The notes below the pieces were generated by a model. The model ran no database searches, was not told the DNA's origin, and worked only from the letters and a program-made list of their open reading frames with translations. A stretch of 64,000 bases of DNA, taken from Octopus vulgaris (lineage: Eukaryota). The translations under genes and the position numbers were made by a program. Of the stretch, positions 1 through 64,000 are shown in pieces (position 1 is the first letter of the stretch; every line of letters starts with the position of its first letter). Location of the stretch: positions 2,728,001 through 2,792,000 of the forward strand of contig CATOCA020000001.1 in NCBI GenBank assembly GCA_951406725.2. Direction: 5' to 3'.

Positions 1-295
1 CGGGTTCGGTCCTACTGCGTGGCACCTTGTGCAAGTGTCTTCTACTATAGCCTCGGGCCGACCAAAGCCTTGTGAGTGAATAAAGTAGACGGAAACTGAA
101 AGAAGCCCGTCGTATATATATGTATATGTATAGGCGTAGTAGTGGTTGTGTTGTAAGTAGCTTGCTTACCAACCACATGGTTCCGGGTTCAGTCCCACTG
201 CGTGGCACCTTGGGCAAGTGTCTTCTACTATAGCCTCGGGCCGACCAAAGCCTTGTGAGTGAATAAAGTAGACGGAAACTGAAAGAAGCCCGTCG

Positions 296-327
<32 letters not shown>

Positions 328-873
328 GGTGTAGGAGTGGCTGTGTGGTAAGTAGCTTGCTTACCAACAACATGGTTCCGGGTTCGGTCCTACTGCGTGG
401 CACCTTGTGCAAGTGTCTTCTACTATAGCCTCGGGCCGACCAAAGCCTTGTGAGTGAATAAAGTAGACGGAAACTGAAAGAAGCCCGTCGTACATATATA
501 TATGTATATATATATATATATGGATAGGCGTAGTAGTGGCTGTGTGGTAAGTAGCTTGCTTACCAACCACATGGTTCTGTGTTCGGTCCTACTGCGTGGC
601 ACCTTGGGCAAGTGTCTTCTACTAAAGCCTCGGGCCGACCAAAGCCTTGTGAGTGAATAAAGTAGACGGAAACTGAAAGAAGCCCGTCGTATATATACAT
701 ATATATATATATAGGTGTAGGAGTGGCTGTGTGGTAAGCAGCTTGCTTACCAACCACATGGTTCTGCGTTCATTCCCACTGCGTGGCATCTTGGGCAAGT
801 GTCTTCCGCTATAGCCTTGGGCCGACCAAAGCCTTGTGAGTGGATTTGGTAGACGGAAACTGAAAGAAGCCCG
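1..873 (+). repeat. Head-to-tail array of 5' halves (~155 bp) of a tRNA-derived SINE (family 1), separated by (TA)n
   Basis: Repeated unit ggcgcaggagtggctgtgtggtaag...gggttcagtcccactgcg...gaaagaagcccgtcg(ta)n with A-box-like gtggctgtgtgg and B-box-like ggttcagtcc; reverse complement of the array starting at 19610. Confidence 0.9.
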
Positions 874-890
874 TCATATATATGTATAAT

Positions 891-952
<62 letters not shown>

Positions 953-1017
953 GCCATCTTCGGAAGGTTTTTCTTACGTGCCACCGGCACTCGTATCACA
1001 GCTACAATTTCCATTGA

Positions 1018-1139
1018 TATGTATGTATGAATATATGTATGTATGTATGTATGTATGAATATATGTATGAGTGTGCATTTATGTATGTATATATGTATAC
1101 ATGTATGTATGTATGTATGTATGTATGTATGTATGTATG

Positions 1140-1173
<34 letters not shown>

Positions 1174-1521
1174 TGCATGTATGTATGTATGTATGCATGT
1201 ATGTATGTATGTATGTATGTATATATGTATACATGTATGTGTGTTTATATGTATGCATGTATGTATGCATAAATGCATGCATGCATGCATGTATGTATGT
1301 ATGTATGTATGTATATCTATGTATGTATGTATATGTATATGAGTGTGTATGTATGTATGTATGTATGTATCTATGTATGTTTGTATGTATGCATGCATGT
1401 ATGCATGTATCAAGTATGTATGTATGCATGTATGTATGTATGCATGTATGTATGTATGTATGTTGTATGTATGTATGTATGTATGTATGTATGTATGTAT
1501 GTATGTATGTATGTATGCATG

Positions 1522-1553
<32 letters not shown>

Positions 1554-1555
1554 TG

Positions 1556-1617
<62 letters not shown>

Positions 1618-1748
1618 TGTATGTATGTATGTATGTATGTATGTATGTATGTATGTATGTATGTATGTATGTATCTATGTATGTATGCATGCATTTTTGT
1701 ATGTATGAGTGTGTATGTATGTATGAGTGTGTATGTATGTATGTATGT
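1018..1748. repeat. (TATG)n microsatellite
   Basis: Directly visible; source of the spurious MYVC/HTYI ORFs. Confidence 0.97.
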
Positions 1749-1804
1749 AGAAATTTTACACATAGAAGACCATCAATGTGCATTTGTGTGTGTAAGGAAC
1801 TGAC

Positions 1805-1882
1805 CTGACAAATGGAGGGAATCCACAAAGTAAAATATATGTTATGACCCCTGCAGCCCAGACGTCCACTTTTAGGCCATAC
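1805..1882 (-). pseudogene. DCLK: Inverted duplicate of the DCLK-like exon [25 protein letters not shown] (probable haplotypic/assembly duplicate)
   Basis: Reverse complement of 17943-18020, including the AG acceptor and GTCAGT donor; flanks differ by a few SNPs. Confidence 0.75.
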
Positions 1883-2139
1883 CTGGAGGAAAAAGAAAAG
1901 GTTTCGCTTTTATTTTTGTTTTTTAATGTACCAACAACGAATAAATATAAATTTATTTGTGGAGAAAACTTCGAACTAAATTTACAAGAAACAGTGTCTT
2001 TTCAGGTTAAAGGGAGAACACCGAGAAAATAATTCCTTACGACATTCAGTTATGTCCCTTTATTTTCAAAATTGAAATTTTATCAGAATCCATTTAACAA
2101 GAAAAAAGTTTGGGTTTATTTTTGGTTTTTAATGTACCA

Positions 2140-2301
2140 GGCGCAGGAGTGGCTGTGTGGTAAGTAGCTTGTTTACGAACCAGATGGTTCCGGGTTCAGT
2201 CCCACTGCGTGGCATCTTGGGCAAGTGTCTTCTGCTATAGCCCCGGGCCGACCAAAGCCTTGTGAGTGGATTTGGTAGACGGAAACTGAAAGAAGCCTGT
2301 C

Positions 2302-2337
<36 letters not shown>

Positions 2338-2502
2338 AGGAGTGGCTGTGTGGTAAGTAGCTTGCTTACCAACCACATGGTTCCGGGTTCAGTCCCACTG
2401 CGTGGCACCTTGGGCAAGTGTCTTCTACTATAGCCCGGGCCGACCAATGCCTTGTGAGTGGATTTGGTAGACGGAAACTGAAAGAAGCCTGTCGTATATA
2501 TG

Positions 2503-2560
<58 letters not shown>

Positions 2561-3300
2561 CGCAGGAGTGGCTGTATGGTAAGTAGCTTGCTTAACAACC
2601 ACATGGTTCCCGGGTCAGTCCCACTGCGTGGCACCTTGGGCAAGTGTCTTCTACTATAGCCCCGGACCGACCAATGCCTTGTGAGGGGATTTGGTAGACG
2701 GAAACTGAAAGAAGCCCGTCGTATATATGTATATATGTATATATAGGTGCAGGAGTGGCTGTGTGGTAAGTAGCTTGCTAACCAACCACATGGTTCCGGG
2801 TTCAGTCCCACTGCGTGGCATCTTGGGCAAGTGTCTTCTACTATAGCCCCGGGCTGACCAATGCCTTGTGAGTGGATTTGGTAGACGGAAACTGAAAGAA
2901 GCCTGTCGTATATATGTATATATATATATATGTATATATATATAGGCGCAGGAGTGGCTGTGTGGTATGTAGCTTGCTTACCAACTACATGGTTCGGGTT
3001 CAGTCCCACTGCGTGGCAACTTGGGCAAGAGTCTTCTACTATAGCCCCGGGCCGACCAATGCCTTGTGAGGGATTTGGTAGACGGAAACTGAAAAAGCCC
3101 GTCGTATATATGTATATATGTATATATAGGTGCAGGAGTGGCTGTGTGGTAAGTAACTTGCTAACCAACCACATAGTTCCGGGTTTCAGTCCCAATGCGT
3201 GGCGTCTTGGGCAAGTGTCTTCTACTATAGCCCCGGGCCAAACCAATACCTTGTGAGTGGATTTGGTAGACGGAAACTGAAAGAAGCCTGTCGTATATAT
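2140..3300 (+). repeat. SINE family 1 head array with (TA)n spacers
   Basis: Same unit; the ccaatgcc variant mirrors the 14300-17686 array. Confidence 0.9.
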
Positions 3301-5125
3301 GTATATATATATATATGTGTGTATATGTATGTATGTATGTATGTAATAAAGTATGTATGTATGAAATGTATATGTATGTATGTACATATATATGCATATG
3401 TATATATGTATGCGTATGTATGGCTATGTGGTATGTATGCATGTTGTATGTACCATGTATGTATGTATGTATGCATGTCCCACTGTGGCACCATGTATGT
3501 ATGTATGTACTAAATGTATGCATATATGTGAGTGTGTATATATGTATGTATGTATATATGAAAGGATGCATGTATGTATATACATATGTATATATATAGT
3601 TATCAGTAATAATATATATGTATGTATGTGAAATGTATGTAATTTGGAATAATGTATAATGTACATAAGTATGTATTTCGGCATGTATAAAGCATTCGCA
3701 TGTATGTATGTATATACTAAGTAATGTATGTATGTATGCAACGATGTATTGCCTCACCAATGTATGTATGTAAATAGTATGTCAAATGTATGTATAGCTA
3801 TGTCCTTCTACTGTATGTATGTATGTATGGTGTATGTATTTGTATGTATGTATGTATGTGTATGTATGTATGTATCTCTTTGTACTGTATGTATTCTAAA
3901 TTCGGTGTGTATAGTGAGGCAATTCGTATGTATATACCCTTAATGTATGTAGTATTTATGTATTTTCCTCGAATGGGGCTTTTATGCATGCCGAAATCTA
4001 CTTGGTGTATGTATGTATACACAAATATATGTATGTGTCACCCTTTTATTATTACTGATAACCCAGTATTTCTATCACAGTAAATGTATGCATGCATTTG
4101 TCTTGGCCTATGACGTGTGTATGTTTATGTATGGAAGGGGGCTGTATGTGACACAAACTTTCATTCAAATGTTTGAATTTCGTGGTACTGGTCATGCTTT
4201 GGCTCGCTCTGACACTGAGTTGAGATAATGCCTTCTAGTATCTCAAAATTTAATATACAATTATGTCATATGACCAATAATCCTGCCTGGAGAAAAGTTT
4301 TGGGTAGTAGTATTTTCTAATTCTGTATGCTCTTAAGAAACAGTACTGAATTTCGAAACGTACGTCCGTAGGTAACTTAAAATTGTATGATAGATTGCCG
4401 TCATTTCATTCTTTCAGTTATGTCCCTGTCTATGTTTGCCTTTCAAAGTGCTGTGTTTTTATCAGAATCCCCCTTTTAACAAGGAATAGCTATATCTCTT
4501 TGACTGCTATTTCTAAATTCGGTGTGTTGGTTGTTTAGCAATTCGTTTGCGACATAAATTTCATATATGCATATATATATAGGTGTAGGAGTGGCTGTGA
4601 GGTAAGTAGCTTGCTTACTAACCACATGGTTCCGGGTTCGGTCCACTGCGTGGCACCTAGGGTAAGAAGTGTCTTCTCCTATAGCCTCGGGCCGACAAAG
4701 CCTTGTTAGAGAATAAAGTAGACGGAAACTGAAAGAAGCCTGTCGTACTATATATATATATATATATATATAGGCGTAGTAGTGGCTGTGTGGTAAGTTC
4801 GGCTTGCTAACCAACCACGTAGTCCTACGTTCAGGTACTGCGTGACACCTTGGGCAAGTGTCTTCTACTAAATGCCTCAAGCCGACCAAAGCCTTGTGAG
4901 TGAATAAAGTAGACGGAAACTGAAAGAAAGCCCGTCGTATATATATATATATATATATAGGCGCAGGAGTGGCTGTGTGGTAAGTAGCTTGCTTACCAAC
5001 CACATGGTTCTGGGTTCGATCCCACTGCGTGGCACCTTGGGGCAAGTGTCTTCTATACTAAAGCCTCAGACCCGACCAAAGCCTTGTGAGTGAATTTGGT
5101 AGACGGAAACTGAAAGAAGCCTGTC

Positions 5126-5170
<45 letters not shown>

Positions 5171-5744
5171 CGCAGGAGTGGCTGTGTGGTAAGTAGCTTG
5201 CTTACCAACCACATGGTTCGGGTTCAGTCCCACTGCGTGGCACCTTGGGGCAAGTGTCTTCTACTATAGCCTCGGGCCGACCAAAGCCTTGTGAGTGGAT
5301 AAGGTAGACGGAAACTGAAAGAAGCCCGTCGTATATATATATATATATATATATAGGCGCAGGAGTGGCTGTGTGGTAAGTAGCTTGCTTACCAACCACA
5401 TGGTTCCGGGTTCAGTCCCACTGCGTGGCATCTTGGGGCAAGTGTCTTCTACTATAGCCTCGGGCCGACCAAAGCCTTGTGAGTGGATAAAGTAGACGGA
5501 AACTGAAAGAAGCCCAGTAAATCATATATATATATATATATATATAGGCGCAGGAGTGGCTGTGTGGTAAGTAGCTTGCTTACCAACCATGGTTCATGGG
5601 TTCGGTCCCACTGCGTGGCATCTTGGGCAAGTGTCTTCTACTATAGCCCCCGGGCCGACCAAATGCCTTGTGAGTGAATTTGGTAGACGGAAACTGAAAG
5701 AAGCCCGTCGTATATATATATATAAATGTATATATATATATATA

Positions 5745-5781
<37 letters not shown>

Positions 5782-5954
5782 CTTTGTAGGAGTGGCTGTG
5801 TGGTAAGTAGCTTGCTAACCAACCACATGGTTCTGCGTTCAGTCCCACTGCGTGGCACCTTGGGCAAGTGTCTTCTGCTATAGCCTTCGGGCCGACCAAT
5901 AGCCTTGTGAGTGGATTTGGGTAGACGGAAACTGAAAGAAGCCCGTCATATATA

Positions 5955-6049
<95 letters not shown>

Positions 6050-6171
6050 TGTTCCGGAAGTCCAGCTTGTGCACCGGCACTCGTATCGGCCTACAATTTC
6101 CATTGATATGTATGTATGATGTATGTATGTATGTATGTATGTATGTATGTATGCATGTATGTATGTATGTG

Positions 6172-6203
<32 letters not shown>

Positions 6204-6469
6204 TGTATGTATGTATGTATGAACAATGTATGTAGGTGTCGTATATATGTATATATATATATATACGTATGTATGTATGTATGTGTATGTACCATATGTA
6301 ACCATGTATGTATGTATGTATGTATGTATGTATGTCCCCAGTATGTAGATGTGGCAATATGTCTTCTGCTATATAGCAACCAATGCCTATGTATGAGTGG
6401 ATTTGTACGTATGTATGTATGTATGTATGCATGTATGTATGTATGTATGTATGTATGTATGTATGTATG

Positions 6470-6503
<34 letters not shown>

Positions 6504-6883
6504 TGGCGCAGGTATGTATGTATGTATGTATGTATGTATGTGCAGTACCAAGTATGTTCGTATATGTGGCATCTTGTATGTATGTATGCTATGTATGCCT
6601 TATGTATGTATGTATGTACGGAAACTGTATGTATGTCGTATATATGTATGTATGTATGTATGTATATGTATGTATGTATGTATGTAAGTATGCTGTGTAT
6701 GTATGTATGTATATGTATGGTTCCTGGTTCAGTCCCACTGCGTGGCATGTATGTATGTATGTATGTATGAATGTATGTAGGTGTGTACTGGATATGTATG
6801 TATGGTATGTATGTATGTCGTATGTATGTACATATGTACGTATGTAGATATATGTCCGAATGCTATGTATGTATGTATGTATG

Positions 6884-6916
<33 letters not shown>

Positions 6917-7051
6917 GTATTTGTATGGTATGTATGTATGTATGTATCCAGTGCAGTGCATGCGACATGGGAATGTGTCTTCTTTATCTATGTATGTATG
7001 TATGTATGTGAGTGCATTATGGTATATGAAACTGTAAAGAAGCCTGTCGTA

Positions 7052-7094
<43 letters not shown>

Positions 7095-7461
7095 GTATAG
7101 GCGCAGGGTATGGCCTGTGGCTAAGTAGCTATGCTTATGTATGTACATATGTATGTATGTATGCATGTATGTATGTACCTGTATGTATGTCTTGTATGTA
7201 TGTATGTATGTAGCCTGCATGCCTATGTGAGTGGATTTGGTAGACGGAAACTGAAAAGCCTGTCGTATATATGTATAGGCGTATGTATGTATATATGTAT
7301 GCATGCTGTATGTATGCACCGATGTAAGTAGCGTAGTGCAACCTGTATATATGTATGTATGTATGTCCCACTATGTATGTATGTATGTATGTACTTTTGT
7401 ATAGTATAAATTGACACCATGCTTCGTATGTATGTATACGGTATGTATGTATGCCCGTATG

Positions 7462-7492
<31 letters not shown>

Positions 7493-8124
7493 GTATGTAT
7501 ATATGCATAGTATATGTCATCTATGTATATATATATATATAGCGCGTATGAGTGTCGTATGTATGTATGTATGTAGAAATTTTACCTTGTAAGTAATGTG
7601 CATTGTGTGTGTGTAAGGGAACTGCCAACAAATGGAGGAATCACAACAAAGTAAAATATATGTTAAGCCTGCAGCCCAGACGTCCACTTTTAAGTGGCAC
7701 CTTTGGAGGAAAAAGAAAAGTGTCTTCGCTTTTATTTTTGTTTTTATATATAACAACGATAAATATAAATTTTATTTGGGAGTACTCGAACTAAATGCCT
7801 TGTGACCCAGGGTCTTTTCAGGTTAAAAGGAGACGGATTCACTGACATTCAGTTATGTCCCTAGCAAGCCCGTTATATATATATATATAAATTTTATAGA
7901 ATCCATATATATACAAGAAAAAAAGTATATATATATATATATATATATAATGAGGCACAGGAGTGGCTGTGTGGTAAGTAGCTTGTTTACGAACCACATG
8001 GTTCTGCCCAGGTTCAGTCCCACTGCGTGGCATCCTAGGCAAGTGTCTTCTGCTATAGCCCCGGGCCGACCAATGCCTTGTGAGTGGATTTGGTAGACGG
8101 AAACTGAAAGAAGCCTGTCAAGTA

Positions 8125-8162
<38 letters not shown>

Positions 8163-8706
8163 GCGTGTGTAGTGGCTGTGTGGTAAGTAGCTTGCTAACC
8201 AACCACATGGTTCCGGGTTCAGTCCCACTGCGTGGCATCTTGGGCAAGTATCTTCTCTGCTATAGCCCCGGGCCAACCAATGTGCCTTGTGAGACACTGG
8301 ATTTGGTAGACGGAAGCTGAAAGAAGCCTGTCGTATATATGTATATATATATATATATGGTGTAGGAGTGGCTGTGTTGGTAACACCAACCAACCATTGT
8401 TCATTTCGGTCCTGCTGACTTCTTCGGCAAGTGTCTTCTCACTATAGCTCTGGGCCGACCAGAATGCCTTGTGAGTGGATTTGGTAGACGGAAACTGAAA
8501 GAAAGACCGTCGTATATAAATGGAGGCTATATGTATATATAGGTGCAACAGTGGCTGTGTGGTAAGATGTTACCAAGGAAAGCTGGTTCTTGGTTCAAGG
8601 TCCCACTGCATCTACTTGGGTAAATGTCTTCTGCTATAGCCAAAAAAACTTCCGGGCCGACCAATCCCTTTATTTTAGACGGAAATTGAACCGTCGTATA
8701 TATCAG

Positions 8707-8744
<38 letters not shown>

Positions 8745-10355
8745 TGACGGAGTGGCTGTGTGGTATTAGCATGCAAGATGAACCAGATGGCTTACTTGTT
8801 TCAGTCATTTGACTGCGGCTTGGAGCACCGCCTTTTTAGTCGAGCAAATCGACCCCGGGACTTATTCTGCCCAGTGGCCCGACCCATCTAGGTGTTGGTA
8901 AGCACGGCAACACATCGCACCTTCCCTCGATATCGAACCCGCAATTATACGACGAGTGGCTTGCTGTGGTAAGCTAGGCCATTGCTTACTAAATCAAACC
9001 ACATGGATTTCACACATGCCGTGCCTATATATATAGGGCACATATACTATAGGCCCAAGGGGCCGAAACCAGTCCAGGGGCCCCGGAACCACGGTTTGGT
9101 CGATGCAGGATGAAAGAGTGCCAGGTCGAATAGTAGTAGCATATATAAGGTGCACGAATAGGGCTTCTCGGAACCATGGTTGGTAGGTTAAATCCTTACT
9201 AACCACATGGTTGACGGACCCCTGCGTCCCACCTAGGCAAGGTCTTTACTTCTTTCAGCTATTTGACTCCGGCCATGCTGGAGCACCGCCTTTAGTCGAG
9301 CAAATCGACCCCAGGACTTACCTTCTTAAGCCTTCTACTATATACGTGGTGTCTTTTGCTGAACCACTAAGTTACGGGTCGTAAACACACCAATGGTTAC
9401 ATCCAAGTTCTGACACCCACCCCCTTCGCCTATATACATATAAGGCGGCGAGCCCAAATGTTGTGGTTAGCACTCCGGGCAAGAGTAAGAAGCCTTCGTA
9501 TATATATCTGTCGTTACGTTTATATATATATACATATATCCGCCGAGGTCAACTTCTGTTCAGTTTCTACCAGGGGTCGATAAATTAAGTACCAGTTACG
9601 CACTGGTGTCGATGTAAGTAGCGACTAACTTATCCAGCTGTCCTTGTTTGTCCCCTCTATGTCTAGCCCCTTGTGGCCTGTAATAAAGAAATCTGGTTGT
9701 CAAGCGATGTTGGGGGGGACAAACACAGACACTGAACATATACGTATACATATATATACGACGGGCTTCTTTCAGTTTCCGTCTACCAAACTCACAAGGC
9801 GTTGGTTCACGGGTTAATATTGCGTCAGAAGACACTTGCCCGAGATGTCTTCACGCTAGTAGCCCGGGACACCAATGAACCCGACCCATGTGGTTGGTAG
9901 ACGAAGACATCATTGAATACCACACAGCCACTACGTATGTCTATATACATATATACGACGTGGCTTCTTTCAGTTTCCGTCTACTATCCACTCACAAGGT
10001 TCCGGGTTCAGTCCCACTGCGTAAATAGGCACCTTGCAAGGTGTCTTCTGCAGTGGGACTGAGCCGGAACCCACGTGAGCTGGTAAGAAACTGAAAGAAG
10101 CCTGTCGTATATATATATATATATATAAACTATATATATGTTTTTAGGGCTCCAGAGTGGTCTGATATGGCAGTATCTTACATGGATAGTTCTAATGTTC
10201 AGTCCCAATTGCTTGGGACACCTGCGAAAATGTACCTTCTATATAGCCGAGGACTGGAACCACAAAATGTGAGTCCATGCTAGGATAGACGTCAAATCGC
10301 CATTCACTCAAAAGATTATGACTTATATATATTTAATATGAAGCCTTGATAGCAC

Positions 10356-10422
<67 letters not shown>

Positions 10423-11200
10423 TGTTGGGTGGGTGAATTAGACACGAACCGAGGTAAGCACTGCTGCATCTTACACCTGCATGGACCGTTATACGCCAAC
10501 CTATAGTTGAGTGAATAGACTTGGTTGAGCCGTGCGTGTCGGGTATATACGTATATATGTAATACTGTATATGCATGGCATGGCCATGTGTTTGTCCCCT
10601 AGTCAACAAATTACATTACACACACCGGACCTTGTGTACTCCACTGTCACACTGCACGGCACACAGAAGGACCGAACTGGCAGTACTACATTTCCAGCAA
10701 ATTCACATTTGCCTCACTACAACTGCTGCAGCCACATGCTCACAAATTAACAGCACAGTAAATAGATTAGTACAATGGAGTACACTATACGCCAGTGACA
10801 CGACACTACACACAGAGGTGGTCCGATGTTGAGTTTGATGACGAACAAAACTTCCTTGTGGTGAACGTTCCATTATATCCCATATCAAGGTATATGAACT
10901 ATTTATTTCGCCACAATACTTTCATCTATATATATATATATATATACAGACTACACTCTGGAGTTATGGTTAGGAATCATCCAGATTTAGCTGCCAGATC
11001 AGGTGGGGAACTGGATAAGCCGGGGAGTGGGAAACCGCCTTTGTGCCTAGTCATGCTTGAAAACCGACCACGATGGCCGGGTTCAGGTCCCATGTGCTGT
11101 ATTGTAGACATGTCTTCTTGAATCGCGAGGGATCCAGCTGTAGACCAGACCAGCATGTGTATTTGGTAGATCTCTCAAAACTAAGAAACACGTATACATG

Positions 11201-11234
<34 letters not shown>

Positions 11235-11600
11235 CACTATTCTTTCACTCTTTCCGTCCTGCATCTTGCACTGGCTCATAAGGCATAGCTTCGGTCCGTT
11301 AAACACTATGCACCCTTCCAGGTTCCCCAAACCTGGGGACCTGGAAAACCAGAAAAATGCAGTAAAGCAAGTACTTGGCTCGTAAAAGTCCTCTGTGGTT
11401 TGCTTGTAAACACTTCTGGTTAGCCTTGGGCCGTACGCTTCAAAGCCTTGTGGTCGGATTTTAAGACCAGGCTTACACATCTTTGGAAAGAAGCCTGTCT
11501 ATATGATGATGTCATAGTTCTCTGAACCCAGCATGGGCTGTAGGAGTGATGACGACTCAGCTCGGTTGCCCAAGTCACGATTACGATGCCATATAATTAT
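3300..11600. other. Garbled low-quality consensus; largely an inverted mirror of ~12700-22400
   Basis: SINE, (TATG)n and unique motifs interleave over a few bases; 4080-4420 mirrors 21650-22000, 7560-7960 mirrors 17690-18080, 8790-9960 mirrors 12780-13870. Confidence 0.8.
7625..7702 (-). pseudogene. DCLK: Third, corrupted copy of the DCLK-like exon ([16 protein letters not shown])
   Basis: ORF 7517-7756(-) contains [16 protein letters not shown]; indels relative to 17943-18020; lies in the garbled block. Confidence 0.65.
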
Positions 11601-11679
11601 GATTAGGCAGCGAGCAATGCAGAATGGTTAGCACGCCGGGCGAAATGCGTAGCCGCATTTCGTCTGCCAGTTTAAGTGT

Positions 11680-12030
11680 CGGAAGTTCGCCATTACCTTC
11701 TGCCGGAGCCACGTGGAAGCTTAGGTGTTTTCGCTCATAAATACACACATCGCCCGGTCTGAGATTCGAACCCGCGATCCCTCGACCGCGAGTTCACTGC
11801 TCTAACCACTAGGCCATGTGCCTCCATTTATATATATATTGTTTGTTTGTTCCTTCTCGAGCCATCCCTGGCTCATAAGGGCCGGTTTCCCAGTTTCCTC
11901 GGCGTATAGGTTCCCCACCTGGACGGGACGCCAGTCCATCGCAGGTGAGCTGCAAGATGCAGGAGGAAAGAGTGAGAGAAAGATGTGGCGAAAGAGTCTG
12001 CAGAAGTTCGCCATTACCTTCTGCCGGAGC
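11680..12030 (-). mobile_element. tRNA-derived SINE (family 3) pieces with V/Meta-type core
   Basis: Minus strand head ggaggcacatggcctagtggttagagc...gggttcgaatc (A/B boxes) and core cctgcgatggactggcgtcccgtccagg. Confidence 0.7.
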
Positions 12031-12094
12031 CACTATTACTTAGTTCAAACATACGTATATAGACACACATCAACCAAGTCACATCAACCATAGG

Positions 12095-13025
12095 GGTAGG
12101 AGTGGCTGTGTGGTAAGTAGCTTGCTTACCAGCCACGTGGTTCCGGGTTCAATCCCACTGTATGGCACCTTGGGCAATTGTCTTCTACTATAGCCTCGGG
12201 CCGACCAAAGCCTTGTGAGTGGATTTAGTTGACGGAAACTGAAAGAAGCCCGTCGTATAAATGTATATAGGCATAGGAGTGGCTGTGTGGTAAGTAGCTT
12301 GCTTACCAGCCACGTGGTTCCGGGTTCAGTCCCACTGCGTGGCACCTTGGGCAAGTGTCTTCTACTATAGCCTCGGGCCGACCAATGCCTTGTGAGTGGA
12401 CTTAGTAGACGGAAACTGAAAGAAGCCCGTCGTATATATGTATATAGGCATAGGAGTGGCTGTGTGGTAAGTAGCTTGCTTACCAGCCACGTGGTTCCGG
12501 GTTCAGTCCCACTGCGTGGCACCTTGGGCAAGTGTCTTCTACTATAGCGTCGGGCCGACCAAATCCTTGTGAGTGGATTTAGTAGACGGAAACTAAAAGA
12601 AGCCCGTCGTATATATGTATATAGGCACAGGAGTGGCTGTGTGGTAAGTAGATTGCTTACCAGCCACGTGGTTCCGGGTTCAGTCCCACTGCGTGGCACC
12701 TTGGGAAAGTGTCTTCTACTATAGCGTCGGGCCGACCAAATCCTTGTGAGTGGATTTAGTAGACGGAAACTGAAAGAAGCCCGTCGTATATATGTATATA
12801 GGCGTAGGAGTGGCTGTGTGGTATGTTTCTTGCTTACCAACCACATGGGTCGGGTTCAGTCCCACTGCGTGGCATCTCGGGCAAGTGTCTTCTGCTATAG
12901 CCCCGGGCCGACCAACGCCTTGTGAGTGGATTTGGTAGACGGAAACTGAAAGAAGCCCGTCGTATATATATGTATGTATATGTTTGTGTGTCTGTGTTTG
13001 TCCCCCCCAACATCGCTTGACAACC
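12095..13025 (+). repeat. SINE family 1 head array, ~178-bp period, short spacers
   Basis: About five copies; the first four share diagnostic ccagccacgtgg. Confidence 0.9.
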
Positions 13026-13257
13026 TATTTCTTTATTACCCACAAGGGGCTAAACATAGAGGGGACAAACAAGGACAGACATAGGTATTAATTCGATTAC
13101 ATCGACCCCAGTGCGTAACTGGTACTTAATTTATCGACCCCGAAAAGATGAAAGGCACAGTTGACCTCGGCGGAATTTTAACTCTAAACGTAACGACAGA
13201 CGAAATACGGCTACGCATTTCGCCCGGAGTGCTAACCTTTCTGCCAGCTCGCCGCCT
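13026..13257 (-). mobile_element. tRNA-derived SINE (family 2) with Nin/Deu-like core, nested in a family 1 SINE
   Basis: Minus strand ggcggcgagctggcagaaagg...ccgccgaggtcaac...catcttttcggggtcgataaattaagtaccag...; the family 1 3' half resumes at ~13290. Confidence 0.75.
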
Positions 13258-13466
13258 TATATGTATATAGGCGAAGGGGATGGGTGTGCTTGACAACCGA
13301 TGCTGGTGTGTTTACGATCCCGTAACTTAGTGGTTCAGCAAAAGACACCAATAGAATTAGTAGAAGGCTTACAAAGAGTAAGTCCTGGGGTCGATTTGCT
13401 CGACTAAAGGCGGTGCTCCAGCATGGCCGCAGTCAAATAACTGAAAGAAGTAAAGATTAGTCAGGT

Positions 13467-13630
13467 AGGCGCAGGAGTGGCTGTGTGGTAAGTAGCTTGT
13501 TTACCAACCGCATGGTTCCGGGTTCAGTCCCACTGCGTGGCACCTTAGGCAAGTGTCTTCTACTATAGCCTCGGGCCGACCAATGCCTTGTGAGTGGATT
13601 TGGTAGACGGAAACTGAAAGAAGCCTGTCG

Positions 13631-13663
<33 letters not shown>

Positions 13664-13871
13664 ATATGTGTTTGTGTGTCTGTGATTGTCCTCCTAGCAT
13701 TGCTTGACAACCGATGCTGGTGTGTTTACGTCACCGTAAATTAGCGGTTCGGCAAAAGAGACCGAGAGAATAAGTACTGGGCGTACAAAGAATAAGTCCC
13801 GGGGTCGATTTGCTCGACTAAAAAGGCGGTGCTCCAGCATGGCCGCAGTCAAATGACTGAAACAAGTAAAG
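13467..13871 (+). mobile_element. Full-length SINE family 1 (~400 bp)
   Basis: Head + internal (TA)/(TG) tract + 3' half ending gctccagcatggccgcagtcaaatgactgaaacaagtaaa. Confidence 0.88.
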
Positions 13872-14059
13872 ACTAAGTCAGATAACCACAAACTCTCAGC
13901 GTCTGTTTTAAACATGAAAGATGAAAGTTTTTCTGAAAAAGGTTCAATTTTGAAAATAAAGGGATATAACTGAACGTCGTAAGGAAGTTTTTTTGCTCGG
14001 TATTCTCCCTTTAACCCGAAGAGAGTCTATTTCTTGTAAATTTAGTTTCGATGTTGGTA

Positions 14060-17686
<3,627 letters not shown>

Positions 17687-17942
17687 GTACATTAAAAACC
17701 AAAAATAAAACCCAAACTTTTTTCTTGTTAAATGGATTCTGATAAAATTTCAACTTTGAAAATAAAGGGACATAACTGAATGTCGTAAGGAATTATTTTC
17801 TCGGTGTTCTCCCTTTAACCTGAAAAGACCCTGTTTCTTATAAATTTAGTTCGAAGTTTTCTCCACAAATAAATTTATATTTATTCGTTGTTGGTACATT
17901 AAAAAACAAAAATAAAAGCGAAACCTTTTCTTTTTCCTCCAG

Positions 17943-18020
17943 GTATGGCCTAAAAGTGGACGTCTGGGCTGCAGGGGTCATAACATATATTTTACTTTGT
18001 GGATTCCCTCCATTTGTCAG
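17943..18020 (+). CDS. DCLK: Doublecortin-like kinase exon, subdomain IX: (G)[25 protein letters not shown](S)
   Basis: Polypyrimidine + AG acceptor at 17941-42, GTCAGT donor at 18021; matches the DCLK signature [24 protein letters not shown]; phase joins the next exon (AG|T = Ser). Confidence 0.88.
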
Positions 18021-18076
18021 GTCAGTTCCTTACACACACAAATGCACATTGATGGTCTTCTATGTGTAAAATTTCT

Positions 18077-18656
18077 ACATACATACATACATACACACTC
18101 ATACAGACATACACACTCATACATACAAAAATGCATGCATACATACATAGATACATACATGCATGCATGCATATATACATACATACATACATACATACAT
18201 AAATACATACGTGCATACATACATACGTGTATACATACATACATGCATACATTCATACTTACATACATACATAAATATACATACATACATACATATATAC
18301 ATACATACATATATACACACTCATGCATACAAACATGCATGCATACATACATACACACATGCATACATATATACATACATACATACATACATACAAACAC
18401 ACATATATGCATACATGCATACATACATACATGCATGCATACATACATACATACATACATACATACATACATACATACATACATACATACATACATACAT
18501 ACATACATACATACATACATACATACATACATACATACATACATACATACATACATACATACATACATACATACATACATACATACATAGATAAAAACAC
18601 ACATACATGCATACATGCATGCATACATACATACATACATACATACATACAAATAC

Positions 18657-18689
<33 letters not shown>

Positions 18690-18703
18690 CATACATACAT
18701 GCA

Positions 18704-18749
<46 letters not shown>

Positions 18750-18751
18750 CA

Positions 18752-18785
<34 letters not shown>

Positions 18786-18931
18786 CACATACATACATAC
18801 ATATGTACATACATACATACATACATACATACATACATACATACATACAAACATACATATACATACATACATACATACATACTTACATACATACATACAT
18901 ACATATACATACATACATACATACATACATA

Positions 18932-18963
<32 letters not shown>

Positions 18964-19025
18964 CATACATACATACATACATACATACATACATACGTAC
19001 GTACATACATACATACATACATACA

Positions 19026-19057
<32 letters not shown>

Positions 19058-19083
19058 CATACATACATACATACATACATACA

Positions 19084-19115
<32 letters not shown>

Positions 19116-19185
19116 CATACATACATACATACATGCATACATACATACATACATACATACATACATACATACATACATACATACA

Positions 19186-19219
<34 letters not shown>

Positions 19220-19287
19220 CACACTCATACATACATGCATACATACATACATACATACATGCATACATACATACATACATACATACA

Positions 19288-19318
<31 letters not shown>

Positions 19319-19335
19319 GTACATACATACATACA

Positions 19336-19369
<34 letters not shown>

Positions 19370-19391
19370 CATACATACATACATACATACA

Positions 19392-19423
<32 letters not shown>

Positions 19424-19490
19424 CATGCATACATACATACATGCATACATACATACATACATATATACATACATACATACATACATACAT
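18077..19490. repeat. (TACA)n microsatellite, ~1.4 kb
   Basis: Directly visible. Confidence 0.97.
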
Positions 19491-19559
19491 ATCAATGGAA
19501 ATTGTAGCTGTGATACGAGTGCCGGTGGCACGTAAGAAAAACCTTCCGAACATGGCCGT

Positions 19560-19595
<36 letters not shown>

Positions 19596-19609
19596 ATTAT
19601 ACATATATA

Positions 19610-21143
19610 TGACGGGCTTCTTTCAGTTTCCGTCTACCAAATCCACTCACAAGGCTTTGGTCGGCCCAAGGCTATAGCAGAAGACACTTGCCCAAGATGC
19701 CACGCAGTGGGACTGAACGCAGAACCATGTGGTTGGTAAGCAAGCTACTTACCACACAGCCACTCCTACACCTATATATATATATGTGTATATATACGAC
19801 GGGCTTCTTTCAGTTTCCGTCTACTTTATTCACTCACAAGGCTTTGGTCGGCCCGAAGTTAAAGTAGAAGACACTTGCCCAAGGTGCCACGCAGTAGGAC
19901 CGAACACAGAACCATGTGGTTGGTAAGCAAGCTACTTACCACACAGCCACTCCTACACCTATATATATATATGTATATATACGACGGGCTTCTTTCAGTT
20001 TCCATTTACTTTATTCACTCACAAGGCTTTGGTCGGCCCAAGGCTATAGCAGAAGACACTTGCCCAAGATGCCACTCAGTGGGACTGAACGCAGAACCAT
20101 GTGGTTGGTAAGCAAGCTACTTACCACACAGCCACTCCTGCGCCTATATATATATATATATATATACGACGGGCTTCTTTCAGTTTCCGTCTACTTTATT
20201 CACTCACAAGGCTTTGGTCGGCCCGAGGCTTTAGTAGAAGACACTTGCCCAAGGTGCCAAGCAGTGGGACCGAACCCGGAACCATGTGGTTGGTAAGCAA
20301 GACACTTACCACACAGCCACTCCTACACCTATATATATATATATGTATATATACGACGGGCTTCTTTCAGTTTCCGTCTACTTTATTCACTCACAAGGCT
20401 TTGGTCGGCCCGAGGCTTTAGTAGAAGACACTTGCCCCAGGTGCCACGCAGTAGGACTGAACCCAGAACGATGTGGTTGGTAAGCAAGCTACTTACCACA
20501 CAGCCACTCCTGCGCCTATATATATATATATATGTATATATACGACGGGCTTCTTTCAGTTTCCGTCTACTTTATTCACTCACAAGGCTTTGGTCGGCCC
20601 GAGGCTTTAGTAGAAGACACTTGCCCAAGGTGCCACGCAGTAGGACCGAACGCAGAACCATGTGGTTGGTAAGCAAGCTACTTACCACACAGCCACTCCT
20701 ACGCCTATATATATATATATATATACGACGAGCTTCTTTCAGTTTCCGTCTACTTTATTCACTCACAAGGATTTGGTCGGCCCGAGGTTTTAGTAGAAGA
20801 CGCTTGCCCAATGTGCCACGCAGTGGGACCGAACCCGGAACCATGTGGTTAGTAAGCAAGCTACTTACCTCACAGCCACTCCTACACCTATATATATATA
20901 TATATGTATATATACGACGGGCTTCTTTCAGTTTCCGTCTACTTTATTCACTCACAAGGTTTGGTCGCCGAGGCTTAGTAAACACTTAGGTGCACGCAGT
21001 AGGACTGAACCCAGAACGATGTGGTTGGTAACAAGCTACTTACACACAGCACGAAAAAAAAATGAAATGACGGCTCTTCTCTTCTTATTCCTAGCGTAGT
21101 TTAGTAAACACTTAGGGAGCATCAGTTAACAATCTTACCCACA

Positions 21144-21174
<31 letters not shown>

Positions 21175-21490
21175 TACGACGGGCTTCTTTCAGTTTCCGT
21201 CTACTTTATTCACTCACAAGGCTTTGGTCGGCGAGGCTTAGTAGAAGACACTTGCCCAAGGTGTTAGGACCAACGCAGGACCATGTGTTGGTAAGCAAGC
21301 TACTTACCACAGCCACTACTACGCCATATATAATATATATATATATATATGTACGAGGTTCTTTCAGTTTCCGTACTTTATTCTCTAACAAGGCTTTGTC
21401 GGCGGGCTATAGGAGAAGACACACCTAGGTGCCACGCAGTGGGAACCAACATGTGGTTAGTAAGCTACTTACCTCCGCCACTCCTACACC
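19610..21490 (-). repeat. SINE family 1 head array (ctactttattcactc variant); degraded after ~20950
   Basis: Repeated unit with (TA)n spacers. Confidence 0.9.
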
Positions 21491-21696
21491 TATATATATA
21501 TATATATGTAATTAAGGGTTTAGCAACGAATTGCCTCACCAACACACCGAATTTAGAAATAGCAGTCAAAGAGATATAGCTATTCCTTCTACTAAAAAGG
21601 GGGATCTCAGTAAAAACACAGCACTTGAAAGGCAAACACAGACAGGTAAGAAAGAAAGAATGAAATGACGGCAATCTATCATACAATTTTAAGTTA

Positions 21697-21788
21697 CCTA
21701 CGGACGTACGTTTCGAAATCAAGTTTTAGGAGAGCATAAGAATTAGAAAATTCTACTTTACCCAAACTTCTTTTCTCATCGGCGCAGG
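21697..21788 (-). ncRNA. Type I hammerhead ribozyme motif (minimal stem III, U4C core variant)
   Basis: Minus strand CCUGCG-CCGAUGA-GAAA..AAGUUUGGG...CCUAAAACUU..UUUC-GAAA-CGUACG-UC^CGUAGG; stem I CCUGCG/CGUAGG; palindromic ACGUACGU stem III. Confidence 0.65.
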
Positions 21789-21984
21789 ATACTACAATTA
21801 TGAATAATTGTATATTAAATTTTGAGATACTAGAAGGCATTATCTCAACTCAGTGTCAGAGCGAGCCAAAGCATGACCAGTACCACGAAATTCAAAGTTT
21901 GAATGAAAGTTTGTGTCACCAGCCCCCTTCCACCCGCGTGTAGCCAAGACAAAATGCTGCGGTCATTTACTGGGATAAAATATG

Positions 21985-22406
21985 GTTATCAGTAATAATA
22001 AAGGGTGAAATTAATTAATTTGGAATAATTATCAATTACACCAAGTAGATTTCGGCATGTAAAAGCCCCATTCGAGGAAAATTTGAGTAATACTAAGTAA
22101 TTAAGGGTTTAGCAACGAATTGCCTCACCAACACACCGAATTTAGAAATAGCAGTCAAAGAGATATAGCTATTCCTTCTACTAAAAGGGGGGATCTCAGT
22201 AAAAACACAGTAGAAGGAATAGCTATATCTCTTTGACTGCTATTTCTAAATTCGGTGTGTTGGTGAGGCAATTCGTTGCTAAACCCTTAATTACTTAGTA
22301 TTACTTAAATTTTCCTCGAATGGGGCTTTTACATGCCGAAATCTACTTGGTGTAATTGATAATTATTCCAAATTAATTAATTTCACCCTTTATTATTACT
22401 GATAAC
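21985..22406. repeat. Near-perfect inverted repeat: 198-bp arms (21985-22182 / 22209-22406), 26-bp loop
   Basis: Arms read as reverse complements with one mismatch seen (atttgagtaa vs ttacttaaat). Confidence 0.93.
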
Positions 22407-22427
22407 TATATATATATATGTATATAT

Positions 22428-22829
22428 ACGACTGGCTTCTTTCAGTTTCCGTCTACTTTATTCACTCACAAGGCTTTGGTCGGCCCGAGGCTTTAGTAGA
22501 AGACACTTGCCCATGGTGCCACGCAGTGGGACTGAACCCGGAACCATGTGGTTGGTAAGCAAGCTACTTACCACACAGCCACTCCTACGCCTATACATAT
22601 ATATATATATATATGTACGACGGTCTTCTTTCAGTTTCCGTCTACTTTATTCACTCACAAGGCTTTGGTCGGCCCGAGGCTTTAGCAGAAGACACTTGCC
22701 CAAGGTGCCACGCAGTGGGACTGAACCCGGAACCATGTGGTTGGTAAGCAAGCTACTTACCACACAGCCACGCAGTAGGACCGAACGCAGAACCATGTGG
22801 TTGGTAAGCAAGCTACTTACCACTCCTGC

Positions 22830-22892
<63 letters not shown>

Positions 22893-23755
22893 GTTTATAC
22901 GACGGTCTTTATTCACTTTGCGTCTACCAAATCCCCCCACAAGGATTTGGTCGGCCCGAGGCTATAGTAGAAGACAGTTGCCCAAGGTGCCACGCAGTGG
23001 GACTGAAACCGGAACGATGTGGTTGGTAAGCAAGCTACTTACCACACAGCCACTCTACGCCTATACATATATATATATACTACGGGCTTCTTTCAGTTTC
23101 CGTCTACTTTATACACTCACAAGGTTTTGGTCGGCCCGAGGCTTTAGCAGAAGACACTTACCCAAGGTGCCACGCAGTGGGACTGAAACCGGAACCATGT
23201 GGTTGGTAAGCAAGCTACTTACCACACAGCCACTCTACGCCTATACATACATATATATACTTTATTCACTCACAAGGCTTTGGTCCGCCCGAGGCTATAG
23301 CAGAAGACACTTGCCCAAGGTGCCACGCAGTGGGACTGAAACCGGAACCATGTGGTTGGTAAGCAAGCTACTTACCACACAGCCACTCTACGCCTATACA
23401 TATATATATACGACGGGCTTCTTTCAGTTTCCGTCTACTTTATTCACTCACAAGGCTTTGGTCGGCCCGAGGCTATAGCAGAAGACACTTGCCCAAGGTG
23501 CCACGCAGTGGGACTGAAACCGGAACCATGTGGTTGGTAAGCAAGCTACTTACCACACAGCCACTCCTGCGCCTATACATATATATATATACGACGGGCT
23601 TCTTTCAGTTTCCGTCTACTTTATTCACTCACAAGGCTTTGGTCGGCCCGAGGCTTTAGCAGAAGACACTTGCCCAAGGTGCCACGCAGTGGGACTGAAA
23701 CCGGAACCATGTGGTTGGTAAGCAAGCTACTTACCACACAGCCACTCCTGCGCCT
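22428..23755 (-). repeat. SINE family 1 head array
   Basis: Repeated unit; many copies share gactgaaaccgg. Confidence 0.9.
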
Positions 23756-23835
23756 ATAAAGAAGAAAATGTACAAATTTGCAAAAGATATTCATAACTGA
23801 ATTATGGCTTTTAATGTGGAAATTTCCTTTTCTAG

Positions 23836-23932
23836 TCCAAGCAACAACCAGGAAGAATTATTTGACAAGATCCTAAGTGGACATTTTGAATTCATTTCAC
23901 CATTCTGGGACGAGGTTTCGAGTTCCGCGAAG
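23836..23932 (+). CDS. DCLK: DCLK-like kinase exon: (S)PSNNQEELFDKILSGHFEFISPFWDEVSSSAK
   Basis: ttccttttctAG acceptor, GTAAGA donor; CaMK/DCLK subdomain X pattern (QE.LFD.IL.G..EF..P.WD..S.SAK); frame-compatible with both neighbours. Confidence 0.9.
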
Positions 23933-23959
23933 GTAAGACCCACGTATACACATACTCGT

Positions 23960-24966
23960 CTACTCTTTTACTCTTTTACATGTTTCAGTCATTTGACTAC
24001 GGCCATGCTGGAGCACTGCCTTTAGTCTATATATACATATATAGTGGCTAATACCATAGCGGATCTATTTTTAGCGCAAGAGTCGACCATATGGTGGTCA
24101 CCCTCTTATATTTGTGTATATATGTATATATATACTCTTTTACTCTTTTACTTGTTTCAGTCATTTGACTGCGGCCATGCTGGAGCACCGCCTTTAAGCG
24201 AGCAAATCGACCCCCGGGACGTATTCTTTGTTAGCCCAGTCTCTTTTGTGACGGGCACGTAAACACACCAGCATCGGTTGTCAAGCAATGCTAGGGGGAC
24301 AAACAGAGACACACACATATATATATATACATATATACGACGGGCTTCTTTCAGTTTCCGTCTACCAAATCCACTCTCAAAGCATTGGTCGGCCCGAGGC
24401 TCTAGCAGAAGACATTTGCCCAGTATGCCACGCAGTGGGACTGAACAGAGAACCATGTGGTTGGTAAGCAAGCTACTTACCACACAGCCACTCCTGTGCC
24501 TATATATATGTTATTTTATTTTACTTGTTTCAGTCATTTGACTGCGGCCATGCTGGAGCACCATCTTTTAGTCGAGCAAATCGACCCCGGGACTTATTCT
24601 TTGTAAGCCCAGTACTTATTCTATCGGTCTCTTTTGCCGAACCGCTAAGTGACGGGGACATAAACACACCAGCATCGGTTGTCAAGCAATGCTAGAAGGA
24701 CAGAGACACACAAACATATACACACACATATATATATACATATATACGACGGGCTTCTTTCAGTTTCCGTCTACCAAATCCACTCACAAGGCATTGGTCG
24801 GCCCGGGGCTATAGCAGAAGACACTTGCCCAAGATGCCACGCAGTGGGACTGAACCTGGAACCATGTGGTTGGTTAGCAAGCGACTTACCACACAGCCAC
24901 TCCTACACCTATATATATATACGACGGGCTTCTTTCAGTTTCCGTCTACCAAATCCACTCACAAGG

Positions 24967-25015
<49 letters not shown>

Positions 25016-26359
25016 TCTTTAACTCTTTTACTTGTTTCAGTCATTTGACTGCGGCCATGCTGGAGCACCGCCTTTAAGCGAGCAAATCGACCCCCGGGAC
25101 TTATTCTTTGTAAGCCCAGTCTCTTTTGTGACGGGCACGTAAACACACCAGCATCGGTTGTCAAGCAATGCTAGGGGGACAAACAGAGACACACACATAT
25201 ATATATACATATATACGACAGGCTTCTTTCAGTTTCCGTCTACCAAATCCACTCACAAGGCATTGGTCGGCCCGAGGCTCTAGCAGAAGACACTTGCCCA
25301 AGATGCCACGCAGTGGGACTGAACAGAGAACCATGTGGTTGGTAAGCAAGCTACTTACCACACAGCCACTCCTACACCTATATATATATACGACGGGCTT
25401 CTTTCAGTTTCCGTCTACCAAATCCACTCACAAGGCTTTATATATATATATATATATATATATACTCTTTTACTCTTTTACTTGTTTCAGTCATTTGATG
25501 CGGCCATGCTGGAGCACCGCCTTTAAGCGAGCAAATCGACCCCCGGGACGTATTCTTTGTAAGCCCAGTCTCTTTTGTGACGGGCACGTAAACACACCAG
25601 CATCGGTTGTCAAGCAATGCTAGGGGGACAAACACAAACACACACACTTATATATATATACATATATAAGACAGGCTTCTTTCAGTTTCCGTCTACCAAA
25701 TCCACTCACAAGGCATTGGTCGGCCCGAGGCTCTAGCAGAAGACACTTGCCCAAGATGCCACGCAGTGGGACTGAACCCGGAACCATGTGGTTGGTAAGC
25801 AATCTACTTACCACACAGCCACTCCTGTGCCTATATATATGTTATTTTATTTTACTTGTTTCAGTCATTTGACTGTGGCCATGCTGGAGCACCGCCATTT
25901 TAATCGAGCAACTCGACCCCGGGACTTATTTTTGTAAGCCCAGTACTGATTCTATCGGTCTCTTTTGCCGAACCGCTAAGTGACGGGAACGTAAACACAC
26001 CAGCATCGGTTGTCAGGCAATGCTAGGGGGACAAACACAGACACACAAACACACACACACATACATATATACATATATACGACGGGCTTCTTTCAGTTTC
26101 TGTCTACCAAATCCACTCACAAGGCTTTATATATATATATATATATATACTCTTTTACTCTTTTACATGTTTCAGTCATTTGACTGCGGCCATGCTGGAG
26201 CACCGCCTTTAGTCGAGAAACTCGACGTCGGGACTTATTCTTTTGTAAGCCCAGTACTTATTCTATCAGTCTATTTTGCCGAACCGCTACGTTACGGGGA
26301 CGTAAACACACCAGCATCGGTTGTCAAGCTATGTTGGGGGGACAAATACACACACACAA

Positions 26360-26400
<41 letters not shown>

Positions 26401-26580
26401 TATATATATACATATATACGACGGGCTTCTTTCAGTTTCCGTCTACCAAATCCACTCACAAGACTTTGTTCAGCCCAAGGCTTTAGTAGAAGATACTTGC
26501 CCAAGATGCCACGCAGTGGACTGAACTCGGAACCATGTGGTTGGTAAGCAATCTACTTAACACACAGCCACTCCTACGAC
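23960..26580 (-). mobile_element. Cluster of tandem full-length and partial SINE family 1 copies
   Basis: About six copies with 3' tail tactcttttacttgtttcagtcatttgactgcggcc; internal duplication (24135-25000 resembles 25460-26130). Confidence 0.88.
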
Positions 26581-26635
26581 TATACTACTCCTAGGTATAC
26601 TTGATAGACATTAATATCCCATGTGTAATAATTGT

Positions 26636-26986
26636 ATATTTCTTTATTGCCCACAAGGGCTAAACATAGAGGGGACAAACAAGGACAGACAAAGGGATTA
26701 AGTCGATTATATCGACCCCAGTGCGTAACTGGTACTTTATTTATCGACCCTGAAATGATGAAAGGTAAAATCGACCTCGGCGGAATTTGAACTCAGGACG
26801 TAACAGCAGACGAAATACCTATTTCTTTACTACCCACAAGGGGCTAAACACCGAGAAGACATACAAGGACAGACAAACGGATTAAGTCGATTATATCGAC
26901 CCCAGTGCGTAACTGGTACTTTATTTATCGACCCTGAAATGATGAAAGGTAAAGTCGACCTCGGTGGAATTTGAACTCAGAACGTA
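26636..26986 (-). mobile_element. Two 5'-truncated SINE family 2 copies in tandem
   Basis: Same sequence as 13026-13257. Confidence 0.8.
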
Positions 26987-27023
26987 ATGATTTGAAATAT
27001 TTTCTTTCTTTTTTTTTATACAG

Positions 27024-27081
27024 GACTTGATTGAACACATGCTTCATGTAGATCCAGAGAAAGAGAGAGAAAGAGAGAGTT

Positions 27082-27083
<2 letters not shown>
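27024..27083 (+). CDS. DCLK: Truncated DCLK-like exon, subdomain XI: DLIEHMLHVDPEK, then GA-repeat read-through ERERES*
   Basis: Strong tttctttctttttttttatacAG acceptor, phase 0 matching the previous exon (SAK|DLI); similarity stops at ~27062; TAA at 27081-83. Confidence 0.8.
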
Positions 27084-27125
<42 letters not shown>

Positions 27126-27137
27126 AAAAGGGAGAGA

Positions 27138-27356
27138 AACGGTTAATAACATGGATGACACAGGCGCCCTATGGCTTTAATACAAAAAGAGAGACACAAA
27201 AACAATATCAGCAAGCGTGGAAAAATAATTACCTTTTCGGTGATAAGACACATGTTGAACAAGTGGCCGATGGAAAGAGATTGGCTGAGGCAGCAAGTCG
27301 CAAGAGGCTAAGAGAGAGAGGGGACCAAGGAGGGTAGAAGGCGAGGACAGAAGCAG
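27138..27356 (+). repeat. 219-bp direct repeat, left copy
   Basis: Matches 30714-30932 with three substitutions seen. Confidence 0.93.
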
Positions 27357-30300
27357 ATCCTCCAGGATCTTCCAGATGTATATTATGGCATATCTTTCCC
27401 GCCTACGCTCCAGGGAATACAGTTTTAATCTCTTCAGTCTTTCCCAGTAGCTTACATTCTGCATAGAGGCTATCTTCTTCGTGTAGCTACGTTGGATCGC
27501 CTCGAGCTCTGTGATCAACTTGACACTGGATGGTGACCATAACTGAGAGCAGTAGTCAAAGTGGCTTAGGAAAAGTGTCCTCCAGAGGACCATCATGGTT
27601 TCTTGTTCTCTTGTTCTAAAGGTTCTGAGGATCCATCCGGCCAGTCTTCTACATTTCATTGCCAATTTAGCAACATGTACACGAAAGGTCGCGTCATCAC
27701 TCATGTAAATACCTAGGTCACGCACTGATTGTGCCTCTGGGATTGCTATTCCTCCGGGTCCGGTGTATTCATTGGGTATTGCATTTAGTTTTGCATGCTG
27801 ATATATAGAGCTTGAAACATTTCAGCATTGAACTGCATGCTATTCTTTTCAGCCCACATGTATATTTTGTCCAGCTCACATTGCAGGTGCTTAGTGTCCT
27901 CAGGGTTCTGTATTGCCTGTGAAACTTTTGTATCATCTGCATAACTTGTGATCGTGGCTCTCTGCGTGGCTGAGGGCATGTCTGAGAGGGCCATTATGAA
28001 CAGTAGTGGTCCCAGAACAGTGCCCTGTGGGACACCGCTTACTATTTGCGTGTTAATGGAAGTGGCCCCATTGGCTACTACCACCTGACTTCTATCTTTC
28101 AGAAAGTCATGGAGCCATTCTCCCAGTTTTCCAACTATGTTGAGATCACGCAGTTTGTGACATATCATTCCATGATCGACTTTATCAAAGGCCTTTGCAA
28201 AGTCGAGATATATCACTTCCACATTTGAGTGGTTGAGCAGCCGTTTCAGCACCCAGTCATAGTGTTGTAGGAGCTGAGTTAAACAGCTTCTCCCTGGTCG
28301 GAAACCATTTTGGGTGTCGGGCAGTAAGTCATTCTCTTCAAGGAAGGTGATCAGCTTCCTTCTGACTATTCGTTCCATGACCTTGCTGATGTGTGAGGTC
28401 AGAGAGATAGGTCTGTAGTTCTTGGCTTCCGCTCTGCTACCTCCTTTATGAATGGGGCATATTTTACCTTCCTTCAGTTTTCTTGGAAGTTTGCCAGCTG
28501 CAAGGAAGCTCTGAAAGAGGAACTGCAGTGGTCTTGCTAGGACTCTCTTACATGCTTTTAGGAGGATTGCCGGGAATCCATCGGGGCCAGTAGCTGAGTC
28601 TGTTTTCATTTCATCTAGAGCCTTGATTACATCGTCTTCCTTTATATCGATGTAATCTATCGTCGCCGCCTCTGATTTTATATCTGCAGTGGTAAAAAAA
28701 GGCAGTTGGATTGGTGATTTGGAGATGCCCAAGGGGTGGAGTGAAAACACTCTTGAATTGCTCATTCAGTATTTCACTTACCCTCATTGGTTTTCCTGTA
28801 AGTGTGCCATCCTTTTCGAGGAGTGGCCCTATTCTACAGTGCACCGTAGCTGTTTCTTTGGCATACCTGTAGAAAGCTCTGGGGTTAGATTTTATGTTGT
28901 CTATAGCCCAGGCTTCTTTGTCTGCTCTTTCTTTTTCATGAGAGAGTTGCAGACATTTTTCGATTTCCAACAGTTTTATTTTTAGGCGGGACTTTTCACT
29001 GCTTTCAATCTGTTTGCTTAGGCGATTTGAAAATTTTGTACGCCGTCTCATTAAAATTTTCCTCTCTCTGGGGATTTTGTTCTTGTGTACAGTGGCCTTT
29101 CTCTCTGGGACACATTTGTAGCATATGGCTTGCATTATAGACATGAATTGTTGAAGTTTCACGTCGATGTCTGGCGAGGAGAGACATTTAAGCCAGTTTT
29201 GTTTGAGGATCTCTTTCTCAATTTGTTTCCAGTTTGCCTTATGGTAGTTCAAGCTGGAAAGATTCTGAGGGTTTCTTGTAGGCTGCATGTCCGTGCTCTC
29301 TTTTGGCCCGTACTCTTTTGGTCAGCTCTATCATGTTGTGATCCGAGAGTAGTGTCGGTGTCACTTTCACATTATGGATGAGATCCATGTCATTTGTGAA
29401 GCAGAGATCCAGTGTGTTACCTGCCCTGGTTGGCTGGAGTATTACCTGCTCCATGTACAGGGTGTTGATGAGGTTCAGGAGGGACCTCGCCTGTCCTCGT
29501 TCACATCTTGTCATTCCTGGGAGAGAAAGGCCCTCGGGCCATCTGACACTGGGCAGATTGAAGTCTCCCATAAGAAGTACACTTATGTGTTGTTCTAATG
29601 TGGTTAGAACTTCTTCTATTTTTATAAGGCAGTCTTCAAACTTGCCCACATGGCTTGGGGCATCTGGAGGGCGATATGTAGCACACACAACTACATCAAG
29701 TTGCCTAATATGTACAATTAGTGTGTCACACACCGAGTTTGAGTATGACAAGAGGACCTGGGGTGTGAGGTCCTCACGGATGTACATAGCAACACCTCCA
29801 TGACTCCTTTCTTTTCTGTCGGTCCGTAGTACAGCATACTGTGGTATGTGTAACTCCGCATCTGCTATGTCCGGTTTCAGGTGCGTTTCCGTAAGTGCTA
29901 TGCATAAGTCTTGATTGCATGCAACAAAGTCTCTCAGGAACGGGATTTAGTCCTGTTACTGAGTGTTTGCAGCCCTCTGATGTTCAGTAGGAGCATCGAG
30001 GTGAGGTGTACGTTGTTGCCGGCGGTGTCCATCCTGGGTCTGTTTGCTGTGGTGGTCTTGTATATAGTGGGTAGTCCCACCTGCGGGCTTGGGTTTGATG
30101 AAGCCAGGTCAGCTGCTGTACAATCTTTTGTGCCATGCACAAAAAAGATTGTTGCTCAGCAGCTACCCTTTCGACAACATCATGTTGGCGGTTTGTGGCA
30201 CGCACAACATCTGCGTACCTCCGCTTTGGGGCAGGTGGTGCGTGGTCCATCCTTTTTCCTTGTGTTGATGGTTTGTCCATCTGCCTCGTGTCTCTGTGGC

Positions 30301-30713
30301 AGGGTCCCCGATGTGCAAAGCGGCAGCCTGCACCTTGCTTTCCATGCCAGCAGGAACCTCTAAGGTAGAACCTACACACCCGTGTGTGCTGTTTGTTTCC
30401 ATCTTTTGCGGTTCAACTTCTATTCCTGGTTGTTTCACCTTTTGGTCCTGCTTGAGCTTTTCCTTTAGCTCTTCCAGTCCTTCTTTTAGTTCTTACTCCT
30501 CCTCTACCTCTTCACCGGGTTCTCCGTCTCCATGGCCCTTGCTGCCGGTTGGAGAACTTGCACCTGGGATCACTACCCGGGCAGGTTTCTCACTCAAAAC
30601 CTCCTCCCGGGAATCCACCAGGTGGGGGTGACTTCTTTCATCGTCTCCATTCTTGCCATCTTTGCCCCGCTCGTTCTCAAAGATGGCATCAAGTGCGCCA
30701 ATGTGCGACCGGT
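27357..30713 (-). mobile_element. CR1/L2-group LINE, frameshifted: ORF1 with CCCH finger, ORF2 with APE endonuclease + RT; 3' end missing
   Basis: CRFYLRGSCWHGKQGAGCRFAH; LLNIRGL, YRPP, MGDFNLP, SDH; NYRPISLTS, QNGFRPGRSC, YLDFAKAFDKVDH, GVPQGTVLGPLLF, YADD; ends at IWKILED. Confidence 0.93.
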
Positions 30714-30932
30714 AACGGTTAAAAACATGGATGACACAGGCGCCCTATGGCTTTAACACAAAAAGAGAGACACAAAAACAATATCAGCAAGCGTGGAAAA
30801 ATAATTACCTTTTCGGTGATAAGACACATGTTGAACAAGTGGCCGATGGAAAGAGAATGGCTGAGGCAGCAAGTCGCAAGAGGCTAAGAGAGAGAGGGGA
30901 CCAAGGAGGGTAGAAGGCGAGGACAGAAGCAG
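30714..30932 (+). repeat. 219-bp direct repeat, right copy
   Basis: Matches 27138-27356. Confidence 0.93.
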
Positions 30933-31346
30933 TGACCCGAGAGAGAGAGAGGGAGAGAAGGAATCAGAGAAGAAGCAGTGATCAAGAGAGAGAGGGAGAG
31001 AAGGAATCAGAGAGGCTGGGAGAAAAAGGCGCCAAAACAATTTGGCAACGAAGCAATGGCGAAGGAAAGAAAATAGTTTAAAGACATCGTGCAGGGGTTT
31101 TAATATGATAAACATAAAGAAGTTATTATGCACGTACGCTACGAAATGTATAATAAACCTTTACATAAATAAATAACGTGAAATACACGAAGGGACGAAC
31201 AAAAAGACAAACGGGTCATTCAAAGCCTTCATCCTCAGTCAGAAACTGATCCCTCATCGCAGATTTCGGCTGTTTAATTCTGAGATCCGCTCCGAATCAG
31301 CCAGCCACAGAAGGAAAGAATGCAACGCAACAGAGACGAACATGAA

Positions 31347-31782
31347 ACACACACACACATATATATACATACACACACACACATATATATACATACACAC
31401 ATACATATATATATATATGTATATAATAAACCTTTACATAAATAAATAATAACATATATATATATATATATACATACACACACACATATATATACATACA
31501 CACATACATATATATATATATGTATATAATAAATATTTAGATAAATAAATAATATATATATATATATATATACACACACTCATATATATATATATGTATA
31601 TAATAAACCTTTGGATAAATAAATAATAACATATATATATATATATACATACACACACACATATATATACATGCAAACACAAACATATATACATACACAC
31701 ACACACATATATACATACACATATACATATATATATATATGTATATAATAACTTTTAGATAATTAAATAATAACACATATAT
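31347..31782. repeat. Compound (AC)/(AT) minisatellite with recurring tataataaacctt..ataaataaataa
   Basis: Directly visible. Confidence 0.9.
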
Positions 31783-31882
31783 NNNNNNNNNNNNNNNNNN
31801 NNNNNNNNNNNNNNNNNNNNNNNNNNNNNNNNNNNNNNNNNNNNNNNNNNNNNNNNNNNNNNNNNNNNNNNNNNNNNNNNNN
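31783..31882. other. Scaffold gap (100 N)
   Basis: Exactly 100 Ns, the usual placeholder for unknown gap size. Confidence 0.98.
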
Positions 31883-32599
31883 ATCTAATTGACTTCTACA
31901 AATTTTACCTCCAACTGAACTAAATAATTTGTGTGAATCACTGAGAAGCGGTTCTATTGCTATATTTCATTCGAATATTTAGCTACAAAGTAATTCTGTT
32001 CTACTACAAATGCAGGAATATCCAATAAATGGATCTTTTGGAAATATAGAAACATATGACACAAGAAAAAGATCTCACACGATCAGGAAAAGATACAAAA
32101 GATAAAATATACACCCTTGAGCGGCTTTTCTCCCCTTAAGAATTACCGACTACCTTCCTTGGTTGAGGAACGCATCTCACTTAAACATTCCAGCTTTCCT
32201 AAGGTGGTATGCCCGTTCTAACTCCAGGCACTAGAATTAGAACGGACAATGGTCCTAAGTGCATTTGATTATGCTATAACCATTAGAAAAATTATCATCT
32301 GCTCAACATCTTAAACCTTTATTCTTACTTTAAAAAGAAATATCAGACATGCGGAAAGAGGGAATGATGATAAATGGGTTGGAGAAAATCTCCTTCAGTA
32401 ACCTTATGAGGTTAATAAGGCACTATTTGCAGATACTAAGTGAAGTAGTGTAAAATTTACAGAAGATGAACTGGACAGGTATATACAGGAGCCCTACAAT
32501 GACCCAGAGTAAGATCAGTAGTTCCCAGTGATGGACGGTTTCAAACACGGAATGAAGCTAGGAATCAACAATGATTTCAACAAGAATCACGCAGATAGT

Positions 32600-33650
32600 T
32601 GTATGAAGAAAACGAGAGCAAAAGGCATCCAACGAGGAAATGGACTACCATACAAAGTATACAAGTTTTATCCACAATTATATCACAATCTTTACCTATT
32701 ACTTTGAGAGTTGTAGCAAAAAAGTGGATCGGTTGATGATTGGTTCAAGGCAGAAGGAGATTACTTACCAATGGAAGCTAATGCAAAGCTGATCGATCAC
32801 TTCAGAACAATTTCAATCTTTGAGTATAGATACCAAGATTTGCTTAGGTGTACTTGATGAGAGACCAACTCTATATCTACAAAATATTGTCTATAGGACT
32901 TAACACAAAAACAACAAAATGGATTTGCATGTTGTATGACTTGATCTGGCTAATACTTCACATTCTGTATCACACAAATAATTGAGGAAGCAACAGAGTT
33001 ATTTTATATATGGGAGAAGATAACAGATATGGTGAGGAGTTGCTATAGGAATCTCAAAAATGACATTTTACAAGAGTGTTTTACAAGAGACTGGCTTCGT
33101 CTTGAAACTGGAATAGCTATACTTTGCATATCATTCATTTGGTTTGTGCTTGTTATGGGGATGTTACTTAGATCAGTAGATTGATCAGAAGAAAGGGCTG
33201 TATTGACATCACCGAAGAAGGCACTAATTGATTACCTAAGAATATTAACAAGAGACCAAAAACGTTACGTAAATATTTCTGGATGGTATGAACAAACTAA
33301 TTTCTTGGTCAAGAATCGGGTATAAAGCAAATAATTCAATCTGTCATTTTTTAAATTTAGCAGGAGGAAGTAAATTTCAAAATAGCTGGGAATTCTTTGT
33401 GAAGGATTAAAAAGAAAGTTGTAAAATAATTTAGAGGATGGTACGCTAGTTTGTTGTCTGTGAAGAGTAGACGCATTGAGATCATGGCACAAACCAAGGA
33501 AGAGTTTGAAGCGGGAGATAAACCAAAATATCTGGGCAAATAACAGATTTGTAGCTTGCTGTTTGATCTGTGTCTCCGTCTTTCTTATATATACTTGAGA
33601 ATCATTTGCAATGTACCATTTCAGATATATTCATCATAATAATATGTCGA
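32600..33650 (+). mobile_element. Decayed RLE-type (HERO/R2/NeSL-like) non-LTR RT remnant; paralogous pieces at ~39650-40500, ~43130-44000, ~45650-46100
   Basis: LHVV*LDLANTSHSVSHK (~32925), GIAILCISFIWFVLVMGMLLRS (~33110); copy at ~43420-43540 reads GVGCTI...EMLLRSVVCSEEMTQVKAPDKTFMDDIKIL. Confidence 0.6.
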
Positions 33651-34626
33651 TGACAAGTTGTATATAGATAATGACATGTGGTACAAGTGTATAGTTTTTT
33701 AAGGACAGTTGTTACTAATTTTCTGCTCTACTGTGTAGAATTTATCTTCACTCATGCGGAAAGAAAACTGCTTCATTAAGGAAGACGTATGACATTCAAA
33801 TGTCTTCAAATATTTCCTTAATCAGATGACATTCTGGTTAAATGCAGCATGAATGTTTAAGAAAGAGAGCATGTGTAAGATCCTACTTGGAGTGGGGTAT
33901 CATGTGTTTGTGGTTCGAGATTTTTTGATGGACTTGGTTCATAACGGAATTAAGTGGATGAATAAAAGAATGCCAGAAAGCGATATCTAGATGTGAGGGA
34001 GAAAATGCCATCTCATCAATACTGGCACAGATATAAGAAAAGTGATAATTATATGAGATAATTGTTGAATTGTTAGATTATGTAGTGTGTCTCAATAAAC
34101 AGAGTAGAATAAGGTTTGTTAGTCTATTTCGTTGTAGACCTAAACATTGAGCTAGGGTATAGTAACACTGTAGAAAGTATAAAAATGTTAAACAAACCCT
34201 TAGTGGTCACCAGTTGACCATTGGCGAAAGGATAGTCTGGCAATTATAAACACGTTAGCTGACATGGAGGATTGGAAGGGAACTGCAGGTTGGAAAGGAA
34301 TTTCCTGTATTTAGACACAGTTGCAAGGCCTTATGCGTGGCAGTAGGATTCGGCTCCTTACCATACATCTGAAGTGGTTGTCTGAGAATTTATGCAGTTT
34401 TAGTGGACCCATTTGTAAACTTCCTAGTTTCCCTGATTGAAATCTCATTGATTAGTTTGTATGGGACACGGTTGAGAAATATACCATTCGCTCTGACTGC
34501 AACACCAAAGTTGAGCTGGTGGCCAAAACTAAAGAAGTTGTCAAAGGTTTTTTTCCCGCTGTCAATAAGAGGAGCAGAGGTGTCAGGTTTCAGGGACGTC
34601 TTGTGTACCAAACAAATTATTGATGA

Positions 34627-35126
34627 AATCAATAAACTTCTTTTACATACCGATTGACTCTCAGGTTCAAGATCTGAAGCTCATTTCTCAACACTTCCTT
34701 CCAGTTTTCTTGAGGTTCTCTCCACATTTACAGATCGGTGCTCTTTATACAGCTGATCTTATTCATACACATCACATGGTCATACTAGCACAGTCGTCTG
34801 TCTTGCGTACTACATACATGTGATAACTCTCGACTTTTATCTTAAAACGTGTCAGCATTTTATACCTGCACACTGACAGTGACCATCCAGTGGAGCATGC
34901 TGGTTCCATTTTGTTCAAGCCTTTACACGTCCTCTGTGTTCACAACATACATTTCACTACTATGTAGCATACACAGCTGTTCATACACAGGCTGCCCATT
35001 GGTGATCAGAAAGTCCCACAATAATAAAATATATATTATTAATATCTAGATTTAAAATATTTTATAATAAATTTGAAAAACCTTGAAATATTTATTTCAG
35101 TGTTTCCCAAATCTCAGAACAAGCAG
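34627..35126 (+). repeat. ~500-bp segmental duplicate of 45070-45551, ending in a truncated exon copy (35101-35126, FPKSQNKQ)
   Basis: Near-identical text and near-identical ORF-track peptides at 34620/45036 and 34849/45274. Confidence 0.9.
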
Positions 35127-35719
35127 GTAAATAGGTTTACCTGAGCTATTTTGTTCGTAGGAATTATTAAGAATATGTTCTATTCCTAAATTCCAATTGC
35201 ACGTTTTAACTGTAAACTAATTAAATTAAAGGGATCGATATTATTGACATTTCATAAATTACCCACTCAAGTTAACATGTTTGGTAAAATGGATAATTTA
35301 GAAGACACAATAGATTGAATATTCTCTTTTTGAACGGGGATATATAATATGTTATACTTTATCAGGTGAGTTAAAGATTTTGTTTGTTTTACATTTTACT
35401 ACGTTTACTGACTGGTTATTGTTGTTGTTATTCAAGCAGGTGCCACTCATTATCTGGTTCACTTACAAGGAAATACATTCCAAGTTTGAACACTTGTCTT
35501 TCGTCAAGACTTGTAAATCTATCACTACATCCATTAAACATTGTCTTTGTCCAAGTGGAAGATTTTCGTCTGTTGCACAGACAACCATTGCCACTTTCCC
35601 ATTCATAAAAGTAGATACTGACTGTATGATGCAATGCAAGCCAATGCATTCAAAGAAATGACAAACGTATTGAAGGAAGAAAGGATACAAGACATTTTAG
35701 AGAGCCTAGTTCGATATTT

Positions 35720-36200
35720 AAGAGATGAGAACTCATCTTGTTTGTTGTTAACACAACGTTTAGGCTGATATACCCTCCAGCCTTCATCAGGTGTCTTGAG
35801 GAAATTTCGAACCTGGAGGTATTAATAACATGCACCAAGTATGGATTCAGGACATACGTATACCGCAAGCCGACCTTTACCGGACGATACTTCAACTTCA
35901 TTTCCCACCATCCATACAGTGTAAAGAGAGGGATTGCTCAGTGCCTAAAACATCGACTACAAAATATAAGTAGCGATCGTGAAACCCCCCACGAAGAAAT
36001 GATCAAGCTAAGTAGCAATCTATTAAGCAACAACTACCCAAAAACATACGATCCACTCTAATTATGAAGAAAAAAAGAGGATGAAACCAATGAACTGTCC
36101 ACAGTCTGTCTACCCTATGTGAAAGGCCTCTCCGAAAAGATACAAAAGATATGCGGCCCATATGACATCGGGACACTATTCAAGAGTAAAACCACACTTC
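35720..36200 (+). mobile_element. Penelope-like element fragment (RT thumb/linker) with inverted pLTR piece
   Basis: LEVLIT...FRTYVYRKPTFTGRYFNFISHHPYSVKRGIAQCL...NNYP, then VCLPYVKGLSEKIQKIC...FKSKTTL; opposite-strand hammerhead just upstream. Confidence 0.85.
35750..35795 (-). ncRNA. Minimal Penelope-type hammerhead, probably inactivated (GAAA to UAAA)
   Basis: Minus strand GACAC-CUGAUGA-AGGCUG-gagggtatat-CAGCC-UAAA-CGUU-GUGUU. Confidence 0.65.
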
Positions 36201-36706
36201 TTCCTTCTGCATTTGGTGATGATGTCACTCACACCAGAATTCTCTCTGATCGCTTGATTACGGATATATATCACCGCACTGTAATGTGACATCCGACATA
36301 ATTAAACAATATTGCAATTACTTCACGTAATTATCTCTTTATAACACTGTTTCTCATTAGTTTAGTTTTCCTCTCTTATATCTGTACCTTAAACTCGCTC
36401 AAATGCAAAGAGATAAGAAAGGAAAGGCATAAAGGAAGAATACTGTTCTAAAGGGGTAATTGAATTTAATAATTTCAATCATGTTAAATTATGCTGGATA
36501 TCTGAATACAGAGAGGATAGATAGGAAATCTGCGCATATTTTGAAGGCTCTAATTAATGTGTTAAACAGTATGAGTTGCTCACCAAAGATATAGCGGTCA
36601 TCCGTTGACCATTTAAGATATAAATGTCGAAGAATATCAAAATATAGATTAAGAAATATAACCAAATCATACAATAAAATGTAATACGTGAAAATATTCA
36701 TTTCAG

Positions 36707-36757
36707 ATTATGGAAGAGATTTCAGCGAACGGACAGAACACAGTTTAAGTCTTGATG
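36707..36757 (+). CDS. Candidate 51-nt phase-1 microexon (YGRDFSERTEHSLSLD) of the propeller gene
   Basis: atattcatttcAG acceptor, G/GTGGGT donor, open frame, flanks homologous to the other microexon units. Confidence 0.5.
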
Positions 36758-36823
36758 GTGGGTTTTTAATTATATTACCTCATCGATTTCCATAAAGATT
36801 CTGTCTTATTTCACTGATAGTAA

Positions 36824-38453
36824 ATTTACCATGACCTTGTATGACGTAAATTAGGTGTTGACAGTTTTGGGGGACATCTGATATTTCTTTCCTCTACACC
36901 TGTGTAGGAATTAATTATTACTCACTTAGGATGAAATCTATGTCATTAAGGTGTCTTCAAATATTTTCTACATCAGATGACATTCTGATGTACGTAGATG
37001 TGGGCAGTTAAAATTAAAGATTACCAGCAGCAATGTTTCACAGAGAGAGTAGGTGTTTGTAGTCTAAAGTGAAATGTATTTGAAGATAGATATTTGATGA
37101 TTAACCTTGTTGACAGTGGAAGTGAGCAGAAAATTATAAGAATGTTTGATTAGTGAGGTCTACTGTAGATGTCAAAACGCCATGTCATAGATGCGTCACA
37201 AATACGTACGTTGATGTGGGCAGCTAAAATCAAAGATTAACAGAAGAAATATTTCACAGAGAGCAGGTACTTTCTGTCTAACGGTAAGTGGTGTGGTCAG
37301 TTTTTGTAGATAGATATATGGTTATCAACTTGCTTGACATTGCAGTTGAGCAGAAAATGAGAAGTTTGGTTCATGAGGTTTACTACGGTAGAGGTGAAAA
37401 CGTTATGTCATAAATGTGACAGAAATACCACCTTGACCATGATCGACTGACTGAGTGTATTGAGGGCACCAGAGATTACAGTGCACCCTCCACTTCTGTC
37501 TTCATCTTGACCTTCTCACCTACGTAGCATGTCGTATTTCGTCAAAAACTCACCTTTGGATACGCTCTCAGTGACCTCCTCTGCTCGCGTATATAACTCT
37601 CAACATCTGTGCATCTCTAAATATTTTCAGTGAGCTGGTTACCTGTCCCATCTGAAATTTTGTCATTTACCATGAGCTTATATGAAGTAAATTAGGTGTT
37701 GACAGTTTTGGGGGACATCTAATATTTCTTTCCTCTACACCTGTGTAGGATTAATTATTACTCACTTGGGATGAAATCTATGTCATTAAGGTGTCTTCAA
37801 ATATTTTCCACATCAGATGACATTCTGATGTACGTAGATGTGGGCAGTTAAAATTAAAGATTACCAGCAGCAATGTTTCACAGAGAGAGCAGGTGCTTGT
37901 TGTTTGAAGTGAAATGGTGTGAAATGTATTTGAAGACAGATATTTGATGATTAACCTTGTTGACACTGGAAGTGAGCAGAAAATTATAAGATTGTTTGAT
38001 TAGTGAGTTCGACTGTAGATGTGAAAACGCCATGTCACAGATGCGTCACAAATACGCAGGTTGATGTGGGCAGCTAATTTCAGGTACTTTCTGTCTAACG
38101 GTAAGTGGTGTGACCAGCTTATGTAGATCGATATATGGTTATCAACTTGCTTGGCATTTGAGTTGAGCAGAAAACGAGAAGTTTGGTTCGTGAGGTTTAC
38201 TACGGTAGAGGTGAAAACGCTATGTCATAGATGTGACAGAAATACCTCCTTGACCATGATCGACTGACTGAGTGTATTGACGACACCAGAGATCACAGTG
38301 CACCTCCACTTCTGTCTTCATTTTGACCTTCTCACCTACGTAGCATGTCGTATTTCGTCAAACACTCACTTTTGGATTCGCTCTCAGTGACCTCCTCTGC
38401 TCGCGTATATAACTCTCAACAACTGTGCATCTCTAAATATTTTCAGTGAGCTG
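36824..38453. repeat. Tandem ~830-bp duplication (third copy ~40570-41265), each with an internal ~200-bp repeat; possibly a decayed LINE endonuclease fragment on the minus strand
   Basis: gtaaattaggtgttgacagttttggggg at 36846 and 37687; shared 3' part ending cagtgagctgg; minus-strand LLLVIFNFNCPH resembles GDFN.PH. Confidence 0.85.
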
Positions 38454-41331
38454 GATAGCCGAATTTTCAACACGAAGAATATTTCACAGAGCCTGTATCC
38501 ATCCCCTTTTACAACCATCTTCTGGAGTAGATGAATCAGAGGAAGACTGTAAGTATGAAATGATATTAATTTACCGATTTCTATACATTTCACCTTCTCC
38601 CGAGCTTTTGTATGTTAGAACGACTGAGTACAGATTCTATCCCTAATTAGATTCGAAAAGTTTGTTGTATAATAATTCTATTCAATATATCGATATTACT
38701 GAAAGTTCACAAAATATCCAACCAGGTTAGCATGGTTTGTAAAATGAAAAATTGAAACGGGAATATATTTTGTATAGTTTTGAGAAAGAGAGAACTAAGC
38801 TAATTTGTTTAGGAATATAAATTTTGAGTTAATGACAGCCGTTTTTGTCACATTTTTTTACCAAGTCTACTCGTAGGTTATTATTGTTATTGTTGTTATT
38901 TAAACGGATGTTTCTTATAATCTAGAAGAATTACAATGAAATGCGTTCCAAGTGTAAACTCTCTGTTATGTTACACTGGTAGTAATTTTATTATTACATC
39001 CACTACACATTGTCTTTTCCCGAATAGAAAACATTTCTTTGCTACTGTGATAATCGGTATCTGCCTTTCTTACATCATGAAAGATACAGGTTGCACGATG
39101 CAAGTGAATCACAGGCAACAAGCCCGACATTTCTCGTCAGATTTCCAGGCTCCTATGGACTAGATGAGTTGTTACTGTCCAAGTCAGTTCTTCTTCAGAA
39201 CTACTTCCCTTCTTCATTCGTAGAGGAATTATCTCACTTAAACATCACTGCTTTCATATAGTGCTATGCCATTCCTGACACCAACCACCTTGTAAAGGGT
39301 TCTAGGTGCATTTTATTGTTGCAAAGCATGTGAAATATTATCGTCTCTCTAAGAAAATGTCTAACAAAATCAGGAACGAAGCATTTGAGCTTGAGGCTTG
39401 CAGCAAGAAAGAAGTATTTATCTTTGGGTATAAGGCAAGGTGAGGCTGTACATTAGAAAGTTTCAAGTCTTGTACAAGGTTTTGTTGTAGGCATCATATA
39501 ATGGTAGAGTTTTTGGGTATAAAATTTGTGTGATTGATGGCTTGTGGAAGAGAGAAAGATTTAGCGTAGAGATGAAGCTAAAGCGAAACTAATTCGCAAG
39601 TTCGCACCGATTGCAATTCTGATTGCTAAGATTTCCATGGTCAGAGATCAACTACACATCGACAAAATAACTCTAATGAGACTGAAAGTGTGACTGCAAA
39701 AGAATCCGTTGACATCCTGAGTGTTTGGGACATGCCTTGTAAAGGTGGGACCAACATACATAGAAAAATAGAAGTGATTTGAATGTTGTATCGTTGGATC
39801 AGTCCAATGCTTAGGGATGTGAACAACATAAGCCATCGAGAAAAGCAATGGCCTTCGTTTACATACTGGAGGATTTTAAAAATATGACGAAGAGTTGGTT
39901 TAACAATTTCCAAATGCTATTCGTTACACACATATTATACAGAGAGTAGGATTGGCGTGAAACTAGAGTAGGATGCAAAATGTCAGTCTTTGTTAATGAG
40001 ATGTTACTCAGATCAGCAGACTGCTCAGCAGATATGGCTGAAGAAACATCATCGATGACATACAAATAAGGGAAAGATATCAAAAGAATATGCTAATAGT
40101 TTTGGACAACCGGAATGGATTTAATCCTTGGTCGAGAATAACGCTTAATGCAAACAACTAAAAGGGTTTTTTAATTGTCAAAGGGCAGCAGAAACAAGTG
40201 ATATACAACGTATCAAGAGAAACCATGACATATTTTAATGACAAATTTGTAAGTATTTCGTATGCTGGTAGGCTTCCCTATTGTCTAGTAAGAGTAGAGA
40301 TATTGAGATCATGGTAAAAATCGATAATGGTTTATAAGCAATAGATTTGTGAAAACCTCAAAGTAAATATAGTATATGATGTTTCTGACATGGCTTGCGT
40401 ATGTATTTCTGAGAATCAGTTCTATTATGTACCATTTCGGATGCATTTTATGCAATGATGTGTAGATAAACGGTTGTGTAGTGTTTGGGGTACCTGATAT
40501 CAATTAAAGTAGTAGAATAAATCATTACTCATCTGGAAAGAAAACTGTTTCCGTAAGGAGGTTTCATACATCTTCTGTATCAGAAGACATTCTGGCGAAC
40601 GTTGGTGAGAGCGGTTAAACTTAAAGATTACCAGCAGCAATGTTTCACACAGAGAGTAGGTGCTTGTTGTCTAAAGTGAAGTGGTGTGAAATGTATTTGA
40701 AGATAGATATTTGATGATTAACCTTGTTGACATTGGAAGTGAGCAGAAAATTATAAGAATGTTTGATTAGTGAGTTCTACTGTAGATGTGAAAACGCCAT
40801 GTCATAGATGCGTGACAAATATGCAGGTTGATGTGGGCAGTTAAAATCAAAGATTACCAGAAGCAATGTTTCACAGAGAGAGCAGTTGCTTTCTGTCTAA
40901 CGGTAAGTGGTGTGACTAGGTTTTGTAGATAGATATATGGTTATCAACTTGCTTGACATTGGAGTTGAGCAGAAAACGAGAAGTTTGGTTCGTGAGGTTT
41001 ACTATGGTAGAGGTGAAAACGCTATGTCATAGATGTGACAGAAATACCTCCTTGACCATGATCGACTGACTGAGTGCATTGACGACACCAGAGATCACAG
41101 TGCACCCTCCACTTCTGTCTTCATCTTGACCTTCTCACCTACGTAGCATGTCGTATTTCGTCAAACACTCACTTTTGGATTCGCTCTCAGTGACCTCCTC
41201 TGCTCGCGTATATAACTCTCAACAACTGTGCATCTCTAAATAATTTCAGTGAGCTGGTTACCTGTCTCACTTGAATTTTGCCGTAAGTTTTTAGTGATGA
41301 TGTCTCTCACACCTGATTTCTCTCTGATCGC

Positions 41332-41528
41332 CTCACTCTTGATGTGCAAATTTAGCAACACTCCATAACCTCGATTTTTCGATTGTACTTTGGGCCATTA
41401 TCAGGCTCACTTCCTCCCTCTTCGTTGTGTACCAGCTTTCACACCTGTTGTAAATTGCAGGTAAATAGGTGTCGTTGAAGAGGTTTACACGATTGGTCCA
41501 ATCCAGCTTCGTTTTGTGACCAACTTTC
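41332..41528 (-). mobile_element. Short RTE-like LINE fragment inserted in a duplicated intron unit
   Basis: LFNDTYLPAIYNRCESWYTTKREE; absent from the paralogous unit at 36240-36280. Confidence 0.55.
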
Positions 41529-41988
41529 ATATATCACCGCACTGTAAGGTGACATCCAACATAATTTAACAATATTGTAATTACTTCACGTAATTATCTC
41601 TTTATAGCTCTGTTTTTCAGTAGTTGAGTTGTCCTCTCTTTATACCTGTGCCTTAAACTCCCTGAACATCAGAGAAATACGGAAGGAAAGAGAAAACTAA
41701 AAGCAAATTATTGTTATAAAGAGAAAATGAAATTAAATAATTACAATATTGTTAAATTATATTTGATGTCTGAATACAAAGAGTATAGATAGGAAATTAG
41801 TTAATATTTTGGTGGCTCTTAATAAAGAGTTTTGTTATATTGAATCTGTAAAGCGTGCTGACCAAAAGCATAGTGGTCAGCCGTTGACCATTAAAAATAA
41901 AGATATCTTACGGTAATGGAATATTTTTGATTGATAGATATAATCATATTATAGTGTAAAATGTAAAACTTGAAAATATATTTTTCCG

Positions 41989-42051
41989 ACACATAGTCGC
42001 AAACAACACTGTCTCCAAACTTTCCTATGCTTGAAACAGAATCATTTGATC
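41989..42051 (+). pseudogene. Decayed 63-nt microexon (T*SQTTLSPNFPMLETESFD)
   Basis: Acceptor CCG instead of CAG, donor ATGAGTATAAA instead of GTGAGTATAAA, in-frame TAG; homologous flanks. Confidence 0.5.
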
Positions 42052-44094
42052 ATGAGTATAAAATATCATTACCTTATCGATTACTGTAAATTTTAAATTT
42101 ACTGAATGACTGACAACATCTTCCAATCCAAATTTTGCATTTGAAAAGTTTGATGCATAATAATTCTATTAAATATTTGTTGTGCAAGATTTTTTTATGT
42201 GAAGTCGTTTGTTGAAACAGATATTATTATATTTCGGAATGGTCATTTTGCCACTTTAGCCAATAAAACATATCGATATTATTGTAATTTCACAAAATAT
42301 CCGATGTGGTGAGCATGGTTTGTAAAATGGATAACTTCGAAGACAATAGATTTTATATTTCACTTTGGAAGAGAAAACTAATATTTGTAGTTGTTTAGCG
42401 ATAAACATTCGTGTTAATGACATTTCTCTTTGTTTTACATTTTCTACTATGTTTGCTGATAGATTAATATTGTTATTTTGGCTGATATTTCTAAAAAAGT
42501 ACTTTGAAATGTATTTCAAGTATAAGCAGTCTGATTTATTTCACAGATATTTCATTACATACGCGAAACATTGCCCTTATCCAACTTACTTCTGTGATAG
42601 TTGTTGTCTATATTTCTTACTTCAAAACAGATACTGGTTGCAAGATACGATACAATAATTGACTATCTCTTCATCCTTTATCGTCTGATTTCCATGCTCC
42701 CACCTCTTGATCGGATAGCAGACAAATCTCAGTTAACCATTCTAGGTTTTATATGAGGGTATAATTTCCTAAAACAAACCATTTGATAAAGTGTCCTAGG
42801 TGCATTTTATTGTGGTACAAGCAAAAGAAACGTTGATGTCTTTCTAATAAAACCTCAAAGAAAGTCAGGAATTAAACTTTTAACTGAGAGTTTGCAGCAA
42901 GAAGGAAGGAAAGAGCAAAAACTGCATTATATAAGCATTATATAATAGTAAGGGTTTGTGGTATAAAATTGAAGGGATTTATGACTGATATAAGGCAGGA
43001 AGAGTTCACTTATGAAAGGAATCTGAATCACAATTAATTGGCCAATTGAAATTAGTTTCAATCCTTAATGACAAGCTTTACGTGGATGTACATGCTACGA
43101 GATCACCTATACACCTACAAAATAATTGATATGTGATGGAAAGTGTGCAGAGGACTGGAAATCCCTGACTTTCTTGGTTTGAAGGACATGAAATGTCAAA
43201 CTGGGATCAACACACAAAGGAGAATTGAAGTAATTGGAATGTTGTACGGCTTGATCGCTCTAAGGAATATGGTTGTGTACCATATAATTTTATTGATGAA
43301 ATCAATGAAATTCTTTTACATACTGGGAAAAATTTAAGGTCTGATGATGAGCTGTTATAACAATTTCAAAAGGCAGTTCATTACAAACCATTTTACAGGG
43401 AATGTCATCGGAATTGGAGTAGGGTGCACAATATTAATCCTTCAGTTTGTTTGGAGATGTTACTTAGATCAGTAGTCTGCTCAGAAGAAATGACCCAAGT
43501 GAAAGCACCAGACAAGACATTCATGGATGACATAAAAATACTATGTTGAGACCAAAATGTTATGCAAATATTTCTGGATAGCCTGGGTGGACTGATTACT
43601 TTGTCAAGAATTTGACTTAAAGCAAATAAATAATACAATCTGTTATTTGTGGAAGATCAGCAGAACAAAGTGAAGTTCAAAGTAGGAGGAGAAACTATGC
43701 ATACGTTTAGGGAAAAACTTATAAAAGTTTCGGACAGTGTTGCGCTGCCTCTTTGTCCAATAATTGTAAGGACATTAAGATGAAAACGAAAACATGGGAA
43801 TGGGTTAAAAGAGAGAATTCGAAACTTCTTGGCAAACGTAAGATTCAATGCTTCCAGTTTGATCTATATTTGCGTCATGTTTATATATGCTTAATTGTCA
43901 GTTATTGTGTATCATTTCGGATATGTTTATGCAATAGTATGTAGATGACCAGTTAAATGTAGTTAATAAGGTTTTGTGCAAGTGTACAATGTTTCAGGAT
44001 ACCTGCTGTCGCGGTGTCAGATTGTTTGAAGTTTGTCCAGCAATTAGAAATTGGTGTGCAGTAATTAATTGATTTATCTAAAATAGTAAAAAAG

Positions 44095-44795
44095 TCGTTT
44101 CTGTTTTGTTTATTCGATTGTTATTTATTTTATTCTCTGATAAAGTTGGTGCTGGGGCGGGCTTATCTCAATATATTGTGTCTATTGTGTGTGGGAGACA
44201 GCTCTCTCTCATGAAATCTTACCATGTGTAGTTTAATTTCTACTCGGCCCTTTAATAGATCTATAACCAGAGGTAGCTGGTCATAGCCTCAGTGAAAAAT
44301 ACAGATCTAACCCGTCAGATATTCCATTCTTTCATTTTGTTAATCATCACACAAGGAACTGCTAAAATGCAGCGTTTTGTTGTGTACGGCGGATTGTGGT
44401 AGCAGTCAGGGTAGAATATGATATCTCTCCACCGTGCAGTTTGTAATTGTACATCTGATCTCCTTCTAGTGTTAACGACTTTTGTAATGGTCAGGTTAAA
44501 CATTGCCAGAAAATCACGGCTTTCTCCCTATAGTACTAAGCTCCACTGGTGTATATCAGTGTTTTCAGCTTGCGAGACGACTGGTGTAGCAACTTCTGTG
44601 TTTATAGACAATTAATGGGACGGAAGTGTTTTGGAAATGGTGTTGTATGAACTGTGTGCAATATTTTAGTTAAATTAGGAAGATTTGAGTTATTATATCA
44701 CGAATTATGTCGGATGTTGCAGTTAAAAAAATATTATCTCTTCATATCTTTTAACAATGTTTTAAACTTTTATTTTTGCTGTTGTCTTTTCTTAG
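44095..44795 (+). repeat. Diverged duplicate of the intron segment preceding the large exon (~49958-50690)
   Basis: Shared blocks ttctgttttgtttattcga, cagatctaacccgtca, ggtgtatatcagtgttttcagcttg; ends at a paralogous acceptor cttttcttAG. Confidence 0.8.
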
Positions 44796-45525
44796 ATACA
44801 ACATTAAATTTATCGTTCCATCCACTAAGCATTGTCTTTATCAAAGTAATGACTTTGGTTTTCTGCTGAGAAAACCATTGTCTCTTTCTCTTTCAAGATA
44901 AATACTAGCTGCATGTTACAATACAATCGAATACATCCTCATCATTTATCGTCTGATTTTCTTTCTAAAATGCATTGGATGGGCGGTCTCTACCCAAGAC
45001 ACTTCATATTCTGAGATACTACCCACTCCCATTGGTTGAGGAACATATGTCTCTTAAAGATACCCGCTTTTCTACCGATTGACTCTCAGGTTCAAGATCT
45101 GAAGCTCATTTCTCAACACTTCCTTCCAGTTTTCTTGAGGTTCTCTCCACATTTACAGATCGGTGCTCTTTATACAGCTGATCTTATTCATACATATCAC
45201 ATGGTCATACTGGCACAGTCGTCTGTCTTGCGTACTACATACACGTGATAACTCTCGATTTTTATCTTAAAACATGTCAGCATTTTATACCTGCACACTG
45301 ACAGTGACCATCCAGTGGAGCATGCTGGTTCCATTTTGTTCACGCCTTTACACGTATTCTGTGTTCACTACATACATTTCACTACTATGTAGCATACACA
45401 GCTGTTCATACACAGGCTGCCCATTGATGATCAGAAACTCCAACAATAATAAAATATAAATTATTAATATCTAGATTTAAAATATTTTATAATAAAATTT
45501 AAAAACCTTGAAATATTTATTTCAG

Positions 45526-45597
45526 GGTTTCCCAAGTCTCAAAACAAGCAAGTCCAGACAGAGGCATTTACTTCAGAAGATGCATCACAGCAAGTTG
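45526..45597 (+). CDS. 72-nt phase-1 microexon FPKSQNKQVQTEAFTSEDASQQV
   Basis: atatttatttcAG / G-GTGAGT consensus splice sites, open frame, multiple of 3. Confidence 0.72.
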
Positions 45598-46283
45598 GTG
45601 AGTATAAAGTCACTAATTGATTTCTATCAATTTTACCTTCACCTGAGGCATTCATGGATTACTTAATAATACTAAGGAGAGATCAGAAGGATATGCAAAT
45701 AATTCTGGTTAGACTGGATTAACTCATTATTTGGGCAAAAGTGTGGTTTAAATCGAATAAGTAGTGCTGTGTATCGTTTGTAAATGATCAGCAGAAACAA
45801 GTGAAGTTACAAATAGCAGGAGAAATCATGCCAAAAGCTTGAAGACAATGGTACGGTAGCTTGCTGAGAGACACGTCTTGAGGCAATCGGATCAAGGCAC
45901 ACACTGTGATGGAGTTAAAATCAAAACATAATGCAAAATAAATTTGGCGCTTCCAGTTTGATTTATATCTCTGTCTTGCTTATATATTCTTGAGAGTCAG
46001 TACTATTCCAGATATAATTCCTTTGCAGTAATATGTGGATGAAATGACACGTATAGTTAATGAGGTTTTGTACAAGGTTTTTAGGATACTTGATATCACT
46101 TTCTGCTCCACTTGTTTAGTAGCAATCATTGCTCACCTGAAAATATCTGCTTATTAAGGAGGATTAATGACATTGAAATATCTTCAAATATTTTCTGAAT
46201 ACCTCACAAGAATAATATTTTGATTATTAGGAAATATAAAGATGTTTTTCTATGAAGTGTAAAATTTAGAATATTTATTTCAG

Positions 46284-46334
46284 AGACGCCAGCACTTGTT
46301 GACAATGAAGTTCAAACAGAAGTAGAACCAGTTG
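46284..46334 (+). CDS. 51-nt phase-1 microexon TPALVDNEVQTEVEPV
   Basis: atatttatttcAG / G-GTGAGT, open frame, multiple of 3. Confidence 0.75.
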
Positions 46335-46643
46335 GTGAGTATAAATCAACATTACCTTTTTGATTTCTATCAAGTTTGCCATTACCTCATCTACTTTATT
46401 AAGGAGGATACGTGAGAAGTAAATGAGATATGTAAGATGTCTTAATTGAGAGCGGAGATTTAGGAATGCCAATCAATTTTGTGGAGGGCATAAATAATGG
46501 GCCCACTGTTGAAAGTATATAAATATTGACCGAAACCTGTGTGAACTCTTGTAGACCATTGATTATAGGAATCTCTCACAATAACAGAATATAGATTATT
46601 GGTAATGATAAAATGGTTTTAGTGTAAATAATATTTATTTCAG

Positions 46644-46697
46644 AGAATCTAAAGCTTGAAGGGAAATAAGTGCAGACGATGGTAGCAGAGCCAGTTG
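46644..46697 (+). pseudogene. Decayed 54-nt microexon NLKLEGK*VQTMVAEPV
   Basis: Intact acceptor, in-frame TAA, donor mutated to ATAAGT. Confidence 0.65.
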
Positions 46698-47476
46698 ATA
46701 AGTATAAAATAACAGCCCACAAATGTCTATTTTGCCTTTGTTTCTATGGCTGCCTCATGTGTCGATAGAGAAAATGGTGAAATACGACAGAGAGTGATCT
46801 GGGAGGGAGGGTTAGTTTATAAGTTTGTGAAAGGAAGGTAGTAGAGGGAGGAGGAATGGTGGATATGGTTGGGGATGAGAAACAGTAGGGCATCATATGT
46901 GCATGTAGGTACATGAGGGAGAATGGAGGAGAATGCGACATGTGTGGGGGAGGCATTGTTGGGGGACAAACAGGCGCTTATGCCCTTGATTTAGGTTGGT
47001 GGTTGTTCTCAAGCACAGCAAACTGCCAAGTGACTGTTAGGCTCAACATTTCAAGATCATTACTCACCATTTCGTCCCATTCTTCCTGGGTATTCATTAG
47101 GGAAATCTGGAGGTGAGAGAACAATGCCAAATCGTAGATTGGGCTCCGATAGCTGAAAGCGAAAATTAAGCTAAGAGATAATCAGTGTTATCAAGTGATA
47201 ATTATATAAGATAATTATTAGATTATGTAGATATCTTAATAGAGTGATTCTTAGATTATGTGGGATGTCTTAATATGGAGATATATGAAGGTTAGTCTAT
47301 TTAGTAGTGGACCTGAATATTGAGTTATTACATGGTATCCCTATAGGAAGTATGAAAATGTTGACCCAAGCCGTACGGGTCACCAGTTGACCATCAAGGA
47401 CAGGAATGTCACAGAATAACAAAATTTAGATTATTAATTAAGATAAAGACATTTTTCTGTAAAGTGTAAAATTTAG

Positions 47477-47542
47477 AAAATTTTGTTTCAATTACTTTAA
47501 CGCTTGTTGACAATGAAGTCCAAACAGAGGTGGAGCCAGCTG
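47477..47542 (+). CDS. Microexon paralog (NFVSI)TLTLVDNEVQTEVEPA; ancestral acceptor lost, possible in-frame upstream AG
   Basis: Homologous to 46284-46334; tttcAA at 47490-91; alternative AG at 47475-76 gives an open 66-nt exon; intact GTGAGT donor. Confidence 0.5.
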
Positions 47543-48074
47543 GTGAGTATAAATTACCAATACCTTATTGATTCCTATCAATTTTACCATTATCCGAGCA
47601 ACTTTGTTTGACAGAATGACTGAGAACAAGTTCTTTTGCTACATTTATTTCGAATGGTTAGCTACACATTTTTTTTCGATTCTTGTACAACTACAGGAAT
47701 ATCCAAGAAATGGATTTTATAGAAAAGTGGAAGCATCAGATATTCTTCCACTCAGAAAAAAAGGCGTCTCAAGATAAGGAGAAATATGCAAAAGATAAAA
47801 TATAAACCCTTAAGCGGTTCTGTCCCTTTAAGGAGAATAAATACCGTCTGTCATCTCAATTTAGTCTCTCTCGTCCTCTCCCTTTTTCGCTCTCTTCCAC
47901 TCCCTTTGTATACAACAAGCAGCAGCTCCTCTCGTTCCCAGTCAAGTAACCACATCAATTTGTTTTTTAAAATATTGTTATTATTGAAATTTAATAAAAT
48001 GTCCACCAAGGTTATCGCTGTTGGCAAAATGGCTAAATTAGAAAACAGAATAGAGTTAATATTGTCCTTTGGGA

Positions 48075-48285
48075 AGGTGGTGAGCTGGCAGAAACATTAG
48101 AACGCCGGGCGAAATGCTTAGCTTTACTTCATCTGTCTTTACATCCTAAGTTCAAATTCCACCGAGGTCGATTTTGCCTTCCATCCTTTCGAGGCCGATA
48201 AATTGAGTACCAGTTGCGTACTGGGGTCGATCTAATCGACTGACTCCGTCGCCAAAGGATTCTGGCCTTGTGCCTAGAGTAGAAA
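48075..48285 (+). mobile_element. SINE family 2 copy
   Basis: ggtggtgagctggcagaaacattag...gaggtcgattttgccttccatcctttcgaggccgataaattgagtaccag. Confidence 0.8.
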
Positions 48286-50690
48286 ATGATATTGTCCTTT
48301 AGAATAGGAACTAAAAGGATTTTGTTGTTTAAAGGTAAACAGGTGATTTAATGACAAAGTGTTTGTTCGTTTTACATTTTTAGTAAGCTTACTGATTGAT
48401 TATTGTTGTTGGCGCTTTTGCTTAACCAGATGTTATGGTGAAACTTGTTCCAATAGTGAACAGCCTGGTTTCTTTTCACTGTCATTACGTCCACTATTCA
48501 ACCATTACATCTATTCAATATTGCCTTTATTCAAGTAGAAGGCTGCTTTGCAGCTCAGACAAGCTCTCTCTCTGTCTTTCTTTTTCTCTCTCTATTTCTC
48601 TCTCTCTCTTTCTCGCTCCCTTTCACTATCTGCAAGTTTCAATACAGTAAATGATATCATCCTCTCCCTTTTATCATCTGCTCTCTATGCTCCCATGTAC
48701 TGGATGGGTGGTCACTGTCCATGTCATAACAGTAAACTACCCATAATGATTGCTTGAGGATTACCTCTCAATTAACCATTCCAGCTTTTTCATGGTGGTA
48801 TGCCCTTCTTATCACCAACCACTTTACAAAGGGTCCTGGGTGAATATAATTGTGGCACAAACACTACAAGAGATTGCCATGTCCTCGGCAAGATTAAACC
48901 TCCCTCTCAACCTTACGGTGTCAATTCTCATCCAACAACCACCTCCTAGTGTGTAGTGGGAGCATTTGATCATAGCACCAGCATTAGTGAGGTTGTGTCA
49001 CATTCCAAATTATTAGAAAGTTAGTCCTCACTACTCTATGATGTGTTTGTTCACTGATATGTTTAAGATGGGAGAAGAAGAGATTATAGAAGAATCGGAA
49101 TGCAAAGACTAAAAGATACGAGACAATAAGGATAAAAAAAGTGATTCGAAGGAGCGGTGGAGGCTGACAACAGTAAATGATGGAGACTGAGTTACAACGG
49201 TGTGTGAGGTACCAGAGTGCTTAATTATTTATTAACATTCCTTGGTTGCTCACTCTCACTGTTTCTCTTGCCCTCCTCCTCTCACTGGGTAATCATGTAT
49301 GTCTTCTACTATAGGACACCTGTTTCAATCCCTCTGTCACAGTCGAACCTGTCATCCCCTGACACACGACCACCTCCTCCTCCAATGCTCTCCCTCTCAA
49401 AGGTTTTTTGTCTTGCAAGTTCTTTGGTGACCCCCACCAGTGCTTGTGGATCCAGACCCCACTGTAAGGTTGTTGGTGTTGGGAAGAGTATCCAGCTGTA
49501 AAATCCTGCCAAATCAGACAGTGAAGCCTGGTGCATTCTTCTCCCTAGCCAGCCCCTGACAAAACGTACAAACCCAGCCAGAATGGGGAACCGACGTTCA
49601 ATGATGATAGTGGTAGTGATGGTAGGTAGCGATGGATACTAATTACTTGCAAATACATCAAAGTTATACATGTTAAATTAGGAGATAGACTGACCAAATC
49701 TCAACTGAGATAATGGATAATTACAGGTTTCTGGATTGCCATAAATACTAGTAATTACTAAAAGATCACATGGGTAATTACAGGTTTATATATTTCTGTG
49801 AATATTTTCATATATATCTGTATATTTGTAAAACACTAATTGGTATTTTAAATCAGAGCATTTAGAATTAGCCCAGCATTAAGGAAGTGGAGTGCAGAAA
49901 GTTATTGACTATAAATTATCAATAATTATTCGTTATCTCTAAATCGGTAAAAGGCAATTTCTGTTTTGTTTATTCGAATTTTATTTACCTAATTCATTGA
50001 TAGAATTGTTGTTGGGGCTAATCTAATTTTTAACGTCTAACATGGGGTCAGGGAGAGAGAGAGAGAAAGAGAGAGATCATAAATCTTACGATTGGTTGTG
50101 TAATAGCTACTCAGGCCATCTTTAGTACTCACATACACACACACATATATATAACAATACGCAGCTGGTCACAGCCTCCGTAAAAAACACCCAGATCTAA
50201 CCCGTCAAATATTCCATTCTTTCATCTTGTTAAACATCACAGAGTTAACTTACAAAATACAGTGTTTTGTTTTGTGGGGTGGAGTGTGGTAGCAGTCGGG
50301 ATGCAATAAATTATTTCCTCATTGTACAGTATGTGGTTGTACATGTGTAGACCTTCTAGTATTAACCACAATTGAAGTGGTCAAGGTATACATAGCCAGA
50401 TCATCATGGATATCGCTCTTCAGTAACAAACTCCGCTGGTGTATATCAGTGTTTTCAGCTTGTAACCCCACTGATGTTGCTATTTCCGTGTTTATCTACA
50501 ATAAATGAAATGGAAAGTGTCTTGAAAATGGTGTGGTAGGAATGCTGTGCAATGTTTTCGTTAAATTGAGAAAATTTAATTTTTTTTGTGACTCGAATTG
50601 CGTAGGAAGTTGCTGTTACAAATTAATATTACCCATTCATGTCTTTTGAAAATTTAATATAATTTTATTTCTGTTGTTATTGTTATTCAG

Positions 50691-53512
50691 ATGATCACTA
50701 CATGCAGATACCACGTTTTGACTGTAAAAGTATTATGAAGTCGCATTCATCCAAATTCCGTCCCCTTTGCCCAGCTGTGTCCAAAATATTGCAGCTCACA
50801 GACTCCGATAATGATTCCAAGAACCTGGTCACAGTTTCAAGAATCGTTGAAATCTGCAATGGAATAGTAACCTATTCACCAGATTTGAAGTTAATAAGTT
50901 GTGCCACAACAGGCGGTGATTTTGATTTTCATTGTTCTTCTAATGTCACAGACATGACAAGAATTGGTGAACACACTGTTCTAGCCACAATTCCTTTCCG
51001 CAAGAAAATAGTTTTCATTAATCCATCAAGTTTCCACATAAAATCTCTGGATTATAGTTTCTTTACAATTTCTTATTTCGAACATTCTACATTTGTAGGG
51101 ACTGAAATGTTTAGTAAGACAATATATCTCATAGACTGGGATAAAAATAAATTTGAAGAAAAATTTAGTGTGCAAGAAATTGTTGGAAACATAGCAGTTG
51201 GTCCACAGTATCATATCTTAATAGCCTTAGCTAATATAAATAGAATTAGCTGTTACACAATAGATGGCAGACACTTGTTTCAGTTGAGGACCCATTCCAT
51301 CGATATTCCAACCGACCTCACCGTATATCGAAATTATTCTTACGCTCTGCAAGGAAATGTAATTTACAAGATTTCAGCAAACGGTGCTGTGTCCCAAAGA
51401 GAAATTGGGATAAAAGCTCGATATATTTGTGTGGCAACAAATAATATTTACTTGACTGACCGTTTTGGTCTTGCACATATTATTAGGACAAATAAAGATT
51501 TTTGGCCTCGGCTGTCTTACCATCACCAAGACCATGTCCCGAGCCTGATAAACCAAATCCATATTGATGACCCCTCCAACATTACAACGATTCTACCTAT
51601 GTCAGCCTCTTCAGTAGTAATTATATATCGGGATCTAAAAGCTATATTAGTTACTGACGAAGGGCAACCGTTTGGTGGAAAATGTTTAACCTTTAAACTC
51701 CAGCCTTCTGTTTTCTGCAGAGTGGATTCGAACACATTTCTTGTCCTTTTTAGTGAGGACAGGAAACTTCAGTATATTACCTGTCCACAACTAACTGAAG
51801 GTGATTTAATAGACGTCGAAAACAATTACATTCAAATGTGTCATATGGTATCAAATAGGTGTTTGGCTCTGACCACCAATGAAGGTAAAGTGGAGGTACA
51901 TATTTTATTGATTAAAACGGATCATGTCGACATTGTAAACAGAATTTCATTGGAACATGACAATGTCGCCATTGCTGCTACTCCAATTAATTTTGTAGTT
52001 GTAGACAGAAAGAAACGTAACTTGATATTTTATTCAAGCTTTGGTGAGGAGCTTTCCAAGAAACACATTGAGTTCAATGGCTATCCTCATCATGTTTTCA
52101 CAGACAAATTATACTTCTATGTTATCTTCAGGAGAGAGTCTTTGATGACTTGTTACAATATAACTGGACAAAGGAAATGGCAGTTGAAACTTCCTTCAAA
52201 CTTTCGCTGTCACGCTGCTGTTTTCCAAGGAACAGCTTATGTGCTGGACGATCTGCTCAGTCGGATTCTTCTTTACAAGTACCATGACTGGTCAGACTGT
52301 CATGTAACCTTTCAAAATCCTTATAATAAAAATCTAAATATTCGACTCGAAGAAAAGGAGAATGACCAAGTTCTCATTGGTGAAATATGTCATCTGGCAA
52401 ATGGACAGTTGGTGTTGTCCGACATATATAATGATTGTTTGTTATACATTTCCAACGAAGGGAACATTGTGTCTAGATTATCTCTGCCGTCTACAGCTAC
52501 AGATATATGTCGATGGAATTATAATCAGATAGGCGTCACATTACCTCTAGAGAAGCAATTACGGGTCGTCGGAAACGTATCAAAGGCAGTTATAAGTGTA
52601 GCATTAAACCAGGCTTATGTACGGGTGTGTAAGCTGGGTGAAAGTCATATTATTTGTTATTGCGATAAACCATCGCATTTAGATATTTTAAACATTAAAA
52701 ATTGTAATGAAGTTCAAATAATTCATAAAATTAATATTCCTTTTGTAATGAAATCATTATCATTAGAAAATGAAACACTAAAACTATTGATTGTTGGTAA
52801 GAAAGCAGTATTCTTCTACAAGATCATCAGGAAGAGGGGAAGAAGTGTTTTACCATCCCAAGTGAAAACACCCTCCAATCTCTATGGTTATGACGGTGGT
52901 CCTTATAGCATTGAGATGATACCCAATATTTTACTGTCGCAAGGGAAAACACAATCCAATCTCTATGGTGGACGTATTGATAAAATGTGTGTCCATTTGA
53001 TAGACAACAGCCGCATGTTTGCTGTAAATGAGCATGACTTGCTGGTGAAAGATCATGTCACAAGAAGCCAAATTAACATGTTCATCGATCTGGTAGATGT
53101 ATTTTCTAGAAACATCAGTCTCAGTGAAATGTTGTCTTCTAGATTGTATCTACAAGATCTCACAGTTTCTGATAAAGCTCATGAAGTTGTTGTCCCTCAA
53201 AGTTTTGGAGATAAACATCCAGTGGAGATTGGTTGTTTGGTTATTACAGAAAATAACCTGGTTGCTTTATATGACAGCACAAATGAAAACATTAAGATAT
53301 TAACTTTTGATGGTCAACTTGTTGACTCTATCAAGTTAAATGTTGTCCCTAGACATATGTGTTGCTGGCGATCAAACACATTGGTTATAACGACCAATAA
53401 CTATCAACTTCTGACATTAAAAGTGGAATTCCCATTGGTCTTGGCAACTTACCACACGGAAAATAGATACAATTGTATCGCTTGTCGATCCGACAATCTA
53501 CTGGTGTGTAGC

Positions 53513-53565
<53 letters not shown>

Positions 53566-55528
53566 CAGCAGTAATGTTGGTGGTGGTACCCGCATACCCG
53601 AAATTGAAAACGGCCTGTTTTATATATATATCGATGAAATACAGTCAGCTGTCCGTATTATGAGAGAAATAGACTTATTTTGGATGTGCTACAGATATAA
53701 TATCACCCATATCTCAGTTATTGCTAATGACAACATCATCGTCAATACCGAGAGGCTCATCACTATTCTGAACCCGAACGGGCAATATTTATATTCATTT
53801 AAGCACAGTATTTATTCCCGACCCATTTCTATGGCAACCGATGATACTTATTTGTACATTACTGGACGGAAGAACATCTATGAAAACACGAAAAAGTATC
53901 GTATTGTCTCATTGTTGCAGAACGGTGAATACAAGGGAATATTCTTAAATGAAAGACATTATAAACGTCTGTTGGATTTCAACAGTATTAACTGTAAAGG
54001 CCCGAGGATTGTTGCAAACTATGACTCGTACTTATATATTGAAGGTTTGTACAAGATTAATCGGCAAAAATTCCCCGTTTCACGGTTACAAACAAACAAT
54101 TGTCCTGTTCAAGTAAAAGATATCGATATCTCTGATGAAGGAAAGACAGTTGTGTGCGAAATGGCCAATAGTGGAAATGTTAAACTATTTGATGATGACG
54201 GGAAGTTGCTATGTTACAGAGATTTTGGAAGTTTTGTTGGTGGTGTATGTTTTACAGGAGAAAGAAATATCTTGGTCACACTCCCTAACAGACAAGAAAT
54301 ATTTCAACTGAAGTCACAAAACTTGGAGAAATATAAAGTTTGGGAAAGTCGAGTACCTTATGGTATAATATGGAGAAAAGTGGGAAATATTTACTGGTGT
54401 GTACATATCAACATGATTGAATGTGATACTATAAAAATTGATGGGGACCAACTGAAGGTTCTGGAATCTATGTCGTTATCGAATCTTGATTTTGGCCTTC
54501 ACTTCCCTTCCATTACATCTCAGAAGAAGAAGGGAATGTTCAGTAATGAATTATTTAACAAACTTAAAAACGGTGGCGATGGAGGAGAAAGAAGAAGTAC
54601 ATCAAGAGAAATAGAAGTAAGACGTGGTAATTACATAGCGGAAAGTATGTTAGGAATTGATGAAATATCAGTGAGAAGACTGCCACATAGAACAGCAATG
54701 TTCCCGCTTTCATTTTCTCTATCTGGTTTACTAGATTCAAATTCGATGTTTTGTTTTCTTAATGCTTTTAAGCTAATTATGTTACAAGACAATAGTATCG
54801 TCGTGCTCCTCCATAAATGTACTCTCATGGTCACCAGTGGAGACGGTCATCTGCTTTACAGTCAAACATTTGAAAAAGAAGCTCAAGATATATGTCAATG
54901 GACCGATGAATCATTTGTAGTCCTCTTTCGGGACGATAAACAACTGATGTTCTTCGATACAGATTTGTGTCTTTTAAAAAAGATCACAACTGAAAAACCA
55001 TACAATTTAATGTACAAAAAGAACGGCAAAAATCTGGTATGTGTGTTTGAAGACGCTCCAAATGAATGTAGTAATATTCCATATGTGACATACGCAGACA
55101 TACTTCACATTGGCGGTGAAATGTACGAGTATAAGGGCCGAGTGAATTTAGGGAAGGAGGGGAAGGTTGTAGCAATGGGTGTGACATCGAATGAAGACAT
55201 TGTCGTTCTTAAGTACAAGGAAGATCATTACGATGTATGTTGGTACAGAGACAATTGGGTAAGAAGTCAACAACTAATGATTCAAGGTGAGGAACCATTT
55301 CCAAACATTTTCAACAAATCCTTGACCATCCACGGCGAAAATATTTACATATCAGATTTTAATAACAATATCCACCAAGTATCTGTAGACAGCAAATGCG
55401 AAATCTTTCTCAGCTCTCAGGAAATTGAAGTCTGTCACATCAAGGCCATACATGTTTCGGATTATTTCATCATGATTTACGGAAATTTGGACAACCGTTT
55501 TGATGGATTATTTTATTATGAGAGATAA
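50691..55528 (+). CDS. Large terminal exon (~1610 codons) encoding about six tandem NHL/TRIM-type beta-propeller modules
   Basis: Uninterrupted 1608-aa ORF in AT-rich DNA; ttgttattcAG acceptor at 50689-90 in phase 1; recurring motif such as IGEICHLANGQLVLSDIYNDCL...LPSTATDIC...IGVTLPLEKQLRVV near aa 45, 294, 559, 843, 1138, 1357. Confidence 0.88.
53510..53572 (+). repeat. Coding (AGT)n microsatellite = 21 Ser
   Basis: In frame within the large ORF. Confidence 0.95.
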
Positions 55529-56118
55529 GGCCCTATATTGAATCAATATATGTTACGAGCAATTGGCATTAGCAGCCTTTTGACTATATTTCTTTATTCG
55601 ATGGGATGCTTCTGGAATAGTCACACAAAATACGTAGGTTTTAACCTGGATCCTCGAACAAAGATAGTTACCATAATGATTCCTAATTAGTTAATTGATA
55701 ATAAAATATTAATGAACTAGAAACAGTGTATGTATTCCACTGGAATAGCGTTTCACCCCCCATCCACACACACACAATAACGACATTATCTGATTCAAAT
55801 TGTTACTCTTATATGTTAACAATCTTATAAAAGAAACACAAAACTCCATTTAAATTCTAATCTTTTCTCACCATGTCGTCTTTCCTCTCAGCAAATCTTT
55901 CAAATGTTTTTTTTCTTCTTTACTTGAATATATTTTATATATTTAACCCTAATTTAAAGATAATGCTTAATCTTAGAAAGTTTGTTTGAATTAATCACAA
56001 AATTATATTCATAAACCAATGCTCGAAATATATATTACATTGTAAAGCTACGGCAGAACATATTCTAAAATATATATTACATCATACGTTATAGAGCTGT
56101 GTGATTCATCTCAATGTA

Positions 56119-56124
56119 AATAAA
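56119..56124 (+). promoter_or_regulatory. Candidate polyadenylation signal AATAAA
   Basis: About 590 bp after the stop, followed by a T/GT-rich tract; another AATAAA near 55700. Confidence 0.4.
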
Positions 56125-57769
56125 TAATATATTATTCAACAAAAAGATGTTTTCCTGATTTTCTTATTTTTAAAAACTGTTTTGATATTAATGGGGTTTG
56201 ATAGGTCTAGTTTACAAATCTTTGATACTATTTCAGCATGTCACAGAGAGAATCTGTTCCAGATATTTTGTTGTAATTTCGATGAAGAGCAGCTGTTCTA
56301 AATGTTCAGTGGCAACACAGAAGAACTTGGTAAGGACAACCACAGATCTTCATTGTAGATTTCGACAAGATCGATATAAGCTGTGTGGGTAGAATTAGTA
56401 GAGACTGCATGGAATCAGGCATTGTATTGGCCACCTGTCTGAAATATGTTTACAACAACATTAAGTTCATTTACGGATGCACGCACACAAACACACACAC
56501 ACATCCGCAAACATACATACACAGGCATACAAACACACACCGACACATATATACACAGTGTTTGTTCTAAAGAGGATTAAATTTGATTCGTTTGTGTAAG
56601 AAACTATGGTCAGGCTATTAGAGAAACCCAACTTAGAATCTCAGACGTTCCCACCGATCATAATGGGTCTCGATTAAAAAATGCGTGTGTGTGTGTGTGT
56701 GTACATACATATATACATATGTACAAGTACACACATCGCCCATGCCATTCTCTTTGTCATCATTTAACGTCTACTTTTCCATGCTCGCATGGGTCAGACA
56801 GAATTTATTGAGGCAGATTTTCTATAGCTGGACGCAATTGCTGCTTCCAACTCTCACCTGTTACCAAGCACAGCAATATTTTCCGACGGCCGGACATCAC
56901 TTGTATTGATGGTAAGGCCGTTTTTAGTCATCACATGATATCAAGTACACACATGATGAGCTTCTTTCAGTTTACGTTTACTAAATCCACATACAAATCC
57001 TTTGGTTAACCTTTGGCCTAAAGGAGAAGATAATAGCCCAAGTAACCGTGGAGTGGGACTGAACTCGCGACCACATACTTAGGAAGAAAGCTTTTGAACC
57101 ACACAACCATGGGTAATTAATCTTCTTAAGGTCATCATTTACTGTTTCGAAACCAATTCTATGCCCTATAGCTGAAATCCCTTTTTTCACAAAACTGAAT
57201 CGCTTCAAATTGGTTGAAAAGGGTCAGTGCTCCGATACATTTCAAAATATTAAACTTCATTCAGAGAATTAGCGTAGATGAGATGCCGCTTTTGTTTTAT
57301 GCCAAGGAGAAATACTACTGAGGCTCAGTTTCAAGCAAGGCAAGAACAGGGATTGGTTGGACAGAGCTCTCTGACCTACTGTCCGTAACATCCCACCTAC
57401 ACCAGTCTGAAAGAGAGAAGCTGGACATTCCTAGGATGATGTTGATGACTATGATGATGGTGAAGAAAGAATTGGTTGAGTAATATAGGAAATCTTCATC
57501 TTTCAAGTTGGTATGACATTGTGTTTGAATGACCCTCCAACTTTTTGCTGAATAACGATTATAGAAACAGGTTTCTATATAAGGGAGTTATGCTGAGCTG
57601 GGGGGGTCACCAGTTTCCCTGTACACTGAGTTCATCAGGGAATCAAGGAAATTAAAGCCGGTCCTGACTGCCTTGGGGCTGTATTTGTTCAACATCTATT
57701 TGTATCATTGGAAGTATAAGATGAGAATGTAGTCTTTACGTGTAGCAGATGTCCAGGTTCTTTAAACAC

Positions 57770-58385
57770 TAGGAACGTACAAAAAGATAAACTCCCTCAA
57801 AAGTCAGGAGGACCCTTAGAAGTAGCAGACTGTTTGCTTAGGTGGCCAAGTTAAATGTTGTGGAGTGAGGTTGTTCCAAAGGCATAACTGCTTGAATAAG
57901 AATAGGCTGGGCAAAGTTCTGAGAGCTACTACATCTGTTAGTACCGATAGGTCACTCCCTCTGAGTGAAATGCAGATTGTATGATGCCTATGTACGAACA
58001 GCTGCGTTACATGATTGTGAAACATTGGCTGGGACTAGTGAAGATATGCGAAGGCTTGAAACAAATAAAGCCAGTATGCTCCGCTGGATGAGTAATATCA
58101 GTGAGCGTATACAACAGTTTGTAAGTGATTTGAGAGAAGGACTGTGTATACGAGGCATTAGATCTAGTGTGCAAGAGAGAAGACTGCGCTGGTATGATCA
58201 TGTAATGAGTATGAATGAAAACTATCTCATCAAGAGGTGCTGATCTCTAATTGTGAAGGAAACACTGTGGAAGGAGTAGGCCCAAGAAAACGTGGGACGA
58301 AATGGGGAGAAAGGATCTTCAGACGTTGGGTCTCACAGAAGGGATGACAAGGACCGAGACACAGGACGGTTTGCTATGCTTGAGA
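57770..58385 (+). mobile_element. RTE-type LINE 3' fragment, decayed
   Basis: RLYDAYVRTAALHDCET...MRRLE...MLRWM...VQERRLRWYDHVM, then GRPKKTW-like. Confidence 0.82.
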
Positions 58386-59089
58386 AAAGACGTCAGGCGA
58401 AGTAAAATCGTGGTTGATCTTGCATATAGGCATGTCCCCTGCATCTCTTTTAAGCTGAGCGTACCTAATCTTGTGCGCTCGTGGAGGCTGGTGCAATGTA
58501 ACATTCAGCCTCACTGGTGCCACATCAACACAATCAGAACACTCTATAAACTGGCTGACGTTAGAAATGGTATCCAGACGTTAGAAAAAGGATCCACTTA
58601 AGCGGTGATCTGCTGTCATTCCGCTTACCATCGCTGTCCGATGATATAAAAAACAAACAATCTTGCGGGTACCCTTTCATTGGACGAGGTGAAAACCATC
58701 GTTAGTTTACGATTAGTGATATTGTTCAGAGAGACTTGCTTTAGAGAACAGCTACAACAATGCGCTGTGTCTTTCGAAAGACATGAACCAGCATCCGAGG
58801 TGTAGTGTAGCTCGGTGTAAAGAACTTAGAAGTATCCGACGACATCAGCGACACGAATCACTCGGCAAATGATCAAAACTGAACGGTGCCGGCAAAGATG
58901 GATCCCACCACCAAAATATACATCCTCTCGTTTCATGACGTCAGCATGTGTGTCTATCTGTCTAAGTCTCCCTGGAAGTTGAACCGAAACTAGGGCCGTT
59001 TCACCGCCTTTCTCCAGTCAGTTTCTGACTGCTAGCTTTGTTCGGTGTGTCCGTCTTATAGCTTTGTTGTCATGTTTCCCAAATGACGC

Positions 59090-59850
59090 TAGACGAAAAG
59101 AGAAAACCGCGACTTACGAGGAAAGAAAAGAGAGAGAGAAAGAGAAAGAAAGAGAGATAGAAAGGTAGAGAAAAAAGAGTGCGAAAAGGAAAACTGAAAG
59201 AGTGAAAGAAAGAAAGAAAAACACAGAAACAAAGGAAGAAAGAAAGAAAGAGGAAAGAATAGTAGAAAGAAGAAAAGAAAGGAAGGAGGAAATGAGGAAG
59301 GAAATAAAACAAGGAAAGAAGAGAAAGAAAGAAGGAAATAAAGAAAGAGTGGAAAAAAGAAAGGAAGAATAAACAAACGGCGAAGTTATTTTGCGAAGGA
59401 GAAAATAAGATTGATAACAAATGAGACAGAGAATGAAAGAAAGAAAGAGATAAGAAAGAAAGACAGGAAGAAAGAAAGAAGGAAGAAAGTAGAGAAGGAA
59501 AGAAGGAAAGAAAGAAAGAAAGGAGGAGATAAGAAAGAAGGAAATAAAGAAAAACTGACAGAAAGACAGAAAGAAGGAAGAAAGAACAAAAGAAACAGAG
59601 ATAGAAAGATAGAAGATGGAAAATAGAAAAAAAGAAAGAAAGAAGGAAGGAAAGAAGGACTGAAAAAAAGGCAGATAAACTGAAAGAAGAAAGAATGGAA
59701 GAAAGAAAGCAAGTTATATTGAAAGATAGAAGGAAGAAAACAGAAAAAAAGAATGAATGAATAAAAGAAAAAAAGGAAGGAAAAAAGGAATGAACGAGAT
59801 TGAAAGAAATAGGACGTGATAATGGAATAAAGAGAAGGATGAGAGGGAAG
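59090..59850. repeat. Purine-rich (AAAG/GAAG) low-complexity tract
   Basis: Directly visible; gives spurious F/S/L-rich minus-strand ORFs. Confidence 0.92.
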
Positions 59851-60419
59851 AGATTATCCCAGACGGGGCAAAGATAATTCCTCTTCTTACACCCCGTTCT
59901 TCTTTTCAACTGAATTACTTTCGGTTGGGTTAAATCGAATCTGTGTCTCTGCGAAGACTTCAGAAAACTGCCAAATATGATTGAATGGAAATAAGAGATC
60001 GAACTGATTATAAAAGGCAAATAAGTTTAGCGAAGAGGAAACTATTGTTTTATTTAAATCTTATATTTTTTACTGGTTTCAGTAATTCGACTGCGGCCAT
60101 GCTGGGGCACCGTTTTGATGAATTTTAATCGCATGAATTACCCCTCTAGATTTTTCTTTTATAATTATGCATACTACTTCTAGTAACGGTGTCTTTTGCC
60201 AAACGGCTATACCACAAGGACGTAAACAAAGAAACACTGGTTGTCAAGCGGGGTGGCTTCTCGAACGCAAACACAAAGACACGCGCACAAACATACAAGC
60301 ACAAACACATAAGTATGTATGTATATATGTATACGACGGGCTTTTTTCCGTTTCCATCTACCAAATACACTCACGATATTCTGATGGGGCAGAGGTTATA
60401 GTAGAAGGGCATCTTTTGA

Positions 60420-61700
60420 AGCTGTTTATTTAATTGCAAGAGATAAAAGAAACCCCAAACAACATCGGCGAAGAACTTGTATTAGCAGCAGCAATGAAAA
60501 CATCTGGAATTATTCATTGAAATAACATGCAGATGAATCAAAGTTCGACTGCGAAATGATAATGTTGGTATTTGTATTTCAGAAATGAATAATGATTAAT
60601 TGGAGTAAATTATGCGAAGGTTTTTAAACAACGTCTCTAAACATGCAATTCAATTAGATGAAGCAAGTAAAATTACAAACTATAGTAATATAGAATAGGG
60701 TCCAGGAAGATTGGTTCGTTAGAAGGGGACTTTGTAGCTAAAAGTAGATGAAAGGCGCAGGAGTGGCTGTGTGGTAAGTAGCTTGCTTACCAACCACATG
60801 GTTCTGGGTTCAGTCCCACTGCGTGGCATCTTGGGCAAGTGTCTTCTGCTATAGCCCCGGGCCGACCAATGCCTTGTGAGTGGATTAGGTAGACGCAAAC
60901 TGAAAGAAGCCTGTTGTATATATGTATATATATATATATGTGTGTGTATATGTTTGTGTGTCTGTGTTTGTCCTCCTAGCATTGCTTGACAACCGATGGT
61001 GGTGTGTTTATGTCCCCGTCACTTAGCGGTTCGGCAAAAGAGACCGATAGAATAAGTACTGGGCTTACAGAAGAATAAGTCCCGGGGTCGAGTTCCTCGA
61101 TTAAAGGCGGTGCTCCAGCATGGCCGCAGTCAAATGACTGAAACAAGTAAAAGAGTAAAAGAGGGATAGAACTATGCCTTGGATGGTATAAATGTAATGT
61201 AGTATGTAATAAAGATGCAGAAGCTATGATAAGGAGGGAAATTGGGGTTCAAGTTAAATTTGTAAGATAAAAACCCTATTTCTGTCACTTATTGCAATCT
61301 TCACTGAGAGGTGTTTGTTTCTCACAAAATATTTCCAGATACTTTTGCAATATTACAAGAAGCGGTTAAAATTATTAACGTTATTAAAATTCTTGTTCTC
61401 AATAGTTTCCTCTTCTGTGAGAAAATGGCATCCAATTTCAGCAAAGTTTTATGAAGAACAGAAGTGTGATGAATCTGAAATGGAGAAGCTTTGAAACAAT
61501 TGTTAGAACTTTAAGAAAATGAAGACATAATATTCCTGCTGGGATTAAATTCAGATTTGTTCCACAATGAAGATTCGTTATACAAATTATTCTATTTGTC
61601 AGACATTTTTGGACAACTTAATAAACGTAATATGTCTGTACAAAAGGGAAAAAACACTGAAATTTATTTAAATAAAAGATTCAAGCTTTCATTTAAGAAA
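60420..61700 (+). mobile_element. Decayed hAT (Buster/Charlie-like) transposase remnant, interrupted by a SINE
   Basis: AVYLIARDK (60421), AIQLDEAS (~60645), TYCNLH*EV (~61287), LQEAVKIINVIK, YLSDIFGQLNKRNMSVQ (~61593). Confidence 0.65.
60753..61163 (+). mobile_element. Full-length solitary SINE family 1
   Basis: Complete head, TA/TG middle and gagtaaaa tail. Confidence 0.9.
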
Positions 61701-62512
61701 AATGAAACACATGGTTGATCGTAAAGACAGATGCCACTTCCCCGCAGCTGAATTTCGTCGAGATACCTGTGCATCTGTCTCAATCTTCCACCACCGACCA
61801 GATATTTCTACCGTCGACCTACACGCTGTTAACAATGGGAACCGGCTTCTTACACATTTTAAGCCGTTGATGCTTCAAGGAGTCGAGGCTTAGGGTACAT
61901 GTCAGCTGCAGATGGACGGCTACTTTCTCTGTCATTGTCGGTCTTAGGTCAGGTGAGGATGATTCTGATGGTTGGGTAGGGCTGCAACATAACCCTCAGA
62001 GAGAAAGAAAGAAAAAAGAATTAGAGAAAGAGAGAGAGTGAGAGAGAGAGAAATGTTAGTGAGCAAAAGAGACGACACAGATGGTGCTTGGATTTGACAG
62101 GAAATGTCCCACCGACACGCACAGATGCGGGAGAGGACATCCGAGAAGCTTTCCGACTGGAACAGCGATTTCCAGCAGAAGACCCCTGTTGGAAAGGCAG
62201 CCATTCTCACAGATGTGTGCGACGCACCGAATTTGTTTCCTCATAACTCCCCGCCAAACGGACATATTTAATTAAATTTTCTGTTAATACGCTTCAGATG
62301 GTGATCATTCTGATTATATCGGAATTTGTAGCGAAACAAATTTGTCTGTCGGCGGAAAGATGAGTTTCGTAAAATTCACACGAATTGTCTGTGTTTGCTC
62401 AGAACTTTAACAAAAATGGGTTATTTTCTAATGTAATTTTCTGCAAATAAGTTACAGTGTGTGTAAAATGCGATTATATTAGAATTTAATGTGGAAAGAA
62501 AATCTAATGAGT

Positions 62513-62597
62513 ACACACACACACACATTCACACACACACACATTAACACACACACACACACATTCACACACACACACACGCACGCACGCACACACA

Positions 62598-62649
<52 letters not shown>
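62513..62649. repeat. (CA)n microsatellite
   Basis: Directly visible. Confidence 0.95.
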
Positions 62650-62651
<2 letters not shown>

Positions 62652-62761
62652 GATGCATATCACAATTATCCTTGAAATTTCAAGTTTCCTTTTGTCAATA
62701 TGTGACCTGTTGTAATATGTATGTGTAATAATCCACCAAATTAATTTTCTCTTATTCATTT

Positions 62762-64000
62762 CCGATATAATTTTTCACGCTGAGAGTTGCTGAAGCATGG
62801 AACAAACTGCCGGCATCAGTTGTTAGTTGTCGGAGCACTGCATCCTTCAAAACTTTCATGCTTTCTGAGATTCGCCAACACTACACCTGATTTTCTCCCC
62901 TCCATACACACGCAAGCATGGAACAAACTGCCGGCATCAGTTGTTAGTTGTCGGAGCACTGCATCCTTCAAAACTTCCATGCTTCCTGAGATTCGCCAAC
63001 ACTACACCTGATTTCCTCCCTCCATACACACGCAAGCATGGAACAAACTGCCGGCATCAGTTGTTAATTGTCTGAGCACTGCATCCTTCAAAACTTCCAT
63101 TCTTCCTGAGATTCACCAACACTACACCTGATTTCCTCCCCTCCATACACACGCAAGCATGGAACAAACTGCCGGCATCAGTTGTTAGTGGTTGCAGCAC
63201 TGCATCCTTCAAAACTTTCATGCTTTCTGAGATTCGCCAACACTACACCTGATTTCCTCCCCTCCATACACACGCAAGCATGGAACAAACAGCCGGCATC
63301 AGTTGTTAGTTGTCGGAGCACTGCATCCTTCAAAACTTCCATGCTTCCTGAGATTCGCCAACACTACACCTGATTTCCTTCCCTCCATACACACGCAAGC
63401 ATGGAACAAACTGCCGGCATCAGTTGTTAGTTGTCGGAGCACTGCATCCTTCAAAACCTTCATGCTTCCTGAGATTCGCCAACACTACACCTGATTTCCT
63501 CCCCTCCATACACACGCAAGCATGGAACAAACTGCCGGCATCAGTTGTTAATTGTCTGAGCCTCGGAGCACTGCATCCTTCAAAACTTCCATGCTTTCTG
63601 AGATTCGCCAACACTACACCTGATTTCCTCCCCTCCATACACACCAAGCATGGAACAAACTGCCGCATCAGCATCAGTTGTTATTGTCGGTTAGCACACT
63701 GCATCCTTCAAAACTTCCATGCTTCCTGAGATTCGCCAACACTACACCTGATTTCTCCCCTCCATACACACCAAGCATGGAACAAACTGCCGGCATCAGT
63801 TGTTATTGTCTGAGCACTGCATCCTTCAAAACTTCCATGCTTCCTGAGATTCGCCAACACTACACCTGATTTCCTCCCCTCCATACACACCAAGCATGGA
63901 ACAAACTGCCGGCATCAGTTGTTAATTGTCTGAGCACTGCATCCTTCAAAACTTCCATGCTTCTGAGATTCCCAACACTACACCTGATTTCCTCCCTCCA
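62762..64000 (+). repeat. ~121-bp tandem satellite (~10 copies, runs off the window) derived from a CR1-type LINE ORF2 C-terminus
   Basis: aagcatggaacaaactgccggc at 62793, 62914, 63034, 63155, 63276, 63397, 63518...; encodes AWNKLPASVVSCRSTASFKTSMLPEIRQHYT*; the first copy is preceded by an F-TLRVAE lead-in. Confidence 0.88.

What the first reader, a model, noticed from the sequence alone, without database searches (positions are those of the whole stretch)
50691..55528. 4.8-kb single exon encoding about six tandem, highly diverged TRIM/NHL-like beta-propellers
Seen: a module-start pattern (I..I..L.NG.LV..D..N..LK.....G..V..L.L...P.DIC......V.VTLP..K.I..I) recurs at about aa 45, 294, 559, 843, 1138 and 1357, with spacing of about 220-295 aa; unit 5 looks shortened. 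Known: mollusc TRIM/B-box-like proteins usually end in one such propeller and form expanded families often linked to immunity. Inference: a six-propeller concatemer without introns is an unusual, perhaps cephalopod-specific, architecture that may act as a multivalent sensor or scaffold.
Basis: partly seen in the sequence, partly recalled or inferred. Interest (0 to 1): 0.7.

Follow-up and report, generated by a model that had tools for sequence, protein, structure and literature searches.

The report
Octopus six-propeller exon captured by ligase
An octopus gene ends in one very long exon predicted to fold into five whole and one partial NHL-type binding propellers; the exon comes from a family of about 100 octopus genes and appears to have replaced the predicted death domain of an ankyrin-RING gene, so it likely gives a ubiquitin ligase a new target-recognition end.

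Summary
50691-55528 is one spliced, stop-free terminal exon of 1611 codons. Models give five six-blade NHL-type propellers and a truncated fifth unit; the best structural matches are Brat, TRIM2 and TRIM71 NHL domains. The exon derives from an octopod family of about 100 single-coding-exon genes, mostly on contig C28, whose fourth propeller varies most on its predicted ligand face. The window copy is not free-standing and not a TRIM. RNA contigs splice it to in-frame microexons carrying xQT (LC8-type) motifs, which are the linker of an expanded ankyrin-RING-Death family. On C31, 35 of 41 ankyrin exons lead to a Death-like exon, 3 to this propeller exon, none to both. Best reading: exon capture that made an ankyrin-RING-linker-multi-propeller ubiquitin ligase. 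Limits: the window's own 5' end is lost in an assembly gap, and no transcript joining RING to linker was seen. Only 2 of 9 near-identical copies keep an intact exon, and all 4 with a visible RING are broken. LC8 binding and ligands are untested. The scan noted the host family before on other DNA (e1-8662395); three look-ups found no note on this exon.

The parts
31783..31882 (.). Assembly gap (100 N) that hides the 5' part of the gene; it ends about 19 nt into the intron after a linker microexon
   Evidence: no ankyrin/RING match in 71.8 kb left of it
31883..32140 (+). Intron start 86-91% identical to the intron that follows a linker microexon in ankyrin-RING-Death paralogues, about 5 kb before their Death-like exon
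   Evidence: 13 matches in 9 C31 genes, each upstream of a Death-like exon listed
36707..36757 (+). Microexon A, 51 nt, phase 1-1; its five close copies lie only in propeller-type loci
   Evidence: RNA joint to exon B in 3 of 3 RNA-like runs, 0 of 1 large run
38447..38548 (+). Microexon B, 102 nt, phase 1-1, acidic end
   Evidence: RNA joints; translation
45526..45597 (+). Microexon C, 72 nt, phase 1-1, with a KQVQT motif (LC8-type, binding untested)
46284..46334 (+). Microexon D, 51 nt, phase 1-1, with an NEVQT motif; repeated 1-5 times in sister copies
47492..47542 (+). Microexon E, 51 nt, copy of D; acceptor reads AA in this assembly, so probably skipped in this copy
49920..50730 (+). Host-derived intron segment (71% like 44059-44783) that supplies the acceptor; junction to the captured propeller frame at about 50710-50760
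50691..55528 (+). Terminal coding exon, 1611 codons, multi-propeller module
50825..51502 (+). Propeller 1 (aa about 45-270), six blades predicted from relative L037
   Evidence: Brat NHL Z 20.9, rmsd 3.1, 230 aligned
51545..52282 (+). Propeller 2 (aa about 285-530), six blades predicted from relative L037
52367..53170 (+). Propeller 3 (aa about 559-826); five blades modelled, the sixth low-confidence
53180..54043 (+). Propeller 4 (aa about 830-1117), six blades; top face hypervariable in free-standing paralogues; poly-Ser loop at 53510-53572
   Evidence: (Brat NHL Z 24.7, rmsd 3.5, 252 aligned)
54104..54712 (+). Truncated unit 5 (aa about 1138-1340): three blades plus a low-confidence fourth
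54761..55525 (+). Propeller 6 (aa about 1357-1611), six blades
55529..56145 (+). 3' UTR; AATAAA near 56119 and a poly(A) loose end at 56145 in one run

Best explanation
The exon is the spliced last exon of a chimeric gene: a module predicted to fold into five and a half NHL-type propellers, taken from an octopus single-exon family, was likely inserted into the linker intron of an ankyrin-RING-Death gene and replaced its predicted Death domain, so the product is likely an ankyrin-RING-linker-multi-propeller ubiquitin ligase. Shown: open exon, splicing to the linker microexons, linker and intron homology to the ankyrin-RING family, mutual exclusion with Death-like exons, breakpoint, purifying selection. 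Predicted: the fold. Inferred: that the window's copy has its own ankyrin and RING exons in the gap; that LC8 binds the xQT motifs and pairs two chains, doing the job of the TRIM coiled coil; that the propeller top faces, above all propeller 4, bind a protein target which the RING then ubiquitinates; and that the setting is intracellular immunity. Where the Death form would signal onward, this form would bind and tag.
For: Splice chain A-B-C-D-(E)-big exon in 3 of 3 RNA-like runs and 0 of 1 large run; A-B in 3 of 4 and C-D in 4 of 4 runs (one run shared). All these exons are phase 1-1; the joined frame is open for 1703 residues, while the other two frames of the four small exons hold 5 stops each. 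The RING exon of paralogues also ends in phase 1. All 7 distant copies of exon D lie 3-54 kb downstream of a family ankyrin exon on the same strand. In 5 of 5 such loci opened, the order is ankyrin, RING, xQT microexons, Death-like exons. On C31, of 41 ankyrin exons 35 lead to Death-like, 3 to propeller, 0 to both, 3 to neither (Fisher p=0.002). Four of 9 near-identical propeller copies have ankyrin and RING exons 23-49 kb upstream. The DNA just after the gap is the intron that leads to Death exons in 9 paralogues. Two public gene models join RING to this exon (P0009, P0099). dN/dS to 23 distant paralogues is 0.33-0.49 (a 24th is saturated). NHL fold.
Against: The window's own ankyrin and RING exons were not found, and no RING-to-linker RNA joint was seen in any copy. 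Only 2 of 9 copies have an intact exon; all 4 with a visible RING carry a frameshift or stop, and the other intact copy (C31:9040k) has no ankyrin/RING match in about 74 kb upstream. The sister copies are recent duplicates, so the 3 C31 cases are not independent. The public models may be ab initio and skip the microexons. A Met at codon 4 of the exon could start a RING-less protein. The Death call is weak (Pfam E 0.0075, under the cut-off, second exon only). The ligand-face excess is in the free-standing paralogues, not shown for this subfamily; p=0.012 is one of 18 tests.
Confidence: 0.6

Rival explanations
1. The expressed intact copy is a 5'-truncated duplicate: it makes linker plus propellers, or propellers alone from the Met at codon 4, with no RING. 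It would act as a binding scaffold or decoy like the free-standing family members.
For: No ankyrin/RING exon next to either intact copy. First in-frame Met of the RNA-supported chain is at codon 4 of the big exon. One O. sinensis model starts there (P0002). All RING-bearing copies are broken in the exon.
Against: The gap cuts exactly inside a linker intron, and RNA shows a further D/E-like exon joined to exon A, so the gene continues upstream. Four ankyrin exons on C31 are followed by gaps within 3.2 kb, so 5' halves are orphaned in this assembly. The small exons keep only the phase-1 frame open.
Confidence: 0.2
2. The fusion is a by-product of unstable segmental duplication on C31 and is decaying; transcription is inherited from the host promoter and no useful protein is made.
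For: 7 of 9 copies carry frameshifts or stops; one 1-nt deletion is shared by two copies. dN/dS between the window and two broken copies is about 0.5.
Against: The lineage split from its nearest free-standing paralogue long ago (dS 0.85) with dN/dS 0.34. The same linker-exon join is modelled in O. sinensis (P0058, P0100). Indels between the two intact copies are in frame and dN/dS is 0.19. An RNA contig spans 50690-52804 without gaps. Part of the purifying signal may predate the capture.
Confidence: 0.1
3. The architecture is as described, but the propellers bind RNA like Brat or TRIM71 and the protein is a post-transcriptional regulator rather than a sensor of foreign or changed proteins.
For: The five best structural matches for propeller 4 are all TRIM-NHL domains, which bind RNA through a positive top face (PMC4015489, passages).
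Against: Crude net charge of top-face residues in the window protein is -1, 0, +1, -1 for units 3-6, and ranges from -5 to +4 across paralogues for unit 4. The hypervariable top face does not fit a fixed RNA site. Identity to those structures is 10-13%.
Confidence: 0.1

Closest known systems
TRIM-NHL proteins (Brat, TRIM2/3, TRIM71/LIN-41, Mei-P26) and mollusc B-box/coiled-coil/NHL TRIM-like proteins
   Same: Six-blade NHL-type propeller (Z 22.8-24.7). Sequence homology of units 3-6 to the propeller of an unnamed B-box/NHL protein, P0078 (E 9e-9 to 9e-5; E 1.9e-9). Same inferred logic: RING, dimerising segment, propeller.
   Different: Five and a half propellers instead of one; no B-box or coiled coil found; RING comes after ankyrin repeats; top face not positive.
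Mind bomb (MIB1/MIB2) E3 ligases
   Same: Ankyrin repeats followed by a zf-C3HC4_3 RING in sister loci. The ankyrin exon has a 52% match 11-18 kb downstream of Mind-bomb SH3 repeat exons on C26.
   Different: No SH3_15 match on C31 (exon-split search). The RING is internal, followed by a microexon linker and a Death-like or propeller end.
Octopus ankyrin-RING-Death family (scan note e1-8662395; not found in the papers searched)
   Same: Same ankyrin, RING and linker exons and intron sequence.
   Different: Death-like exons absent and replaced by the propeller exon.
Multivalent LC8 clients (ASCIZ, Nup159)
   Same: Several xQT anchors in a linker; TQT is the anchor and SQT/VQT sites also count (PMC5963919, passages).
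   Different: One motif per microexon, with copy number varying by exon duplication; binding not tested.
Tandem-propeller proteins LRP2/LRP4 and DDB1
   Same: Top Foldseek matches for the multi-propeller model (E about 1e-20 to 1e-17).
   Different: TM-scores under 0.2, 7-11% identity; no EGF or LDL repeats, no transmembrane segment (max hydropathy 1.42). Shared arrangement only.

Membership tests
NHL-type beta-propeller | Six four-stranded blades superimposing on solved NHL domains | tested here: met
   Units 4 and 1: Brat Z 24.7 and 20.9; 23-24 strands in units 1, 2, 4, 6; unit 3 has five modelled blades, unit 5 is partial
NHL-type beta-propeller | Pfam NHL repeat (PF01436) above cut-off | tested here: inconclusive
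   No hit in the window protein; 18.5 bits against cut-off 20 in the divergent relative P0061; Atlas look-alikes carry PF01436 but recognition was low
TRIM-NHL | B-box and coiled coil after an N-terminal RING | tested here: not met
   No B-box or RING in the exon or in 12 family members lacking host exons; N-terminal helices of free-standing members do not match the P0078 coiled coil (E 0.58); upstream exons in sister loci are ankyrin and RING. Exons further 5' were not fully annotated.
TRIM-NHL | Single C-terminal NHL domain with a positively charged top face | tested here: not met
   Five and a half units; crude top-face charge -1 to +1; criterion from PMC4015489 passages
Mind bomb E3 ligases | Ankyrin repeats followed by a C3HC4 RING | tested here: met
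   In sister locus C31:3198k; not visible for the window copy because of the gap
Mind bomb E3 ligases | N-terminal MIB_HERC2, ZZ and SH3_15 repeats | tested here: inconclusive
   SH3_15: 18 matches, all on C26 and C13, none on C31; the other two not searched
Octopus ankyrin-RING-Death family | Phase-1 xQT microexon linker | tested here: met
Octopus ankyrin-RING-Death family | Terminal Death-like exons | tested here: not met
   0 of 3 C31 propeller-type genes have one within 60 kb; none listed in the window or near the C28 copy
LC8 clients | xQT anchor with D and K/R upstream in a linker | tested here: met
   19 of 33 distinct candidate microexon peptides carry it; in 12 hand-picked ones Q 12/12, T+1 10/12, D-4 9/12, K-3 7/12. 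The D-4/K-3 preference is recalled; the exons are homologous, so not independent.
LC8 clients | Physical binding to LC8 | not testable with these tools
   The complex predictor was not available

The most novel reading that the evidence does not exclude
Octopuses run a modular intracellular surveillance system from two expanded families: about 100 multi-NHL genes with a diversifying ligand face, and over 100 ankyrin-RING genes whose microexon-built LC8 linker ends in a swappable module. Capture of the propeller exon rebuilt a TRIM-NHL-like ligase from non-TRIM parts, with LC8 replacing the coiled coil, and the linker-propeller cassette is still being grafted onto different ankyrin-RING paralogues (upstream ankyrin exons 53-100% alike under propeller exons 97-99% alike).
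Probability: 0.35. Interest if true: 0.8.

Novelty: new variant of a known kind. Interest (0 to 1): 0.62.

Why it matters
It shows a large octopod gene family that Pfam does not see and that databases list as uncharacterised, with a hypervariable predicted binding face. It also catches exon capture with a mappable breakpoint: a ligase family swaps a signalling end for a recognition end. If the full-length protein is real, it is a convergent rebuild of TRIM-NHL logic and a handle on cephalopod intracellular immunity, with clear tests (long-read cDNA, LC8 binding, ubiquitination, propeller 4 pull-downs).

Tried and rejected
Pfam and PDB sequence searches of the window protein gave nothing significant. 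A protein search with exon B found no relative (weak search). A search with the ankyrin-RING part of P0009 returned only P0009 and unrelated ankyrin proteins. Proteins over 2820 aa were not searched. The Atlas gave no useful lead for the N-terminal helical part of free-standing members (best 0.79). The viral structure library gave only generic propeller matches, so a viral origin has no support here. The run search listed no holder on record as RNA; the RNA nature of the small runs is inferred from GT-AG joints absent in the large run. The window's missing 5' half was sought in 40 kb left of the window and at 6 orphan ankyrin loci without success. The 47539-to-36706 'goes back' joint first looked like a back-splice; a hidden D/E-like exon in the gap explains it better, but a circle is not excluded. 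The first tree run timed out; the FastTree tree is rooted on the divergent C2 member and was not tested for monophyly. Literature searches found no description of either family: (listings only) and a term search of PMC9068888 main text, with 0 hits for ankyrin, death domain, NHL, TRIM. Supplements were not read and most subscription papers are missing, so an orthogroup listing may exist.
Full report
Observation. The window lies on contig C31 of a 2.8-Gb genome; relatives at 97-99% identity are named Octopus vulgaris and O. sinensis. A stop-free frame runs 50663-55528, and the exon begins at 50691 after a phase-1 acceptor. Similarity between units is faint for single sequences but clear for family profiles: 9 of 15 pairs at E<=1e-3, reversed controls at E 0.03-0.29. 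Pfam and PDB sequence searches find nothing significant.

Fold. AlphaFold of window aa 500-1611 (pLDDT 66, pTM 0.45, so the relative placing of domains is unknown) gives all-beta domains separated by low-confidence loops. Unit 3 has 19-20 strands, unit 4 has 24, unit 5 has 12 plus 4 doubtful, unit 6 has 23. Units 1-2 were folded only in the relative L037, with 23 listed strands each and three N-terminal helices that the window exon lacks. The best structural matches are the NHL domains of Brat (Z 24.7, rmsd 3.5, 252 aligned), TRIM2, Mei-P26 and TRIM71 (Brat Z 20.9 for unit 1). Other six-blade propellers follow within 2-3 Z, so the fold alone does not fix the family. Sequence does link it to TRIM-like proteins: the family profile matches the propeller of the unnamed B-box/NHL protein P0078 at E 1.9e-9. 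Result: five six-blade propellers (one with a poorly modelled last blade) and a truncated fifth unit.

Donor family. One unit finds 167 matches in the genome; the first 102 rows are distinct places, mostly on C28, and 35 of them lie in open frames of 1600 aa or more (my count). The 22 full-length ones opened carry their own Met and a 130-190 aa N-terminal part in the same frame; two further loci were broken. All 56 hits are named Octopus or Argonauta. The word-free search gave 27 hits; of the 10 looked up, 9 are named Octopus and 1 is unnamed. The window belongs to a subfamily of 9 near-identical copies (92-100%). It forms a long branch beside a C25 gene that has an O. bimaculoides orthologue (support 0.91), at dS 0.85 and dN/dS 0.34. 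In 7 disjoint pairs of young free-standing paralogues, propellers 1-3 are conserved (pN/pS 0.32-0.56) while 4 and 6 are near 1. On propeller 4 the top face (b-c and d-a loops, defined as in PMC4015489, passages) has pN 0.253 against 0.059 on the bottom and pN/pS 1.54 (p=0.012). That is one of 18 tests, I had seen the variable sites before drawing the faces, and gene conversion was not screened, so it is suggestive.

Upstream exons. Contigs of RNA-like runs join 36757-38447, 38548-45526, 45597-46284, 46334-50691, 46334-47492 and 47542-50691 in 3 of 3 small runs and 0 of 1 large run. One search repeats the A-B joint in 3 of 4 and C-D in 4 of 4 runs (one run shared); the runs come from five studies, one of a second organism. 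The exons are 51, 102, 72, 51 and 51 nt, all phase 1-1, and only that frame is open. The A-B joint uses window-type sequence; other assembled copies differ by 7-16% around A and in the 5' part of B, so this copy or an unassembled twin is the one expressed. One contig spans 50690-52804 with 3 differences and no gap, and one run shows poly(A) at 56145.

Host family. The microexons are not private to this gene. All 7 distant copies of exon D lie downstream of an ankyrin exon of a family with 116 matches. In 5 of 5 loci opened, the order is ankyrin, RING, a run of xQT microexons, then a 72-nt exon and a Death-like exon (Pfam Death E 0.0075, below cut-off). On C31, 35 of 41 ankyrin exons lead to a Death-like exon within 60 kb, 3 to the propeller exon, none to both, 3 to neither (p=0.002; the 3 are not independent duplicates). 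Four of 9 propeller copies have ankyrin and RING exons upstream, and the RING exon ends in phase 1. Those ankyrin exons are 53-100% alike while the propeller exons are 97-99% alike, which suggests that the cassette moved between paralogues. In the window, the gap at 31783-31882 ends about 19 nt into a linker intron that in 9 paralogues leads to the Death-like exon 5 kb on. DNA up to about 50730 resembles a host linker intron (65-78% against 50% for shuffles), and from about 50730-50850 on it resembles the donor frame. So the donor lost its helical head and was spliced in through a host acceptor.

Mechanism. Shown: exon, splicing, host homology, exclusion of Death-like exons, purifying selection. 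Predicted: the fold. Inferred: a RING-bearing full-length protein; LC8 binding to the xQT motifs (anchor described in PMC5963919 and PMC12057147, passages), which would pair two chains as a TRIM coiled coil does (recalled); target binding by the propeller top faces; ubiquitination; an immune setting. The top faces are not positively charged, so RNA binding is the lesser rival.

Against. The window's ankyrin and RING exons are not in the assembly, and no RNA joint from RING to linker was seen. Only the window and C31:9040k keep an intact exon; all four copies with a visible RING carry a frameshift or stop, some at short base runs that may be assembly errors, some not. A Met at codon 4 could start a RING-less product. 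The two public models that join RING to this exon may be ab initio. LC8 binding could not be modelled.

Comparison and verdict. It works like a TRIM-NHL ligase if the inference holds, but it is not a TRIM (no B-box or coiled coil found) and not a canonical Mind bomb (RING internal; N-terminal repeats not seen). Seven literature searches (listings) and one term search found no description; supplements were not read. The scan had noted the host family elsewhere, with no note found by sequence or place. New variant of a known kind; interest 0.62.

Noticed in passing
window 27177-29946 (-): LINE-type element with endonuclease and reverse transcriptase in several broken frames (Pfam RVT_1 and Exo_endo_phos), left of the gap.
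   Followed up: partly
window 53510-53572: In-frame AGT/AGC repeat giving 21 serines in a predicted top-face loop of propeller 4; it is 3-63 nt longer in all 8 sister copies, always in frame.
   Followed up: partly
window 47490-47491: Exon E has an AA acceptor here and in two sister copies, yet RNA joins D to E, probably from other copies or alleles.
   Followed up: partly
window 35101-35128: Partial copy of exon C with a broken frame; not among the RNA joints shown.
   Followed up: partly
L040 (C2) and L121 (C9): Divergent single members of the propeller family with close matches in three Octopus species: stable old copies beside the fast C28 cluster.
   Followed up: partly
L101:1489-1758 (+): Single-exon LC8/dynein light chain gene on C25.
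   Followed up: partly
G000:C9:9565800-9585700 and G000:C1:216930000-216965000: Dense tandem arrays of family ankyrin exons (C9) and of ankyrin plus Death-like fragments with stops (C1).
   Followed up: no
G000:C31 near 4538k, 5766k, 5937k, 6631k: Ankyrin exons followed by assembly gaps within about 3 kb; candidates for misplaced 5' halves.
   Followed up: partly
L098:682-1638 (-): Open frame of 319 aa that looks like an alpha-1,3-fucosyltransferase (recalled motif), downstream of the C30 ankyrin-RING-Death gene.
   Followed up: no
window 62793-64000: Tandem repeat of about 121 bp at 92-96% identity.
   Followed up: no
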